The notes under the pieces were generated by a model. It saw only the letters and a program-made list of their open reading frames with translations. It made no database searches and had not been told where the DNA came from. Shown piece by piece: positions 1 to 64,000 of a stretch of DNA of 64,000 bases (position 1 is its first letter; each line of letters begins with the position of its first letter). Source of the stretch: Trypanosoma brucei (taxonomy: Eukaryota); NCBI GenBank assembly GCA_000002445.1, contig CP000066.1, positions 1,504,001 through 1,568,000 on the forward strand. The letters are read 5' to 3'. The translations under genes were made by a program, and so were the position numbers.

Positions 1-125
1 ACATATGCTTACATACATCAAGAAATATTCTTTATTTTTTTGTGTACGTGTCATATCTTGCTTCTCCGAAAACTCATTTCTCCTGTTTCGTCTGTATTTC
101 CTTTTTTTTAAAAAAAAAGTGTAAA

Positions 126-1067
126 ATGCCATTCTGGAAGTATTTCGTAATTACCAAACCGGAGGTAGATGATGATGACCTTCCCCTGGCGAAGCACCGC
201 ATTTATGACGATGACGGTAACCTGAAGCCGTTGACTGTGGATTCGATTCAACGGAAAGTCAATACAGCTCAAGGAAAACCCAAAACATCTCCAAAGAAAG
301 AAATAACTCTTACACCAAAAACGCGCGCAAGAATATTGCGAAGTGTGGGGGTTTCTCCAACAGGCCCACGGAGAGTTCCTGAGCCCTCTACTCCAATTAC
401 AGAAGCACTGACAACTCCTGAAAGCGTCAAGAAACGGGCAGTCAGACCCTCTGTAGAAAACTCAGACACGGCACGAGCCCTCTACACATCAAATGCGGAA
501 ACATCAACACCAGACCAGAAGGCAAAAGGAGGAAAGGGATCTCTCAAAACAACACCAAAGAAAAGCGAGACCCCGAAAAGAAGTGCCTCAACACCGTCCA
601 AATCACCAAAGAAGGAAGAACCAAAGACACAACCGACTACTGCTACGGAACCAGCAGCAAAATTATCACCCAAAAAGAGATCTGCTGCCTCGAAGGAGAC
701 CACCCCGAGGAAATCGGCATCACCTCAAAAGGAGAATAACAAACGGAAAGCGGATTCGCCAGTAAACGTAACACCGCCAGCAAAGAAACCTGCTGCATCT
801 AAAAAGGCTAAGAGAAGCAGATCGGCCTCGCCTCAGAAAGAAAAGGAGGAGAAGTCGCCAGTTGCGCAGACATCACCAAAAGCAAAGGCGAAAGGGGCCG
901 CATCGAAGCGTTCACGATCTGAAACGGAAAAGGCGGTAGAGGAAGTGTCACCTCAGTGGAGTTGGTCCATCGATTCCCTCCGGGCGTTTGCCGCGGAAAG
1001 AAAAATTGATATATCGCAATGCAAGAAAAAGGTTGATATCTTTAACAAGATAAAGGATGCGCTATAA
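126..1067 (+). CDS. Basic Lys/Ser/Pro-rich low-complexity protein with repeated SPKK/TPKK-type motifs (possible chromatin/nucleolar protein)
   Basis: Long + strand ORF; ORF-track start at 42 is GTG, first ATG at 126 (MPFWKYF...). The translation carries many S/TPKK, SPQK and KKxxK motifs typical of DNA-binding basic tails. No globular domain recognised. Confidence 0.5.
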   Translation: MPFWKYFVITKPEVDDDDLPLAKHRIYDDDGNLKPLTVDSIQRKVNTAQGKPKTSPKKEITLTPKTRARILRSVGVSPTGPRRVPEPSTPITEALTTPESVKKRAVRPSVENSDTARALYTSNAETSTPDQKAKGGKGSLKTTPKKSETPKRSASTPSKSPKKEEPKTQPTTATEPAAKLSPKKRSAASKETTPRKSASPQKENNKRKADSPVNVTPPAKKPAASKKAKRSRSASPQKEKEEKSPVAQTSPKAKAKGAASKRSRSETEKAVEEVSPQWSWSIDSLRAFAAERKIDISQCKKKVDIFNKIKDAL

Positions 1068-1861
1068 GTGTGTGTTATTTTCTTTTCCTCCATCCCCCTC
1101 ATGTTGTCAGTGATGGTGTGGAGGGTACGGTGGTAGGAGTTTGAGATGTTGTATGTATCTCTCGTTGTAGATGCCTCTTGTGGCACAAATACCTTTTGGT
1201 AGGCAAACTGGTTGAATGCATCACAGGGGTTTAGAGGTATTCCTCCGGTGTGGATCTGTGGAGTCTGCACTGTTGTTTAAATGATTCAAATTCACATTTG
1301 TATTTTAGAGATATTCCCCCGGGGCACCGAAGGACACATGCATCCCCGTCAACAGCAATACGGATGAGGGGATGATGTGGGATATACCCGCACGTGTGTT
1401 GAAAGTGTTCTGAGCATCTTTGCAGTGGAAAGGGGGGAAAAAAGTAATAAAATAAAACAACCCTCGACGGGACGTAACTTCCATGAGTCAAGGGAAGTAT
1501 AGATGGATGGAAATACATGCAGGAAAAGTTGATACTGTCATGAATCAGGGTGAGTTTTTATAAATGTACCAACCTTTTCCATCAATATCTTTTCGTTTCG
1601 TGAGATTCTGATTATTCCATTCTATTCGGTTCGGTTCGTATGTACTCCTCATTCGTCCTAGATCATGTCCTGTCCACTCTCGCCCACATTCGCTGTGCGG
1701 CATACCGCACTGCGCTTTTTTCTTTTTTTTTTTGTGTGCATATGCGTTAGTGGAGTATGGACATATATATGTAGATGTATAAATATATTTATTTGTGCGT
1801 TTTTTGTCGTCATTTTTACTCTTGTTGTAGCTATATGAAGTTGAAGAGATTAAAAGGCTAA

Positions 1862-3415
1862 ATGATAACGGACGTTACGAGCACTAAACGGCCCGTGGAA
1901 TCACGCAAGTGCATTGTTGTAATGTGTGCGGATACGCGTTATCATGTTGTTAGAACTGCTGCCGTATCGCTTGGTTGGCACGTGGAGGACGGGGAACGTG
2001 ATGATGTACCCTCCTCCTTTCATGGGATTTCACTAAATAAAGATATGAATTCCCTTAGTGAAACAATTTCTCTTCTCGGCGCCAAGTGTAATGCGGCTCT
2101 AAATCCTCAGATAATTTGGCTGGACAAAAGCGTTTTATCGTCCCGTGTCGCTGCGTTATCGTGCTTCCATCGCGTCAATCACTTCCCAGGCATGCATGTG
2201 ATTGCACGTAAAGCTACCTTGTTTAAGCGGCTCATGCGTATCCGCCGCCAACACGATCTGTCGCCAACGTTAAGGCGTTCACTTGACGCGTTTCCATGGA
2301 GTTTTTCCCCTTCCACAGAGTTACTTCAACTTGAGAGGTTTATTAGCGATGGACGTGAAGGGGAAATCTTTATACTTAAACCAAATAAAGGATGTGAGGG
2401 GAAGGGTATAATCATTACAGCGGAACCTCTACATGTTGTGGAGAGGATGACAGATGAGGAAAGAAATGAGTGCCTCGTACAACAGTACGTGCCGCATCCC
2501 CTTTGTATTGACCGTAAGAAGTTTGATTTGCGTATTTATGTCCTCGTGACGTCTGTTGTTGTCGGTAAGCCGCCTCGAAAAGGGTTCCGCGGTGCAGCTC
2601 CGCCAAAAGAAACGCATGGTGGATCTTCTTTTCCTCTAAATGGGCTTCAGTTGTTTGTTCATAAGGAGGGTTTGGTGCGTATCTGCACAGAAGACTATGC
2701 GACCCCCAACGCAAGCAACTGTAAAAGACAGGGCATGCATTTAACCAATTACGCTGTTAATAAGCGGGCTCAAGGGTTTTCGGTTGGTGATGTTTTGAAT
2801 ACAGATGATAGTAGCAGTAATGGGATTTGTGAAGGAAACAAGCGAGACTTCAAGTTTTTGGAGCATTACATCAATGGCCTTGTTGGGTGCAAATCCGATA
2901 CAACTGAAGATGATGTTTCCGGCGGCGAAACCACATCACGCTGGGAACGTGTCTTGCACCGAATCGACAGATGTATTTTACTGACGGTACTTTCCGGATT
3001 GGAGAATTTGCGGCGAGAGTTTATTGGAACAGGAGCTTCACGTGGTTCACGAAGCGACGGTCGTAACTGCTTTGAGTTACTTGGAGTTGACATTTTGTTA
3101 ACGGAGGATTTAAAGCCTGTTCTTATGGAGGTAAATCATTCCCCTTCCCTATTTTGCGACTCCGATTTTGACTTTCGAACAAAACACCGCGTACTGATGG
3201 ATGTATTTCGTTTGCTAGAACCATATGTGCCTTCGCTTGAGAATTGTAATGATGCGGCGTATGCAACACTTCAGGAGTCCATAACTGCGGGAGGTAACAT
3301 GTCTTCGACGGGGTTTCGACAAATATCTCCTTTACGCGTGGGTGGTGATGACTGGGCGGATGAAGAAATGCAAATGTTTGAGGAAATGCTTCGTCATGCA
3401 AACGGGTTGAGGTAA
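1862..3415 (+). CDS. Tubulin-tyrosine ligase-like (TTL/TTLL family) protein
   Basis: ATG at 1862. The translation carries TTL ATP-grasp signatures: FILKPNKGCEGKGIII, QQYVPHPLCIDRKKFDLRIYVLVTS and CFELLGVDILLTEDLKPVLMEVNHSPSL. Confidence 0.75.
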   Translation: MITDVTSTKRPVESRKCIVVMCADTRYHVVRTAAVSLGWHVEDGERDDVPSSFHGISLNKDMNSLSETISLLGAKCNAALNPQIIWLDKSVLSSRVAALSCFHRVNHFPGMHVIARKATLFKRLMRIRRQHDLSPTLRRSLDAFPWSFSPSTELLQLERFISDGREGEIFILKPNKGCEGKGIIITAEPLHVVERMTDEERNECLVQQYVPHPLCIDRKKFDLRIYVLVTSVVVGKPPRKGFRGAAPPKETHGGSSFPLNGLQLFVHKEGLVRICTEDYATPNASNCKRQGMHLTNYAVNKRAQGFSVGDVLNTDDSSSNGICEGNKRDFKFLEHYINGLVGCKSDTTEDDVSGGETTSRWERVLHRIDRCILLTVLSGLENLRREFIGTGASRGSRSDGRNCFELLGVDILLTEDLKPVLMEVNHSPSLFCDSDFDFRTKHRVLMDVFRLLEPYVPSLENCNDAAYATLQESITAGGNMSSTGFRQISPLRVGGDDWADEEMQMFEEMLRHANGLR

Positions 3416-4125
3416 CATAACATTTTCGTAAAGCGTCCAGCTTGAAAGCGAACTGCGAGATATGATGGTCCCTCCTGTCGCTTTATCGATTTTCTTTTTT
3501 TTTTTCTCTCTCTCTTTTTTACATGTGCTTTGAGGGGCATTACTCGGTCCTGTTGTCCGGATGTTTTGATACTCTGTGGTTTCTTATTTTGTGGTTACCT
3601 AAACCGTGTGTCTGTCTGTTCGTACTACCACTATTCAAGAGGGAAAAAGAAAAGGAAGAGTGGGTTCGACACAAACCGTTTTTTATTTAAAAGGGGATAT
3701 TCGCAGGTTGGCAGTGGGGCACTTTTTATAGTATTGGTTTCGAATGTCGAAACGCATACCGTAAGATGTTAGTAATGAAAAAAAAAAGATGTCTGCATTG
3801 TAACTAACTACGTGGAATTTAACAACAAAGCCAAAAAAGGAAAAGAAAAAAAAAGAAAAATAATACAATAAACGTACCGTTACATAAATTCCCTTCTCCC
3901 ATCGTGGCGTTGGTTTCCGCCTGTATTCATGATGTCTGTCAACAACAGGGGCACTGTCTTTGTGGGGGTGAAATATTAACGTGTATTATTCGCTATTGGC
4001 ACTTCTTTTTTTTTAAAAAAAGACTTGTAGTTGTTTCTGAGTTATTTTTGTAGGTTCCAGGAACCTCTTTTCAAACGATGTGTTGTAAGCAATATATATA
4101 TATATAACCCCCTATGCGTCAGGGC

Positions 4126-4154
4126 CTCTTTTCCTTTTCCTTTTTCTTTTTTGC
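4126..4154 (+). promoter_or_regulatory. Polypyrimidine tract (putative trans-splicing/polyadenylation signal) upstream of RING-H2 gene
   Basis: cttttccttttcctttttcttttttgc, followed by AG dinucleotides before ATG 4267. Standard kinetoplastid processing signal (established knowledge). Confidence 0.5.
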
Positions 4155-4266
4155 TATTATTAGAACATTTTCCACCCGTGAGGTGTATTTTAGACTAAGG
4201 TATATTTGGTACCCCGCTCTTTTAAAGGGTTTTAATAAGAGGGGTCAAAAACAAACAAACAAACCC

Positions 4267-5814
4267 ATGACTTCTCCAAAACGGCCCGTGACTTCTTTTG
4301 TTCCATTTGATGAATCTTCCCAACAAACTACCACTGATGTGAACATAGTGGAAATGGCGATTCATCGCTCTATCGGACTTTTTTCTATTAATGTCTTTGA
4401 CGACACAACAGCAGATGTCGCACCAGAGGATAGTATGAAATTAGACGACTCCACAATTGCGTTGATGAAAACATACGTGCTTTCCCGTTTACTTGGCCAT
4501 CCCCATGAACCACGCTTAACATCGGAGGTTGAATCGAGGTTCTCCGCATTTATTCATGAGCGGAATAGTCGAAACCTTCTTGAACTACAGCAGGTGTTTT
4601 GGTGGGCTCGAAAGTTTCACAAGACGCCTGTAACTGACCTCTTTGCGGAATATACACGTGGTCATGCTGCTCAGCGACAGGCATGGTGCCGCTCGAAAGG
4701 TAGAAATGGTCAATGTATTTCTAGAGTAGATCGTTCGTCATTTCGTACCCGGTCGGTGTTACGAGAGTCGATGCTTCCGTGTTTTTCAACTGGCAAAAGG
4801 GTTGGTGTTCCACCATACAATTACAGAGTAGCTCCATCACTTCAAGAGGATGTTGTGAGGGTGTTATTGACAGCTTTAGCTCAACAACCGATTAGTTTTC
4901 TCCTTCCTGACGGGCGTATCCTTCCCCTATTAATGGCAAATCCCATACCATTGCCCTCTTGCATTACAAGTTCATACCGCTGCGATACTTGTGCCAATTA
5001 TCCCTCATATGTGGCTTTTCAATCATCTGCAGGTGCAAATGCACACGAAACCCCGGCTGACGTGACATGTTTGTCTAGCATCACAATGTGCTTGCCTTGT
5101 GCAGTGCACTTCGTGTATGAAAGCTTTGCTAAAATGAAAGCAGCGTTGGCGCCACCGAAGTACGTGCCATTTAACGATGGGGAGTGTCGAATGAACGTGT
5201 GGTCTGCGGTTTATGAGGGAAACACAGTGTGGATGTCTGTAGAACTTGAACCAATTAATTTATATTTGTGCGTGTGGCAGTTACAGGAAGGGCTGTTGAT
5301 GGACCAGCTGCCATTCGCTGAGCAGTTCTCTTCGGTGGCGGTGCCAACAGGAACGTGGCGTGAGCAAGCAACAATAGTTTCTCTTCACAATGGTAAAAAG
5401 CAATACGATCCGACAGCCGTGTGCCCCATATGTTTAGAGCCGTTTAATTCACTGGACCTGAACAATGAAAATAGCGTTTTCTCTGCGGTCATGAAAACGA
5501 GTTGTCAGCATTGGTTTCACACTCAATGCCTTGTGGATTTGCGGTGTGCCTCCTCGAGTAGTGGTGTTTGCCCGATATGTCGGAATAAAAACTATATTCC
5601 GAATTCAAGCACAAGTGAGGCATATGAGGTGAAATTAACATTGGCGCAATCTCCACGGGGTATGCGACCACCAGTTGTTAGAGTAGCGGTAGCGGCACTT
5701 CTTGGTGAGGAGTACATAAACCCAACATCTGTTGTTGCGTGTCGCGTCTTGAACCTTCGCTGTGGCGAGGAATTTAACGATCGGGAGAAAGACAGCTCCT
5801 GTTCTCCCATGTAA
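4267..5814 (+). CDS. RING-H2 zinc finger protein (putative E3 ubiquitin ligase)
   Basis: C-terminal CPICLEPF...CQHWFHTQCLVDL...CPICR spacing fits RING-H2. The ORF-track start at 4114 translates the upstream polypyrimidine tract (FSFSFFFF); the first plausible ATG past the tract is 4267 (MTSPKRPV). Confidence 0.6.
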   Translation: MTSPKRPVTSFVPFDESSQQTTTDVNIVEMAIHRSIGLFSINVFDDTTADVAPEDSMKLDDSTIALMKTYVLSRLLGHPHEPRLTSEVESRFSAFIHERNSRNLLELQQVFWWARKFHKTPVTDLFAEYTRGHAAQRQAWCRSKGRNGQCISRVDRSSFRTRSVLRESMLPCFSTGKRVGVPPYNYRVAPSLQEDVVRVLLTALAQQPISFLLPDGRILPLLMANPIPLPSCITSSYRCDTCANYPSYVAFQSSAGANAHETPADVTCLSSITMCLPCAVHFVYESFAKMKAALAPPKYVPFNDGECRMNVWSAVYEGNTVWMSVELEPINLYLCVWQLQEGLLMDQLPFAEQFSSVAVPTGTWREQATIVSLHNGKKQYDPTAVCPICLEPFNSLDLNNENSVFSAVMKTSCQHWFHTQCLVDLRCASSSSGVCPICRNKNYIPNSSTSEAYEVKLTLAQSPRGMRPPVVRVAVAALLGEEYINPTSVVACRVLNLRCGEEFNDREKDSSCSPM

Positions 5815-6671
5815 TTTCACACAAACAAGCAAACAAACACAATACACACAATAATACACAAGGTTTGATGCAGGGGGGAAAGATAAAACGGAAATAAATA
5901 TGAGTGATTTCCGCTTATGAAAGGTTTTAGTTTACAGAGGCGTTCAAGTGGAGGTTGGTGACCAGTTTTTTTCCCCCTTTTCCGTGGTTATTGGTGTTGT
6001 TGTTGTTATTGTTATTTTCCTCCTCTCATATTTGAACCTGATGTCCTGTTGTTGCTTTCAACCGCGGTTTCATACCAAATTTTTTTGGGAACGAATCCGG
6101 AGCTGGTGGGTTGTAAGCGCTCACGCGTGTTAAATTGTTTGCCCACTTGATATGTTTGCTGAAACAACATATTCGCTTTAATTTAATTTAATTTACTTTC
6201 CTTTTTTTTTTCGAACAATCCACAGTGATGTCTTACCTGCATTGTGTGCGAGTGCAGTGTAGTTAATTTTTTTTCTTTTATGTTTCTCTTATGTGAAATG
6301 ATGAGCTCTTCTTCGAATTGGTGCAATGAAGTTAAATTTGGTAGGGAAGAAGCAAACTAATTATATTTAATGCACATTTTTCTAATACATTTTGTTTCAG
6401 CACACTCCTTTCCCCCAAACTTTCCTCTGATCGGTGCAATATTAAACTTCAACCTTGTCGCTGGCGGTTGTGGTGGTTGCTCGTTCCTTCAGCAAAAACA
6501 AAAAACAAAACAAAAAAGAAAAGAAAAGCAACGACGGAACCACAAACACAAACAAATGTGGTACATATCGCGTGCGTCACATGTTATGCACATTTTTTTT
6601 TTTTTGAAGTTGAGAGGGATACACAAGGGATTCACTACCGCAACTGCTTTTGCGCAGGTATGTACGTATGT

Positions 6672-6718
6672 TTATATTTATATATATTTATATATATTTA
6701 TATATATTTATATATATT
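6672..6718. repeat. (TATATATTTA)n decamer microsatellite, ~4.5 copies
   Basis: Direct reading: tttatatttatatatatttatatatatttatatatatttatatatat. Confidence 0.9.
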
Positions 6719-7055
6719 ACATGTCTGTCGGTCTGTCGGTTTTTTTTGTTGTGCATTTGATTTGAAACACACTGGCGGTATGCGGGTACAGTAATTTTCA
6801 TCTCCCTATGCTGAAAAATGCTTATGAGGGCTCTCACTCCTTTTTTAGAAAAAAAAATCTTGTTTCAGGAGTTGTGTGTTGGTGGTGTATGTTGCCTTTT
6901 TTCCCCCCCCTTTATCTGGACTATTATTCAGTTTCTTTTTTGTTTTTGTTTTCTTCCTTATATTTGGGGAGGGGAGGGGTGCTTTTAAATTTCTTCCTTT
7001 TCTTTTTTTTTGCTGATAATAATCGGGATTCGTCACCTTGAAGTTTTTTTTTCTT

Positions 7056-7089
7056 GGGTGTGGGGGTGGGGGAGGCGGAGAGGGGGAGG
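7056..7089 (+). repeat. G-run cluster (GGG, G5, G5, G5): G-quadruplex-capable
   Basis: ttgggtgtgggggtgggggaggcggagagggggagg. Confidence 0.8.
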
Positions 7090-7721
7090 TCAATGATCGC
7101 TCAATTCTTTTTTTTTCTTTCAATAATAATAATAATTATTATTATTAATATTATTGACACGAATAATGGAAAGAGTTTGTACAGGGGAGGGCCGAGGAAG
7201 TTGTTTGAGTCTCATGAGAAAGGGACAACTCGATGAGTTTTATACTAATAATAATAATTATTGTTGCTGTCGCCTCCTTATTTTCTTTTGTTCGAAACTT
7301 CCCAACAAATTGTTGAGGTTGGTGACGGAAGCTTGATTCCCGTTGTGTATGCTCGTGTCCTTTTTGTATTTCTCTTCCTTTTTATCGTCATTTTGGCTTC
7401 TGTTTGTGTTTGTATTTGTGTTTGTGTGTTTTTTTTAATTATTTTGGTGCCCGTTGTTATTTTTGGATGAAGTTCCTCTCATTTTTATATCAAAGAAATG
7501 TCTACCCGCTTCCGTCAGCCGATAGCGTTGGGACACGAGTTTCATGTGAAACCCCTCAGGACAAAAAAAAATTTTCCGCCACACTTCGAATCTTTCAACT
7601 CCCTTGATTGATTCTTGAATTTTGAATTTTGTTTTTTTTAAATAATATATATACAAATCTTTTCTTCGTTGTTGTCTTTTTTTTTCTTTTGCCCTGTAGT
7701 TTTCTGCTGGCTCTCTCTCTT

Positions 7722-7748
7722 TATATATATATATATATATATATATAT
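7722..7748. repeat. (TA)13-14 dinucleotide microsatellite preceded by (CT)5
   Basis: ctctctctct ttatatatatatatatatatatatatatatta. Confidence 0.9.
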
Positions 7749-7920
7749 TACAACGGAGGAGGAGAGAAAGAAAATAAATGAAAGAAAAACCTTCTGTAAA
7801 GTTGTGCCTACTCAAGTGAGTTGTTAACACATTTGGATGGGAGGACGGCCCCCTCCCCTACAGCACCTTCCTTTTGTTTGTCATGTGCCCCAATTTGTTA
7901 TCTCTTCACATCCTTTAATG

Positions 7921-8070
7921 ATTTTCTAACTTCTTCCTTCTCCATCAATTCGTATTCTTTTTTTTATATATATCTTTTCTTCCATTTCTATTTTACTTTA
8001 CTTTTTTTTAATGTTTAATATCCTCTCTCTCGCTTTTTCCCATTTTCCTCACCCTACATTTTTTTTTTAA
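7921..8070 (+). promoter_or_regulatory. Extended pyrimidine-rich tract upstream of RIO1
   Basis: About 150 nt dominated by T/C runs (cttttcttccatttctattttactttactttttttt ... cattttcctcaccctacatttttttttt). Confidence 0.45.
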
Positions 8071-8104
8071 ATGTAGAAGGGTGTTTAGAAAACATTTCAA
8101 GGAA

Positions 8105-9823
8105 ATGCCCACCCACAGAGATCCGGATGAGCTTGAAGAGTTATTACAATATATGGCACCTGGAAGTACAATAGACGATATCGTTAGTGATAGTAACAGT
8201 GATGATGAAGTTGGTAATTATCGCGTTATGCATGGAGGTCGTCGGTGTGATGCTGCGCGTATTGTATTAGGTTCTGCGCCTGGTACCAATACTCAGCGTG
8301 AGACAACGTCATTAAGTAAAATGCAACCCTCAAAACACACTACAAATAATGCCAGTGTATTACGTAGGATACGTGTGGATGAGTTTTATGGGGACGTCGC
8401 CCCTGGTGTGGGTGGTGGCGGTAGCAGTAGTGTAAATCAGAGGACAATTAATGATCTTAAAGATGTGGCGCATTCCAACCGACTCGCCTCCACGCAGGCA
8501 CCGCGAGATGTGGACCGATCGGAACGGGCAACTGTAGAGAATGTCATGGACCCACGGACCCGGTTGTTGTTATACAAACTTGTGAACAGCGGTCAGCTTC
8601 GTGAGATTAATGGTTGTGTGTCAACTGGAAAGGAGGCAAATGTTTACTACGCAGTTGCTGGTGATGGGAGCCCAGCCGCTGTGAAGGTGTTCAAGACGTC
8701 TATTCTTGTGTTCAGAGACCGCGATAAATACGTGTCTGGGGAGTTCAGGTTCCAGCGGTACTGTAAAAGTAACCCACGCAAAATGGTGCGTACGTGGGCG
8801 GAAAAGGAAGCGCGCAATTTGAACCGCCTGCAGGATGGTGGAGTTCTTGCGCCTGCAGTGATTCTTTTGCGGCAACATGTTATTGTAATGGAATTTCTTG
8901 GTGAGGACGGGTGGCCCGCGCCTCGGTTAAAAGAGGTCCGTTTCCCTTCTGCTGCAGCGTTGGACAAATGCTACCTTGATTTGTGCTGCACGATGCGCAA
9001 AATGTACGGTCGGAGTAAACTCATTCATGGAGACCTTTCCGAGTATAATCTTCTGTTGTACCGCGGCCGTGTTGTGGTTATCGATGTTTCGCAATCGGTT
9101 GAAAAGGACCATCCGCGTGCAATGGACTTTTTGCGGCGTGATATCGTTAATGTTAACGCCTTCTTTCGGACAAGAGGGCATCAGCAGCTTTTCTCACTTC
9201 AAGACTTATTTCACTTCATCACGGCACCTCCGGCATCTCGTGGCTGGCAGCGCTGCGAAGGATCTGATAACTCCTCGGAGATTTTACAACATTTGCTTTC
9301 TCTACGCGAGGAGCGTGAACGCGAAGGTAATTTGACTGCTGTGGATGAGGATCAAGCCAAAGTGGATGAACAAGTTTTTTTGAACATCGCAGTACCACGT
9401 AGTCTTGGGGAAATTGCAGACCACCGAGCTCCCAACGCAGAAATTGCGCCATACGTTGCCGAAATGACAGCGGCACGTGCGGACTCGCTAGCGGAGGTAA
9501 AACACGAAAATCAAAAAAATATGACTGAGGAAAAGAATGAGGAAGATGAGGAAAGTGATGATTATGACGAATGTGAAACGGATGATAGTGACGGTACGGA
9601 TGATGACGGACAGGAAAGAGCCGGTAAAAGGGGGAAAAGCAACGAGAAGAATGCCACTGCTGAGTACGATGATGACGGAGAGGGGCGGCAATTACCCAAA
9701 ACAATTGCTGAGATGACGAAGGAGGAGCGCAAAATATACCACAAGTCTGTGAAGGAGGCCAATCGCGAGCGTCGTGCGAACAAGAAGAAGTCGAAAAATG
9801 GAAAGGCGAAGAAAAAGAAATAG
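8105..9823 (+). CDS. RIO1: RIO1-type atypical serine protein kinase
   Basis: ORF-track start 8081 is GTG; first ATG at 8105. RIO1 signatures present: GCVSTGKEANVYYA, LIHGDLSEYNLLLYRGRVVVIDVSQSV and EKDHPRAMDFLRRD. Acidic then Lys-rich C-terminal tail. Confidence 0.8.
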   Translation: MPTHRDPDELEELLQYMAPGSTIDDIVSDSNSDDEVGNYRVMHGGRRCDAARIVLGSAPGTNTQRETTSLSKMQPSKHTTNNASVLRRIRVDEFYGDVAPGVGGGGSSSVNQRTINDLKDVAHSNRLASTQAPRDVDRSERATVENVMDPRTRLLLYKLVNSGQLREINGCVSTGKEANVYYAVAGDGSPAAVKVFKTSILVFRDRDKYVSGEFRFQRYCKSNPRKMVRTWAEKEARNLNRLQDGGVLAPAVILLRQHVIVMEFLGEDGWPAPRLKEVRFPSAAALDKCYLDLCCTMRKMYGRSKLIHGDLSEYNLLLYRGRVVVIDVSQSVEKDHPRAMDFLRRDIVNVNAFFRTRGHQQLFSLQDLFHFITAPPASRGWQRCEGSDNSSEILQHLLSLREEREREGNLTAVDEDQAKVDEQVFLNIAVPRSLGEIADHRAPNAEIAPYVAEMTAARADSLAEVKHENQKNMTEEKNEEDEESDDYDECETDDSDGTDDDGQERAGKRGKSNEKNATAEYDDDGEGRQLPKTIAEMTKEERKIYHKSVKEANRERRANKKKSKNGKAKKKK

Positions 9824-10464
9824 CACAGGTGTACATGGGCGTAATATTGGCTCATGAAAGCATCAAATAAATAAAATCGTGTAACGTTAACCCCATCCTG
9901 CAGTATCAAGGGGAGAGTTTGAGTGTCATTAGATTCATCTCATGCTTCACATGATTTCTTTCCTTTTACAAGCGTGAATGAGCTATGAGGAGGGAAGGGA
10001 ACTGATGGTAAAGTAATAAAATAAAAGAAAGTTATAATGATATGATTGTGGAATTGCGTCTCTCCATATGTTAACATATACACGAATATACATGTGTTTG
10101 TATACATCTTTTTTTTTTAAAAAAAAAATATATGTGGGAATTTTTTTTTAGCATACTTTTTTATCATTTTTTTTTTGAATCTGCTCATCAACATAGGTTA
10201 GAAGCAAACAAAAAACAAGTAAAAAAAGAGGAGAAAGCGGTCTGAGACACTGCTGTGGAGAGGGGCTACAACGGCTAAAGCCCTTTACGCTCTTCTTGCG
10301 TGTAGTACCATCATTTCTACCAGGTGTTTGGTTGCATTTAAAATATTTTGTTACGACTGATAATTTTGTTATATTATTATTATTATTATTTTCAACGGTT
10401 ATCGCTAATTGTTAACCCGATACGTCAGGTGTGGGTTCCTGTGGTCATCCCATGAAGTTTGGGA

Positions 10465-11076
10465 ATGTTACGACTCTCCAGTCGGTGCCACTTGTATGAA
10501 AAGCTTGGGCGCACAAAACTTGGCGCAGAAGTGTTGTTGAAAACACGCAATGATATGCGAGGGTTTGGGAAGGACAGTAATTTTATTGTTCGATTTCTCG
10601 CGCGCAGGCGACCGATTGATTTCTTAGCGTTGGAGGTGGATGGCCGTTTAGCACGGGAATTGCATCCCTCTTTTCGTATTGTAAAAAATGCATGTACTCT
10701 TTTACTTATGGGACCCGTTTTTGTAATGCTCGTCAGTGGCATGATGTCACCTACTTATTATCTTTTAGTTTCTACCAATATAATGACGGTGGATCGTTAC
10801 AATGGTTTATGGGAATTTTCGCACTGGGCGGTGGTATTGTGTGGGCAGTTGTTTGTGTTTATTTTCCTTTACGACCTTTCGGTGTATGTTCGTTATCCAT
10901 TTTTTGCCTATATTTTAGTGCCCATGTACCGGCGTTTGGGTCTGCAGCGTCATCAGAATGTTACGGTTCCATTGGATGAGGTAAGGCGACGGGCACGCGC
11001 AAAACCGTTAGGCGCTCCGTTGAGTACTGTAGGAAAGAAACTTAAGAATAAACGAACAGGAACACGCGGTTCCTGA
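10465..11076 (+). CDS. Hypothetical small membrane protein (3-4 predicted TM helices)
   Basis: Intergenic-sized ORF on the coding strand. ORF-track start is TTG; first ATG at 10465. Hydrophobic stretches (LLLMGPVFVMLVSGMM and WAVVLCGQLFVFIFLY) and a basic C-terminus. No family recognised. Confidence 0.3.
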   Translation: MLRLSSRCHLYEKLGRTKLGAEVLLKTRNDMRGFGKDSNFIVRFLARRRPIDFLALEVDGRLARELHPSFRIVKNACTLLLMGPVFVMLVSGMMSPTYYLLVSTNIMTVDRYNGLWEFSHWAVVLCGQLFVFIFLYDLSVYVRYPFFAYILVPMYRRLGLQRHQNVTVPLDEVRRRARAKPLGAPLSTVGKKLKNKRTGTRGS

Positions 11077-11727
11077 TTAACCTTTTTTTTTGTTATTTTT
11101 TTAATCATCACTATTAATATCATCATAATTATTAATATACATATATATTTTTTCTCTTCTGCCTGAGGGCTACATCATGTGTTTTGCGTAAAAGTAAGAT
11201 TCCCCTTAACCTGTTGTTGGAAATCTGTCTCCATTGCGAATGCTGGCCTTTGCTAGTGCTATTATTATTATTATGTTGTTGTTGTTGTTGCTGTTGTTCC
11301 AACTTACTCATTTTCCCATGTCACTGATCTCTTTGCTATTTATCCGGTTGCTACTGTCGTATGAACTGCCGACAGTTTACAGCAATAAAGGGGTTTATAA
11401 AGCACCACCAAAGGGAGGAGCCGGGAACAGGAAAAAGAAAAGGAAAAAAGAAAGTGCGTTTGCGTGTGGTGCATTCCATTATAAAAGTTGATCAGATAAT
11501 TTGGTGAGTTGCGCCTAATCGTACGGACGATAGGGACTTGCGACTACACCTTTTTTTTTTAAAAAAAGAAAGAAGTGATAGCGGTGGTGGGAAAATCATT
11601 AGTATATTACGGGAAGGGAATAGGCGTTACAAGATAGGTCCTAAAAAGGAGAAAGACATTGCGTTGTGAGGGGAGCGCGAGCTCCAACTTGAATTTGAAA
11701 TAGCGGAAACAAAAATTGAACCTTGCG

Positions 11728-14439
11728 ATGAACTTCGCCGTACCTCCAGAATATTTAGCTTCTTACGTGAATGCGCAGGCCGTGGTACCAAAAACCGCGC
11801 CACCGGCTAATCTTCAGCATCGATTTGAGGACCCGCACCAAATGCAAAACTGGGGTCCCCAAGGTGTTGCACCAGTTACCACTGATGCGCACACAACATA
11901 CGGAACTCATGCTGATCAGCCACAAGAATATCTCCCGCAGCAGTACCAACAGGGTGGGCAACCAATAACAGCGCAAAACTCAAACAAACTCTACAAGGCG
12001 TCAGCACCTCCCCACTCACCACAACCGCAGCAATATTTGCCAACCGCACCTTCTCCCCAGCAATCAGACACGGTGATTTGTTGGGATGTTCAACTCGCAA
12101 AGTTGCATGAGAAGAGCACATTTCTTGATCACCCCACAATTCCGCGGTTTCTTCACTCATATGTGGATCAGGATATGTCACGGTTACCTCCATCGCTGCA
12201 GTACATCGCTCCCGCAAATCGTACGACCATGCGGCCAACTGCTCAAGTGCTTCCAAATACATCGAAGCTGGCAGACACGTTGCAGCTGCCGCTAGGAATT
12301 ATTTTTCAACCCTTTGCGGATACCCGACCAGCTGAAGTAGATTTTTCACAACTAGGTGGGCGCCTTATACGTTGTTGCAGGTGCATTGCATATATAAACC
12401 CTTTCACAACGTTCTGTGAAGGAGGGCGGCGGTGGCAGTGCATGTTATGCCGGCACATGAATGAGACACCGAACGAATACTTTTGCCAACTGGATCAACA
12501 AACAGGGTTGAGGTTAGATTTGCTTCAGCGCCCCGAGTTGACACATTGTTCAGTAGACATCTACCCATCACGGGAGTTTTTGCGAAATCCCCCTCAACGG
12601 CCGGCATTTATTCTTTTGTTGGACTGCACGTATCATGCAATAGCTTCAGGGAATCTGCGGGCCATTTGTGAGGGCGTTCTTGCAGCGCTTGACACTATGA
12701 AAGACGAGGACGCCATTTATATGGGTGTTATTGGCTTTTCATCTACGGTGTACTTTTTCAACATGGCCTCGACATTACAGTCCCCTCGGGTTATTGTGGC
12801 ACCCGACATTGTGTGGGATGATTGCAAGGTGGAAGACAACTTCAAAGTAGAACCCATTGAATTACCCAGCAGCGTTAATGAACTGTTGGTTAATGTGAAG
12901 GATTCCTACCCGCTGCTGAAGGAGCTTTTTGAGAAACTTCCAGAGATGTGCAGCGATACGAAAGATGTGGGTTGCGCATTTGGTCCTGCTTTTGCTGCGG
13001 CACTCTCCATGCTTGGAAACAGTGGAGGTAAGATACTGGCGAGTATTGACACCATGCCGTCTATTGGCAGTGGAAAACTAAGCCCACGATTTAACATTTC
13101 AAAACTCTCTAACCAACCAAAGGAGTATACTGTGTTGACGGAGGCAAACGAATGGTACAAACATCGGGCTTTGGCGTGCTCGAATAGTAATATATCCGTT
13201 GACATATTCGCTGGTTCCGCACAGGATTTGGATCTGGCGACAATTGCTCCTCTTGCTCGCCTCACCTCAGGAAAAATATACCGTTGTACCCCAGTTACTT
13301 TGAACGGCATCTCACGTCAGGTGCACCGTGTGTTGACGCGGTACACCGCCTTTGAGGCTCTTCTACGCGTGCGCACGTCAAAGGGCCTAACTGTACCGAA
13401 TTTCTATGGACATTGCCACGTGCGGGAACCCGATCTTCTTGCTCTTCCCATAGGTGATGAAGATTCTTCTTACACAGTGGAGCTAAAACCTACCCATGAC
13501 CTCAAGGGAAACTATGCTTATGTTCAAATTGCTGTTGTTCACACCAGTCGTTCTCGAGAGAGGCGTATTCGTGTGCATACATTTCAACTGGCTATATCGG
13601 GATCTATTGGTCAGGTAGTGAACTCCGCGGACTCTCTCGCAGTTGCGTCTTTCCTCAGCAAGATGGCTATTGACAGTGCCATAAAGAATCCATTCCAAAA
13701 GGTTCAGCAGCGGATAATGGAGCGCTTACTGACTACCATACGTGCAGTGAAAACTCATAACGAATCTCATGGTCAACGTGGTGGGTATTTTATGATGCCA
13801 GATTCACTTCGTTTCGTCCCTCAGTTGTTGCATGGTTTCTTTAGGAGTGCAGCGATTGGGTTCTCGACTTCGACGCCTATTCTCCCAGACGAGCGTATGG
13901 CTGCCATCTCCCAAGTGGTTTGTACGGCACCGCAAGGTATCGTTCCTTTTTTCATTGGATGGACATTTGAGGTGTATTCTCCATATGTACCGCCTGAGGA
14001 ACTGCCGCAACCAATTTTTTCCTCGCAATCTTTTTTTAAACCAGATGGTGTTTATTTACTGCATATCGGAACCGCACTCGTCCTCTGGTACGGGCGAACC
14101 ACTGATCCTGCCGTTCTCAACGTGTTAGGTTTACCGTCCAACAGCGGAGAAACGCAGGCACCGAAGGGACCGCCGCAGTCACAAGGAAGGGAACCGCGAT
14201 ATTTAATCACGGATGAACAACTGATTGAAATCCGCAGACGTTTAGATGAATTGTTGTGGAAGTTGAGTGATATCACACGCTGTGGATTTACTGTCTCTCT
14301 TGAAATATGCCAGCAGGGCAGCAAAACAATTGAGCCGGTTCTCACCCGCATGATGATGGAAGATGAAGTGCGGTCATTGCCAAACTACGCATCTTTTCTG
14401 CGGGACGTATGGCAGAGGTCTTCACTGATCGCTAAGTGA
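11728..14439 (+). CDS. SEC24: COPII coat subunit Sec24
   Basis: ORF-track start is TTG at 11716; first ATG at 11728. Has the Sec23/24 zinc finger CCRCIAYINPFTTF...WQCMLCRHMNETP, followed by trunk, beta-barrel, helical and gelsolin-like regions of the right length (~900 aa). Gln/Pro-rich N-terminus as in Sec24. Confidence 0.85.
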   Translation: MNFAVPPEYLASYVNAQAVVPKTAPPANLQHRFEDPHQMQNWGPQGVAPVTTDAHTTYGTHADQPQEYLPQQYQQGGQPITAQNSNKLYKASAPPHSPQPQQYLPTAPSPQQSDTVICWDVQLAKLHEKSTFLDHPTIPRFLHSYVDQDMSRLPPSLQYIAPANRTTMRPTAQVLPNTSKLADTLQLPLGIIFQPFADTRPAEVDFSQLGGRLIRCCRCIAYINPFTTFCEGGRRWQCMLCRHMNETPNEYFCQLDQQTGLRLDLLQRPELTHCSVDIYPSREFLRNPPQRPAFILLLDCTYHAIASGNLRAICEGVLAALDTMKDEDAIYMGVIGFSSTVYFFNMASTLQSPRVIVAPDIVWDDCKVEDNFKVEPIELPSSVNELLVNVKDSYPLLKELFEKLPEMCSDTKDVGCAFGPAFAAALSMLGNSGGKILASIDTMPSIGSGKLSPRFNISKLSNQPKEYTVLTEANEWYKHRALACSNSNISVDIFAGSAQDLDLATIAPLARLTSGKIYRCTPVTLNGISRQVHRVLTRYTAFEALLRVRTSKGLTVPNFYGHCHVREPDLLALPIGDEDSSYTVELKPTHDLKGNYAYVQIAVVHTSRSRERRIRVHTFQLAISGSIGQVVNSADSLAVASFLSKMAIDSAIKNPFQKVQQRIMERLLTTIRAVKTHNESHGQRGGYFMMPDSLRFVPQLLHGFFRSAAIGFSTSTPILPDERMAAISQVVCTAPQGIVPFFIGWTFEVYSPYVPPEELPQPIFSSQSFFKPDGVYLLHIGTALVLWYGRTTDPAVLNVLGLPSNSGETQAPKGPPQSQGREPRYLITDEQLIEIRRRLDELLWKLSDITRCGFTVSLEICQQGSKTIEPVLTRMMMEDEVRSLPNYASFLRDVWQRSSLIAK

Positions 14440-14546
14440 GTACAGTTCATAAAAGATGAGGGGGGGGGAAAGCTTCATTCCCGAAACGCACGTATTATAT
14501 GCTTAGGATTAGTTGAGGATGGACACACGCATATTCATATATATTT

Positions 14547-14550
<4 letters not shown>

Positions 14551-14578
<28 letters not shown>
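14551..14578. repeat. (AT)14 microsatellite
   Basis: Direct reading, located after the Sec24 stop. Confidence 0.9.
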
Positions 14579-15691
14579 CTTTGCGCATTAAAACATAAGT
14601 GTTAATGCGCAGTAGCGAGGAGGGAAATGTGGGATTCAGTGCAAGAGTGCATACGGTAAGCGGCAAAGTGATGATATCAACTCTAAGCAGGATGTTGTGA
14701 GAGTCAAGAGGGCATGTTCAGGTAGCAGCGCAATCACAATAGCAACCTTCACATCACCATCTTGTTCACTTTTTTTTTTGACGTGCCGGCGTGTAATGTA
14801 GTGGAAATTTAGCAGTGATCAACATTTAGGGTACTGTCACACTCACACCCTCTCTCTCTCTCTTTTCTCCGTCGGTGGAAAAACCGCGTTATTTTCGTTG
14901 TTGTTGTTGTTAACTTGCGGTGCTTGCGTTAACTTTTCTCATCCCTTTCCTCCTTTTCTTCTTCATTTTGGGAATTGGTAGCTTGCAGCAGTGAATTGCA
15001 TGTGTCTGTGTATGTTAGTTAATGAACTGTTAAATAAGTTGTGGAGGAAGTTTGAGGTTGTGGTTGCAGGAAGAAACAGGTGCGTGAGATGCAATGTTTT
15101 TGGTGTTACTGGTAGCGGGGGGGGGGGAGCATTTTCTTTTTCGTTTTTTATTTAATCGCGTGTTTTTTTTTTGTGGCTGTGGTGATGAATGCGGAGTCGG
15201 ATTTGTGTTATCCTTTTTGCACTCTGTACCTCAGCTCAGTGGTGAAGTCTCAATATATAGATAGTGTATTGTCTCCTTTGGATACGTCAATTGCTTGCGT
15301 CTTAATGACTGTGTTTCGCTTCCATGAGGTTTTCGTGACATTTTTTTTGGTTACATTTCCCGTTTGTTGCTCGCCTCTTCTTGCGTTCGGTATTGCGATG
15401 CAAGTACCTCTGTGTGTGTGTTTTTTTTAAGGCGATTTCTTCTTGTTTTTTTTTCTTAATTGTGTCAAAGCACGTGCAGGTGGTGAGCATTACATATAAG
15501 GCTATAGATATAGTTCATAAAGGCTGGAGAGCGGAACAGGCGGTCTTATTGAATTACCAAAGAAGGATAAAACATAGCAATTATAATATTAATAATAAGG
15601 AATCCAGGTACTTTGAGGCTGCAGCTGTAGTGAGAGATAGTTAAAAAAGGAAGCAAAGAAATTGAGGGAGAGATTATACATCTCCTCTTGT

Positions 15692-15726
15692 GTCGTCTTT
15701 TTTTTTCTTTTTTTCTTTCTTTTTTA
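15692..15726 (+). promoter_or_regulatory. Polypyrimidine tract upstream of gene at 15765
   Basis: gtcgtctttttttttctttttttctttctttttt. It is translated as FFFFFSFFF in the ORF-track extension, which supports moving the start to 15765. Confidence 0.45.
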
Positions 15727-15764
15727 AAGAAAAAATTGTACTACAAAGCAATAAAACTATTGAA

Positions 15765-16580
15765 ATGCCAAAGGTTCTCATCCCTATGTGCAGCGGGTGG
15801 GTTCTGAAGTCAGTGATGTTGCTTCTATTGGTTCTGATTACCATAAAGTCTGTGCCGGAGGTTGTAGCAGCAGCTCAAGACAAATCCGTATCTTTGGGAA
15901 GCCGTGAGGAGCAAATTGCTTTTTGGGAAGGGGAAATTGAAAAGTTAAGGTCAAAGAGCCTCATTGAGGCTGAGCGAAGATACGGTAATGCCAAACATGA
16001 ATTGGAGGAGGCAAAGAAGAATTCGGGATGGTTTTTTGTTAGTGAAGTTGACAAGGCACGGATAAAGCGACTGGACGAGGCGTACCGAGAGCGACTTGCT
16101 GAACTCTCTGTGTTAAATAAGCAAGAGGAGATGTTATTGGCCAAACTCAAGCCTCTGTATGGAATTGTCTCGCAGCGCTTCATGCAGGAGCAGCGTGACA
16201 CAATTGCTCAAACGTTGCGTACCTTGCAGGATATGAGTTACGACCAAGCATGGTACAACTCCCTCTTTAATATTAGAGAGGCGGAGTCTTTTACGGATCT
16301 AATTATCGGGTTCGCTATTGAGTGGTTGTCAACTTATATATTCATGTATCCATTTGCATCTCTCTACTACGCTTTTTGGTCGGCTCCATGGTCCATCTAT
16401 GCTTATTCCTCCGGCCCATTTGACATTGTTGTGGGCGCTTTCGCTTGGGTGGCTTCAGTGACTTTCATGCTTCTGCCGTATCTTGCGCTTATTGGTGGAG
16501 GTTATTACTTAACTAGGAGCCGCGGTATCCACATCTCAGACATGTTGCGTAGTTTTGGTGCGAGAAGACGAAGGGGCTGA
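15765..16580 (+). CDS. Hypothetical membrane protein: N-terminal signal/TM, central coiled coil, C-terminal multi-TM region
   Basis: ORF-track start 15690 (GTG) translates a poly-T tract; first ATG at 15765 (MPKVLIPMCSGWVLKSVMLLLLVLITI). Heptad-like central region and hydrophobic C-terminal third. Confidence 0.45.
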   Translation: MPKVLIPMCSGWVLKSVMLLLLVLITIKSVPEVVAAAQDKSVSLGSREEQIAFWEGEIEKLRSKSLIEAERRYGNAKHELEEAKKNSGWFFVSEVDKARIKRLDEAYRERLAELSVLNKQEEMLLAKLKPLYGIVSQRFMQEQRDTIAQTLRTLQDMSYDQAWYNSLFNIREAESFTDLIIGFAIEWLSTYIFMYPFASLYYAFWSAPWSIYAYSSGPFDIVVGAFAWVASVTFMLLPYLALIGGGYYLTRSRGIHISDMLRSFGARRRRG

Positions 16581-16670
16581 GAAGAGAATTATTAGAAATA
16601 TATATATTTTTTCCTTCTGTGCATAAAATGAGGGGAATGGCCAACTATTGGTGTAGCCCTTTATGCTCGT

Positions 16671-16753
16671 TTCTCTCTTTCTCTCTCTCACTCTCTCTGT
16701 AGGTGTGTGTGTGTGTGTGTGTGTTTGTTTGTTTGTTTGTTTGTTTGTTTGTC
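16671..16753. repeat. Compound microsatellite (CT)n-(GT)11-(GTTT)7
   Basis: ttctctctttctctctctcactctctctgtaggtgtgtgtgtgtgtgtgtgtgtttgtttgtttgtttgtttgtttgtttgtcc, immediately 3' of the gene ending at 16580. Confidence 0.9.
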
Positions 16754-17397
16754 CTTGCATCCGCAGAAGTAATGGCGCCTCCAAGCCGCGCTTCAGTTCA
16801 GTCTTTTGGATTGGAGACCATTTGATAGTAGGCGAAGAAAATTTCGTAACTTTGTATGCGTATGTGCGCTTACGCCTGCGCCTTTTACCGTGCACCCCAA
16901 TTGTGTTATAAATCCAGTGGTTGTATGCAATTAGTTATCTATTTTTGGTTCAGTGGATAGCATACAAGGGGTTTCACCTTTTCACAAATCTCTTCTACTA
17001 ACGTCGCAGTGATTTGTGTTACGATTAAGTAGTAACATTTTTAAAAATATAAGTACTGGTGTGCCTGAAAATGTGGCTATGGGGTGTATGTAGTACTGTC
17101 TGGTTCCTTATTGAGTCTTTATTTTCAATTCTTTAAAACAATACGGATGATTCCCATCTACTTATTTTATTGCGTTCTTTAATAAAATAAATGCCTCACT
17201 TCCTCAAATACAACGTTGTTGCGTTCATGATTCAGTTTCCGGCAGTTTTCCAAGGAACATCCATTGTAGTCATTTTTTTTTCTTTTTTTTATTTGTCGAT
17301 ACAAGAGCGGGCCGCTTTCTGTAGAGGAAGCGTAACATCTACAAGGGATTGTTGAGGTGATTGTAGCCCCACAACTTAGCACCACTATCAAGCGTTA

Positions 17398-20300
17398 ATG
17401 AAAGGAAATGACAACGACTGTAACGCTGCGGACCCGGAGGTATCTCAACTTGTCATTCCTCCAGAACTCGAAAGGGCTCTTCATGCACATCAAATATCTG
17501 CGCTTCACTTCATGTGGAGGAAACTTGTTGACAACGGCATAGAACGTGTTATTCGTCAGAGCCGTGGTGCACCACTAACTGACCGTGTGAGGTTGTATCA
17601 AGAAGTGTTTGGTTGCATTGTTGGTCACTCAATGGGATTGGGAAAAACCATCACTGCGCTCAGTTTCTTGTTATTACTGCAAAAACACTACGCAACATCT
17701 GACAATGTAAGTAGTAAGCACAAAGTCACCGATTCCTCTGAGGCTAGTGAAGACGAAGATACAGCCGGGGCACCCGTCACCGCTTCATGTATTCGCGTGC
17801 TTGTGTTAACACCGCGCAGTTGCACGTACCATTGGCAAAGTAGTGCTGAGCAGTGGATGAGTTCCAGTCTTTTCGGAGGCACGCAACTACCTTTGTACGT
17901 ACCGCTCGGCAACAGTGCTACAGACGCCCTCGTGTTAAAACATTACCACGAAGGTGGTGCTCTGCTTCTTGGATATGAGGAGTATAATAAACTCGTATCC
18001 CGAGCGAGGGAAGTAGCTGGTGGTGGTCAGTCCTATTCTCGTGTTCATTCCATTTTTGACCGTAGTCGACCACCTCTACCGCTTACACGCCAAGTTGTCA
18101 TGTCAGAAATGTTGGAAAGTTTTGATGTGGTTGTCTTTGATGAGTCGCATCGTTTTAAACGTCCCAAGTCGAGGCTTGTGACGGCACTCAAACAGTCTTT
18201 GCACGCTGTGCAACTGCGTATCGCACTGACGGGGACTCCGCTACAGAATCACCTTGAAGAATACGGCGTCATGCATTCAGTAGTGACAGGTGGTGCTTTC
18301 GATTTGGCTCCGTTTCGTCGTCTCTTCGCCATACCCATTGAGCGAGGCCAATGTGCCGATTCCACATATGAACAATATTTGGAGATGCAAAAATGTGTCG
18401 CTTCACTTCGGCGGTTCTTTTCCACTACTGTGCACCCGTGCGGGCCGGAGGTACTGAAGCGTGACCTTCCAGAACGGCGCGAGTACCTCATTCTTGTGGG
18501 GTTATCACCTCAGCAGGAGGACGCATACCGCTCTCTCTTGAGGCAGTTCTTTCCTGATATGAATAAGGGCGTAATATTAAACCTGCATCACAAGGCTTCA
18601 CACATATGTTGTCATGCGATGATGGACAACCAACTTGTGCAGGTACTCTGCCAGAGTGTATATGTTGATGAGAATGGACGAGAAACCCATAGCAACTTAG
18701 GGGCGGGAAGGGGTGTTCAAACTCCTGGGAAAGATAGTGTTACTGATGACTGTGACAGCGAATCAAGGGAAAGTTCTCGGGATGAGTCAGAATTTAGTGG
18801 CGATATAAGCAGTTCCTCTTCGTCGACGTCTTCTAGTGCTAGTGACTTGAAAGGACAATCACAGGCAAATACGTCAAAGGAAAATGCTTCCGTAGATATT
18901 TGGCTCAAAAGGTTGCGAATTGACGAATCCCCGAAACTTAACCTGACGCTTTCCCTTCTTCGCTACATTAGTGAGGATCTTCGCGAAAAGGTGGTGCTCT
19001 TTTCCACTTACAAGAGCCACTTGTATCTTCTCATGTTTCTCCTAAGACAAAGAGGTGTCGTTTCTGAGGTTTTACATGGAGGCGTTGAGGTTAAGGAACG
19101 TCAGCTGATCATTGACCGCTTTTCGGTCGATCCATCGCTGCGTGTGTTGTTGTGCTCAACAAAGGCACTTGGTGTGGGTATCAACCTGGTCGCAGCTAAT
19201 CACTGCATTCTTTTTGATGTGAGTTGGAACCCAAGTGATGACACCCAGGCAACTTATCGTCTCTACCGCTATGGCCAACGTCGGCCAGTAACAATTTATC
19301 GTATCGCTACAGAGGGAACTTTCGAGCATGTTGTGTTCTTTTACGCTCTGAGTAAATCGTGGATCCACAAAAAGATTGTTGATGTATCCGATCCCGCTCG
19401 GTACGATCGCCACGTAAAAGAAAATTATTTCATCTATCCTTGTCCACTTCCCGTTGATTTTGAACAAGTCGATGGAAAACCTGAGGTTCGTACTAAACTT
19501 CCAAACGGTGAGGCGCTGCAGAAAAAATGGCGGGATTACGCTTCCCTTCACTGCCCCTCTTTACTCCATACCGCACGAGACGGCACGTTTGCGTGGATTA
19601 GGGCGATTACGGAGTATTCCTTTTTGGTGCGTGACAGCACTGAGGAGGCCATAAGGGAGATGGGATTGCGATTTGAGGCGGAAAGGCGAAAACCTTTGAT
19701 GCCCGTTGTGATTGAAAAAGTAATGGGAGGAAGTCGGCCTGTGCAGGAGAAAACGGGGAACACCATGCAACGTTGTGAACCATCCCTACAGGTATGTTTA
19801 AGCGGATGCGCTGATCAACTGGTGTCGATGGCCAGCCAGGGGCAAGCTCATCATGAAGAAGTCCAGCGGCATGTGGCAGACGTAAGCAAACAAGAAATGG
19901 AGAAAAGACTCACTTGTCTTCTCGCAAAGGTGCTCGGTGTTCCTGAGCCAGCTGGAGGATTAGTTGAAGTGGTCACACTTATCTTCCATTTAGGTGTAGA
20001 TCACGTTATGCAGGAAACACTTAACAAAGCACCTTACGCGAAGCTACGTTCAGTTCTCAACGCTAGAGTTCTAAATAGCAAATTATCGGAAAAATCACTA
20101 CAAAACTCACTGAAATTTAAGCCGTTCACTCTCTTCGCCATCATGGCACCAACTGAGGTGACATACACCTTAACAGAGTTAGGTTTCAACAGACCATTTG
20201 CCCCTCATTGTACACTTGTTGGTGTGCGTTGCGCTCTACGGAGCAACAATATATCTCGTGATACGCTTCAAGAGCTGTACAATCTTTTGGCTTCTGCAAG

Positions 20301-21891
20301 CGCCGACGTTAATATTGGAACTGGTGATGCCGTAACAGCGGCAGATGTTGAAGCTGTGATGCTGAAGTGCATGGAAAGTTATTGGCCACCGTACGCCGGA
20401 ATGGCACTGCCTGCTCCTACAAAGGGCGCAGAACAGAGACGCAGCCTTGCGGAGCGCGCCTTACGAGTAGCGGGGGAGCATACAACCGGTTTTGTGCTGC
20501 CGAGGGAAGCAGCGCGATATGTTGGAATATCTCCTTTAACTGACCGGTGTGATGTTTACCAGTGTCAGCGGTGCAATGATGGATTGATGGAGCGTATGCT
20601 ACCTGAATATGTGCTGAAATGCGGTCGTTGTCACTACAATGCAGAATTTGACTTACAGTCGCAACCTGAGACGCACCACGCATGTGCAGTGTATCAGTTT
20701 TCCGTTGTCTGTGGATTGTTAGATGCTTTTTCACATTTTGAGAGCCTGAAGAAGGCATTTGTGCCTTTAGAGTGTCGGGGCGTGCTGCACGCTCTGAGGC
20801 GACTCCGTCAGTTGTCGAAGGTATACACTCCAAAAGAGTTTATTTCCAGTGTGCTGCGTTTTGGAGTGGAGAGTTTTTTGCAGGAGTTGCCAGAGCCGAC
20901 GCTTGGTCTTCTGCGCTTACAATGCGGGGCTAAAGATGTTGATACTTTGAAGGATATCCTCTTATCGGATTCCAGTTTCGCATTGTCCAACTGTGTTCAC
21001 ACGCATGTGCGGCAGATGCTGATAAACTGGTTGAAGTCGAACACAGTAGCAAGTAGTGGGATGCACATTGTTACAATGCCGGAGGCGCTTATTATACTGG
21101 CACTTCAGCTCTTAGGTAAAAGATACAAGGGGGAGAATGGATTTGCCAAAGATGTACTCTCTGAGGCACAAAGCGGTAATCTTTGCGGTAACGCGGCGTT
21201 GCTGCGGTTCGTATGTGACGCAGTTGTGAAGCTCAAATACATCGAGCGGTTGTTGGAACGCCCTCTCACACGTGCAACTTTAGACGCTTTTATGATGGAC
21301 TACGCAACGCCTAGCGGCGGAAGTAGTGAAAGTGAGGGTAGCAAACCTGACGAGCAGTTGAACGGACAGGAGAAGTCTGATGATGAGGAATCAAAAGTGG
21401 ACGAAGAAGATGAGGAAATGCATTCGCTCTCGACAAACAGTGCTTCTTCCCCCTCATTTCGTCCTGACTCGAGGAAACGGCAGCGCTCTCCTTCCCTTTG
21501 CATGTCCGAGGCCACCGTCTTGTCAACAGTGCAGTCATCCTCCTATTCATCATGTTATCCTGGAGGTGAATCGTTGGAGACATCTGTCAGTGAAGATCGG
21601 GCGGAGTCCGTCGCCTACGAAGCAATGGAGGAAGGTGACATACAGATGGTGCGATCTGCTCACTTCTGGGCATCACACTGTGAAGTATATGGAATCAGCA
21701 GCACGGAGACCCATACTATTCAAATAGACGGTGAAGGATGTACTGCGAATGTGCTACATCCACCTCCTAACAGCTTCTGGGCACGTGAAGTCCATGGAGC
21801 AACACACGACGGAATGCGGATATCCAGTGTGATTGATCTGTTTCTTGAGAAATTATTCGTATTATCTGCTTCGGTGCGCGTCATCAAGTAG
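17398..21891 (+). CDS. SNF2-family DNA-dependent ATPase (RAD54/ATRX-like chromatin remodeller) with long C-terminal extension
   Basis: ATG at 17398. SNF2_N motifs are present: LGKTITALSFL, DEAH-like FDESHRFK and LTGTPLQNHLEEY. Helicase_C motifs are present: LLCSTKALGVGINLVAANHCILFDVSWNPSDDTQATYRLYRYGQ. An acidic/Ser-rich insertion separates the lobes. The C-terminal half has a Cys cluster (CDVYQCQRC...CGRCHY...HHAC). Confidence 0.8.
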   Translation: MKGNDNDCNAADPEVSQLVIPPELERALHAHQISALHFMWRKLVDNGIERVIRQSRGAPLTDRVRLYQEVFGCIVGHSMGLGKTITALSFLLLLQKHYATSDNVSSKHKVTDSSEASEDEDTAGAPVTASCIRVLVLTPRSCTYHWQSSAEQWMSSSLFGGTQLPLYVPLGNSATDALVLKHYHEGGALLLGYEEYNKLVSRAREVAGGGQSYSRVHSIFDRSRPPLPLTRQVVMSEMLESFDVVVFDESHRFKRPKSRLVTALKQSLHAVQLRIALTGTPLQNHLEEYGVMHSVVTGGAFDLAPFRRLFAIPIERGQCADSTYEQYLEMQKCVASLRRFFSTTVHPCGPEVLKRDLPERREYLILVGLSPQQEDAYRSLLRQFFPDMNKGVILNLHHKASHICCHAMMDNQLVQVLCQSVYVDENGRETHSNLGAGRGVQTPGKDSVTDDCDSESRESSRDESEFSGDISSSSSSTSSSASDLKGQSQANTSKENASVDIWLKRLRIDESPKLNLTLSLLRYISEDLREKVVLFSTYKSHLYLLMFLLRQRGVVSEVLHGGVEVKERQLIIDRFSVDPSLRVLLCSTKALGVGINLVAANHCILFDVSWNPSDDTQATYRLYRYGQRRPVTIYRIATEGTFEHVVFFYALSKSWIHKKIVDVSDPARYDRHVKENYFIYPCPLPVDFEQVDGKPEVRTKLPNGEALQKKWRDYASLHCPSLLHTARDGTFAWIRAITEYSFLVRDSTEEAIREMGLRFEAERRKPLMPVVIEKVMGGSRPVQEKTGNTMQRCEPSLQVCLSGCADQLVSMASQGQAHHEEVQRHVADVSKQEMEKRLTCLLAKVLGVPEPAGGLVEVVTLIFHLGVDHVMQETLNKAPYAKLRSVLNARVLNSKLSEKSLQNSLKFKPFTLFAIMAPTEVTYTLTELGFNRPFAPHCTLVGVRCALRSNNISRDTLQELYNLLASASADVNIGTGDAVTAADVEAVMLKCMESYWPPYAGMALPAPTKGAEQRRSLAERALRVAGEHTTGFVLPREAARYVGISPLTDRCDVYQCQRCNDGLMERMLPEYVLKCGRCHYNAEFDLQSQPETHHACAVYQFSVVCGLLDAFSHFESLKKAFVPLECRGVLHALRRLRQLSKVYTPKEFISSVLRFGVESFLQELPEPTLGLLRLQCGAKDVDTLKDILLSDSSFALSNCVHTHVRQMLINWLKSNTVASSGMHIVTMPEALIILALQLLGKRYKGENGFAKDVLSEAQSGNLCGNAALLRFVCDAVVKLKYIERLLERPLTRATLDAFMMDYATPSGGSSESEGSKPDEQLNGQEKSDDEESKVDEEDEEMHSLSTNSASSPSFRPDSRKRQRSPSLCMSEATVLSTVQSSSYSSCYPGGESLETSVSEDRAESVAYEAMEEGDIQMVRSAHFWASHCEVYGISSTETHTIQIDGEGCTANVLHPPPNSFWAREVHGATHDGMRISSVIDLFLEKLFVLSASVRVIK

Positions 21892-22226
21892 AAGCGTCTT
21901 GAACTCGTTCAGTAAAACTTTTCGCTTTTTCGGTGTTTTGTTCAGGTGTGATTACCTGATTTTTATCTGGTGAACTTCTTCGTGTTGCCGCCCTTTGTCA
22001 AAGCTGCCTCTTTACAGTTTTTTTTATTTTCACGATTATTCGCTGTTGTCTTGTGATATACTGTGACGATCTAATTAATTATTATTATTACTTTCTTATC
22101 ATGGTGTCATATAATTGTTTACATTATTGTCGTTCCATCTTTCCACTATCGTCAACTCTGCCGTGTTGTGTACTTATGTCCGTGAGTTAGTTATTGGGTA
22201 GGACTAGCGAAGGAGAGGGCATAGCG

Positions 22227-24926
22227 ATGAGTGATTACGGAGATTCTTTTGATAGCAGCGCGTCGAGCAGTACAACAACTCCTTCGTCATCGCTAACTTC
22301 AGCGTCTTCTTCGCAACAGGAGAGTGAGAAGGCAACATCGGATACTAAAGAGTTAACATCCGTTGTATCTCCACTTGCTGCGTTGCCTGTGCCTTTACCA
22401 CTCCCAGTTCCCGTCGCAGCTCCAGTTCCTGCACCAGTGCTAAGTCCTCAACCAGCTTCTGGAGTGTCTTCGGAGGTTACTGCTGCGGATGCGCCAACCT
22501 TAAAACCTACTGATAACTTGCCCACTCCCGATATCGCTGCAGCACCTCGCGAAGCCGTCGACTCGCAGGAGCCACCGATGCGCAGCCCAAGAAATTCGAC
22601 GGCGTCCAAAACGCTCGTTAACACGAGCGATTCTGCGTACGAGGCACCGGGGGGTGATCTCGCTGCGGCAGATACAGTGGCTTATAAGCGTCTTACGTCC
22701 TATGTGGCATTCAACCAGAGTTCTGATGGATCAGTAGCTGCTGAATGCGCAAACACCTCTAGTTTTAGCGGAAAGCGGGAAGCAAGTGCTGATGATGATA
22801 CGAAGGTACCCAAGATGGATGAACCCACGGGTCCGGTAGCTACTCTAGAAGAAAATTCAGAAACAGCAACCGCAGCCGGAGTTGAGGAATCATCTACAGT
22901 CGACGGCAGTAGCGCTTTCAGCACTCTGTCACAGCACTTAAGCAAGACAGTTACGCACGCAAAGTTGTGTGCCGAAATGGCGTCAGTTACGAAGGGTCCC
23001 AGTGACGAAGTACGGACAGGTGGTGATGGTGTCATGCATCCATCTGGAGACGGCGGGGGGCCGATGATCACGGCGAACGTACCTGCAGCTGCAACCACGA
23101 TGCTGAAACCTTTGATGTCACTACCGCCTCTGCCATCAGCAGCGGAGAGTATGACTCTAAAGGCGGATTTTCCACTGCCCTCAACGTCCCCGTCCCCTGA
23201 TGGACTTATCCCTGAGCGTATTGCATTCGCAGCACAGTCGATTCAAAGCATGCCAATACCTCCACCGTTGCCTCCTGCTCCACTTTCAGGCATTAAATCA
23301 GGAATGATGCCGAGCCTGGATAACGCTCCCGCATCAAGCTTCTACCTGCCGCCGCCACCGCTGGCCCAATCGCGGGAGCCACCGGTGAACAATAAAATCG
23401 TAGAGCTTCGAGAAACCTCCGAAGCAGTGGAAAAATTGGTGCGGGCGTTTGCTCTCTTGCGTGGCCATAACCCCACCGGCTCTAGGGGAGCTGCTGCCGA
23501 CATTTCTGAGGTATCCTTCGCGCCCAATGAACTTGCACGGATGTCGAGTCTGCGCCAAGAACATGGCGTGGGTGACTCGGCCACGATAAAGACTTCCCAA
23601 ACGCACCGTCGCCGCCCGTTGCGGAGCGGTATGCCAAAAACGCACGTGGAAGAAAGTGATGAGAACCAGAAGGCGTCACAACAGATAAATGAAGCGGCAG
23701 TGGAAGAGGCTGTCTTGAGTCTTGTAATGGAGATGATGCAGCAAGATCCTCAACAAATGTCCAAAGCAAGTAGTAGTCGCCGCTTTCTTCAACCAGCATG
23801 TGAATTGATTGGAATGGATGATTTTCGCTATTCGCACCATCGGAGCTCAAAACGGCAGCGGGGCCCGCGGCCACAGGCGGCCCCACTCTCAGTATTTGGG
23901 GGTGGAATGCAGGCGTTCGCGCCTGATGATGATGGGGCGGCTGAAAGTTTATACAATAGTGTCATAGAAGCTTTGGGTAAGTATGTATGGTCACATGTGG
24001 AAGAATCATCGCTGCGAGGCGAGAGACCGACCTTTCCCCCTGTAAGCGCCCACTGTGCCATAGCTTTGCAACTAGATCTTTTATCGGTTTGTTTGCAGGT
24101 GATTGAGACCCGACTTACCCACCGTGGTAATGTTGCGGATGGACCCGTATGGATCCAGTATGACGGCCCCCGTGAATCCGAACCTCTTGCTCGAAACGCC
24201 GCTCACTGCCTTCCGTTTGAATCTATTGACGTAAAGACAAGTCGACGACCCGTCTTCCGTTTAGAGTATTGGGTGACCCGTGAGAACATGTGGGCAGTTG
24301 CAGAGGCACTCGTCTCTTCTGTTCGTGGTGGGATCCTTGATGGCGGTGACGGTTACGGCGTATTCAATGCAAAGAGTACTACATACGTGGACCCCGATAC
24401 ATTATTCCCTACTCGTGTACCATATTTTTCATTACTTCCAGGGGACTCGTCTCGCCCACCGCGTGAGGAATGCTCACCGTCGCCTGGGAAGAAGTTTTTT
24501 ACAAACACAAGAAGAAGCGACAAGGATAGCGAGGATGAGGCAACAGATAAGCCATGTGCAGAGCATTTCCACCTTGAACCACCTGCACTTCAAGCTATTG
24601 CCCATGCAGTTTCTACTGTTGGAACTGAGATTCTCGAAGAAAACATCAACGCTGCGCGAGGTGACTACAAACAAAATTACGGCGATGCAACATGCGCTGT
24701 GGTGGAAGCTGTGCGTGAGCTACTGGAGGACGCAAACATTCGTGCTGCGGTACGGCGCCGTGCCAAGGCGAAGATGAAAGATATCGCTCAGCGCCGTGAG
24801 GTGGAGGGGCAGCTGAGTCGTGAGGAAAAGGAACGTTCTATTATTGCCGCGGCTGAGGCGGAAGCCGAGCAGGTGGTACAGAGGATCTTGCAAGAACTGC
24901 GTGTTGAAGAGGCAAGGAATGTGTAA
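22227..24926 (+). CDS. Hypothetical protein, Ser/Ala/Pro-rich low-complexity N-terminal half, charged coiled-coil C-terminus
   Basis: ORF-track start is TTG at 22194; first ATG at 22227. Continuous 899-codon ORF on the coding strand. No domain recognised. Confidence 0.5.
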   Translation: MSDYGDSFDSSASSSTTTPSSSLTSASSSQQESEKATSDTKELTSVVSPLAALPVPLPLPVPVAAPVPAPVLSPQPASGVSSEVTAADAPTLKPTDNLPTPDIAAAPREAVDSQEPPMRSPRNSTASKTLVNTSDSAYEAPGGDLAAADTVAYKRLTSYVAFNQSSDGSVAAECANTSSFSGKREASADDDTKVPKMDEPTGPVATLEENSETATAAGVEESSTVDGSSAFSTLSQHLSKTVTHAKLCAEMASVTKGPSDEVRTGGDGVMHPSGDGGGPMITANVPAAATTMLKPLMSLPPLPSAAESMTLKADFPLPSTSPSPDGLIPERIAFAAQSIQSMPIPPPLPPAPLSGIKSGMMPSLDNAPASSFYLPPPPLAQSREPPVNNKIVELRETSEAVEKLVRAFALLRGHNPTGSRGAAADISEVSFAPNELARMSSLRQEHGVGDSATIKTSQTHRRRPLRSGMPKTHVEESDENQKASQQINEAAVEEAVLSLVMEMMQQDPQQMSKASSSRRFLQPACELIGMDDFRYSHHRSSKRQRGPRPQAAPLSVFGGGMQAFAPDDDGAAESLYNSVIEALGKYVWSHVEESSLRGERPTFPPVSAHCAIALQLDLLSVCLQVIETRLTHRGNVADGPVWIQYDGPRESEPLARNAAHCLPFESIDVKTSRRPVFRLEYWVTRENMWAVAEALVSSVRGGILDGGDGYGVFNAKSTTYVDPDTLFPTRVPYFSLLPGDSSRPPREECSPSPGKKFFTNTRRSDKDSEDEATDKPCAEHFHLEPPALQAIAHAVSTVGTEILEENINAARGDYKQNYGDATCAVVEAVRELLEDANIRAAVRRRAKAKMKDIAQRREVEGQLSREEKERSIIAAAEAEAEQVVQRILQELRVEEARNV

Positions 24927-25701
24927 CATAAGAAAAAACACGGTGTTCTCGACTCTTCTTGACGATGCTCCGTTACTAGCGCACATTAATAACACTTTCT
25001 TGCATATATATACATATTTGTGTGCGCAACTCAATCCATGTGCTGACCCCAGCATTTTTGCGAAGGTGCCAGTTGATTCTTAATATCATCTATCGGTATG
25101 TATACGCGTGCGTGTTTGTGTGGAACCGTCTTCTTGTTCATATTGGCTGTTGTTATTTGTATTTTTGGACGTGGGAGGGAAGAAATGGTGTTGACTTACA
25201 TTATTGGTTTTTTTGTATGGTAAATATTCGCACCGGTGAGGTGGTTATCTACGTGATGTGTTTTTGTAGGTGCTTTCCCCCTTTCACTGAACAGTTCATT
25301 ATCCAAAAAAAAAACTCTTATACCCGCGCTACTGCCTCCGAACAACAGAAGTTTTGGCGATTGACATTCTCCCACTTGTACACAGGTACACGCGCGCACG
25401 TATATTTGTATTAACACGTACAAAGAGTATTTTCCTCCCGAAAAGTACAGTGGATTAAACCTGCCGCTTGCTTGAAGTGAAGTTAAAGTGCTGGAGAGGG
25501 TAAGGAGGTATTCACTTTGGATTTACGGGAAACTCAAAGCGCCCAGCACACTGGAACTCCCAGAACTGTAATTATCAAACGAAAAGATCGTCGAAGTAAT
25601 TTGATACAAACAGGAAGTGGCATTACATCAGACGAGCGGCCAGTACCTGCGTGCAACTCAGTCAAGTGGAAAATTCTTTGTGTGAAGGTAAAGGAAGGGA
25701 T

Positions 25702-25717
25702 CAAAAAAAAAAAAAAA
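25702..25717. repeat. A16 homopolymer
   Basis: gggatcaaaaaaaaaaaaaaaagagg in the intergenic region upstream of the RS/RanBP2 RNA-binding protein gene. Confidence 0.9.
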
Positions 25718-25807
25718 AGAGGAATACTGTGTAAAGGTCCGTGTGCTCTTGTGGGTTGTTTGGTCGTGGTAGCAGTTGACGTTTCGAGCACACGGTGTTA
25801 AATCTCC

Positions 25808-27373
25808 ATGGAGGGCCGCAAGGGAAAAACCTCGCAGTTACGAGGAGGACCTAAGCATGGCCATCCAAGTGGGAGCAGATCCAACCTTCGCTCGCGTCAA
25901 AGGGATGGAAACCGACACTGGTCTCCTTCACACCGCGACTCACGTGACTACAAGAAGCGGTTTCGCAGTCCGTCTCCAAACAGTGGAAGTGTGAGCCGTA
26001 GTAGCAGCCGGGGAAGCGCTTCCTACAGCGGTAGTAGTGTCAGCGACAGTTACAGCAGTGACAGTAGCGCACGCTTTGATTTCAGGCGCCGGCGCTGGTC
26101 ACCGAGCCACCGCAGTGGTGGAACTGCGGGAGCGTTGTCATATTCCAAAGGGTATGATGTAGGGGATAGTGATGCAGTGTTAGATCACCCTACTACAGAT
26201 TGGGTTTGTGGTGTGTGTAGCAACCCCAATTCTGTGAACCGTGAGGACTGTTACAGGTGCGGAGCCACTTTCTCCGCTAGTGTAAATGCAGTCCCCAGTG
26301 AAGAAGTTAAGGTTTCCAATATTCCAAACGGGGTGACTTTTGCGGATATTGGACAGAGACTTGGTGAATACTTTTCGCAGTACGGTGACACGTGCCGTAT
26401 TATTGCCCACGATATGGATAATGTTGATACTGACGAAAGTGGTGGAAGTGCTTACTTATTATTTGAAGGTGTGGTTGAGGCTACGAAGGCGTTGACGTAC
26501 GCCCGCTCAGCGTTGCTTTTGGGTGACATTCGGTGCCCCATGGAGTTTTCGCTGCAGGGACGCGCAAAAAAGAAATTGAATGACGTATGGGAAAGAAATG
26601 GTGAAGGTAGTGATGATCGGCGTGGTGGTGTCAGTCTATTACCTGCTCCACCACCTGCTGTTGAGGGTCTCCCAGATGATTTGCAACCCGCCGTATGGAA
26701 ACCTGTGGAAAACTTCCCTTCCGTAGAGGCAGAAATGAATTATTTGGATATGCTTTCGCATCACTGGTCAAAGCTATCTCAAGCGCAAAAAGACTACTAT
26801 GATGAAGGTGTGCGTAGGGCTCTTGCTGCTCAACGTCGAAAGCAACCTTCGCAGCAAGTGACCGAAACCTCCGCTACATCTAGGGGAGAAACTAATACTG
26901 TTAATGCGCCTACCTCGAGTGGTAACCCATCACCACAAGGCAACGGATCGTCACTTGAGAGTATCAAGAAGCGCTTAGAAGAGAAGAAAAAGTCAATGCA
27001 AAACGTAACGGAGGTTCCAAAAGTTGCCGCGTCACTGAAAGAGCGATTGGCGATGAAAAAAGCCCAACTATCATCAGCAGCCAAGCCAGGAAATGCAACA
27101 GAGTCTGATGCCGTTGGTTCAACTACGGCGGTGTCCTCAACTTTCTCACCACCGTCTACAGCATCAGTCCTCCCACCATCACAAAAGGAATCCGCAGCGT
27201 CACAACAACACTTATTCTTTGGGATCCCGATACCCCCCAGATTCCCTGCCAAAACGGATTATTTATTGAATTCCAAGTCGCTCCCCGCTCGCGCCGGTGT
27301 GATATTCCGTTACGTACCCCCGGCGGTGGCGGAGCGTATTTTGCAGCCCCCACTGCTACCGCATTCCTCCTGA
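25808..27373 (+). CDS. RNA-binding protein with N-terminal RS/SR-rich domain, RanBP2-type zinc finger and RRM-like domain
   Basis: ATG at 25808. N-terminus is RSRQRD/RSPSPNSGSVSRSSSRGS (RS domain). WVCGVCSNPNSVNREDCYRCGA fits a RanBP2 zinc finger (W-x-C-x2-C-x3-N-x6-C-x2-C). VKVSNIPNGVTFADIGQRLGEYFSQYGD is RRM-like. Confidence 0.6.
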   Translation: MEGRKGKTSQLRGGPKHGHPSGSRSNLRSRQRDGNRHWSPSHRDSRDYKKRFRSPSPNSGSVSRSSSRGSASYSGSSVSDSYSSDSSARFDFRRRRWSPSHRSGGTAGALSYSKGYDVGDSDAVLDHPTTDWVCGVCSNPNSVNREDCYRCGATFSASVNAVPSEEVKVSNIPNGVTFADIGQRLGEYFSQYGDTCRIIAHDMDNVDTDESGGSAYLLFEGVVEATKALTYARSALLLGDIRCPMEFSLQGRAKKKLNDVWERNGEGSDDRRGGVSLLPAPPPAVEGLPDDLQPAVWKPVENFPSVEAEMNYLDMLSHHWSKLSQAQKDYYDEGVRRALAAQRRKQPSQQVTETSATSRGETNTVNAPTSSGNPSPQGNGSSLESIKKRLEEKKKSMQNVTEVPKVAASLKERLAMKKAQLSSAAKPGNATESDAVGSTTAVSSTFSPPSTASVLPPSQKESAASQQHLFFGIPIPPRFPAKTDYLLNSKSLPARAGVIFRYVPPAVAERILQPPLLPHSS

Positions 27374-27820
27374 TGGCTCATACTTGGTGTCCCTTCCACT
27401 TATTATTATTACTATTATTTTCTCTTCTCCTTCTGGTTTGACGTTACTTCACGGAACACACAAACGCAAACATGCGCAGACATTTTTACCCGTGTGCCAA
27501 TACGGATGGATAACACGTGTTGCAGTAACTGCGTTATCTTCCTTCCCGTGGCTGCGATTTGTCCCATTTTGCCTTCGGTTCGTTGTTTGACCCGTAGTTT
27601 CTCCCATCACTCGTGCCTAAAGTTCACCTTATTCTTTTTTGCTATTTTAACACAGCGTACATAGACCAGAAGGGGGAGCTATTGTTATTATTGTCATTTT
27701 TTTTTTCGTGAAAAAGAAAAGAGAGGAGGATAATAACTTAATAGGGAGTAATTGGAGAAAAGGGAGGGTAGGTGGACGTGGTACCGTAAAGCATTTTTGA
27801 AAGAATTGTAAGACTTCAGG

Positions 27821-28348
27821 ATGACTGGGCGGAAGCGTGTTATGTGGGATGAAAAGAACCTCGAAGACAACGAGGAATATCGACGTACTCATCCCGTCAC
27901 GATGCACATAACAGAACCAAAAACACCGTTTCAGTATCCCGAGGACGAGGAAGATTTTGAAGAAGCATTAGAGAGAAATGATGACGGCGGTGGTGATGAG
28001 GTTGAAAACGGTGGTACGTGGGACCCAAAAGTAAATGAACTCGCACGACAAGTTCGAGAGGAGTTTCGCAAGGAGGCGCCTGTGGTGGTGGCGCCAGTGG
28101 CTCCAAGCGGGCGACCGATGTTGTCAGATGAAGTTGTGAGCGGTGAGGCGTTGGAAAAACAGCGGGCAGCTGAGTTCAAAACTATGCGCAAAGCTGTTTA
28201 TGCGGACGAGGGGGCGCGAGTAAAGGCACTGTTAGGCAAAGGCAACACCTTTGATGATGATGGTGATGATGGTGATGATAATAACGAGGAGGAGGAGGGA
28301 GAGGAAGGGAAGAAGGCGGAGGATAGCAATGGCATAGGTGAAAAGTAA
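27821..28348 (+). CDS. Protein phosphatase 1 inhibitor-2 (IPP-2) family protein
   Basis: ATG at 27821. RVMWDEKNLEDNEEYRRTHPVTMHITEPKTPFQY matches the I-2 signature (KxxKWDExNIL...HP...KIdEPkTPY). Acidic C-terminal tail. Confidence 0.7.
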   Translation: MTGRKRVMWDEKNLEDNEEYRRTHPVTMHITEPKTPFQYPEDEEDFEEALERNDDGGGDEVENGGTWDPKVNELARQVREEFRKEAPVVVAPVAPSGRPMLSDEVVSGEALEKQRAAEFKTMRKAVYADEGARVKALLGKGNTFDDDGDDGDDNNEEEEGEEGKKAEDSNGIGEK

Positions 28349-28466
28349 CTTGGACATATGAGAGGTCAGATCGGTATTTAACTTACCACCTTCCCCTGTA
28401 TATTTTCCCCTTGTGAACAAAGGTGTTCCCTCTGACTCATGTTTTCCTTCCGGATGAGATGTGCAT

Positions 28467-28494
28467 GTATATATATATATATATATATATATAT
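28467..28494. repeat. (TA)14 microsatellite
   Basis: Direct reading, in the 3' flank of the IPP-2 gene. Confidence 0.9.
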
Positions 28495-28654
28495 GGTAAT
28501 CATGCACAAGACGGTCGTGATGGTTTTTTTGTCAACGGAGTAATTAACAATCTTTTCTTAGGCGGCGCTTCTAATTCTGTTTTGCTTACTCGTTTATTTA
28601 CCTCTATGTGCCGAGTTGTGCAGCTAGTATAAACCTTTCACTGTGTGAGTACTT

Positions 28655-28696
28655 CTATCTATCTATATGTATATATATACATATATAGATAGATAG
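28655..28696. repeat. 42-nt imperfect palindrome (inverted repeat, arms ctatctatctatat / atatagatagatag around a (TA)-rich centre)
   Basis: ctatctatctatatgtatatatatacatatatagatagatag. The reverse complement differs by a one-base offset in the centre, so it is hairpin/cruciform-capable. Confidence 0.85.
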
Positions 28697-29108
28697 CGAT
28701 TTGTATGGGCATGCATGCCGATTGGAATATGCGTAACTGTTTCTCTGAAGATGCCCCGTTACGGGGATGAGAAAGTGTGTATAGGGACGCGCAATGCCGC
28801 CAATTGACTTCATTTGTTTTTTCGTTCATTTTTATCTTTTCCCACCTGTTTTTCCTCCGCTCTTAATGTGTTCTACTTGAAGAAGAGAACGTTTGAGCGA
28901 AGAAGTGCCACATCGGGCTATCACCCTTGTTCATCATTTAGCTGTTGAAACAAAAAAAAGGGGGCATTTCCCTCTCTGGTCGGTATTTCCGCTGTTGCAT
29001 GTGATGTATTTCATTATTTGTCTCCTTTTTTTTTCCCCTCATATGTCTCTCCTCTGGTGTAATGAGGGGTTTGCTAGTGGTGAAGGGAAAAGTTGATTTC
29101 CGTATCCG

Positions 29109-30572
29109 ATGTTTAGTGCTAAGAGAAAGGATGTGGCCGAGGCACTCATAGGTTTTTTACACGCCATCTTCACTAGCTTTTACGTGGATGTTTTTATTGG
29201 GCAATACGTTTTGGTAGGCGACCGTGATGAAAACATGGGGCCTACGCACGACAATGGTAATCACATCGATAGAACTATTAGTAGTAGACGCAGCGACGGG
29301 GGTGCGATATGGTACCTTGCGCTGACGCAGTTACTGTACTTTTTTTTGCTTCTGAAAAATAGTGTTATCTTCAGGCAACATGCCAGCACGGCTACATTTT
29401 CGTCGTTTCCCCTGCGACGGTTGTCTTCGTTGCCAGTGTGCGGAACTTTATTGTCCTTTTGTTTTGCATTAATGTGGTTCCCTCTCGATCTGCCGTTTCT
29501 CAACGCAGCTACATCGTTTACGCTGTTAACGGCTGCTTATCAGGCACTATTTGCTCGTTGCAGGAAATTTGTGGATGCCCTTTCGAGAAGTTCGCTAAGG
29601 CGTCCGGAGGGTAATATCGCCTGTACGCTTTTTGCGGCAGTAGGCGTGGCCGTGGCGTGTTGGCTCCACGGCATTCCCAACAATCCACAACCAATGCGGT
29701 GCTTCACAACCTTTTGTGCGGTTAGCGGGGCCGTCGGTTTTTTTGCTTGTGGTCGCCAGAAATCGCATTCGAACTCGTGTTTTGGAACTGACATTACGGA
29801 AGGTGATGACGGGGACGTGCTGCAGGAAGCGGTGTGGTTTGTACAACAGACCATGCTCCGCAGCAGCATGAAGGTTGCTTTGCTGTTGTGGATGTTTCAG
29901 GGATACAATGGCTTGATTGCTACGAGTTTCATTAGCGTGTTTCTTACTGCTTGCCACGATACAATTCCGCTTCCTCTTCGAGGGTTGTTGCTGTTTATCG
30001 TTTTCGTATTGCCGCAGGGGACAGACACGGTTTTGGCGTCATTCAAAAGGGTGGTTGGAAAGAAGCGCCTTGTCGCCCTTCTTCTTGCATTGCTAGCGTT
30101 CATTGGCTTTTTGTTTATCCTCGTGGCATTGCGGGATCACTTGTTTATTTTACACATGAGCCCAACAGCATCCACGTTGTCTTTTGCGGTCCTGCTTGTT
30201 ATGCATCGGCTGATGATTGATACATTGAGTCGTGTCCAAAGTTGGGTCCTCCGCGATGTGGTGGAGGAAGACACAGTTATTTTCTGTCGCCCCAAGCCAA
30301 TGACGGCAAATGTGCAATTGCTACTTGATAGTGCTTCTCAACTTGTGCAGTGCGTGGCACTGGTTCTAACTTCCCTCCATTTAGTGAGCGTTTCAAGCGG
30401 GAAAAGCGTAAAACCATTCAAAGCCGCGTGGGTCGTGGGTTGCCCGACTTTAGTAATGTCAGTAGTGATGTTGTTGATTTGGGTGCGATGGTACAACTTG
30501 GAAGGTTCACATTTGCAGTTTGTGAAGATGGCAATGCGGAAGCGTGCGGACGGGTCCGATCCAGTTGTTTAA
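29109..30572 (+). CDS. Hypothetical polytopic membrane protein (about 10-12 TM segments)
   Basis: ATG at 29109. Hydrophobic segments recur throughout 487 aa. No family recognised. Confidence 0.5.
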   Translation: MFSAKRKDVAEALIGFLHAIFTSFYVDVFIGQYVLVGDRDENMGPTHDNGNHIDRTISSRRSDGGAIWYLALTQLLYFFLLLKNSVIFRQHASTATFSSFPLRRLSSLPVCGTLLSFCFALMWFPLDLPFLNAATSFTLLTAAYQALFARCRKFVDALSRSSLRRPEGNIACTLFAAVGVAVACWLHGIPNNPQPMRCFTTFCAVSGAVGFFACGRQKSHSNSCFGTDITEGDDGDVLQEAVWFVQQTMLRSSMKVALLLWMFQGYNGLIATSFISVFLTACHDTIPLPLRGLLLFIVFVLPQGTDTVLASFKRVVGKKRLVALLLALLAFIGFLFILVALRDHLFILHMSPTASTLSFAVLLVMHRLMIDTLSRVQSWVLRDVVEEDTVIFCRPKPMTANVQLLLDSASQLVQCVALVLTSLHLVSVSSGKSVKPFKAAWVVGCPTLVMSVVMLLIWVRWYNLEGSHLQFVKMAMRKRADGSDPVV

Positions 30573-31249
30573 TGCTAGTTTAGAATTCAAATTTGTTTGC
30601 TAGTTTGTTTTCTCGTCTCGATCTTTTTGACCAGACGACTTCTTCCTTGTGTAGTTTCTATTCGTCATTTTATATTCGCACAGGGAGTCGAGCAACAACT
30701 CTGTCAGATACACATTTTGTTCTTCGCACATTTATGGAAGCAATTGCTTCCGTGTGTTTAGTGCATAGAAAACACTTGCTGTGAAGTATTTTCATGCTCT
30801 TGTCACTGTAATCTTCCTTTCTTTCTTTTTTTTTTTACAACATAACGTCGACTTAATAAGACATTTTTATGTCATTTCTCTCTCTCTCTCTACGCAACCT
30901 CTCAACTTATTCTGTTGTTGTTAATGTGTTGTTTAATTCGGTGTATTACCAACCACCCATTCTTACTTGCTACCACCCGTTAGAATTTACATTTTCCCTT
31001 CACCGTTTCTTCCCTTTGAATAAGTACTTCAATCACTTCGCTAGCGGCACGGTTTCAAGTGTCAAAAGGAAGGCAAAGCAAAGATAACGGTGAGTATTAT
31101 TGCTTATATTATACATATATATAAACATAATTATCAATACATATTTGTGAAGACAACGAAGGAATAGGGAGGAAAAAGAAAAAGAAGAAAGAAAAAAAAA
31201 AGAGAGAAGGAACAGAATAAGCAATTCTGATTTTGCTCCGAGGAATAAT

Positions 31250-33319
31250 ATGACATCCCGACCCTTGACGGGGTTGCGGGCGCCCTCATCTATGGGAGTG
31301 GCAGGTGGACTCGTCACAGCAGGTATGAGACCAACAACAACATCAGGTGGTGGCACAACGTTAGGACGCATTCAGGCAAAGATTCAAGACGGTAATTTCA
31401 CCGCCACGGTATACGGGTACATTCGAGATCATAAATATGACGAAGCAATTGAGGTGCTTCTCCTTCAATTGGACGAGTTCCCGCGTAGCCGCGCAGCCAT
31501 TTCCCTCATTGCCTACTGCTACTACCACGTTGGGGATTTTGCGGAGGCGGCACGCATGTATCAACAGCTAGTAAAGATATGCCCAAATGTGGAAGAATAC
31601 CGTGTTTATCTCTGCCAATCACTTTATAAAGCTGGAGCGTACGTGGAAGCAAGCAAGATGTGCACTATGATCGAGTCTGAGCAATATTCCATGCGGTTGA
31701 TGAAGTTGCAGGCCTCGATAGCGTACGAACAGGAGGAAATTCCACAAACAAAGTCATTCTTGGAAAAATGCCCGCCAGAGGACCCTGAAGTAATTATACT
31801 GCAGGGTTGTGTATTGTGCAATGAAGGCAGTTATGAGGAAGCGCTAGCAAAGTTTCAGGAGGCGCAGGCTGGTTTGGGTTTCAAGCCAGATCTTGCGTAC
31901 AACATTGCTTTAACGTACTACCGGATGCAACAGTACGGACCATCACTCAAGCACATCGCGGAAATTATTGAGCGCGGGATTCAAGAACACCCCGAACTTA
32001 ATATTGGGAGCAACACGGAAGGTAATGAGGCGAGATCTGTGGGTAACACTCAGTTATTGAAGGAAACCGCTCTCGTAGAAGCGTTTAACCTAAAAACAGC
32101 TATAGAGTTCATGATGAAGAACATGTCGGCAGCGAAAGAGGCCCTTACTGACATGCCACCCCGTCTGCAAGAGGAACTCGATCCCGTTACGCTGCACAAC
32201 ACTGCTCTGGTAAACATGCCAGAAGATCCATCTATTGGTTTCAGCAAGCTGAACTTCCTACTTCAAAATCCACCCTTTCCGCCGGAAACGTTCCAAAACC
32301 TATTATTGTTTTACTGTAAGTACCAGTACTTTGATCTTGCGGCTGATGTTCTTGCGGAGAACCCCCACCTCAGCTGGAAGTACCTCTCGCAGCAGAACCA
32401 GTCGCTATATGACTTTCTTGACGGATTAATCACAGCGCAGACATCACCTGCTGAGGCCTACCGAAAGTTTGACATATTAGCCCAGCACCACATTGACCAA
32501 CTTCGTAGGCTCACGAAGAAACTTCAGGATGCAAAACAGAACCAAGACAAGAACAGCGTCCGCACTGCATTGCGAAACTATGACGAGGCGTTGGAGGATT
32601 ACATTCCTGTGCTAATGGCTCAGGCAAATATTTACTGGGAAATTGAAAACTATCCGATGGTCGAAAAGCTGTTCCGTCAGTCTGCAGAATTTTGTTCTGA
32701 GCACGAGATTTGGAAGCTGAACGTAGCCCATGTATTTTTCATGCAGGAAACTAAATTTCGTGAAGCAATTCGTTACTATGAACCTGTAGTGGAGGCAAAT
32801 GAGGAAAATTTACTTAACTGCAGTGCCATTGTGTTGGCCAACTTGTGCGTAGCGTACATTATGACGGCACTCAATGATAAGGCGGAGGAAATTATGAGGC
32901 GCATCGAGCGTGAGGAAGAGAAACTTCTTTATGTGGATCCAGAAAAGCAACCACTTCATTTGTGCATTGTGAACCTCGTTATCGGTACGCTGTACTGCTC
33001 CAAAGGGAATTTTGAGTTTGGTATTTCTCGCATCGTTAAATCTTTAGAGCCATACCATCGGAAAATCATGACCGACACGTGGTTTTATGCCAAACGTTGC
33101 TTCCTTGCCCTTGCTATGCATCTTGCCAAACATATGGTTGTTCTAAAAGACGGAACGTTTGATGAGATTCTTAATTTCTTTGATCAGGCGGATCGCTACG
33201 GGGAGAAGATACCTGCCTTCGTACATCCCGATCCTAGCAAGCAGGAAAACACATCCAAGAACACCGTGCGCTGGGAGGCGCGGCAACTTAAGCATTTATA
33301 TTTGCATATGCGTGAGTAA
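31250..33319 (+). CDS. IFT70: Intraflagellar transport protein IFT70 (TTC30/DYF-1/fleer TPR protein)
   Basis: ATG at 31250. Extended colinear similarity to TTC30A/B as recalled, including IAEIIERGIQEHPELNIGSNTEG...SVGNTQLLKETALVEAFNLKTAIEF, DMPPRLQEELDPVTLHN, NPPFPPETFQNLLLFYCKYQYFDLAADVLAEN, IPVLMAQANIYWEIENYPMVEKLFRQS and CIVNLVIGTLYCSKGNFEFGISRIVKSLEPY. Confidence 0.85.
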   Translation: MTSRPLTGLRAPSSMGVAGGLVTAGMRPTTTSGGGTTLGRIQAKIQDGNFTATVYGYIRDHKYDEAIEVLLLQLDEFPRSRAAISLIAYCYYHVGDFAEAARMYQQLVKICPNVEEYRVYLCQSLYKAGAYVEASKMCTMIESEQYSMRLMKLQASIAYEQEEIPQTKSFLEKCPPEDPEVIILQGCVLCNEGSYEEALAKFQEAQAGLGFKPDLAYNIALTYYRMQQYGPSLKHIAEIIERGIQEHPELNIGSNTEGNEARSVGNTQLLKETALVEAFNLKTAIEFMMKNMSAAKEALTDMPPRLQEELDPVTLHNTALVNMPEDPSIGFSKLNFLLQNPPFPPETFQNLLLFYCKYQYFDLAADVLAENPHLSWKYLSQQNQSLYDFLDGLITAQTSPAEAYRKFDILAQHHIDQLRRLTKKLQDAKQNQDKNSVRTALRNYDEALEDYIPVLMAQANIYWEIENYPMVEKLFRQSAEFCSEHEIWKLNVAHVFFMQETKFREAIRYYEPVVEANEENLLNCSAIVLANLCVAYIMTALNDKAEEIMRRIEREEEKLLYVDPEKQPLHLCIVNLVIGTLYCSKGNFEFGISRIVKSLEPYHRKIMTDTWFYAKRCFLALAMHLAKHMVVLKDGTFDEILNFFDQADRYGEKIPAFVHPDPSKQENTSKNTVRWEARQLKHLYLHMRE

Positions 33320-33616
33320 TTTACTTACCTGAAAAGGGTGTACACCGTTACACTTCGACATTTCCTCCTGCTCCTTCTCTTCTCTTCTCTTCCCTCCCCG
33401 CCCCTTCCCTTCCTTTCAGATTTGATTTCCTTTCACTATTTCATATTTAAGAGAGGCGTAACAGTTTTTGTCTTTTATCCTGTTTTTCAGTGATGAGTAC
33501 TTTGAATTCGTCACAGTAAACTGCTACTTTGTTGCGTCTTGCTTGCAGAGGAAGGAGTGAGGAGTGATGTAAAAGAGAAGAAAGTGGGTCCCGGTGTACA
33601 CTGGAGAGAGAGAAAA

Positions 33617-33706
33617 GGGGGAGGGGATCAAAAAAGAAAAATTATAGAAGAGAAGAAAAAGGGGGTGGGAACAAAACAGCAGCGATTAGGGAGGGGGGGG
33701 GGGAGG
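33617..33706 (+). repeat. Polypurine block with multiple G-runs (G5, G4, G5, G3, G11): G-quadruplex-capable
   Basis: aaaagggggaggggatc ... gggggtggga ... ttagggagggggggggggaggaaatc. It lies inside a ~200-nt GA-rich segment flanked on both sides by CT-rich segments (33331-33420 and 33781-33900). Confidence 0.8.
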
Positions 33707-33780
33707 AAATCAAGGAAAAGGCATGAACTATTTGTGTTAACTGAACAATAGGGAGGGGAAGCTCCCGTCTTGTTGTGTCA

Positions 33781-33900
33781 TGGAGCTCGTTGCGGTGTCG
33801 TGCATTTTTTTTTCTTCTCTGTGATTCCTTCTTCCCTCCCTTTGATGTTTCGTTTACGATTTCCCTCACCGCTCTCTTTTTTTTCTTTTCGGCCTTTGAT
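33781..33900 (+). promoter_or_regulatory. Pyrimidine-rich tract upstream of RPB3
   Basis: ttttttttcttctctgtgattccttcttccctccctttgatgtttcgtttacgatttccctcaccgctctcttttttttcttttcggcc. Confidence 0.45.
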
Positions 33901-34251
33901 TCGTTTGTTGAGTTACTAGAGCTGCTTTGCATATCCGCTTCCCGGTTGAGCACTGTCAAAATCAATAAAAGATATGTTGTTGTGCATGCACGCCCATGAT
34001 CATGCAACTTCCACTTGAGCAATTACAAATTTATGGTTGGTGGCGTTGCCTGTTGTACTTTTGCTTTTATTCAATTACCGCTCTCAATTTCATTTTTCAT
34101 TTCATTTTATTTTTAATAAACTTGTTTACCTGCTTTTGCTTCACCTTGATTTTGATTTATTTATTTATTTATTTGGAGGTGGTGGTAGCGAAAGAAGAAG
34201 AAAAAAAAAAAGAAATTCCCTCGAGGCCCTTTTGACGGTGCCACCTCACGT

Positions 34252-35265
34252 ATGAAGGTGACGATTGTAGACTGCAAGAGACATGAGCACTCAGCTGGGG
34301 AAACGTTGGTGTTTAAACTAAACGAAGTCGACAATTCATTTGCCAACGGACTCCGACGCGTGCTTCTGGCAGAGGTTCCAGTACTCGGAGTGGAATCTGT
34401 GACCATAATTCAAAACACATCGGTCCTTCCTGATGAAATGATTGCGCACCGAATCGGCCTTGTGCCCCTTTACTCTAAGAGGGCAAAACAGATGCAGTTT
34501 TTTCACGACTGCCTGTGCGGTGGGACTGGTTGTATTGAATGTCAAATAACAGGAGAGTTGAAGGTTCGTTGCCCTTCAAACCAACACAGTTTGCAAGTTT
34601 TCGCAGATTCTCTTAAAATTGACGACGAAGGGGTTTACCCCGTGAGTTCAGAGGAACGTGGTGTTTGGTTGTTAACGTTGGGTCGCTCGCAGGAAATTAA
34701 CCTCCGCGTGCTAATCCGAAAAAGTATTGCCAAAACACACGCCAAGTTTATGCCAGTTTCTACGGTTTCGATGCGCTACGAACCGGAGGTGATATTGAAT
34801 AAAGATGTGATTTCTAGTCTTGACCCTGAACAACTTCGGCAGTGGATGCGGTCTTGTGTCCATCGTCCACATTCCATTGCTGAGAGTAATGGAGAAGGGC
34901 ACACGGGCCACATTGACGTCAATAAGTTATGCGAGGAGTGTTTGTTGAAGGAACCGTCAGTTGTCTCCTTCACTGAGCCACTTGTCTTCGCGCGTCCCAA
35001 GAAAGATGCACGTGGGCATTATAACTTTACATTCACAGTGGAGACTACTGGCGTCCTTCCTGTACTTCAGTTAATAAGAGATGCGGTTGATGTGCTGCGT
35101 CGTAAACTCCAGCGCGTGCACGAATGTCTCACTGAGAGGGTTGTTCCCGGAGATTTAGTGGAAACCCGACCTATTGGTGATGCACCAACTGCACCCGTTG
35201 TGGTGAATGAAGACATTATGGACACCAAAGGCGCGGAGGACGATCTCAAGTTCGTGATGAATTGA
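34252..35265 (+). CDS. RPB3: DNA-directed RNA polymerase II subunit RPB3 (alpha-like subunit)
   Basis: ATG at 34252. ANGLRRVLLAEVPVLGVESVTIIQNTSVLPDEMIAHRIGLVPL matches the RpoA/Rpb3 dimerisation motif. CLCGGTGCIECQ is a CxCx3CxxC zinc loop characteristic of Rpb3 rather than AC40. The K..AKTHAKFMPV motif is conserved. Confidence 0.8.
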   Translation: MKVTIVDCKRHEHSAGETLVFKLNEVDNSFANGLRRVLLAEVPVLGVESVTIIQNTSVLPDEMIAHRIGLVPLYSKRAKQMQFFHDCLCGGTGCIECQITGELKVRCPSNQHSLQVFADSLKIDDEGVYPVSSEERGVWLLTLGRSQEINLRVLIRKSIAKTHAKFMPVSTVSMRYEPEVILNKDVISSLDPEQLRQWMRSCVHRPHSIAESNGEGHTGHIDVNKLCEECLLKEPSVVSFTEPLVFARPKKDARGHYNFTFTVETTGVLPVLQLIRDAVDVLRRKLQRVHECLTERVVPGDLVETRPIGDAPTAPVVVNEDIMDTKGAEDDLKFVMN

Positions 35266-35598
35266 AAGACGTTGCGAAGTCTCACCACATGGGGGTACAT
35301 ATTCGCACGCACATCCGTACACTTTTCGTGGTAACTCCTCTGCTTGTTTACTCATAATTCAAGCGTCGGGTTACCTTGCGATGCTCCTGTTTCTACGTTA
35401 ATGAGGATGTCGCCTTGAGTAAAATACCATGGGTTTAACTAATACAAACTTTCCTTGTAAATCATCTTTTTTTTTTCTTTGCTCTTTGTAGGTAGTAGTG
35501 GTCTGGGTTTGGTGGGCAAGTACTCATTGGGAATCGTGGAGGGTAACAGAGAGAGAGAGAGTGCTGGATAAAAAAGAAAAGAAAAAGTGTGTGTAGAA

Positions 35599-38178
35599 AT
35601 GCCACCACCGGCTCTACCAACAATTCGCCACCCAAGTGGTCTCCAGAAACCTCCACTGCCTGCAATCAGGAAACCCACCATGGATGATGGAGTCGCGCGG
35701 ATGTTGGAAACTGGAAACTTGTCTGCAGATGTTGATTTGGAGGAATTCTTCAATAAAGAAGGTGTCTTTAAAGCCGTGAAGGCACCAGTACACCCCGTTA
35801 AGGAGCGACAACTTCCCAGAGTCATGACAAAGACGTCTTCGTACGCAAGATACAATGGAGTATTGTTAGACATCGAGGACATCCGTAAGATTCCACCGAA
35901 GTTGAATTTGCAGGATCTTCGGGAGTGGGAAAATGGTGTAGATGATGACGACGATGCAAGCGATGTGACGTCTTCGTTGTACGGCACAGTACTAAAGAAC
36001 GCTGGAGAAATCATGACCCATTTGCAGGCTCCGCAGCGTAATGACACACGTACATATGTAGAACTTTTAGATGAGTACTCTATGCACGAATTTATTATCA
36101 GAAAGGGAATGACGCTCCGAAATACACCGGAGTTTGCCTCTTTCAAGCGTCGATATAATTCCTGTTGGGGCAACATCGAGCATATAGTGGTGAAGTTGGA
36201 GAACTTCCTCAAAATGTATAACGTCGAACTTGCTTTTGTGGATGGTAGAAAAGTCGCTGAGTTAGCTGCCTTTCAAGTGGATGACATTTTGAAGCGTGAG
36301 GATCTGTTACAGTGCTTTGCAAATCACGAAGAAGTAGAAGAGATGACTGCAAATGTGTCACAGTTGTATGCCGCTGCAGACAGCGGCCGAAAGTTGGCAG
36401 TAGAAAAAATTCAAGCTACGTGGCGTATGTACCAACAGCGCATCGCCTATCGGCATTTACTTGATGGAAAGAAGGCTGCCACTACCGTACAGCGCGCATG
36501 GACGTTATACCGGTTGCATTGTACAACGAGGAAGACAATCAAGGCGTTACGCGAAACGCGTTTACTTCGGTGGAAACACACGATGGAAGAGTTTATAAGG
36601 AAGTGGCCCAAGATCAGGGATGGGCCTCGACGCATCATCCATGTGCCGTCGTTGTCGTATCCACGCTTTCATGCGAAGCACGTCCCGTTTTACCTTCTCC
36701 TTCAAATGGGGCAAATCATTCGTGTGTCGGATCTTAAGGATCCCAACGTTGAAATAATTCTTATTGTCCCCATGAGGCCGGAACCAGAGATATTAGAGTA
36801 TTATTACTCAATGTTGGCGAGCGCCGGCGTACCAGACGTGAAAAGTCGTTTAACCTTGCTAGTTCCTGAGGAGGCGAAGCGGCTTCCAGGTGTTCTCAGT
36901 TTGACGAGGCTGATGCTTCTCAGCTCAAGGCTGATGAAATGCCTCGCGTCAGCGAGCAAAGGCCGCGACACCTACATCGTTCCTGGTGTTGTGGGTGCTG
37001 AGGAGTTATCTCTTGCCACCGAACTGAATGTACCAATGCTTAGTGCAGATCCAAATATTGCTCAGGCGTTTGGAACAAAAAGTGGGGGTCGGCGGCTGAT
37101 GGATTTAGCGGCCGTGCCGGCCCCTCCCGGTGCGCATGGGCTCAACGATAGGAATGATCTTCTCTCTGCGTTGGCGTTGCTTATGGTTAATTACAGGGAG
37201 GTTTCTCGGTGGCTTGTTAAGTTAGATACAGAATCTGGGAGTCGTGGTCACGCTTATTTTGATGTGAATCGTATTCACGTCATGGCTGGCGTCGACGAGA
37301 GCAAGAAGACGTATGAAAATGTTTTAGCTGAACTTAAGCAGCACGCCGGTAAGCGGGCCCGGCTGCTTAATCCGCTTAGTTACTCTGACTGGGAAGCATA
37401 TCTGAATATGTTCGACGTGGTTGGAGGTTGTGTAGAGGCGGTACCCAATCGAATTAAGACATCCCTGACGGCAAATCTTTTCGTGGAACCGAGCGGTGTA
37501 GTGGCAGTTAACTCTGTTGTAGAACCGATGCTTGCTCCTGCTTTTACGGTTATTGGATGTCAGTATCCGTTTTCAAAGGTGGTCCCGTACGCTGCGGTGC
37601 GTGATGCAGCGCTGGCTTTGGCCAAGGCTGCGTATCACAAGGGTATTATGGGCTACATGTCTGTTGATTTTGTTGTCACAGATGTCAGCGAGAATTCTTT
37701 ACCTCGGTTGTATGCGGTTGATGTTGACCTTTGCTTAACCAATAACGCAGCAGCGCATAGCTTCGCCTGTCTAGTGGCCGGTTGTGAATGGAATGCCGAG
37801 GAGGGAACCTGCTTATTCCGTGGCACCGCTAATAGTCTGTCATATGCGTATAGTGGGTTGATATATAGCCCACTTCTCGCTTCCGTGAGGCACAAGTCAT
37901 TCTTTACTCTTTGTCATCGAAAGGGGTTAACATTTGATAGCCAATTACAGTCTGGTATTGTGTATCACCTACTTTCCATTATCACATGTGGCTGCGTTGG
38001 TGTGTTGTCTCTCGGAACACAGCGCAATGTTGTGGCCAGGAAAATGAAGGAATTTCAAAGCTTACTGAACTTGGAGTTGCCAAAACAGGGCGAGCACACG
38101 GGGGAAAGTAACATCATGTACTTCTATTCTGCAACCCACCAACTGGTACGTTCTGTGCAAGTATCTGAAATGAAGTAA
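35599..38178 (+). CDS. IQ calmodulin-binding motif protein, large C-terminal domain of unknown function
   Basis: ORF-track start 35587 is GTG; first ATG at 35599. Tandem IQ motifs: IQATWRMYQQRIAYRHL and TVQRAWTLYRLHCTTRKTIKALRE. Confidence 0.55.
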   Translation: MPPPALPTIRHPSGLQKPPLPAIRKPTMDDGVARMLETGNLSADVDLEEFFNKEGVFKAVKAPVHPVKERQLPRVMTKTSSYARYNGVLLDIEDIRKIPPKLNLQDLREWENGVDDDDDASDVTSSLYGTVLKNAGEIMTHLQAPQRNDTRTYVELLDEYSMHEFIIRKGMTLRNTPEFASFKRRYNSCWGNIEHIVVKLENFLKMYNVELAFVDGRKVAELAAFQVDDILKREDLLQCFANHEEVEEMTANVSQLYAAADSGRKLAVEKIQATWRMYQQRIAYRHLLDGKKAATTVQRAWTLYRLHCTTRKTIKALRETRLLRWKHTMEEFIRKWPKIRDGPRRIIHVPSLSYPRFHAKHVPFYLLLQMGQIIRVSDLKDPNVEIILIVPMRPEPEILEYYYSMLASAGVPDVKSRLTLLVPEEAKRLPGVLSLTRLMLLSSRLMKCLASASKGRDTYIVPGVVGAEELSLATELNVPMLSADPNIAQAFGTKSGGRRLMDLAAVPAPPGAHGLNDRNDLLSALALLMVNYREVSRWLVKLDTESGSRGHAYFDVNRIHVMAGVDESKKTYENVLAELKQHAGKRARLLNPLSYSDWEAYLNMFDVVGGCVEAVPNRIKTSLTANLFVEPSGVVAVNSVVEPMLAPAFTVIGCQYPFSKVVPYAAVRDAALALAKAAYHKGIMGYMSVDFVVTDVSENSLPRLYAVDVDLCLTNNAAAHSFACLVAGCEWNAEEGTCLFRGTANSLSYAYSGLIYSPLLASVRHKSFFTLCHRKGLTFDSQLQSGIVYHLLSIITCGCVGVLSLGTQRNVVARKMKEFQSLLNLELPKQGEHTGESNIMYFYSATHQLVRSVQVSEMK

Positions 38179-38640
38179 TGTGTCGTTGGTGTGGTGGGGA
38201 AGTGGAGTATGGAAATTATTTTGGAATCACACTTTCTGATGACTAAAATTTGTGGTGCAAACATGTCGTACATGGATCGTAACTGCGTCTCATTTAAACC
38301 CACACGAAATGTAACTTGCGAACAGGTGTGTTAAGGTTCTTTCGCTACCCCATGCGAGTTGTTATCGTTGCAGCTTTATTGTAAATGAAGGAGCCATCAC
38401 CACCTCTTCCACCACTCCGTCTTCTTCTGTACATGTAACTTACAGTGCTTATTTCCCCCTCCTGAATGTGTGTGTGTGTGTGTTTTTGTGCGTTCTTTTG
38501 TTGTTGATGTTGCTGTTACCATTCAGTTGCAATTGTTCATACACATTTCACACGCCCTTTTACTCACATGACTCTTTTCCACATTCATCCCTCTCGCTGC
38601 GGTCGTTTTCATTCCGGTCGCCAGCACAGAAGGCGCACCT

Positions 38641-38700
38641 TTCAGTTGTTGTTTAGGTTTAGGCTTTTTTTTGTTGTTTTCCCTTTTTCATATTTGTTAC
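38641..38700 (+). promoter_or_regulatory. Pyrimidine-rich tract upstream of RPN1
   Basis: ttcagttgttgtttaggtttaggcttttttttgttgttttccctttttcatatttgtt. Confidence 0.4.
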
Positions 38701-38912
38701 TCTGCGTATTCCTCCGTGGGAGTATTTTTCATACCTCTGAAGGCCCACCAATAAGGCACCATTGTTACTGACTCCCTACATTAAGGGGTGTTGTAGTGCA
38801 TTTGAAGGGAGAAGGCGGGTGCTGCGTGGAGAAAGCGAGAGGCAAAGGAAAAGGAAACAGAAAAAGCTGTGTTGGTCAGAGGAAGCGGGAGGAAGGTAAA
38901 TATCATCAGGTC

Positions 38913-41648
38913 ATGTCGGACAACAGAAAAGCAGTGGACGTTACCGTTCTGTCAGAGGATCCTAAGAAGAAAGAAAATGAGAAGAAAGCACGTGAGGCTG
39001 AGTCGCTGAAGATGAGTGAAGAGGATGAACGCATAAAAGGCCAAGTTGAACTTCTTGTTACGCGCGTGGGCGACAGCAACACTGAGTTGGCAGCGGTTGC
39101 GGTTGATCAACTGATTGATTTGCTGCGGACGCACACAAGCGGCAGCGTGGCATCGGTTCCAAAACCACTCAAGTATGTCCGCTCCATGTACGGGCAATTG
39201 GAGAGGGTTCAGAAAGAGACTACTAACCCTAAGCTCGCTGTTCGCCTCCACGACGTACTTTCTTTCGTGGCTATGACCATTGAGTTCCCTGATGGCCAGC
39301 GTCCGGCTCTAGAGCACAAATTGCTAGGTACTCAAGATGATCTCGCCCATTGGGGTCACGAGTATCTCCGCTTCCTCGCCGGGTGCATTAGTACAGAGTG
39401 GAAGGAACGTGTTAGCAAAGGAGAAAGTGTCGTCCACTTGGATGGCTTTATTCAACAAATTGTGAGCTATATGGTGAAACACCAGGATGAACCTACAGCC
39501 GTCGACCTCCTTATGGAAGTGGAGAACATCAAAGCAATCATTCCATTTATTGATGGTCACAACCACAGGCGTATTGCATCTTACTTGGCTGCTGCGAGTA
39601 AGTATTTAACTCGTCCAATGGACACTGAGGCTCTCCGTGTGGTGTATGATATTTATGTAAAAATGGAATCGTACACGGAGGCTCTCTTTGTAGCCTTGCA
39701 GTTAGGTGATCGTGCTGCCGTGGAGAACCTCTTCAAAATGTGCGAGAAGTCTTCTGTAAGCTTGCAAATGGCGCTGAGTTGTGCGCGCTATAGGTTTTTC
39801 CTTCCAAACGACAATGAGGAACAAGGAATTCTCTCTAGTGCTAACGGTAATATGAAACTTTCAGAGCTGTATCGTCACGTCGCAACGGAGCTTGATGCTA
39901 TGACTCCGCTGACACCCGAGGATATATTTAAGACAGGTCTTGACGGGAAGCAGTCCAGCAGTGCCTCTGACAGCTCCTTCAAACTTGCATGTTCCTTCGC
40001 TAGTGGTCTCGTAAACTGTGGATATGGTAAGGATATGTATTTGACAGGTGAGGAAGCCACGTGGCCCAGTGAGCAAACTGATAACCGCCTCTTCGCAACA
40101 ACATCCATGTTGGGGCTTATTCATCTATGGGATCACGCGGACGGTCTACTGGAAATTGAAAAATACCTCCACTCAGATACTGTCAATATCAGAGCCGGTG
40201 CTTGCCTGGCCACTGGTATTTCCCTATGCGGGGTGAGCCATCCCTACGACCCTGCTCTTGGACTCCTCAACGATTTTGTGTGTGCCCCGCATAAAGAGGT
40301 CAGGATTGGTGCTATTCTTGGCTTAGGTTACGCTTATGCAGGGTCGATGCGGGAGGAAATAAGGGAATTGTTGGTACCAATCCTTATCGATGGCGAACAA
40401 ACAATGGAGGTTCAGTGTTTGACAGCGCTTGCACTTTCAATGGTTTTCGTCGGCTCCACAGACGAGGGGATGGTCGAGACGATAACGCATATTCTTTTGG
40501 AGATGCCAGAAAAGGACCTAAAGGAATCCGCCACCTGCTACATTATCCTTGCACTGGGCTGCCTGTTTCTTGGACGGCAAGAAGCTGCTGATACTCTTCT
40601 GGACACTTTGCAAACATCTTCACCTATTATAAGACGTTATGCAGAGATCGTAGTGCGTAGCTGCGCCTACGCGGCAACAGGGAACGTGGTTGTCATCCAG
40701 AACTTCTTTCACGCAATCGCCGAGAACGATGAGCCTGAAGATACTGAGGTTCCTGCGGCCGAGGGCGACGGAAATGGTCAACAGCAGAAAAAAAACCGAC
40801 AGCAGCAGTCCACAGAGAATGCAGCGCATTTAAACTATAAGGCCGCTGCAGTACTTGGTATTGCATTGGTTGCCCTTGGAGAGGATATTGGAACAGAGAT
40901 GGCCAAGCGTTCAATCATTCATACACTTCTCGTCGACACGGTGAGCAAAGGTGAGGCAAATATATCGGGCAGGCATGCCATACCCCTGGCGTACGCATTG
41001 CTTTCAGCATCCAACCCCGGTATGCAGGTCGTAGAGACACTCAACCGCCTCTCACACGACAGCGACATGCTCACTGCAATAAATGCTATTGTGGCCATGG
41101 GTGTAGTGGCTGCAGGAAGTAACAACGCCAGGGTTGTGAGCAAACTACGGAACCTCGCTTTATATTACCAGAAAGATCGCTTCGCTTCTTATCTTTTCTC
41201 GGTGAGACTTGCGCAGGGGTTTACAATGATGGGTAGGGGCCATTTAACCCTTTCCCCATTGTTGAATGACCGTTCACTGGTTTCCCCCACGGCACTCATG
41301 GGGTTGCTTGTATTTTTACACAGCGCTCTGAACTTCGAGGAAATCATCCTCGGTAAGTACAGCTATATGGTCTCCAGTATTGCTCCCAGCATTAACCCGC
41401 GCATGGTGCTTGCAGTTGATGATCAGATGGAAGTTGTTAAAGATGGCGTGCAGGTGCGCGTGGGATTGCCTGTTGATACCGTCGCTGTTGCTGGGAAACC
41501 GAAATCCATCACAGGTTTCCAGACTCAAACCACACCAACGCTTATTAGCGTCACAGACAAGGTAGAGGTTGCCTCTCAGAAGTACAGGCCGGTTGCCAGC
41601 GTTGTGGAGGGTACATTTGTTGTGGAAGAGAAACCAAATATGGAGTAG
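38913..41648 (+). CDS. RPN1: 26S proteasome regulatory subunit RPN1 (PSMD2)
   Basis: ORF-track start 38796 is GTG; first ATG at 38913 (MSDNRKAV). Strong colinear similarity to PSMD2 as recalled: SEEDERIKGQVELLVTRV, SVPKPLKYVRSMYGQL, multiple PC repeats (GAILGLGYAYAGS), and the C-terminal GKPKSITGFQTQTTPTLI. Confidence 0.85.
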   Translation: MSDNRKAVDVTVLSEDPKKKENEKKAREAESLKMSEEDERIKGQVELLVTRVGDSNTELAAVAVDQLIDLLRTHTSGSVASVPKPLKYVRSMYGQLERVQKETTNPKLAVRLHDVLSFVAMTIEFPDGQRPALEHKLLGTQDDLAHWGHEYLRFLAGCISTEWKERVSKGESVVHLDGFIQQIVSYMVKHQDEPTAVDLLMEVENIKAIIPFIDGHNHRRIASYLAAASKYLTRPMDTEALRVVYDIYVKMESYTEALFVALQLGDRAAVENLFKMCEKSSVSLQMALSCARYRFFLPNDNEEQGILSSANGNMKLSELYRHVATELDAMTPLTPEDIFKTGLDGKQSSSASDSSFKLACSFASGLVNCGYGKDMYLTGEEATWPSEQTDNRLFATTSMLGLIHLWDHADGLLEIEKYLHSDTVNIRAGACLATGISLCGVSHPYDPALGLLNDFVCAPHKEVRIGAILGLGYAYAGSMREEIRELLVPILIDGEQTMEVQCLTALALSMVFVGSTDEGMVETITHILLEMPEKDLKESATCYIILALGCLFLGRQEAADTLLDTLQTSSPIIRRYAEIVVRSCAYAATGNVVVIQNFFHAIAENDEPEDTEVPAAEGDGNGQQQKKNRQQQSTENAAHLNYKAAAVLGIALVALGEDIGTEMAKRSIIHTLLVDTVSKGEANISGRHAIPLAYALLSASNPGMQVVETLNRLSHDSDMLTAINAIVAMGVVAAGSNNARVVSKLRNLALYYQKDRFASYLFSVRLAQGFTMMGRGHLTLSPLLNDRSLVSPTALMGLLVFLHSALNFEEIILGKYSYMVSSIAPSINPRMVLAVDDQMEVVKDGVQVRVGLPVDTVAVAGKPKSITGFQTQTTPTLISVTDKVEVASQKYRPVASVVEGTFVVEEKPNME

Positions 41649-41814
41649 ACGAGGGGTTGGAGTGTGTTGCGATATAAATACCAGCAGTAAAAAGGAGTGG
41701 GAAGAATAGGAAAGCAAAAACAAAAAAAATGGAAGGGTAAGAAAGTTTCAAAAAGGGGCGATGTAACCACACGTGCGCGTACAAACAAGCAGTGGGAGTC
41801 CCAGGGGAAAGAGA

Positions 41815-41820
<6 letters not shown>

Positions 41821-41845
<25 letters not shown>
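41821..41845. repeat. (GT)12 microsatellite
   Basis: Direct reading, 3' of RPN1. Confidence 0.9.
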
Positions 41846-43571
41846 GAAAAGCTATTACCTGACGTAAAGGAGAAAGCGATGTGTGGAAAAGGGATGAAGA
41901 AGGGAATGCTGATAAGAAGAAAAGGGTAAGATACCGGAGGGAGGAAAGATAAAGGAAAGAAGTTCAGGCATCCATACAAGTTAGTTGAGGCCACACGCTA
42001 TTGGAGGTCTATGTTGAGGGCTTGTGCCAACCACTTTTCCTTCCCATGTTCATTCATTCACGTGATAAATTCTTCTGCTGTGTTTGTTTCTCTTTGCCTT
42101 CGAACGAGTGTGTTTGTCTCTTTCTGCGTCTGGCGGTTTAGAATAAGTCCCTCCTGCGAACTGTGCTGCGTTTCCATGATTATTTGTTTTATTTCCTCAA
42201 GTGAGGGTGCTATTACGGGAAATTGATGAGACTCACCGCAACAGATTTTCACTTTTCCCCTTTTTTTCTCTTTCGGAAATGTCGGCATACATGAAATTTT
42301 CTTTGTTGGTTTCGCACCGGAACTGTAAAGGAGGGACTTTGTAAAACGTGTTTACCACACAATCATTACATGGGACAAATCGATTCTAGCGACTCTATTT
42401 AATGTATTTGCGCGAGTCTCTGACGCACAGGGATGCATTCCGTGACTAATATGCCACTGAATCTCTTCACATCCATCTCCGTTTCAGTGCCACCCTTCCT
42501 TTTGCAGCTTGTGTGTCGGCTGAGGCAACAAACTGAAGCTGTTGGACATAATGCCAATTAACTGATTGGACAATTTTTGTTTGTCAGACGTTGACGGGGG
42601 ACACAAAATGGTACACATACACACACACACACACATACACACGCAGAAGATTTGCTACTGTGCTCTTACGATCATTCCATTAGTTTCAAACTAAAGGAAA
42701 AAAACCAGTCTTTGTGGGAACGGCGGAATTCGCTGGTAACATTGTCGTTGGCACCCACTTGGCGAAATAGCCGGTCGATATCAGCTTTACCGAAATCTCA
42801 GGGAACTATCAGTACGCCTTCACTTTCCTATGGCACCAAAACTCACAAAATTGCTGATGTTCAAACACTGAAGAATGAAAGATGACCTGTACTTCTTTGG
42901 GGTGGGCACTTCTGCTGAAGGAGTAGTCGGTATGCTGTCGACACTTTTTTTTTTTTAAGCACCAAAGGGGGAAAGAGTAAGTGCTGCATGCCTGGTAGTT
43001 TACAATTATATCTTGAGCAAAGGAATTACCTTTTCGATCACAAACTTTAAAAAGTTCCGGCGGTGCTGCATCTGAGAGTAATTTTTTTTTTTATCACTAG
43101 AAAAGCAGCCAGTAGCGCTTAGAAAGTTCAGAAGAGAGCGCACAAGATATCACTTCACATTTTACCATTCCACGCACTAAACTGGGTATTTTTGTAACTT
43201 TTTTTTGTATTTACAGCGTGTTTAAGGCCATGAGGGCGCAATATGTAACAAGCCTTTTGAGCACTATGCTTTAAGTGTGTGCATGACGAGCTAATTTAAC
43301 ATATGACTGCTTTCGTTCTTTCCCTTGTACCCATAGGAGGAGGATTCCGACTTAATAAGTTTTCTGTAGTTACCAGATAATCATAAAAACGTGTCAACAC
43401 AAAATACTACCAAAGAGGGAGGGGGAAAAACAATAAAATACAAGGGGAAAATTTTGTCGATAATTGTGAAAGAAAAGATAAAACGGAAGCAGTGCGGGTA
43501 GTTAAGTCATATCTGGTAGTTTAATCTGTTCGGCTCACAGAGTAAACAAATCACCGAGTTGCTCAAAAAAT

Positions 43572-46500
43572 ATGGAAGAGGACAAAAAACATTGGAGTTA
43601 CGACGCGGAAAACGAGGGTGTGTTACGCGACACCCCCTCTCCACTTCAGATACAAGAATCCATTGGGAACGATGGGAATACACAAACAGAAGGTAATGAG
43701 CACGGTGATTCTACAACAGAAGAAAATATCAGCAACAGCGAAGTAAAATGTGAAATTGAAATTGTGGAAAAGGTTCATCCGGATGCCGAAGAGGAAGAGG
43801 CACGTCTCAGAGCTGAAGAGGAGGCACGTCTGAGAGCTGAAGAGGAGGCACGTCTGAGAGCTGAAGAGGAGGCACGTCTCAGAGCTGAAGAGGAATCACG
43901 TCTCAGAGCTGAAGAGGAGGCACGTCTCAGAGCTGAAGAGGAGGCACGTCTCAGAGCTGAAGAGGAGGCACGTCTGAGAGCTGAAGAGGAGGCACGTCTC
44001 AGAGCTGAAGAGGAATCACGTCTCAGAGCTGAAGAGGAGGCACGTCTCAGAGCTGAAGAGGAGGCACGTCTCAGAGCTGAAGAGGAGGCACGTCTCAGAG
44101 CTGAAGAGGAGGCACGTCTGAGAGCTGAAGAGGAGGCACGTCTCAGAGCTGAAGAGGAGGCACGTCTCAGAGCTGAAGAGGAGGCACGTCTCAGAGCTGA
44201 AGAGGAATCACGTCTCAGAGCTGAAGAGGAGGCACGTCTCAGAGCTGAAGAGGAGGCACGTCTCAGAGCTGAAGAGGAATCACGTCTCAGAGCTGAAGAG
44301 GAGGCACGTCTGAGAGCTGAAGAGGAGGCACGTCTCAGAGCTGAAGAGGAGGCACGTCTCAGAGCTGAAGAGGAGGCACGTCTGAGAGCTGAAGAGGAGG
44401 CACGTCTCAGAGCTGAAGAGGAGGCACGTCTCAGAGCTGAAGAGGAGGCACGTCTCAGAGCTGAAGAGGAGGCACGTCTCAGAGCTGAAGAGGAATCACG
44501 TCTCAGAGCTGAAGAGGAGGCACGTCTCAGAGCTGAAGAGGAGGCACGTCTCAGAGCTGAAGAGGAGGCACGTCTCAGAGCTGAAGAGGAATCACGTCTC
44601 AGAGCTGAAGAGGAGGCACGTCTCAGAGCTGAAGAGGAGGCACGTCTCAGAGCTGAAGAGGAATCACGTCTCAGAGCTGAAGAGGAGGCACGTCTCAGAG
44701 CTGAAGAGGAGGCACGTCTCAGAGCTGAAGAGGAGGCACGTCTCAGAGCTGAAGAGGAGGCACGTCTCAGAGCTGAAGAGGAGGCACGTCTCAGAGCTGA
44801 AGAGGAGGCACGTCTCAGAGCTGAAGAGGAGGCACGTCTCAGAGCTGAAGAGGAGGCACGTCTCAGAGCTGAGGAAGAGGCACGTCTGAGAGCTGAAGAG
44901 GAGGCACGTCTGAGAGCTGAAGAGGAGGCACGTCTCAGAGCTGAAGAGGAAGAGGCACGTCTCAGAGCTGAAGAGGAGGCACATCTTGAAAGTAAAGACT
45001 CTTCCGTTAAACGACCCATCCAATGTGACGATGGTTGTAGGTGGATTAGGGCTGATGAGGTTGCAGCAGTTTCAGCAATTGAGGGGCCCACAGGTTCAGC
45101 TTTAGATGATTGTCTTTCGTATTCGTTTGTTGGTATAAGTTCCTCTGAAGTTTCTGTGGGAGGGGAAAACTGCGATGCATTTATGGGTAAAGGTGATACA
45201 TCATCGGCAAGTGATAACGCGCGTAGTGATCACTTGACCGGCCGTTCTTGTTCCAAAACAGTGCCCTTGAAACATCCGTTAACAAATAACATTCCATGCC
45301 ATGATGAGTTTGAAATTTGCATGGAGGAAGAGCTGCTGCGTATGGGTTACGCTGAATCGGATATCCACGTCCGCTACCTGGAACTTCACCACCACGAGAC
45401 GTCACGGGAGCCTGGGCGTTGTCTGTATCCTCCTCTTGAGAGTGGAGGTGGTGTCTTGTCCCCACAAAACATTCAAATTGGTTTCTTCAGAAGCAAGCAG
45501 GTCGTCATTGCTTCCCACTCCTTGGTATCCAGGAGAGTGGCTAAGCGCGAGAGGAGCGCTAAAGTTGGTGAGAGGGCTTTAAGCGACTCGCGGTTCTTCT
45601 TCGAGAATGAACTAATGTCCGACACTACGGTTACAACGGAAGACAGAAATTTACCTCACAATAGCCCTGATGAGCAACTTGTTGAGGAACAGAAACTAAG
45701 GACTAACCAAAATAACCTCGTGGCAGCTGCGCTCTCCCGTTTTACCCTTGGTGACCCTGTTCAAGTGTGGGAGCAGGCATGCGGGTTCTCCCTTGATCCT
45801 GTCCCCGGTATTAGGGATGGTGTGAGACAACTTCCTACACATGTGACTGGGGAGACGTCTTCGTATATATGGGCACACGAAATCGCAACTAACAAGCCAG
45901 TTCCCGCAATGAAAGCCTTTGACTCCGGCGTTCTGCTTCGTGTTGAATGTACGTCTATCGCGAGTCGACTCCTCGAGGTACACAAGGATGCAATAGATCC
46001 TGTCATTGTATCGGTGGCATTCTACAGTATGGGCTCCAGTACCAAGTTAAAGGTGTCTGAGACATTTTTTTTTGATTCGTGTGTCGACATTTTCTACCCT
46101 CACAAGGAGCGCAGTGAACTCAACAGAGAAAGTCGAGCGATGGCTTTTATTCCACAAGAGTTCTTCGCCTCCCTTTACCTCGTTATGCGTGTGTACCGAC
46201 CCTGCTGTGAGGATCAGGACAGTTATGTAGACCTCTACAGCAGACCCGACCGCTACAAAAGCCAGCAGGTTACTCTTATGAAGCAGAACACACAGCTGCT
46301 TGCCATGAAATCTGATATTTTTGAGGAAATTGGCTGGTACATGATGCCTTGTGTAAAGAATAAGAGTGTGGTTGAAACGTTGGAGACGACCAAATTGTAC
46401 CAAAGAGGGGCACCCGATGCACAGGTATTTCAATTGGTAGAAAATGAGCGTGCGCAGAAAGCATTAGCCACACTCCCTTTCTTCGCTTCTTTCAGCTTGA

Positions 46501-49500
46501 AGCATTGTAAGGGATGCGAAGTTGAGTTTCCGTCCCAGCATGATGAACCACTTCCTGAGGAAAATGAGACGATTATCAAGGTGTGCACCCGAAGCGATAC
46601 CGAAGTACAGGAGGAAACTTGCCGATTTGTTCCTTGCATCATACCCATACTAAACTCAGGGTTTTTCAACTCTTATCATAATGTGTACTACTTTCGTCTT
46701 GACAGGGTGAAACTGGTAAGCACTGGGATATTACGAACTGTTCCCTCGACGCACCGCACATTTGTCATGGAGATCAATGTAAGAGACAACGACACATCAT
46801 TGTCTGGTGAAAACCTACCGCTTTTGTACGGGAACAGGCTATCAGCAAAGACACTGCAGACGTCCGTGTGGGCCTCAGCTGTTCACAATTCTCTTGACTT
46901 TTCGTTGAGCGATGAGTTTAAGGTGCAACTGCCACTCCATCTTGGCGAAAAGTTCCATATATTTATAACCCTCTATGCCTGCTGTAAGAAAATGGACAAT
47001 TCTTCAGAAGAAATGCAGAAAATGCACAAGGTTGGTTATGCAGCATTTCCTATTATCCATAACGGTGTGGTGCGGGTGAAGGACGAGTGGACCATCAAGT
47101 TCATCGCAGCGGATCAAGTACTTGAAGGGTCGGAAAAATCATATCTAGATAAATTCTCCGAGGCAGCTGACGAGGCGCACCTTAATGGTGGTATCCCTGT
47201 CTTGTCTGTCAGTACGCAGACACGTACCTCTGTTCATGCCTCTAATGCCATCATTGCCAGTTTACTGAAGGAGATGCCGGCTTCGTTGGAGAGTATTTTG
47301 CGTAATGATAACTTGTTCCGCGTTTCCGGGAATTTGAAAGATATCTATAGGTCCGATGATGACGCAATTCACAGCAGTTTGATCCGTAAAATGCGGAAAC
47401 TTCCTCTGGCGGAGATTCTAGCTTTTTATCCACTTCTTTCGTTCTTCATACTGTCGCTGATCAGTTCACCGTCGAAAAGTGTCAGTTTACCCTGTCGAAC
47501 CGCAGCTTTGGAGGTACTTCTTGACATTACAATCAAAACGCAGCATTATGATCTTACAACCCGTTCGCGTCAAAAACAGCACTCAGCACGGGGTGTTTCC
47601 AAAACCTCCGTAACCCGCTTTCTCTATCACCATCTTACTAATGATTTACTGTATAATGGAGAGAAGCAACGCCTCTACGCCGGATTTGCAGAGACATGGT
47701 TACATCTACTGGTGGCGTGTAGACCGCATTCAGAGAACACTGACCAAGGTGCTGGGGATAAAACTGCGAAGGACGACCGTGAACAAGACAAGAGGAACAT
47801 TCGCAAGCGGATGGCAGATCTGTCGTGGTTTTTATTCGGTGTGATATTGCGTTCTATTTACATCTGGGCACTGGAGAACCCCAGCATTCCTCGAGCGAAG
47901 TTGTTGGACCCCGGTTTCTACTCGATTATTGGTGACCTCTGCGTAGAAGCTCTTGACGTTCTTGACGGTTTTGGAATCGATGATGTCCTTGTTCGGCGCA
48001 CGGCACTCTTTACGAGGAATCTGTTTAATTTCTGTGATCGCGGAAAGGTGCTTAACATCACCCAACGAATCGTGGAGTTCTTCGAAAAACGGCAAGATAT
48101 GGAGGGATTGGGCACGTTTATGAGTATCATTCTTGACGACGTGGATGTCGTTACGTTGATGATTCCTTCTTCGTCATACACCCAACCCGTCTTTCTTACT
48201 CGTATATTAGTACATGCCTTCTCGCTTTTACTCTCCAGTCCAAGCCAGGTCGTGCGTTCCTCATCTTCGGACGTGCTCTACAAATTCATTTGTCGTGTGA
48301 CAAATGGTGTGCGTTACCCCGCAACCTGTTTGCGCTGGATGGCCTCGCAACTCCTTGCTTTGGTACGAGAGGTTTCACTTCGGTGGAAAGCGTATGTGCA
48401 AATGTGTGAGAAGACAGAGTCTGTTGCTACAATTGAGGACAAGCGTCAACTCTGTGTTTCGATACTTTGGATAATTTATTATGCACCACCAGGTCGTCTA
48501 CGAAATTGGTTGAAGGGAGAGCGCGACAGTGACGTAATTTCTGGTCTTTTGAGCCTTGTAAGTGATGCGCAACACCTCTTTCGCTACACCGCGGGCGTTG
48601 ACAAGGCAAATCCACATGGTGTTAAGGAACCAACCCAATGGATGCGGGAGTGGGATGCGCGCATGTCAACGTTTGTTGCTGCAATTGGTGCATATGTGTG
48701 CAGCGCAGTCCTCCATGCTGTTCCTGATGCACTAAAGAGTCTCCGAACTGAGAAAGTGGATCCAATTGTGTTCCCGTTCTTTCATTTGTTAGAAGGTGTA
48801 TTGCATCTTGGAAATTCAACAGCCGCCCTTCAGATTGGTTCCTGTGCCCTACTGGAAGTTGCTCATTCTATCTTTCCGGAGATTTTGTGTTCCACTTCGC
48901 GGATGTGCAGCGGTATGGCAGTACTTGTGATGAGTCTGATGAGTAGTTGTTCGGTGCATGTGCGTTCAATGGCGGAGGAGGTGCTGTTCCTGATGTGCTA
49001 CGCCTGTTACACGGGGTGCAGGTCAGTCGCAAAAATCAAGGCGCCGATCTTCAGCGCAACGGTTTACGTGGCGGAGTCTAAAAAGCGTGACCTTCGTTTA
49101 GCTGGAGGTTTTCTCGAACTCCATCTCTCGAACTTAGTGCGAAAAGCTCAACAGTCGGGAGACAACTTCCCCCCGTTTTCCCAGTCGTATGTAAAGCGCT
49201 GTGAAGCTGACTCAGAAACCCCCGGTAATGAGGTTACCGCAGGGCGCCGGCATTGTGGAGAGTCACCATTTACTTCTGTCGAGCGGATGAGCCCGATACC
49301 ATCTTGCCTTATCAGCAACGGTGTGAATGGAATCGCATCACTTGTAGGAAACCGTAGGACAAGTGCTATTGTTGGAAGCGAACAGGGCAGCAACAACTGT
49401 AATGAACCACCCTCATTCGCAGAGGAGCTGGCTTCAGTGAGGGAAATATCCATGATGTTGTTCGGTAGCGTTCGGCAACTGATGCAGACCGAATCTCTTC

Positions 49501-50963
49501 GGCTGAAGGAGGCGAAGGCGCTCCAACACTTCAAACTTGCCGTGCAACTGTTGAGGGTGGGTGCAGTGCATGAATGCCTCAGATGGTTTCAGCGCCTTCA
49601 TGAACTGCACAAAGCGAACAACAACATGGGGGAGGCGGGCATTGTTTTGTTGTTTGTAGCGGCTCTTTGTTTTCGTCTAACAGAAGCCTTCTACCAAGTA
49701 AGAGGAAAGGAATCACGAGGAGCACGCATACCATTTATTGTGTTCTCCCACGTGTTCTGGCACGATTACGCGCGGCTTCTTCCTGAAGTGGACACACTTC
49801 TTACTGGTGATGTTTTGTATACGGTGGTGTCGGAGTTGAGGGTTCTCCCTAGCGACCCCTGCTTGTCACTTTCAGGACATGTAGAAGTGTTGCGAGGGGC
49901 TGCGTCGCTGTTAGATAAGGATCATTATAACATCTTCTCTGTAGGTGTGTTAAGCATTGTTGAGCGTTACTACCGTTTGTTGAATGACTTCAAAGCTGCC
50001 GCCTCAATCCACTCAGCGATGGCGGACGGTTGTTATGCGGTTTCTAAAGAAGATCGACAAAAGCGGGAGAATCACTGTTACTTTTTGCTTTGGGCTCGCA
50101 TGAACCGGGCAGAAGTTGAGTTACATGAGATGGATGGTAACGAATCCATGCAAAACGGATACAGCCTGCCTCTAAAATGCGTGTTTAAAATGCCAGCTAA
50201 AACTAAGTTGGAGCAGTTTTTGGAATGTAGCAAAGACTTCGTTAGGCCCCTTCTCAAAGACGCCACTCCTCTTGTTGTTACGGAAATGGCGGAGGAACAA
50301 AAAGATATGGGAGCTTTAGAAGCTTCGAAATTACCACCGGAAAATTGCTGTTTATTAAGCGTGTGTGAAGTCAACCCATGCTTTTCCAGTGGTAGGCGGA
50401 AGCTCACCGACAGTTACGATAGAAATGCTTCCCTCAATAAATTTGAGTACATGACGTACACATACGACAACAGTCGGGAGTATGGCGACGCCAAGCCGGA
50501 TAGTGCTTTACTAAGGAACCGTTTGGTTGTGTACAAATACCACCTTGAGCGCTCATTCCCTTCAACAACGAATGTCATAGACGTTGCCACTACACATATT
50601 GACCAGCTTGATACCGCGGCCACCGTTGCACACGTCCTGGGCAAAAGCATTGAAATGTTGCAGGCGCCGGTGGATAACGACGAACTTGTCGGCACACTGC
50701 TACGAGCGCTTACGCCCGGTGGGTTCGCGCGGCCAGGCGCTTATATAAAAGAAGTCATCACTACAATGAGTACGAATAGTGCTGTAATGACTCAGGTGCG
50801 ATCCCTCAGCAAACTACTGAAGACGAAGTTGACACTTTGCGAAAAGCATGACGCTCCACTAAATAGCACAGAGAATTACGCACTTGTTTTAAAGGCTGTG
50901 ATGGATATAGAGTGTACGCTTATTACTTTGGATGACAAGGTAGGGGTAGCCTGCAGTCAATAG
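43572..50963 (+). CDS. Giant (2463 aa) protein: ~48 tandem EEEARLRA repeats at the N-terminus, then a large body with C2/DHR-1-like and DHR-2-like segments (putative DOCK-family GEF-like protein)
   Basis: ATG at 43572. Uninterrupted 7.4-kb ORF. The repeat array is directly visible. The DOCK-like assignment is inference from motifs: a beta-rich segment VLLRVECTSIASRLLEVHKD...LYLVMRVYRPC (C2-like); near the C-terminus NNNMGEAGIVLLFVAALCFRLTEAF and HCYFLLWARMN...LKCVFKMPAKTKLEQFLE resemble DHR-2 core helices and the FRVGFYG...YKEPKxTKLxEI region of DOCK proteins. Confidence 0.6.
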   Translation: MEEDKKHWSYDAENEGVLRDTPSPLQIQESIGNDGNTQTEGNEHGDSTTEENISNSEVKCEIEIVEKVHPDAEEEEARLRAEEEARLRAEEEARLRAEEEARLRAEEESRLRAEEEARLRAEEEARLRAEEEARLRAEEEARLRAEEESRLRAEEEARLRAEEEARLRAEEEARLRAEEEARLRAEEEARLRAEEEARLRAEEEARLRAEEESRLRAEEEARLRAEEEARLRAEEESRLRAEEEARLRAEEEARLRAEEEARLRAEEEARLRAEEEARLRAEEEARLRAEEEARLRAEEEARLRAEEESRLRAEEEARLRAEEEARLRAEEEARLRAEEESRLRAEEEARLRAEEEARLRAEEESRLRAEEEARLRAEEEARLRAEEEARLRAEEEARLRAEEEARLRAEEEARLRAEEEARLRAEEEARLRAEEEARLRAEEEARLRAEEEARLRAEEEEARLRAEEEAHLESKDSSVKRPIQCDDGCRWIRADEVAAVSAIEGPTGSALDDCLSYSFVGISSSEVSVGGENCDAFMGKGDTSSASDNARSDHLTGRSCSKTVPLKHPLTNNIPCHDEFEICMEEELLRMGYAESDIHVRYLELHHHETSREPGRCLYPPLESGGGVLSPQNIQIGFFRSKQVVIASHSLVSRRVAKRERSAKVGERALSDSRFFFENELMSDTTVTTEDRNLPHNSPDEQLVEEQKLRTNQNNLVAAALSRFTLGDPVQVWEQACGFSLDPVPGIRDGVRQLPTHVTGETSSYIWAHEIATNKPVPAMKAFDSGVLLRVECTSIASRLLEVHKDAIDPVIVSVAFYSMGSSTKLKVSETFFFDSCVDIFYPHKERSELNRESRAMAFIPQEFFASLYLVMRVYRPCCEDQDSYVDLYSRPDRYKSQQVTLMKQNTQLLAMKSDIFEEIGWYMMPCVKNKSVVETLETTKLYQRGAPDAQVFQLVENERAQKALATLPFFASFSLKHCKGCEVEFPSQHDEPLPEENETIIKVCTRSDTEVQEETCRFVPCIIPILNSGFFNSYHNVYYFRLDRVKLVSTGILRTVPSTHRTFVMEINVRDNDTSLSGENLPLLYGNRLSAKTLQTSVWASAVHNSLDFSLSDEFKVQLPLHLGEKFHIFITLYACCKKMDNSSEEMQKMHKVGYAAFPIIHNGVVRVKDEWTIKFIAADQVLEGSEKSYLDKFSEAADEAHLNGGIPVLSVSTQTRTSVHASNAIIASLLKEMPASLESILRNDNLFRVSGNLKDIYRSDDDAIHSSLIRKMRKLPLAEILAFYPLLSFFILSLISSPSKSVSLPCRTAALEVLLDITIKTQHYDLTTRSRQKQHSARGVSKTSVTRFLYHHLTNDLLYNGEKQRLYAGFAETWLHLLVACRPHSENTDQGAGDKTAKDDREQDKRNIRKRMADLSWFLFGVILRSIYIWALENPSIPRAKLLDPGFYSIIGDLCVEALDVLDGFGIDDVLVRRTALFTRNLFNFCDRGKVLNITQRIVEFFEKRQDMEGLGTFMSIILDDVDVVTLMIPSSSYTQPVFLTRILVHAFSLLLSSPSQVVRSSSSDVLYKFICRVTNGVRYPATCLRWMASQLLALVREVSLRWKAYVQMCEKTESVATIEDKRQLCVSILWIIYYAPPGRLRNWLKGERDSDVISGLLSLVSDAQHLFRYTAGVDKANPHGVKEPTQWMREWDARMSTFVAAIGAYVCSAVLHAVPDALKSLRTEKVDPIVFPFFHLLEGVLHLGNSTAALQIGSCALLEVAHSIFPEILCSTSRMCSGMAVLVMSLMSSCSVHVRSMAEEVLFLMCYACYTGCRSVAKIKAPIFSATVYVAESKKRDLRLAGGFLELHLSNLVRKAQQSGDNFPPFSQSYVKRCEADSETPGNEVTAGRRHCGESPFTSVERMSPIPSCLISNGVNGIASLVGNRRTSAIVGSEQGSNNCNEPPSFAEELASVREISMMLFGSVRQLMQTESLRLKEAKALQHFKLAVQLLRVGAVHECLRWFQRLHELHKANNNMGEAGIVLLFVAALCFRLTEAFYQVRGKESRGARIPFIVFSHVFWHDYARLLPEVDTLLTGDVLYTVVSELRVLPSDPCLSLSGHVEVLRGAASLLDKDHYNIFSVGVLSIVERYYRLLNDFKAAASIHSAMADGCYAVSKEDRQKRENHCYFLLWARMNRAEVELHEMDGNESMQNGYSLPLKCVFKMPAKTKLEQFLECSKDFVRPLLKDATPLVVTEMAEEQKDMGALEASKLPPENCCLLSVCEVNPCFSSGRRKLTDSYDRNASLNKFEYMTYTYDNSREYGDAKPDSALLRNRLVVYKYHLERSFPSTTNVIDVATTHIDQLDTAATVAHVLGKSIEMLQAPVDNDELVGTLLRALTPGGFARPGAYIKEVITTMSTNSAVMTQVRSLSKLLKTKLTLCEKHDAPLNSTENYALVLKAVMDIECTLITLDDKVGVACSQ
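43808..44990. repeat. Tandem array of ~48 copies of a 24-bp unit (gaagaggaggcacgtctcagagct) encoding EEEARLRA, with sparse variants (gca to tca giving EEESRLRA; ctc/ctg synonymous)
   Basis: Read directly from the sequence between 43808 and about 44990. Unit identity is above 95%. The array is in-frame coding on + and yields a spurious 438-aa antisense ORF (SSALRRAS)n on the - strand. Confidence 0.95.
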
Positions 50964-52100
50964 CGATAAACCAATGTGGTGCGTGAGATATTAAAAGGTA
51001 TTTTAAGGTTAATATATTTTGGGGGTTGGATGGCGTCACCATTATTAATATTTTAATCATAGAAAATACTCTCGCGTCATATTGATGTAGTGGTTGGTGA
51101 TTTTTTTTGCTTTTGTTATTTTCGTGTGCTTTAAGATCCAGCGTTGCGGTAGTGTTCACCCTCCCCCCGATGGGGTCAAATATTTGGCCTTCAAAACAAA
51201 TGTTGAATTAACCTTTTGATGATGATATCATTTTCATTTTTTTCTCCATAACAATGAATGTTTCGTGTCTGATAAATTGATGGTGAGTGCGATGGGCGTG
51301 TTATCGCTACCATTCCTTTTGCTTTAATCACCGCCTCTCCTGTTGGATTTTCTCAATGTGTGAACGTGCTTCCATCACTCAGCACTGCTGCAGACACAGA
51401 CGAATACAATACTACAAATGAATACAGATATATATGTTGTTTCCCTCTTTTTGTTCCTTTTTTGTTTCAATTTTACCGTCGCTCAGCGGCTGTTTCTTCG
51501 ATCGTCCCTTGAATGTGATTCTCTTCATAACGCTGGGTTGATTGAGTGCTCTGCACTTGTATCTAATCGTGCTTAGTGGTGGAACAGTTTTAAATTATCA
51601 TCATGACTTGAAGGAGCTGGGAAGTCGGAATTGATTCCGGTATTTTTTAAAAAAAAATAGAAAGAGAAATTATATACAAGTGCCCCTCTCTTTTTTGTGT
51701 TTGTTTCTGTGCGTTTATTTGCATTATTAACAGGGAGAAGTAACCATAGGTAACGTGCTAAGCGGTTTAGGAGAGCTGTGAAGGGGCGTGTTTAATTCTC
51801 TTTTTTACGTGTGATCCCTTTTGTCGCTATCACTATTTCGTCAGTTCTATTATTATTGTTATTATCACTTGCTACTGTGTCATGTCTCCGTTGTTCTTCG
51901 TAATGTAGTAAAGGTTGAGCATTTGATAGAGTTTTTTTTTCTTATTTTATTGGTTAAGGGTGCTTGTATCACCAAAGGGGGAGCACGCGGAAGTGCGGTA
52001 GGGCGAATAGACGCGAAAAGAATTGCAAAAAAAAAAAGTAGTGAATACTCTGAACACTACATTACAGGGGCTATTAAGGCAATTTTTTTCTAGTGAAGAG

Positions 52101-53705
52101 ATGCCCATTCCGTGTAATTTCAAGGATCAAATAACAGGTGAAGTTCATATTCCCTCAACTTCCCGCGCAAATGTTACGTACAAACAATGTGAATGTCAGA
52201 CGGGTGTGCTTAAGATGCAAGATATGGAAACACAAACAGCGATTAGCGCTCTTCAGGCAGTCAACCGAAGCGACAAACAAGTTGGCCACGAGAAACCTCA
52301 GATCCAGGCAAATATCGATGGGCTGCAATATGTTTATGCTGGAGTAAATTACAGCGAGGAGGCTCTGGCTGATTTCCTGGAGGCGGCGAGGGAAGACGTC
52401 CTTGCTATATTATACCGCAATGTAAAAAACAGTGCGTTTGACAACTACGAGCCGAATTGGACGAAAAAGAGCACTGAACTCTCTGCTGTTGCAACTTTCC
52501 GGGCGTCGTATGCCGAGGAAAGAGATCTTCACGCCTTATCCGTGAGTTTTAACTCCAGCGGAACACTCTTAGCCGTTGCATACGGCCAAGTGGATACCGC
52601 AGGGTGGTGTAATGATACAGGCATGGTTGGTATATGGAACTTGTCACGAAATGATGTAAACGTTAATGAACCGCATCACATGATGGAAACTGATTCCTTC
52701 GTCACATGTGTTGCATTTCATCCATCACAGGCAACAGTGTTGGCAGTGGGACTGTACAGTGGTGAGGTGGTACTTTATAAAAATGTGACGGATGCGACAC
52801 CGATAGAGATGACAGCAGACGGATCTTCAACATCGCACAGAGAGCCCGTGACATTCCTGCAGTGGACTGAAAACTTACAGGAGACGCGTGATTCCCATCG
52901 GTACACGCTTTGTTCCGCGGGCCAGGATGGTCGTATCCTCTTTTGGACTATGGGCAATAAAATGGCGCAACCAACAGCCGCATTTATCATTAAAACCAGG
53001 AAAGGAGCAACGGTTGGTGTGCAGTCCGCTTGTTTCTCCCGTCCCGGGGGCTCCGCCGGTCGCATCACACCATCGAGCGACAGTGTTCTCGTCATTGGTC
53101 TTGAAAATGGTGATGTTGGCCGAGCCCGTCCTGGCGTCCTTGCTGCCCTTCCAACTCGAGCTGGAGAGTCGGAGGTTTCTCTTGAACTTGATTGGTTGTC
53201 CTCTCACAGGGGTCCTGTGCAGTGCGTTGATACCTCGCCTTTCTTTCACAATCTCTGCCTCACTTGTTCTTCTGATGGCAGTGCTCGGCTGTACAACATG
53301 CTAGAAACGGCAGCAGTTGCCACATTAGAGCCGTCTGCGGAGTCGAAACATTTCCTTTATGCTGCGCGGTTTAGTCCTTTTAGACCCAGTGTTATTGCTG
53401 TGGTTTCGCGCAGCTCATTCCTGCATATATATGACTTGCAGAAATCGCAACTTAAGCCTGTAGTAACGTTGGAAGCTGGGACAGATGGCGCTGCACTGAT
53501 GTGTGTTACTTTTAATCATGCTTCACCGGATTGGATTTGTACGGGGGACGTCAGTGGCTCCGTCCGCCTCTGGAAGCTGCCGTCGTCCCTCATGCAAACC
53601 ACCGACTTGGAGCGGGCTGCTGTGCGGGATAGCCGTGGCCGTGGGGGGAATGCGGAAGACAGTGAAAAGAACGCCGTCATATCTCTGTTTGGTTTCTCTC
53701 TCTGA
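52101..53705 (+). CDS. WD40 dynein intermediate chain, most likely the IFT-dynein (dynein-2) intermediate chain (WDR34/DIC5-like)
   Basis: ORF-track start 52023 is TTG; first ATG at 52101. Dynein IC signature LSVSFNSSGTLLAVAYGQVD...GMVGIWNL, followed by WD repeats (VTCVAFHPSQATVLAVGLYSGEVVLY; TLCSAGQDGRILFWT; DWICTGDVSGSVRLWK). The 534-aa length is close to WDR34. Confidence 0.6.
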   Translation: MPIPCNFKDQITGEVHIPSTSRANVTYKQCECQTGVLKMQDMETQTAISALQAVNRSDKQVGHEKPQIQANIDGLQYVYAGVNYSEEALADFLEAAREDVLAILYRNVKNSAFDNYEPNWTKKSTELSAVATFRASYAEERDLHALSVSFNSSGTLLAVAYGQVDTAGWCNDTGMVGIWNLSRNDVNVNEPHHMMETDSFVTCVAFHPSQATVLAVGLYSGEVVLYKNVTDATPIEMTADGSSTSHREPVTFLQWTENLQETRDSHRYTLCSAGQDGRILFWTMGNKMAQPTAAFIIKTRKGATVGVQSACFSRPGGSAGRITPSSDSVLVIGLENGDVGRARPGVLAALPTRAGESEVSLELDWLSSHRGPVQCVDTSPFFHNLCLTCSSDGSARLYNMLETAAVATLEPSAESKHFLYAARFSPFRPSVIAVVSRSSFLHIYDLQKSQLKPVVTLEAGTDGAALMCVTFNHASPDWICTGDVSGSVRLWKLPSSLMQTTDLERAAVRDSRGRGGNAEDSEKNAVISLFGFSL

Positions 53706-54019
53706 GATGGTGTCATTTATTCTCAAATATTTTTTCCGTTGCGGATGCTTCAAATACGAGGTGTTAAAGGAATATAGTGACGTATGTGCAAAGTGCGTGT
53801 GAAAGTGGTGAGAAGATTCTGTTTACGTGTGGTACATTGTGTCTGACCACTTTTTTTTTCTTTGCTTTGTCTTTTGTGGTGTTTGTCCTCACTGTGTTGA
53901 ACCGACCTCACGTTATATTTTCTTCGACGAATTGAAGAGCCGCAAAGGCGAGAGTTACCTTTTGATAACATTCAGGTGTACTCTCCTTTCATTTATGCGT
54001 TTGTATGCTTCCAGTCTTG

Positions 54020-54067
54020 CACACACACACACACACACACACACTCTCTCTCTCTCTCTCTCTCTAC
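54020..54067. repeat. Compound (CA)12(CT)13 microsatellite
   Basis: gcacacacacacacacacacacacactctctctctctctctctctctact. Confidence 0.9.
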
Positions 54068-54310
54068 TTCCTGCTTTCGTGAGAATTTTTAACGACTGTT
54101 GGTACCAGACTCCGTGTGTACGTGCATCAATGAAATGCCAAGTAATTACGATCATGCACTTTTTACCTTTTTTGGCATAAAAAAATGTGCACAGTTCGTC
54201 TTGTTTTCCCTTCTTTGCTCCGGTTGATATCCATTTGTTTTGCTTAGCAAAGAGCAATTCCTCATCGTAGAGGCCGTAGTTGTTTGTCAAAACTAAGAGA
54301 GGAAGGTCTC

Positions 54311-54862
54311 ATGGTAAACTTGCGTCTTCAGGTGGCCGTAGTTGGCGCACCAACGGTCGGGAAAACTGCATTTGTGCAAATGCTTCACAGCAACGGCACA
54401 ACATTTCCTAAGAATTACCTCATGACGTTGGGTTGCGACTTTATTGTAAAGGAGGTTCCTGTTGATGATGATAATACGGTGGAAATGATAATATTTGATG
54501 TGTCAGGCCAGCGCGAGTATGAACCTATGGTTTCTTCGTACCTACAAAACACTGCAGTGTTCATAGTCATGTACGATGTTTCCAATAAAGTTACATTTGA
54601 GGCCTGCGCACGTTGGGTGAATCAGGTGAGGACGAACAGTAAAGAGAGTGTTGGAATTCTCATTGCAAATAAATCCGACCTCAGTGATAAGGCTGAAGTG
54701 ACGGACCGGCAGGGGAAAGATCTCGCAAATGCAAATAAGATGAAGTTCTACAAAATATCCACTTTGCGAGGTGTTGGCATCACTGAGCCCATTGATGAGA
54801 TTGCGCGGCATTACGTTGACGCATATCAAAAACGTATTGAACAACTCACCCAAATGAGGTAA
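54311..54862 (+). CDS. IFT27: Rab-like small GTPase IFT27 (RABL4)
   Basis: ORF-track start 54284 is TTG; first ATG at 54311. P-loop GAPTVGKT; switch-region similarity to IFT27 (YLMTLGCDFIVKEVPVDDDNTVEMIIFDVSGQREYEPMV versus human [36 protein letters not shown]); NKSD G4 box. No C-terminal prenylation Cys, as in IFT27. Confidence 0.75.
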   Translation: MVNLRLQVAVVGAPTVGKTAFVQMLHSNGTTFPKNYLMTLGCDFIVKEVPVDDDNTVEMIIFDVSGQREYEPMVSSYLQNTAVFIVMYDVSNKVTFEACARWVNQVRTNSKESVGILIANKSDLSDKAEVTDRQGKDLANANKMKFYKISTLRGVGITEPIDEIARHYVDAYQKRIEQLTQMR

Positions 54863-55619
54863 TGTTTGCTGTTGCGTTTTCAAACGTGTGCGTGTGCACG
54901 TGAGAATGAAAAGGGAGGATAAGCCACAGATGCATTCACGTGTGAGTGATTTGGTTCTTTTGTTTTGACATTGCCTCATATTTGCCTCCCTTTTTTTCTT
55001 TCTCTCTCTCTTGATATGTTCGGTATTTTTGCTTCCACTGGGCGTACTGTTTTTGGTATCTTTTGTTTCTCCGTGATTCGGTGCTCAAATGATGGTGAAG
55101 GGGATATCACTTTAGGATGCGGCTCAATACAAAAGGGAAACAAAAAAAAGAACAAATGAATTAATGAATGAATGAGAAAGGCAAAAGTCCGAGATAGAAA
55201 AAAAAAGGGCTGAGAGTGGGGATGAGAGGTCACACGGAATGGTGAGAATCGAAATAAGACGACACTTCGGTGTGTATTTGTGTGTTGTTTACTGTTGGAG
55301 TTGTTTTTTTTCTTTTTCCCTTTTTCGTTGGTTCTTTCCCTTTCTCTCACTCTACCGCCACAACAATGGCACCACTTTCCCTCCTACAGTTATTTCATTT
55401 CATATTTTCCTCCATTTATTCCCCCCCCCTCGTTGGTCCCTAAGCAACTCTGTTTATTTCCATTACCTGCACTGCAGTCGCTGTAGCAGTTGCTTTTCTC
55501 CTACTCTTTCTCTCTCTCTTTTTTTTTTTCGATATGTTCCATTTCAATTTGATTCTTCCCATTAGGGGGTTTTAGTTTAACCTTCCCGTGATATTGGATG
55601 TTTAGTACATTGTATTTGT

Positions 55620-55952
55620 ATGATTGACGATGTAAGAATTTGTCATCTCGTACTGCAGGATGTGAAGGAGCGTCTTCCGCTTTACGAGTCGCGACTTGAG
55701 GCAGTTAATAACTCGCATGTAGTGATAAGTTGTTGGAACGAAAGCGTAAAGGCATTTGTGCCGGTTCCTGTTGCAGAAGATGTGGAATTTACATCAGATG
55801 TGCTTCATGAAGTTGTCAGTTTGGTGGATGGATTGAGGCAGTTGGGTTGTACGGATTTTTTTGTCGTTTTTGTGGACAGCGGAGGCACACTTTCATTTTA
55901 CCACGTGGACACGCTTCGGTTACTCCAATCAGGGCGCAGCGGTTCCTCCTGA
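55620..55952 (+). CDS. Candidate small protein (110 aa), possibly Roadblock/LC7-like fold
   Basis: ATG-initiated ORF on the coding strand in an otherwise 1.5-kb gap between IFT27 and the syntaxin gene, with a pyrimidine tract upstream (55280-55560). Alternating hydrophobic pattern: VVISCWNESVKAFVP...DFFVVFVDSGGTLSF weakly resembles the LC7/MglB core. Not low-complexity. Confidence 0.3.
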   Translation: MIDDVRICHLVLQDVKERLPLYESRLEAVNNSHVVISCWNESVKAFVPVPVAEDVEFTSDVLHEVVSLVDGLRQLGCTDFFVVFVDSGGTLSFYHVDTLRLLQSGRSGSS

Positions 55953-56400
55953 TGGTAAAGGTGAGATGAAGTTGTCAGGAAAATTTGAAAATTTACGGGT
56001 TTAAAGGCGTATGTGAGGGGGTTTTCGAATGTCAAATTCATTACTTCCGTTGTTTTCACATGAAAGGGGAGGAGAAAATAATATGGCTATCACCATCAAA
56101 AAAAAAAGGTACGTGGAAGTTGCTTCGTGCAAGGAAAAGGGAAGGTTCAGTTGTGTTGCTTTTTTTTTCCATGCGCTGACACCTTTATATAATATTATCC
56201 ATGGGAACCTTCCAGTGCCAACTAAAATTTGGTGGTGAATTTAATGCTCTCTGGTGATTTGCTGTACTTTCATGCCTCCACGCACACATACACACACACA
56301 CATTTTTACGTGGCTATTTGATTGTTAACTTTTTTTCTCTGAATCACTTATTCAAAGGGAGGAAAGGGTAGGTGTGAACGTTTCATTTTTGCAAGTATAC

Positions 56401-57183
56401 ATGGACGATCCAAGTTGGCAGCGCAATTGTGATATGCTGACGCATGCGTTGCAATCGTTGGAACGCAGTACCTCCCAAATAAAGCGCAGCACAAATAAAC
56501 TTGTCACCTTACGTGACATTGCGCAAGAGAGAGATAAGGTAAAGAAAGTAACGAGTGCAGCAAATGCGAAAGATGTGCATGCCGTTCACGATGCTTTGGC
56601 TTTTCTGGAAAAATATATGCGACTGCATCCCACGCAGCTGCGTGGACAGGGAGTGAAACTCAGTACGGAGGCTCAAGTTGTGCTAGAAAACTACAAAAAA
56701 TCATGTGATGTCTTCTATAAAAAGTGCATTTCACTGGAAGAATCATTACGAAAGAACAGTGCAACGACACGTGTGAGGATTGGGACTGGTGATGGAAGTG
56801 ATGTGGATGATTTTGATGATGAGGGAGAAAGTTTATTACCACGTGGAGCCACTGCGGGATCTGCGCAGCGGCAGGCATTTGAGGATGATCTCCATAACGA
56901 AATCATGGCTGAGAGGGTCCGTGAGACATCAGAGATAGCAGAGAGTGTAAGGGATATTAATGAGTTATTTAATCACATTAACTCATTAGTAGCAGAGCAG
57001 GGTGTGGGTTTGGAAATTATCGAGGAAAATGTTACGAGGTCGTCCGCTGCGACGAGGAATGCGGTGGGACATCTTCAACAGGCGCGTGATAGCCAACAGA
57101 GATCTGGACGTGACAAGATGTTTATATTTCTTATCGTTGTATTAATGATCATGCTATTGCTCGTTGCGTACCATAAAGTATGA
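56401..57183 (+). CDS. Syntaxin-type Qa-SNARE with C-terminal transmembrane anchor
   Basis: ORF-track start 56374 is GTG; first ATG at 56401. SNARE heptad region IAESVRDINELFNHINSLVAEQGVGLEIIEENV has the zero-layer Gln. C-terminal TM helix MFIFLIVVLMIMLLLVAYHKV. Confidence 0.75.
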   Translation: MDDPSWQRNCDMLTHALQSLERSTSQIKRSTNKLVTLRDIAQERDKVKKVTSAANAKDVHAVHDALAFLEKYMRLHPTQLRGQGVKLSTEAQVVLENYKKSCDVFYKKCISLEESLRKNSATTRVRIGTGDGSDVDDFDDEGESLLPRGATAGSAQRQAFEDDLHNEIMAERVRETSEIAESVRDINELFNHINSLVAEQGVGLEIIEENVTRSSAATRNAVGHLQQARDSQQRSGRDKMFIFLIVVLMIMLLLVAYHKV

Positions 57184-57213
57184 AGTCGCCATCACTTTCC
57201 CCTTGTGGTTTCC

Positions 57214-57242
57214 ATTGTTGTTGTTGTTGTTGTTGTTGTTGT
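57214..57242. repeat. (GTT)9 trinucleotide microsatellite
   Basis: ccattgttgttgttgttgttgttgttgttgtg, immediately 3' of the syntaxin stop. Confidence 0.9.
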
Positions 57243-57870
57243 GTTTGTTTTTTTTTTACCGTGTACAGGAGAGATTTCGGGATGTTTTTCATCGGAGCGA
57301 TGAAGTTTAGTCGTTGATGCTCTTCTCCGCTCTGCGCTAAAGGGAGGTGTCTGGTTGTTGTTGCTGTTGTTGTTTTATAGCATGCAGTGAAAAGCTTAGG
57401 GCCACATCTTCACTCACGAGTTCCACCATTCATTCGGCCTTTTTGTGTTGGTTATTAAATTTGGCGCCTCATTTATTTTCCTCTTCCATTCTATCATATA
57501 TGCTATTGCTTTACTTCTTTTCGTTGCTGCTGCTTTGGCACTGCACATTGCGCACACACCCAACGACAAATTGTTGTTGTTGTTTTTGAGCAGCGGATGA
57601 GTTATCAATATCTTTTCTCTTTGATTTTCATCACTTGGTTTCGATATCAAACTCTGACAATGTGAAGGAAGCTGGGAAAAGGTCAAAGAAAAAAAAAAAG
57701 AGAAAAGGGTGGTGGAGTGAAGGGAAGGGAAGTGGTGCAGCGGAAACTCACGTTTGTGAAATAGTTTCATATCTCAACACGTAACCACTCATCGTAATAC
57801 CCCAAACAAAGAAAGAGAGAGAGAAAAAGAGAAGATCCAACAGAAAAAATAAATAAATAACAAATAACAA

Positions 57871-59040
57871 ATGACTGAAGCCGTTGTAACACCGTGGTCT
57901 GTCGAGGGTGACGTAAATTATGATAAACTAATAAAAGACTTTGGAAGTCACGCCATCGATGAGGCATTGCTGGAACGGATTGAACGGGTTCTGGGGAAGA
58001 AACCGCATCATTTCCTCCGTCGAGGAATTTTCTTTTCCCATAGGGATTTGAACCTTCTATTGGACGTGTACGAGTCCGGTCAACCTTTTTATCTCTACAC
58101 TGGCAGAGGTCCAAGCAGCGAGTCCATGCATATGGGTCATTTGATTCCTTTCATGTTTACTAAGTGGCTTCAGGACTCCTTTAGGGTACCCCTCGTGATA
58201 CAAATGACAGATGATGAGAAGTTTTATTTCCGTAATATCCCAATGGAACAAGTCGAGGCCATGACAACAGAAAATATAAAAGATATTATCGCTATGGGGT
58301 TCGACCCCGAGTTAACTTTCATTTTCCGTGACTTTGATTATATGGGATGCATGTACCGTACCGTTGCCAAGATTGAGAGGGCCTTCACTGCGAGTCAAGT
58401 ACGTGGTTGCTTTGGTTTTGCAATGGAAGACAACTGTGGCCGCTGGATGTTTCCTGCTATACAGGCTGCACCATCTTTCTCAGCAGCTTTTCCTCATATC
58501 TTTCCACCATCGATGGGAAATGTGTTTTGTCTCATTCCACAGGCCATTGATCAGGATCCATATTTCCGCCTGACACGTGACATCGCCCCACGTCTCGGTT
58601 ATTTAAAGCCGGCGGTGATTCATTCCAAGTTCTTCCCCGGATTAAGTGGCCCAAAAGGAAAGATGAGTTCATCTTCCGGTACTGCAGTGCTGTTGACGGA
58701 TACAGAAAAGATGGTGAAGGATAAAATTAACAAACATGCCTTTAGCGGCGGTGGGGCAACCAAGCAAGAGCACTTTCTTCTTGGCGCCAACGTGGAGGTG
58801 GATGTTCCTATACAGTGGCTGTCTTTTTTTCTTGAAGATGATGAAGAGCTCGCGCGAGTGAAGAAGGAGTATATGTTAGGTCGTATCATGACAGGAGAGG
58901 TGAAGAAGTTATTAATTAACACAATAACGGCCATCACGAAAACTCATCAGGAGAAACGGAAATTGGTGACAGACGAGGACGTACAGCTCTTCACAAGCAC
59001 TCGCATAATGGGTCCGGCTAAGAAGGCGGCAACCCAGTGA
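57871..59040 (+). CDS. TrpRS: Tryptophanyl-tRNA synthetase, cytosolic (eukaryotic) type
   Basis: ATG at 57871. Class I motifs: TGRGPSSESMHMGHLIPF (HIGH-type) and KMSSS (KMSKS). Conserved eukaryotic TrpRS blocks AIDQDPYFRLTRD and FPALQAAPSF-like. Confidence 0.9.
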   Translation: MTEAVVTPWSVEGDVNYDKLIKDFGSHAIDEALLERIERVLGKKPHHFLRRGIFFSHRDLNLLLDVYESGQPFYLYTGRGPSSESMHMGHLIPFMFTKWLQDSFRVPLVIQMTDDEKFYFRNIPMEQVEAMTTENIKDIIAMGFDPELTFIFRDFDYMGCMYRTVAKIERAFTASQVRGCFGFAMEDNCGRWMFPAIQAAPSFSAAFPHIFPPSMGNVFCLIPQAIDQDPYFRLTRDIAPRLGYLKPAVIHSKFFPGLSGPKGKMSSSSGTAVLLTDTEKMVKDKINKHAFSGGGATKQEHFLLGANVEVDVPIQWLSFFLEDDEELARVKKEYMLGRIMTGEVKKLLINTITAITKTHQEKRKLVTDEDVQLFTSTRIMGPAKKAATQ

Positions 59041-59414
59041 AGTTTGTGAAGGGTTGGATGGAATTAACTGGTTGTTGGTGTATTTGTTCGTCCTTTCTGA
59101 GAATCCGACTATTGTGATTTCTGCAACCATTCTCTACCTGCACTAAATCTCTCGATAGTATGCGCCTTGCCGCCACCGGAGGTTGTTGGTGAGTAACGTG
59201 GCGTTTCTAAACTCCACTATTGGTAATTTATTAGTACTTGTGTGTGTGTATGTGTGTGTGCCTTGAATACCTGTATGATGGTTGTTGTTAACATCCCCTT
59301 TATTTCTCCTTGTTTATTTAATCATGCTTTGATTCATATTGTATGGAATGCATGTGACGTAGTGCAAGAAGCAGGTAGTAGAGTGGGGCGACTTTTCTAC
59401 CCTTTCTGTCGTGT

Positions 59415-61502
59415 ATGTCAGTATGGCAAAAATGGAAGCTCTCCACTGCAGCCGATGGCAAGTTTGGTCTTCGACCCTTTCTTATTCGTTTTGTTAATGT
59501 CTGGCCCCTGAGATGTGACACCACGTGGTTGGGGAAGCCACCAGTGAAAACGTTTCCATCTTTTTGGGCAAATGTGGCGTGTCTCAGTGACAGAGAGCGC
59601 GATTTCTTCGTTCAATGTGTAGAACACATTTGTTTCGGCATTGGCATGAGTGCTACACCCGCTATTAAAGACGTTATGAATCGTCTGGCAGATGGCGCGG
59701 GTATTCACAACCTTCAGGGGTTGAGCACCACCGAAAGGGAATCACATACAGACATTCTTTGCGATGTGGTGCTTATGCATGATGGGAAACCTTGTATGGG
59801 ATGGTTCGCTGATAATTATGGTGACAGGAACTTTAATAACATTATTGAAGTTTTAGAAGAGCGGTGGAACATCTCCCCGGCATCATTATGGGCGTTAAAG
59901 GAGCGAAATATCGCAGAACAGATGAACACCATGACACACTACAACCGACAGGAAAGTATCTTTTGCAATTCTGATGGGTTGACGGAGGGGAAACTGGCGT
60001 CTCTTGTCAAGCGGCACGTCCGCTTCGCCGATAAAAACATTTGTATCGATGTGAAGAGCATTTCAGAGATCCGTTCCTTGTCTCTGTCGCTTTTGGAAGA
60101 ACCGACGGTGGAGAAGCGTGAGATCTTACTACAGTGCTTGAGCAATGTCGTTCCTGAACTAATAACTAAACCGGGAAAAGTTTCTCCGTGTTCCACCGTT
60201 TTAAAGGCGTTCGGGTGCTTTTTAGCGCCAAGCGTACGGAAGTTGGACATACCTCTGGACTCTGTGTATGAACTTGGTTCAACCTTGTGTTCTATCCCAG
60301 CGGATGATGTGACCACACATGTTTTTCAGCGGCACATTCGCCACCTTCTCGACATCACTGAAGGGAAACAAATATGTGCAAGTGGCCCGGATCAGCAGCA
60401 CATGCTGAGAGATACCCTCAACAACCTCGAAAGTGTGGGTCACGATTTGGACCAGGTTTTTGTATGCTTCTCGCAAGCAGTTGCACTTTGCCAGGTTGTG
60501 GAGGATCCAACTGAGAGGGACGATGCGTTGTGTAGAATTCTCTTGGCTATTCCGTTGATTGAACGATACATTACATCGTACGAATCTGCGATCCTGCGGC
60601 AACACACATTTAGCGACAGCTGTTTACCGTCCCATGTTGAGCCAAACCATAGCAACCGTGAGGTGTGCCTTTTGGACAGTTTTGCGCTGGATCGAGTGAT
60701 CTGCGCAAGCAACTGCAGAGAGCAGGGAGCTAATGCCTCCGCTGATTCCAGTAGTGCATTTGATTCAACTAAAGGCAAACCTTTCGATGGTTGTTGTGGT
60801 TTTTGGATGCCTGGCATGGGGTTGGACTCGTCTTGTTATGTGACGGATCTTCTCTCTGCATGCACCGATCTTGCTAACATGCTCGGCGTGCCCGCATCAC
60901 GGTGTGACATCGTAACTGAATCACAACGACTTGTGTATGATATCCGTCACAAGCTTCGTGTACACACACTCCGGCGATTTGCCTTCGTGAAAGCATCGAA
61001 AGTGTGGAATTCTGCCTTGAGGAAACGAGCCCTGCCATTTCTTAACGCACTGAGGAGCTCCCTGTATGAGGCTCCCGCCCTCACAATACTCCGATTTAGA
61101 GACGGGGAACGCCTCCCAAACACTTTTGGCGCAGCGAGCGAACCGTCGTCATTGTTGCAGTCGCTCTCTTCGCTGCACGTTTGCTTTGCATTTTCGACTC
61201 CCGCTTTTTACGTGGAATGCGGAACCATACAGGAGCTCGAGGCCATGTGTGTTACGCAGCCTTTAAGTGCCATGAGGCGACTAAAATGTTTTTCATCACC
61301 GAGTAGTAGCACAGGGATTAGCTCCGTGGTTGAAGTGCCTGTCCCTAGCAACCTTGTTGATTCTCTTCTTGTATGCGCTAAGGCTCAACTGCAGCTAAAA
61401 CCGGAACACGGTTTTGTGGATGTTGCCTTCCAGAGAGACGGGGATCACGCAACGGTAGTGCCCTCGTGTCTTGATAAATTGTTGCGAGGACAAAAGGCGT
61501 AA
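59415..61502 (+). CDS. Hypothetical protein (695 aa), no recognised domain
   Basis: ATG-initiated long ORF on the coding strand with non-repetitive composition. The true start could be a downstream Met. Confidence 0.5.
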   Translation: MSVWQKWKLSTAADGKFGLRPFLIRFVNVWPLRCDTTWLGKPPVKTFPSFWANVACLSDRERDFFVQCVEHICFGIGMSATPAIKDVMNRLADGAGIHNLQGLSTTERESHTDILCDVVLMHDGKPCMGWFADNYGDRNFNNIIEVLEERWNISPASLWALKERNIAEQMNTMTHYNRQESIFCNSDGLTEGKLASLVKRHVRFADKNICIDVKSISEIRSLSLSLLEEPTVEKREILLQCLSNVVPELITKPGKVSPCSTVLKAFGCFLAPSVRKLDIPLDSVYELGSTLCSIPADDVTTHVFQRHIRHLLDITEGKQICASGPDQQHMLRDTLNNLESVGHDLDQVFVCFSQAVALCQVVEDPTERDDALCRILLAIPLIERYITSYESAILRQHTFSDSCLPSHVEPNHSNREVCLLDSFALDRVICASNCREQGANASADSSSAFDSTKGKPFDGCCGFWMPGMGLDSSCYVTDLLSACTDLANMLGVPASRCDIVTESQRLVYDIRHKLRVHTLRRFAFVKASKVWNSALRKRALPFLNALRSSLYEAPALTILRFRDGERLPNTFGAASEPSSLLQSLSSLHVCFAFSTPAFYVECGTIQELEAMCVTQPLSAMRRLKCFSSPSSSTGISSVVEVPVPSNLVDSLLVCAKAQLQLKPEHGFVDVAFQRDGDHATVVPSCLDKLLRGQKA

Positions 61503-61903
61503 AATGATGGTGGCCGAGTGACGGACTGACAATTACATTTGGCTTCACGCTGGAGGAGCACACCGGTGGGGAGAGAGTGCCTCCAGATATTTGTTGTGCC
61601 GGCGTATGCAACACTCGGATGCAGCTTGTCGAGGTTCTTCTTAGCGTTTAACTGTTTACTTATTCACATACACGAGACGGAGCGTTGAAGAAAATGAAAT
61701 ACCTGATTACACCGTAGCACAAAATTTACTTCGTCCCTTCGATGGCCGTTCTCGGGTTTGAACCCTGCTTTGTGCTGTCCTAAATGAATGTTCCATCCCT
61801 TCTCTCTTGATTTCTGTGCGCATATGTAAATAAACAAACATTTTTCACTTGGTTTTGGTGTGGGCTTGCGGGGGAAATTATTTGAAAAGGTGAATAAGGG
61901 TAA

Positions 61904-62719
61904 ATGAAGGGTCTGCGGTTATTTTTTACACGCCCAGTGTTTGTAGCGTCTGCTATTCCTTATTTAACTTCAGTGAGGCGAGTTTCCCAGCAGCGGGATG
62001 TAACGCCGTGCGGAAACCAATCTGGTAGGGATCTGCATTCACCCGATGTGGTTGTGCATGATCAGCAGTCTTCCTTCACTGAAGATACGTTTGCCTCCGA
62101 TTTTGACGAATTAGAGGCTGCATCACAGGAGATACATGACCTGTGCTTTGCTATGATAAACTACTTACAGAAAACGGACCCTGATGGGACGAGCTGCTTG
62201 TTTCAAAAACGCTGCGCTCGCGGCTTCCGTGAGACCGTCCCGGAGAACAAACGTCGGCTTCTTCATGAGCGGGGGTCGAAAATTCTTCGGCGAAGGAACT
62301 GTTATAGAACAAAGGAGGAGTATGAGGAGGCAACACAGCTGTTTCTCCAATTCGGTGAGAAACTCTTGTTACTTCTCACTAAACCTGTTGTTCAAAGGAT
62401 CATCGAATCAGCGGGAAAAGTCTATCGAGATCATCGGCGTGATGGGGTTCACAGATACCGAAAACCAGTGGAGCGGGGGAGTTGGCGTGGGTTTCCTCAT
62501 AGATGGTTTAAACATGCACCATTCGAAGTGCAACAACTTCGTGCCGACATCCCTGAGGCGACTGTAGCGAACACGAGGGCCATGCGTGATTTGTCCACCG
62601 TTAACTCACTCTTCACGCTCATGGAGCCGCAACACCCTTTCAGAGCAAAGCTGGAGAATCAGCTATTTGAAATAACACAGGAGTACGATGTCGTTCATGC
62701 AGGAGGCAGAGGAGTGTAG
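61904..62719 (+). CDS. Hypothetical protein (271 aa) with N-terminal mitochondrial-presequence-like segment
   Basis: ATG at 61904. N-terminus MKGLRLFFTRPVFVASAIPYLTSVRR is basic, amphipathic and lacks acidic residues. Confidence 0.45.
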   Translation: MKGLRLFFTRPVFVASAIPYLTSVRRVSQQRDVTPCGNQSGRDLHSPDVVVHDQQSSFTEDTFASDFDELEAASQEIHDLCFAMINYLQKTDPDGTSCLFQKRCARGFRETVPENKRRLLHERGSKILRRRNCYRTKEEYEEATQLFLQFGEKLLLLLTKPVVQRIIESAGKVYRDHRRDGVHRYRKPVERGSWRGFPHRWFKHAPFEVQQLRADIPEATVANTRAMRDLSTVNSLFTLMEPQHPFRAKLENQLFEITQEYDVVHAGGRGV

Positions 62720-63019
62720 AGATTGGTTTCCCCTCTCAAATGTCCCCTCGCATTGCATTTCTTTATCGTTTTCGAATCGGTTTACCTCCATGTTTAATGG
62801 TGACAATGATTCATACGGGTGCCTGTGTGTTTTTCGCGCCTGCACAACTTCTGGCATGTCGAACTCTTTGTTCCTTTCGCCTCCTCCCTCCCTCAAACGC
62901 GGGCACCTTCTTCCAGGACCTCAAAATATATATGTTCATCTACTTGTACGTGCAAATACACGCACACTATTTTCACCTTATTTTGTCCTCATACAGTGTA
63001 GATGCGCTCGCTCATAGCC

Positions 63020-64000
63020 ATGAGGCGTCGTTTCGTTAGCGGCACATGGACAATTGCTGTTAGTACCCAGCAGCGTCACCGCAGTGGGAGCGGGCCAGGA
63101 GACAAGCGCATTCGCACAGACTGGTATCGGTGTTACCCGTCTCTTATGCGTGAAAAGGATCGAGACATGTATCATTGCTACTATCCGTATCTTTTTGATC
63201 ACGGGGACAAAATGAGTTTGTACCCCAAAATACCTGAAAACCCGCGTGAGTGGCAACCAGAGCAGCTGCAGACAACGTATGATGCAATTAGGGAGGACAA
63301 ATATGATGCATTTATTCGTCTTCGAGAGAAGTTCCCTGAATTGTATCAGGACACACGAGCATGGGACAACCCTCCACCGTTTGGTGAGTTTAACATGTTC
63401 TACTCTGTGCGTTTTGGTATGGTTGGCGTGAAGGCCTTCACATGCAAAGACTATGATGAGTTAGGGAATCAATTTGACTGTACTGCTTTCTGGTTTCCTG
63501 ATAATCAAGTCGTGAAGCACAGTACTCGCAATGGAGAGGTTGGCACTGACAAAGTTTATGTGGGTGCAATGAATGTCCCTGTGGAGTTCCATAAACCGCA
63601 TGTGGCTGCCTTCTATAAGGCAGCAGGTGTACCGGTAAAACATGTATGCGCTGGTTTCCCCATAACCCCAGACGCCTACGCTCCCGTCGGGACGAAGTTG
63701 GATGTCCGGCATTTTAAACCTGGACAGGAGGTAACCATTACATTTCAAAACACTGACTATGGCTTCCGTGGTGTTATGTTCCGTCATGGTTTTGACGGAG
63801 GTTATGTGTGGCTTGGAGACTCCAGATGGCAGCGTCGCCCCGGAGCCATGGGTACGGAAGGGCAGAAGCGCATTTACCCCGGACACCGCATGGCAGGGCA
63901 AACTGGTGCAGCTGCTGAAACTTACCAGGGTGTTCCTGTATGGCGCATCGATTACAAAAACTCTCTTATTTATCTGCCAACGTTACTGGATGCAGATGTT
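63020..64000 (+). CDS. uL3m: Mitochondrial ribosomal protein uL3 (L3 family), 3' end truncated by window
   Basis: ATG at 63020. The ORF is open to the window end (327 codons, in frame at 64000). uL3 signature block: FKPGQEVTITFQNTDYGFRGVMFRHGFDGG...HR.PGAMG...YPGHRMAGQTG. The long N-terminal extension is typical of mitoribosomal L3. Confidence 0.75.
   Translation, partial: MRRRFVSGTWTIAVSTQQRHRSGSGPGDKRIRTDWYRCYPSLMREKDRDMYHCYYPYLFDHGDKMSLYPKIPENPREWQPEQLQTTYDAIREDKYDAFIRLREKFPELYQDTRAWDNPPPFGEFNMFYSVRFGMVGVKAFTCKDYDELGNQFDCTAFWFPDNQVVKHSTRNGEVGTDKVYVGAMNVPVEFHKPHVAAFYKAAGVPVKHVCAGFPITPDAYAPVGTKLDVRHFKPGQEVTITFQNTDYGFRGVMFRHGFDGGYVWLGDSRWQRRPGAMGTEGQKRIYPGHRMAGQTGAAAETYQGVPVWRIDYKNSLIYLPTLLDADV

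What the first reader, a model, noticed from the sequence alone, without database searches (positions are those of the whole stretch)
43572..50963. Giant protein fusing a ~48-copy EEEARLRA repeat array to a DOCK-like (C2/DHR-1 + DHR-2) body
The largest ORF in the window (2463 aa) has an unusual architecture. It opens with a perfectly periodic, highly charged octapeptide array about 390 residues long. That array is predicted to be a single long alpha-helix or coiled coil with an alternating acidic EEE / basic R.R pattern (SAH-like). The remaining ~2000-residue body has segments resembling the C2-like DHR-1 and the catalytic DHR-2 of DOCK/CZH Rho-GEFs (VFKMPAKTKLEQF, AGIVLLFVAALCFRLTEAF). Rho/DOCK signalling is thought to be sparse in kinetoplastids. 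A DOCK-like protein carrying such a repeat array would be notable, and its position directly upstream of IFT-dynein IC and IFT27 invites a flagellar or cytoskeletal hypothesis.
Basis: partly seen in the sequence, partly recalled or inferred. Interest (0 to 1): 0.8.

Follow-up and report, generated by a model that had tools for sequence, protein, structure and literature searches.

The report
Trypanosome DOCK protein Tb-292, already known

Summary
ORF 43572-50963 (+) encodes 2463 aa and opens with 49 contiguous 24-bp units (EARLRAEE). The DOCK interpretation is supported. Pfam DOCK-C2 scores E 2.7e-21. DHR-2 lobe A matches in 11 of 11 family members. An ortholog profile hits the DHR-2 of DOCK7, DOCK9 and DOCK10, and two AlphaFold models retrieve DOCK structures first.

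It is not new. The protein is 100% identical to 'Tb-292 membrane associated protein' of T. brucei TREU927. The repeat was published in 1994. A Leishmania zizimin was noted in 2013, and a unique canonical C2+DHR2 DOCK in Euglenozoa in 2017.

The repeat is not lineage-specific. Orthologs carry about 9-91 copies of 8-residue E/R units with the same i/i+4 charge pattern, which is the signature of an ER/K single alpha-helix (about 58 nm here).

Three smaller points may be new:
- The predicted transmembrane segments lie inside soluble DOCK helices.
- A conserved beta-domain sits upstream of DHR-1.
- The catalytic alpha10 'VNAG' sensor motif is replaced in Bodo and trypanosomatids.

Adjacency to IFT genes carries no functional weight. 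The likely role is a peripheral-membrane GEF, or GEF-like scaffold, for the divergent Rho-like GTPase TbRHP. This is untested.

The parts
43572..50963 (+). Complete ORF of 2463 aa. It is Tb-292 / Tb927.3.5530, the single DOCK-family protein of T. brucei.
   Evidence: ORF listing and translation. 100% identity and coverage to NCBI 'Tb-292 membrane associated protein [T. brucei brucei TREU927]'. Gene ID from PMC2254594.
43572..43790 (+). N-terminal acidic head, aa 1-73 (20 D/E, 5 K/R). It has no hydrophobic signal-peptide-like start and is poorly conserved.
   Evidence: Translation and composition. Conservation 0.03-0.05 per 50-aa block.
43797..44986 (+). Tandem array of 49 x 24 bp encoding EARLRAEE / EEEARLRA, aa about 74-471. 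Predicted ER/K-type single alpha-helix of about 58 nm.
   Evidence: TRF and pattern search with 0 expected by chance. There are 0.50 opposite-charge and 0.00 like-charge i/i+4 pairs per residue, and the pattern is conserved in orthologs.
44985..45371 (+). Poorly conserved linker, aa 472-600.
   Evidence: Block identity 0.14-0.25.
45372..45923 (+). Conserved N-terminal region, aa 601-784 (motifs GRCLYPP, IQLGFF, GDPVQVWE). Fold unresolved.
   Evidence: Block identity 0.35-0.48. Low pLDDT in model 2. No PDB sequence relative.
45924..46523 (+). Upstream beta-rich domain, aa 785-984. It contains the most conserved block of the protein (aa 801-900).
46668..47249 (+). DHR-1 (DOCK-type C2 domain), aa 1033-1226. 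Probable phosphoinositide/membrane-binding module.
47250..49415 (+). Central conserved region, aa 1227-1948, in the position of the ARM-like scaffold of DOCK proteins. It was not modelled here. aa 1880-1948 is a low-conservation, low-confidence linker.
   Evidence: Block identity 0.44-0.52, falling to 0.19-0.24. No Pfam hit. The scaffold assignment is by position only (inference).
47406..47462 (+). Hydrophobic segment LAEILAFYPLLSFFILSLI, aa 1279-1297. Probably one of the two 'TM' calls in older annotation.
   Evidence: Highest Kyte-Doolittle window, 2.12. '2 TM' reported in PMC2254594. Conserved in orthologs.
49416..50060 (+). DHR-2 lobe A (helical), aa 1949-2163. It includes the helix WFQRLHELHKANNNMGEAGIVLLFVAALCF.
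   Evidence: Pfam PF06920 at aa 2002-2155. HMMER alignment to the lobe A helix of DOCK9 and DOCK10. Helices H109-H323 of model 1. The same motif occurs in canonical DOCKs.
49635..49691 (+). Hydrophobic segment AGIVLLFVAALCFRLTEAF, aa 2022-2040. It is the second 'TM-like' stretch, but it lies inside DHR-2 lobe A.
   Evidence: Kyte-Doolittle 1.95. Aligned to the DOCK9/DOCK10 soluble-domain helix 'EAAMCY.H..AL'.
50076..50606 (+). DHR-2 lobe B (beta-sheets), aa 2169-2345. It includes VFKMPAKTKLEQF (nt 50181-50219).
   Evidence: Strands E329-E505 of model 1. Profile alignment to DOCK6, DOCK7, DOCK9 and DOCK10. Canonical counterpart FIYKEPKITRLVEI.
50613..50942 (+). DHR-2 lobe C (helical bundle), aa 2348-2457.
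   Evidence: Helices H508-H617 of model 1, pLDDT 70-90. Alignment to lobe C of DOCK9 and DOCK10.
50709..50744 (+). Alpha10-insert loop LTPGGFARPGAY, aa 2380-2391. It occupies the position of the canonical nucleotide-sensor motif (DOCK9 ...SVQVNAGPLAY), and the sensor Val column holds Gly.
   Evidence: HMMER alignment. MAFFT alignment with Bodo, Papus and canonical DOCKs.
43775..45091 (-). Antisense ORF of 438 aa lying over the repeat array. It is a by-product of a stop-free repeat unit and not part of the gene.
   Evidence: ORF listing. It coincides with the array.

Best explanation
Shown: the ORF is Tb-292 (Tb927.3.5530), the single DOCK-family (zizimin-like) protein of T. brucei.

From N to C terminus it contains:
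- an acidic head;
- a 49-unit EARLRAEE array with the charge pattern of an ER/K single alpha-helix;
- a linker;
- a conserved N-terminal region ending in a beta-rich domain;
- the DOCK C2 domain (DHR-1);
- a long central region in the position of the DOCK scaffold;
- a three-lobed DHR-2.

Inferred: it is a soluble protein that attaches peripherally to membranes through DHR-1, which would explain the 1994 label 'membrane-associated' without transmembrane helices. It probably dimerises through DHR-2 lobe A, as other DOCKs do. It would use DHR-2 to bind the nucleotide-free form of the parasite's only Rho-like GTPase, TbRHP, and so promote GDP-to-GTP exchange. The roughly 58-nm stiff charged helix would act as a spacer holding the acidic head away from the membrane-bound catalytic body. 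Because the array is a long perfect repeat, it is also an immunodominant antigen.

Identity and architecture: about 0.95. GEF for TbRHP: about 0.4.
For: Identity:
- 100% match to Tb-292 of TREU927.
- Gene ID with '49 x RLRAEEE'.
- The EARLRAEE repeat is attributed to Lee et al. 1994.

DOCK membership:
- DOCK-C2 at E 2.7e-21.
- DHR-2 lobe A in 11 of 11 members, best E 1.5e-14, and 28.1 bits against a cut-off of 26 for the T. brucei C-terminus.
- Profile hits to DOCK6 through DOCK10 at both domains.
- Foldseek: the top 18 hits are all DOCK DHR-2 domains.
- Published statements that Euglenozoa encode a unique DOCK with canonical C2+DHR2 and no Dbl GEFs, and that Leishmania has a zizimin gene.

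Substrate logic:
- T. brucei has one Rho-like GTPase, TbRHP, and one RhoGAP. No GEF is named in that study.

Peripheral rather than integral membrane association:
- One of the two hydrophobic stretches aligns to a lobe A helix of the DOCK9 and DOCK10 DHR-2 domains solved as isolated crystal structures.
- The N-terminus is acidic and hydrophilic.
- The L. infantum ortholog is listed as non-transmembrane in a proteomic table.

Single alpha-helix:
- 0.39-0.50 opposite-charge i/i+4 pairs per residue and almost no like-charge pairs in six species, although the unit sequence differs.
- The 8-residue period moves the only large hydrophobic residue, Leu, by 80 degrees per unit, so no heptad seam forms (from the sequence).
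Against: - No experiment on GEF activity, substrate or localisation was found in the searchable literature.
- The canonical alpha10 'V..VNxG' nucleotide-sensor motif is not conserved. The sensor Val column is Gly in T. brucei, Bodo and Leishmania, and Phytomonas has no hydrophobic residue in the loop.
- No trypanosomatid ortholog matches the Pfam lobe B or lobe C models, whereas canonical DOCKs do.
- TbRHP is a divergent GTPase with a mitotic and spindle phenotype and a cytoplasmic location. Nothing obvious links that to a membrane-associated DOCK.
- Fort & Blangy report that several Euglenozoa keep this DOCK without any Rac.
- Model 1 has low overall confidence (pLDDT 53).
Confidence: 0.55

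Rival explanations
1. Pseudo-GEF or scaffold. The DHR-2 fold is kept as a binding platform but no longer catalyses exchange. The protein would act as a membrane-associated adaptor, with the long helix and acidic head recruiting partners.
For: The sensor Val motif is replaced throughout Bodo and the trypanosomatids, yet kept in the early-branching kinetoplastid Papus and in canonical DOCKs. Lobes B and C fall below Pfam detection. Only 36 hits at E<=1e-3 appear among 1.84 billion representatives, so the domain is very divergent. DOCK is retained in Euglenozoa that lack Rac, and the authors cite GEF-independent DOCK functions.
Against: The DHR-2 region is well conserved among orthologs (block identity up to 0.62), including lobe C around the loop (PGAY). 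All three lobes are retained. A one-residue shift in the loop alignment would place a hydrophobic residue (F, V, I or L) at the sensor position in most species. A Rho-like GTPase, RHP, does exist in trypanosomes and Leishmania.
Confidence: 0.28
2. Active GEF, but for a GTPase outside the Rho family, such as another Ras-like or kinetoplastid-specific small GTPase. The altered alpha10 loop would reflect a change of substrate.
For: The same loop divergence. DOCK is present without Rac in several Euglenozoa, and the authors suggest 'additional activities' of DHR2.
Against: No DOCK is known to act outside Rho/Rac/Cdc42 (established knowledge). No candidate was identified here.
Confidence: 0.1
3. 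Integral-membrane repetitive surface antigen, as in the older annotation (2 TM, 'membrane associated protein'), with the repeat exposed to the host.
For: A 2007 repeat screen listed it with 2 predicted TM segments among candidate surface antigens. The 2017 serology paper describes C-terminal transmembrane segments and shows that the Leishmania ortholog is antigenic. Two segments have Kyte-Doolittle averages of about 2.
Against: Segment 2022-2040 is a DHR-2 lobe A helix that aligns to DOCK9 and DOCK10 DHR-2 domains crystallised as isolated soluble domains. The whole body is a DOCK, a cytosolic protein family. There is no N-terminal hydrophobic signal. The L. infantum ortholog is tabulated as non-transmembrane. 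Many intracellular repeat proteins of trypanosomatids are antigenic (established knowledge).
Confidence: 0.03
4. Flagellar or IFT-linked function, suggested by the position directly upstream of the dynein-2 intermediate chain and IFT27.
For: The neighbours are indeed WDR34-like and IFT27-like.
Against: The upstream neighbour is proteasome RPN1, and a syntaxin lies further downstream. Trypanosomatid polycistronic units do not group genes by function (established knowledge). Nothing in the protein points to the flagellum.
Confidence: 0.04
5. The repeat forms a dimeric coiled coil, an extra dimerisation device, rather than a single alpha-helix.
For: DOCK proteins are dimers, so two arrays would lie close together (established knowledge). 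Leu and Ala make up 35% of the array.
Against: An 8-residue period gives no heptad or hendecad seam, because Leu precesses 80 degrees per unit. The i/i+4 E-R network is saturated at 0.50 per residue. In the orthologs the Leu is mostly replaced by Q, R or A, so there is no conserved hydrophobic position.
Confidence: 0.15

Closest known systems
Zizimin-type DOCK proteins: DOCK-C (DOCK6/7/8) and DOCK-D (DOCK9/10/11)
   Same: The domain order is C2 (DHR-1), long helical middle, then a C-terminal three-lobed DHR-2. All sequence-profile hits in the PDB are to DOCK6, 7, 8, 9 and 10. The best fold hits for DHR-2 are DOCK10 and DOCK9. The literature already calls the Leishmania gene a zizimin.
   Different: There is no PH domain and no DOCK_C-D_N Pfam hit. 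It has an N-terminal 387-aa charged repeat helix. Lobes B and C are too divergent for Pfam. The alpha10 'VNAG' sensor motif is replaced by 'P-x-G-hydrophobic-x-x-P-G-x-Y'. The only available substrate candidate is the divergent TbRHP rather than Cdc42 or Rac.
DOCK-A/B proteins: DOCK180/DOCK1, DOCK2, DOCK5
   Different: No SH3 domain or DOCK_N Pfam match. There are no sequence-level profile hits to this subgroup. An ELMO partner was not examined.
ER/K single alpha-helix (SAH) domains, for example the lever-arm extensions of myosin VI and X (own knowledge)
   Same: Composition is about 63% E+R, with a saturated i/i+4 opposite-charge network and no hydrophobic seam.
   Different: Here it is a near-perfect tandem array of one 8-residue unit, 49 copies in T. 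brucei and 9-91 in orthologs. It is homogenised at the DNA level and much longer than typical SAH segments. Its helical, monomeric state is untested.
Trypanosomatid tandem-repeat antigens: Tb-291, and Leishmania Lci12, which is the ortholog
   Same: It is the same protein family as Lci12, and the 8-aa repeat is used as a serodiagnostic antigen. Tb-291 shares the EARLRAEE repeat.
   Different: Those papers treat the protein as a membrane or repeat antigen and make no mention of DOCK, as far as the passages I read show.

Membership tests
DOCK (CZH) family | DHR-1: a DOCK-type C2 domain | tested here: met
DOCK (CZH) family | DHR-2 lobe A (helical) | tested here: met
   PF06920 scores 24.3 bits in the full protein, below the cut-off of 26, but 28.1 bits on the C-terminal 623 aa. 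It matches 11 of 11 members, best E 1.5e-14. The motif WFQRLHELHKANNNMGEAGI parallels WLRKLMKFHKANGQIMEAAM of a canonical DOCK.
DOCK (CZH) family | DHR-2 lobes B and C, detected by curated sequence models (PF20422, PF20421) | tested here: not met
   No hit in T. brucei or in any of 10 orthologs at E<=0.05. Canonical DOCKs retrieved in the same session hit both models at 1e-17 to 1e-30.
DOCK (CZH) family | DHR-2 lobes B and C, detected by family profile and by fold | tested here: met
   An ortholog profile aligns about 170 residues of lobes B and C to DOCK10 (5.8e-6), DOCK9 (1.1e-5) and DOCK7 (3.5e-5). Model 1 runs helical lobe, beta lobe, helical bundle. The top 18 Foldseek hits are all DOCK DHR-2 domains, E 6.5e-12 to 1e-6, with TMt 0.54-0.57 to lobe B/C-only structures. 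The model's overall pLDDT is low, at 53.
DOCK (CZH) family | Domain order: DHR-1 upstream of a long middle region, with DHR-2 at the C-terminus | tested here: met
   C2 lies at aa 1033-1226 and DHR-2 at aa about 1949-2457 of 2463.
DOCK (CZH) family | Nucleotide-sensor Val in the alpha10 insert of lobe C (DOCK9 V1951; own knowledge of Yang et al. 2009). This defines the catalytic mechanism rather than homology. | tested here: inconclusive
   In both the HMMER and the MAFFT alignment the Val column is Gly in T. brucei (LTPGGFARPGAY), Bodo and Leishmania. A hydrophobic residue follows in most species but not in Phytomonas. Papus and canonical DOCKs keep V..VNxG. A loop alignment at about 15% identity could be off by one residue.
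DOCK (CZH) family | Guanine-nucleotide exchange activity on a Rho-family GTPase | not testable with these tools
   This needs a biochemical assay with TbRHP (Tb927.10.6240).
DOCK (CZH) family | Homodimerisation through DHR-2 lobe A | not tested
   No multimer prediction tool was available.
ER/K single alpha-helix (SAH) | Dense E and R/K content with opposite charges at i/i+4 and few like charges | tested here: met
   0.50 opposite and 0.00 like pairs per residue in T. brucei. In five orthologs the values are 0.39-0.50 opposite and 0.00-0.08 like.
ER/K single alpha-helix (SAH) | No heptad-type hydrophobic seam | tested here: met
   The strict 8-residue period moves Leu 80 degrees per unit on a 100-degree-per-residue helix. 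The Leu position is not conserved in orthologs.
ER/K single alpha-helix (SAH) | Stable, monomeric helix in solution | not testable with these tools
   This needs CD, AUC or SAXS.
Integral membrane protein (the older 'membrane associated / 2 TM' annotation) | Genuine transmembrane helices or a signal peptide | tested here: not met
   The N-terminus is acidic and hydrophilic. Hydrophobic segment 2022-2040 aligns to a helix of the crystallised DHR-2 lobe A of DOCK9 and DOCK10. Segment 1279-1297 lies in the conserved region after DHR-1 and remains unassigned. The L. infantum ortholog is tabulated as non-TM.

The most novel reading that the evidence does not exclude
In the lineage leading to Bodo and the trypanosomatids, the only DOCK replaced its canonical nucleotide-sensor motif, while the early-branching Papus still has VNAG. 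Separately, African trypanosomes and Leishmania lack a canonical Rho/Rac. On this reading DHR-2 either exchanges nucleotide on the divergent RHP GTPase by a modified mechanism or works independently of GEF activity. The same lineage added an E/R-rich helix that trypanosomatids homogenised into a stiff single-helix arm of 9-91 units, about 58 nm in T. brucei, which would place an N-terminal head far from the membrane-bound body. That would make a DOCK with a built-in molecular ruler.
Probability: 0.3. Interest if true: 0.55.

Novelty: already known. Interest (0 to 1): 0.25.

Why it matters
Mostly this corrects the record. The finding is a rediscovery of Tb-292 (1994) and of the unique euglenozoan DOCK (2013, 2017).

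Its remaining value is in joining three lines of literature and annotation that the papers I could read do not connect: the EARLRAEE antigen, the kinetoplastid DOCK and the orphan Rho-like GTPase TbRHP. T. brucei has one Rho-like GTPase, one RhoGAP and one DOCK, so this is a minimal Rho module in which GEF-substrate pairing can be tested directly.

The old 'membrane protein with TM segments' label, which still shapes how the Leishmania ortholog is described as a diagnostic antigen, is probably wrong.

If the altered catalytic loop proves real, it would bear on the open question raised by Fort & Blangy of what a DOCK does in organisms without Rac.

Tried and rejected
- A word-indexed homolog search with the DHR-2 alignment returned nothing, not even the family itself. 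I treated this as a tool failure and replaced it with the exhaustive representative search.
- A profile of aa 540-1032 against PDB sequences gave no hit at E<=1.
- Profile-profile comparison of the upstream beta-domain with the DHR-1 C2 gave probability 0.25%. The idea of a recognisable internal C2 duplication is therefore not supported by sequence. It rests only on fold hits to tandem-C2 proteins and is left open.
- The Pfam hits DUF2345 and Fibrinogen_BP, and the PDB profile hits to ensconsin, IF-2, circumsporozoite protein and similar, all fall on the charged repeat. I rejected them as low-complexity artefacts.
- The single-sequence PDB hit to designed leucine-rich-repeat proteins (E 0.029) is a chance match to 'LHELH.NNN.GE.G'.
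- The 1994 paper is not held, and neither are the supplements of Fort & Blangy. I could not read the original localisation data or the list of Rac-less species.
- Literature searches for DOCK/DHR-2 with Trypanosoma, for the gene IDs and for the Leishmania ortholog IDs found no functional study.
- One Pfam call failed on the size limit and was rerun smaller.
- I considered and rejected a flagellar reading based on gene adjacency.
Full report
**1. The observation**

It is the largest ORF in the window.

Tandem Repeats Finder reports one array at 43797-44986, with a 24-bp unit, 49.5 copies, 95% matches and no indels. A pattern search finds 49 contiguous copies, none elsewhere in the window and none in 100 shuffles. 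Thirty-two units are identical. Eight differ by a synonymous CTC-to-CTG change, seven carry GAATCA (Ala to Ser), and one extra GAA codon shifts the phase at 44949-44951. The array is therefore near-perfect rather than perfect.

The 438-aa antisense ORF at 43775..45091 is simply the reverse reading of a stop-free repeat.

**2. Identity**

The protein is 100% identical over its full length to NCBI 'Tb-292 membrane associated protein [Trypanosoma brucei brucei TREU927]', on a 1.65-Mb chromosome. A 2007 repeat survey lists it as Tb927.3.5530, '49 x RLRAEEE, 2 TM'.

[quoted passage not shown] It is cited, but the paper is not held. The Leishmania ortholog, Lci12 / LinJ.29.0110, is a serodiagnostic repeat antigen.

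**3. Is the body a DOCK?**

Yes.

DHR-1:
- Pfam DOCK-C2 matches aa 1033-1226 at E 2.7e-21, 76.8 bits against a cut-off of 33.6. It also matches all 10 full-length orthologs.

DHR-2:
- Lobe A scores 24.3 bits in the whole protein, just under the cut-off of 26, and 28.1 bits on the C-terminal 623 aa. All 11 family members match it, best E 1.5e-14.
- No ortholog matches the Pfam lobe B or lobe C models.
- A profile of eight orthologs nevertheless aligns about 170 residues of lobes B and C to DOCK10 (5.8e-6), DOCK9 (1.1e-5), DOCK7 (3.5e-5), DOCK6 and DOCK8.
- The C-terminal model has low confidence (pLDDT 53), but it shows the expected order of helical lobe, beta lobe and helical bundle.
- Its 18 best Foldseek hits are all DOCK DHR-2 domains (E 6.5e-12 to 1e-6). 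The next hits are TPR proteins at about 1e-2.

- VFKMPAKTKLEQF (aa 2204) corresponds to FIYKEPKITRLVEI of a canonical DOCK.
- AGIVLLF... (aa 2022) continues the lobe A helix WFQRLHELHKANNNMGEAGI, compared with WLRKLMKFHKANGQIMEAAM.

Neither motif belongs to DHR-1.

**4. It is already known**

- Pakes et al. [quoted passage not shown]
- Fort & Blangy 2017 state that Euglenozoa have no Dbl GEFs but 'unique DOCK proteins' with canonical C2 and DHR2. They add that ten species keep the DOCK without any Rac.
- My profile hits go only to DOCK-C/D members, which agrees with the zizimin assignment.

**5. The repeat**

It is not specific to T. brucei. Orthologs carry 8-residue E/R/A units such as EAEERARQ, AEERARKE, EAEERAQR and REAEEQAR:
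- T. congolense: about 20 copies
- T. grayi: about 9
- T. conorhini: at least 10
- T. cruzi: about 70
- L. mexicana: about 78
- L. major: about 91
- L. martiniquensis: about 37
- L. donovani: about 22

Bodo saltans and several unnamed environmental relatives have a degenerate E/R/A-rich N-terminal stretch. Canonical DOCKs have none. Gene models without the array are probably truncated or collapsed, because L. donovani has both versions (P0009 and P0013). This applies to T. vivax, Leptomonas, L. tarentolae, one L. donovani entry and Phytomonas.

In every species examined the array has 0.39-0.50 opposite-charge i/i+4 pairs per residue and almost no like-charge pairs, although the unit sequences differ. 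The strict 8-residue period lets the single Leu precess 80 degrees per unit, and that Leu is not conserved between species. This pattern points to an ER/K single alpha-helix rather than a coiled coil. At 0.15 nm per residue, 387 residues would span about 58 nm. The helical, monomeric state is inferred, not shown.

**6. Points that may be new**

(a) The 'TM segments'. The two most hydrophobic 19-residue windows are 1279-1297 and 2022-2040. The second aligns to a lobe A helix of the DOCK9 and DOCK10 DHR-2 domains, which were solved as isolated crystal structures. The N-terminus is acidic. The L. infantum ortholog is tabulated as non-transmembrane. 'Membrane-associated' is therefore better explained by DHR-1, which is the membrane-targeting C2 in DOCK180 and DOCK8 (titles of 3l4c and 7cly).

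(c) The catalytic loop. DOCK9 V1951 is the V of QVNAGP, at position 347 of chain 2wm9_A. The assignment as nucleotide sensor is from my own knowledge of Yang et al. 2009. That column holds Gly in T. brucei (LTPGGFARPGAY), Bodo (LTPMGVVPPGTY) and Leishmania (LSPKGLPPGAY). Phytomonas has LSINNRPAGVY, with no hydrophobic residue. Papus, an early-branching kinetoplastid, keeps V..VNxG, as do canonical DOCKs. The exhaustive search found only 36 proteins at E<=1e-3 among 1.84 billion representatives, so the domain is strongly diverged. A one-residue misalignment cannot be excluded, and I score this feature as inconclusive.

**7. Mechanism**

T. brucei has one divergent Rho-like GTPase, TbRHP (needed for spindle formation and mitosis), and one RhoGAP, TbOCRL. 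No GEF is named in that study, which does not mention DOCK.

The most economical model is that Tb-292 is the missing GEF. It would be recruited to membranes by DHR-1 and dimerise like other DOCKs. DHR-2 would act on TbRHP, and the charged helix would serve as a spacer.

The main rival is a GEF-independent scaffold. Three results support it: the altered loop, the divergence of lobes B and C, and retention of the DOCK in Rac-less species. No experimental data on activity, substrate or localisation were found.

**8. Context**

The neighbours are RPN1 upstream, then WDR34 (dynein-2 IC), IFT27 and a syntaxin downstream. All are on the + strand, as expected for a trypanosome polycistronic unit. The mixture of functions, together with what is known of trypanosomatid gene order, gives adjacency no weight.

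**9. Verdict**

The gene, its repeat and its DOCK nature are all on record, so novelty is 'already known' and interest is low. The residual interest lies in the untested DOCK-TbRHP pairing, the likely wrong transmembrane annotation, and the possibly altered catalytic loop.

Noticed in passing
window 50709-50744 (aa 2380-2391): The alpha10-insert loop reads LTPGGFARPGAY where canonical DOCKs and the early-branching kinetoplastid Papus have the ..V..VNxG.. nucleotide-sensor motif. The replacement is shared by Bodo and all trypanosomatids, and Phytomonas lacks even a hydrophobic residue there.
   Followed up: partly
window 45924-46523 (aa 785-984): The most conserved block of the protein lies upstream of the Pfam C2 hit, in a confidently modelled beta-rich domain. 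It has no sequence relative in the PDB and no profile similarity to DHR-1. It seems to co-align with the N-terminal half of DOCK5.
   Followed up: partly
window 47406-47462 and 49635-49691: These two hydrophobic stretches probably account for the '2 TM' and 'membrane protein' annotation. The second is a DHR-2 lobe A helix, so the transmembrane annotation looks like a false positive.
   Followed up: partly
window 43775-45091 (- strand): A 438-aa antisense ORF covers the repeat array. It is a by-product of a repeat unit with no stop codon in that frame, not a gene.
   Followed up: yes
window 43797-44986: The variant units are interspersed irregularly rather than clustered: 7 with GAATCA (Ala to Ser) and 8 with a synonymous CTG. 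One extra GAA codon sits near the 3' end. This pattern is expected from unequal exchange or gene conversion within the array.
   Followed up: no
orthologs P0005, P0006, P0009, P0010, P0014 compared with P0013: Several ortholog gene models lack the repeat array and the N-terminus, while another L. donovani entry has them. These are probably assembly collapse or truncated models. Reported copy-number variation of the 'tb-292-like' gene in L. infantum populations (PMC8715437) could partly reflect read depth over the repeat.
   Followed up: no
window 38796-41648, 52023-53705, 54284-54862, 56374-57183: The neighbouring genes are proteasome RPN1, dynein-2 intermediate chain WDR34 (E 6e-64 to the human protein), IFT27-like GTPase and a syntaxin-like SNARE. 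All lie on the + strand in one polycistronic run.
   Followed up: yes
window 6673-6718: A short perfect AT-rich microsatellite, TATATTTATA x 4.6, lies in an intergenic stretch.
   Followed up: no

What the first reader, a model, noticed from the sequence alone, without database searches (positions are those of the whole stretch)
52101..55952. Contiguous flagellar/IFT neighbourhood: dynein-2 intermediate chain, IFT27, then an unannotated Roadblock-like small ORF
A dynein intermediate chain (AVAYG...GxVxIWNL signature, WDR34-like length), the Rab-like IFT27 and a 110-aa ORF with LC7/Roadblock-like hydrophobic periodicity sit consecutively on the same strand. IFT70 lies about 20 kb upstream (31250-33319) in the same transcription unit. 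Kinetoplastid polycistrons are not operons, but clustering of three or four IFT-machinery genes is unusual. If the small ORF is expressed, a dynein light-chain role (LC7/roadblock is a known IFT-dynein subunit) is a concrete hypothesis.
Basis: partly seen in the sequence, partly recalled or inferred. Interest (0 to 1): 0.6.

Follow-up and report, generated by a model that had tools for sequence, protein, structure and literature searches.

The report
Known IFT genes; neighbour is Sen15-like
Two already-published trypanosome flagellar-transport genes (DIC5 and IFT27) do sit side by side here, but the small gene after them is not a dynein light chain: it looks like the small non-catalytic subunit (Sen15) of the enzyme that cuts introns out of tRNA, so the finding is largely ordinary.

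Summary
The window is Trypanosoma brucei TREU927 chromosome 3. All three ORFs are real, lie on the + strand and are already annotated.

- **52101-53705:** DIC5/WDR34 (Tb927.3.5540), the dynein-2 intermediate chain. It scores E 6e-64 against human WDR34, against 2.5e-18 for the best other dynein intermediate chain, and it is functionally characterised in the literature.
- **54311-54862:** IFT27 (Tb927.3.5550), also published.
- **55620-55952:** the 110-aa ORF is not unannotated. It is GenBank AAZ10587.1, and UniRef calls it a "Sen15 domain-containing protein".

Orthologues occupy the same position after IFT27 in T. cruzi, Leishmania, Angomonas and Bodo saltans. They share an invariant C-terminal F-x-D-x-x-G-x-x-S-x-Y pattern and have no catalytic His or Lys.

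My best reading is a non-catalytic partner of TbSen34 in splicing the single intron-containing tRNA-Tyr. The IFT "cluster" reduces to two adjacent genes, plus IFT70 five genes upstream, inside an old syntenic block that also carries housekeeping genes. Interest is low.

The parts
52101..53705 (+). DIC5 / WDR34 (DYNC2I2) orthologue, dynein-2 intermediate chain, 534 aa (Tb927.3.5540)
   Evidence: ORF. Exact match to AAZ10585.1. PDB phmmer gives human WDR34 6rlb_D at E 6.3e-64, against 2.5e-18 for the next best dynein intermediate chain and 5.5e-7 for WDR60. Published function in PMC4148251.
54311..54862 (+). IFT27, Rab-like GTPase of IFT-B, 183 aa (Tb927.3.5550)
   Evidence: ORF. Pfam Ras E 1.2e-35. 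Exact match to AAZ10586.1, UniRef 'Intraflagellar transport protein 27 homolog'. Chlamydomonas IFT27 chains are among the top PDB hits. PMC4003483 gives 552 nt and 183 aa.
55490..55575 (+). Polypyrimidine tract (55490-55530) followed by AG dinucleotides at 55564-55565 and 55574-55575. Candidate trans-splice acceptor region for the small gene.
   Evidence: Read directly from the sequence. That this layout is typical of trypanosomatid splice acceptors rests on general knowledge. No RNA data were available here.
55620..55952 (+). 110-aa Sen15-like protein, the predicted non-catalytic subunit of the tRNA-splicing endonuclease (GenBank AAZ10587.1; locus tag Tb927.3.5560 inferred from gene order)
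55869..55901 (+). Codons for F84-V-D86-S-G-G89-T-L-S92-F-Y94, the most conserved stretch of the family. Inferred to be the acidic L10 loop plus the last beta strand (beta9) that pairs with the catalytic subunit.
   Evidence: Invariant columns F84, D86, G89, S92 and Y94 across 8 kinetoplastid sequences. hhalign places the stretch on human TSEN15 I143-V-E145-S-D-S-T-I-V-Y152-Y153. The role of beta9 and L10 is taken from PMC10485636. The mapping is an inference from a weak alignment.
31250..33319 (+). IFT70 (TPR protein, 689 aa), five genes upstream of DIC5 on the same strand
   Evidence: PDB phmmer E 8.1e-253 to 4uzy_A and 8.6e-253 to 8bd7_C 'IFT70'. The intervening genes are Rpb3-like, IQCH-like ATP-grasp, RPN1 and a DOCK protein.

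Best explanation
The region holds three unrelated-by-function, conventionally expressed genes of one T. brucei polycistron.

Two are well-known IFT genes: DIC5/WDR34, the intermediate chain of the IFT dynein, and IFT27, the Rab-like GTPase of IFT-B.

The third, the 110-aa ORF, is a divergent Sen15-type protein. It consists only of the C-terminal subdomain of the tRNA-splicing-endonuclease fold and has no catalytic residues.

Inferred mechanism: its last beta strand (S92-F-Y94) pairs with the last strand of the catalytic subunit TbSen34. The acidic loop just before it (D86) inserts into a basic pocket of a neighbouring subunit. Together these hold the endonuclease together so that it can excise the intron of tRNA-Tyr, the only intron-containing tRNA of T. 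brucei.

The side-by-side position of DIC5 and IFT27 is inherited gene order. It is part of a block RPN1-DOCK-DIC5-IFT27-Sen15-like that is already present in Bodo saltans. It is not an operon-like functional cluster.

Shown here: gene identities, the fold, conservation and synteny. Inferred: binding to TbSen34 and a role in tRNA-Tyr splicing.
For: Identity of the two IFT genes:
- DIC5.
- IFT27.

The small ORF is a real, conserved gene:
- Orthologues of 94-127 aa exist in T. melophagium, T. vivax, T. theileri and Angomonas.
- Orthologues sit directly after IFT27 in Angomonas, Leishmania lindenbergi, Bodo saltans and T. cruzi.

Sen15 assignment:
- UniRef name.
- Pfam Sen15 is the only family hit recurrently (6 of 8 members, E 0.0024-0.1). 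Each hit covers the same stretch of the Pfam profile, roughly positions 39-93.
- The AF2 model (pLDDT 86.2, pTM 0.78) has two helices and five strands, as described for the endonuclease C subdomain (PMC10485636).
- Foldseek: all 13 hits at E<=1e-3 are chains of tRNA-splicing-endonuclease entries. They are led by the P. aerophilum enzyme (2zyz_C, the structural subunit PAE0789) and by chains of human TSEN structures.
- The same ranking is obtained with the 33%-identical Angomonas orthologue.

Non-catalytic nature:
- No invariant His or Lys in the family.
- The protein is acidic (pI 4.7), like TSEN15.

Biological context:
- A single intron-containing tRNA-Tyr, and TbSen34 as the known catalytic subunit (PMC4931112).
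- In Leishmania only one catalytic and one structural subunit are recognisable (PMC10485636).
Against: - Sequence evidence for Sen15 is weak. No member reaches Pfam's 22-bit cut-off (best 18.7 bits), and the T. brucei protein itself gives no Pfam hit at all.
- Profile searches of PDB sequences do not find TSEN15.
- hhalign against human TSEN15 gives only score 17.2 and P 0.05.
- Both models rest on a shallow alignment of six sequences.
- No interaction, localisation or expression data were available here, and no paper in the library mentions the gene.
Confidence: 0.8

Rival explanations
1. One reading: the 110-aa ORF is an LC7/Roadblock-type dynein light chain that binds DIC5 in the IFT dynein.
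For: Its size (110 aa) is right for a light chain, and it lies two genes downstream of DIC5. No tool result supports it beyond that.
Against: - No Robl_LC7, LAMTOR or MglB Pfam hit at E<=10 in any of 8 family members. The positive control, human DYNLRB1, scores 2.9e-26.
- hhalign of the family against DYNLRB1 aligns only 5 columns, score 8.9.
- The model topology is alpha-beta-beta-beta-alpha-beta-beta. The Roadblock order is alpha-beta-beta-alpha-beta-beta-beta (from my own knowledge).
- Canonical Roadblock proteins are so conserved that human DYNLRB1 finds 'Dynein light chain roadblock' chains of many other entries at E 1e-20 to 1e-31. A cryptic, unrecognisable one is therefore not needed.
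Confidence: 0.02
2. The ORF has the endonuclease-like (PD-(D/E)XK-related) fold but works outside tRNA splicing. It could be a degenerate nuclease-fold adaptor or a Holliday-junction-resolvase-like protein with a different partner.
Against: - Identity to the Hjc hits is 5-7%, apart from one weaker Hjc hit at 12-16%. For the TSEN15 and archaeal structural subunits it is mostly 15-21% (12-17% for the Angomonas model).
- Foldseek, which also uses sequence, puts only tRNA-endonuclease chains at E<=1e-3.
- The strands that would carry a D...(D/E)xK site have no invariant acidic or lysine residues. The invariant residues are V34, V35 and F46.
- The conserved block is instead the C-terminal loop and strand, as in Sen15.
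- Pfam Sen15 is the only recurrent family hit.
Confidence: 0.12
3. The DIC5-IFT27(-IFT70) grouping is a selected functional cluster, for example to keep stoichiometric or cell-cycle-timed expression of IFT genes within one polycistron, rather than inherited chance synteny.
For: - DIC5-IFT27 adjacency is conserved from T. brucei to the free-living Bodo saltans.
- A pair with a third IFT gene within five genes is expected by chance in only 0.25-1.7% of random genomes.
Against: - The conserved block also contains RPN1, a DOCK protein and the Sen15-like gene, so the conservation is not specific to IFT genes.
- The genes between IFT70 and DIC5 are an RNA-polymerase subunit, an IQCH-like ATP-grasp protein, a proteasome subunit and a DOCK protein.
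- An adjacent pair alone is expected in 9-26% of genomes, and the test is post hoc.
- Most other IFT and dynein-2 genes are elsewhere. DLI1, for example, is Tb927.11.16810.
Confidence: 0.08

Closest known systems
Human TSEN15 / yeast Sen15 (Pfam PF09631), smallest non-catalytic subunit of the eukaryotic tRNA-splicing endonuclease
   Same: - It consists only of the endonuclease C subdomain, with no N subdomain.
- It has no catalytic triad and is acidic.
- The conserved C-terminal 'acidic loop + aromatic strand' (FVDSGGTLSFY) aligns to human IVESDSTIVYY.
   Different: - It is shorter (94-127 aa against 171 for human and 128 for yeast) and lacks the disordered N-terminal tail.
- Sequence similarity is below Pfam's family threshold.
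- Sequence identity is only 12-21%.
- The partners are unknown. Kinetoplastids may lack the four-subunit architecture (PMC10485636).
Pyrobaculum aerophilum (alpha-beta)2 splicing endonuclease structural subunit PAE0789 (PDB 2zyz chains A/C)
   Same: - A protein of about 95 aa that likewise is only the C subdomain and serves as a non-catalytic beta subunit (PMC10485636).
   Different: It is archaeal and shares 15-21% identity. Common descent as opposed to parallel reduction cannot be decided here.
Roadblock/LC7 dynein light chains (Pfam PF03259)
   Same: Only the size (about 100 aa) and the alpha/beta class.
   Different: The order of secondary-structure elements differs. There is no profile match and no structural match.
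Human WDR34/DYNC2I2 and Chlamydomonas FAP133 (for the 534-aa protein)
   Same: Full-length match at E 6e-64. RNAi gives a retrograde-IFT phenotype and the GFP fusion moves by IFT (PMC4148251).
   Different: Nothing notable. It is the recognised orthologue.

Membership tests
Roadblock/LC7 (PF03259) | Significant match to the Robl_LC7 (or related LAMTOR/MglB) sequence profile | tested here: not met
   No hit at E<=10 for the T. brucei ORF or any of 7 orthologues. The control, human DYNLRB1, scores 2.9e-26. hhalign aligns 5 columns, score 8.9.
Roadblock/LC7 (PF03259) | Roadblock fold (alpha-beta-beta-alpha-beta-beta-beta sandwich) | tested here: not met
   [not shown]
Roadblock/LC7 (PF03259) | Binds the dynein intermediate chain as a dimer | not testable with these tools
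   This needs co-purification or a complex prediction.
Sen15 / TSEN structural subunit (PF09631) | Match to the Pfam Sen15 profile at the curated threshold (22 bits) | tested here: inconclusive
   6 of 8 members hit Sen15 over the same stretch of the profile at E 0.0024-0.1 (13.4-18.7 bits). None reaches 22 bits, and the T. brucei protein itself gives no hit. UniRef nevertheless names it 'Sen15 domain-containing'.
Sen15 / TSEN structural subunit (PF09631) | Endonuclease C-subdomain fold (two helices around a five-stranded sheet) without an N subdomain | tested here: met
   [not shown]
Sen15 / TSEN structural subunit (PF09631) | Lacks the catalytic Tyr-His-Lys triad of the catalytic subunits | tested here: met
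   No invariant His or Lys in the 6- or 8-sequence alignments. The invariant residues are R18, P20, V34, V35, F46, E53, L62, F84, D86, G88, G89, S92 and Y94.
Sen15 / TSEN structural subunit (PF09631) | Conserved acidic L10 loop and terminal beta9 strand used for subunit contacts | tested here: inconclusive
   The best-conserved stretch is F84-x-D86-x-x-G89-x-x-S92-x-Y94, at the last loop and strand. A weak hhalign alignment places it on human E145...Y152-Y153. No complex model could be made.
Sen15 / TSEN structural subunit (PF09631) | Physical association with the catalytic subunit (TbSen34) and requirement for pre-tRNA-Tyr intron removal | not testable with these tools
   Only TbSen34 has been studied (PMC4931112). 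No paper mentions this gene.
Dynein-2 intermediate chain WDR34/DYNC2I2 (DIC5/FAP133) | Closer to WDR34 than to axonemal, cytoplasmic dynein-1 or WDR60 intermediate chains | tested here: met
   219 bits to WDR34, against at most 69 bits for other dynein intermediate chains, 48 bits for DYNC1I2 and 32 bits for WDR60. Sources name the orthologues 'WD repeat domain 34'.
Dynein-2 intermediate chain WDR34/DYNC2I2 (DIC5/FAP133) | Moves by IFT and is required for retrograde IFT | not tested
   Not tested here. Published for this very gene (PMC4148251).
IFT27 (RABL4) | Identity with the characterised T. brucei IFT27 | tested here: met
   Exact sequence match to AAZ10586.1, named IFT27 homolog. The cluster also holds synthetic IFT27 constructs. 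The 552 nt and 183 aa agree with PMC4003483.
PD-(D/E)XK nucleases (Hjc-like) | Conserved D...(D/E)-x-K active site on the central strands | tested here: not met
   No invariant acidic or Lys residues on strands 2-3. Hjc hits have mostly 5-7% identity.

The most novel reading that the evidence does not exclude
Kinetoplastid tRNA-splicing endonuclease may be an archaeal-style (alpha-beta)2 enzyme. In this reading the roughly 100-aa, N-subdomain-less Sen15-like protein is the only structural subunit, paired with the single catalytic subunit TbSen34, and resembles the Pyrobaculum enzyme more than the four-subunit human/yeast TSEN. [quoted passage not shown] Nothing found here excludes it. I could not search the T. 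brucei proteome for Sen54- or Sen2-like proteins.
Probability: 0.3. Interest if true: 0.5.

Novelty: already known. Interest (0 to 1): 0.15.

Why it matters
- It removes a false lead. There is no hidden Roadblock light chain next to the IFT-dynein intermediate chain.
- DIC5 and IFT27 are textbook trypanosome IFT genes, and their adjacency is old synteny.
- The only point of residual value is the small gene, named merely 'hypothetical protein' in GenBank. It is a good candidate for the missing structural partner of TbSen34. T. brucei has exactly one tRNA intron, whose removal is essential. That makes it a simple system for testing whether non-amorphean eukaryotes use a two-subunit-type endonuclease.

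Tried and rejected
- **Word-indexed protein searches.** The first, with the ORF alone, found only the T. b. gambiense copy. The second, with the family alignment, found 6 proteins. The exhaustive HMMER search added four real orthologues plus three repeat-protein false positives.
- **Sequence-profile searches of the PDB** with the family alignments found only de novo designed proteins at E about 0.02-0.03, not TSEN15. I judged these to be chance matches to an idealised alpha/beta segment.
- **The afdb50 structure library** was not available. AlphaFold-database relatives, including other TSEN subunits of kinetoplastids, could therefore not be listed.
- **Two environmental kinetoplastid contigs** carrying DIC5 gave no information on what follows it. 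One ended just after DIC5, and for the other no DNA or downstream gene calls were available.
- **tRNA and RNA families.** There are no tRNA genes and no Rfam families in the window, so there is no link to tRNA-Tyr by position.
- **Nuclease-active reading** (Hjc/PD-(D/E)XK) was considered and rejected because no conserved catalytic residues are present.
- **A heterodimer prediction with TbSen34** could not be run. The tool folds single chains only, and TbSen34 is outside the window.
Full report
**Origin of the window and check of the observation**

Exact-sequence look-up places all three in Trypanosoma brucei brucei TREU927, on a 1.65-Mb contig, as consecutive GenBank proteins AAZ10585.1, AAZ10586.1 and AAZ10587.1.

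The small ORF is therefore not unannotated. GenBank calls it 'hypothetical protein, conserved', and UniRef calls it 'tRNA-splicing endonuclease subunit Sen15 domain-containing protein'. Its locus tag, Tb927.3.5560, is my inference from gene order. No paper in the library contains that tag.

IFT70 at 31250-33319 is confirmed (E 8e-253 to Chlamydomonas IFT70 structures).

**The two IFT genes**

The 534-aa WD40 protein matches human WDR34/DYNC2I2 over its whole length (E 6.3e-64, 219 bits). The best other dynein intermediate chain reaches 69 bits, cytoplasmic dynein-1 IC2 reaches 48 bits and WDR60 reaches 32 bits.

It is the published DIC5 (Tb927.3.5540). The GFP fusion moves by IFT, and RNAi gives short dilated flagella filled with IFT material (PMC4148251).

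The 183-aa GTPase is the published IFT27 (Tb927.3.5550; 552 nt, 183 aa; PMC4003483; Pfam Ras 1.2e-35). Both genes are already known.

**The 110-aa ORF is a real, conserved gene**

An exhaustive HMMER search found orthologues of about 100 aa. An alignment-based search named their sources: T. melophagium, T. vivax, T. theileri, Angomonas deanei and one unnamed assembly.

Fetching the DIC5 loci of other kinetoplastids shows a small gene directly after IFT27 in four lineages.

| Species | Small gene after IFT27 |
|---|---|
| Angomonas deanei | 94 aa |
| Leishmania lindenbergi | 113 aa, ending ...FVGFVDLAGTVSYY... |
| Bodo saltans | 200 aa as called, ending ...FVAFVDVVGNVSYY... |
| T. cruzi | called as 90 aa because of a one-base frame change in a T-run; LVFVDSGGSLTFY follows in the next frame |

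Across eight sequences the invariant positions are L62, F84, D86, G89, S92 and Y94.

Upstream of the T. brucei ATG lies a long polypyrimidine tract (55490-55530) followed by AG dinucleotides. This is the usual layout of a trans-splice acceptor according to general knowledge. No RNA data were available.

**Test of the Roadblock hypothesis**

- None of the eight family members gives any Robl_LC7, LAMTOR or MglB hit at E<=10.
- hhalign of the family against DYNLRB1 aligns five columns.
- The AlphaFold model (pLDDT 86.2, pTM 0.78) has the order helix-strand-strand-strand-helix-strand-strand, which is not the Roadblock order.
- Canonical Roadblock proteins are highly conserved. DYNLRB1 finds 'Dynein light chain roadblock' chains of many other entries at E 1e-20 to 1e-31.

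The hypothesis is refuted at the level of sequence and fold.

**What the ORF is**

- Foldseek against the PDB gives 13 hits at E<=1e-3. All are chains of tRNA-splicing-endonuclease entries, led by the P. aerophilum enzyme (8e-6) and by human TSEN structures, including the TSEN15 NMR structure 2gw6.
- Pfam Sen15 is the only family hit recurrently: 6 of 8 members, over the same stretch of the profile. It is always below the 22-bit cut-off, with a best score of 18.7 bits.
- hhalign against human TSEN15 is weak (score 17.2). It places FVDSGGTLSFY on IVESDSTIVYY, so that D86 aligns with E145 and F93/Y94 align with Y152/Y153.
- According to PMC10485636, endonuclease subunits are held together by the last beta strand (beta9) and the acidic L10 loop. 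The same review notes that TSEN15 lacks the N subdomain, as does the Pyrobaculum structural subunit.
- The kinetoplastid family has no invariant His or Lys, so it has no catalytic triad. It is acidic, with pI 4.7.

**Most likely mechanism**

The protein is most likely the non-catalytic partner of the catalytic subunit TbSen34. [quoted passage not shown] Its splicing is essential and cytoplasmic, and only TbSen34 has been studied (PMC4931112).

The review PMC10485636 states that in Leishmania only one catalytic and one structural subunit can be recognised, and it proposes an (alpha-beta)2 enzyme. This small protein is a natural candidate for that structural subunit.

The binding mode (beta9 pairing, L10 insertion) is inferred and not shown.

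**The 'cluster'**

The genes of the window, in order, include TTL, RING, RIO1, Sec24, SNF2, IPP-2, IFT70, Rpb3-like, IQCH-like ATP-grasp, RPN1, DOCK, DIC5, IFT27, Sen15-like, syntaxin and TrpRS.

The block RPN1-DOCK-DIC5-IFT27-Sen15-like is already present in Bodo saltans. The DIC5-IFT27 adjacency is therefore ancient, but it is conserved together with housekeeping neighbours.

I ran a simple simulation assuming 30-50 IFT-machinery genes among 8,000-9,000 genes, which are my own figures. An adjacent pair arises in 9-26% of random genomes, and a pair with a third member within five genes in 0.25-1.7%. The grouping is mildly unusual but post hoc.

[quoted passage not shown] The neighbours are thus functionally linked, yet nothing indicates that position matters.

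**Verdict**

DIC5, IFT27 and IFT70 are right and already published. The Roadblock idea is wrong, and the ORF is a Sen15-like endonuclease subunit that UniRef has already labelled as such.

Novelty is 'already known' and interest is low. The residual value is as a candidate for the unstudied structural subunit of the trypanosome tRNA-splicing endonuclease.

Noticed in passing
window 43797-44986 (within ORF 43572-50963): A 24-bp tandem repeat of 49.5 copies at 95% match encodes (EEEARLRA)n near the N-terminus of a 2463-aa DOCK-C2 protein. The syntenic DOCK genes of T. cruzi (1982 aa) and Bodo (2265 aa) are shorter. Whether they carry the repeat was not checked.
   Followed up: partly
L004 (T. 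cruzi GCA_003177095.1) 10683-10985: The Sen15-like gene is called as only 90 aa. A one-base frame change in a T-run near 10920-10935 moves the conserved LVFVDSGGSLTFYRTSTVRA* end into the next frame. This is probably a homopolymer error in that assembly and not a pseudogene.
   Followed up: partly
L003 (Bodo saltans) 1-13351 compared with window 38796-55952: The gene order RPN1 - DOCK - (small gene) - DIC5 - IFT27 - Sen15-like is conserved between the free-living bodonid and T. brucei. Downstream the order diverges, with a DEAD helicase in place of syntaxin and TrpRS.
   Followed up: partly
L001 (Angomonas deanei) 8628-8933: An extra 101-aa called gene with no Pfam hit lies between the Sen15-like gene and the syntaxin gene. 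No counterpart was looked for in the T. brucei interval 55953-56373.
   Followed up: no
window 35587-38178 and 1862-3415: Two further genes with possible cilium or tubulin links lie on the same strand. One is an IQCH-like ATP-grasp protein (E 1.1e-57) and the other a tubulin-tyrosine-ligase-family protein (E 5.9e-50). They were not counted as IFT machinery in the chance estimate.
   Followed up: no
window 52101-54862: The adjacent genes are functionally linked in the literature. IFT27 knock-down prevents the IFT dynein, of which DIC5 is a subunit, from entering the flagellum (PMC4003483). There is no evidence that the adjacency itself is functional.
   Followed up: partly
window 54040-54080 and 56280-56305: Short (CA)n/(TC)n dinucleotide runs lie in the intergenic regions flanking IFT27 and the Sen15-like gene. 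They were seen in ORF translations and in the sequence. This is ordinary trypanosome intergenic composition.
   Followed up: no
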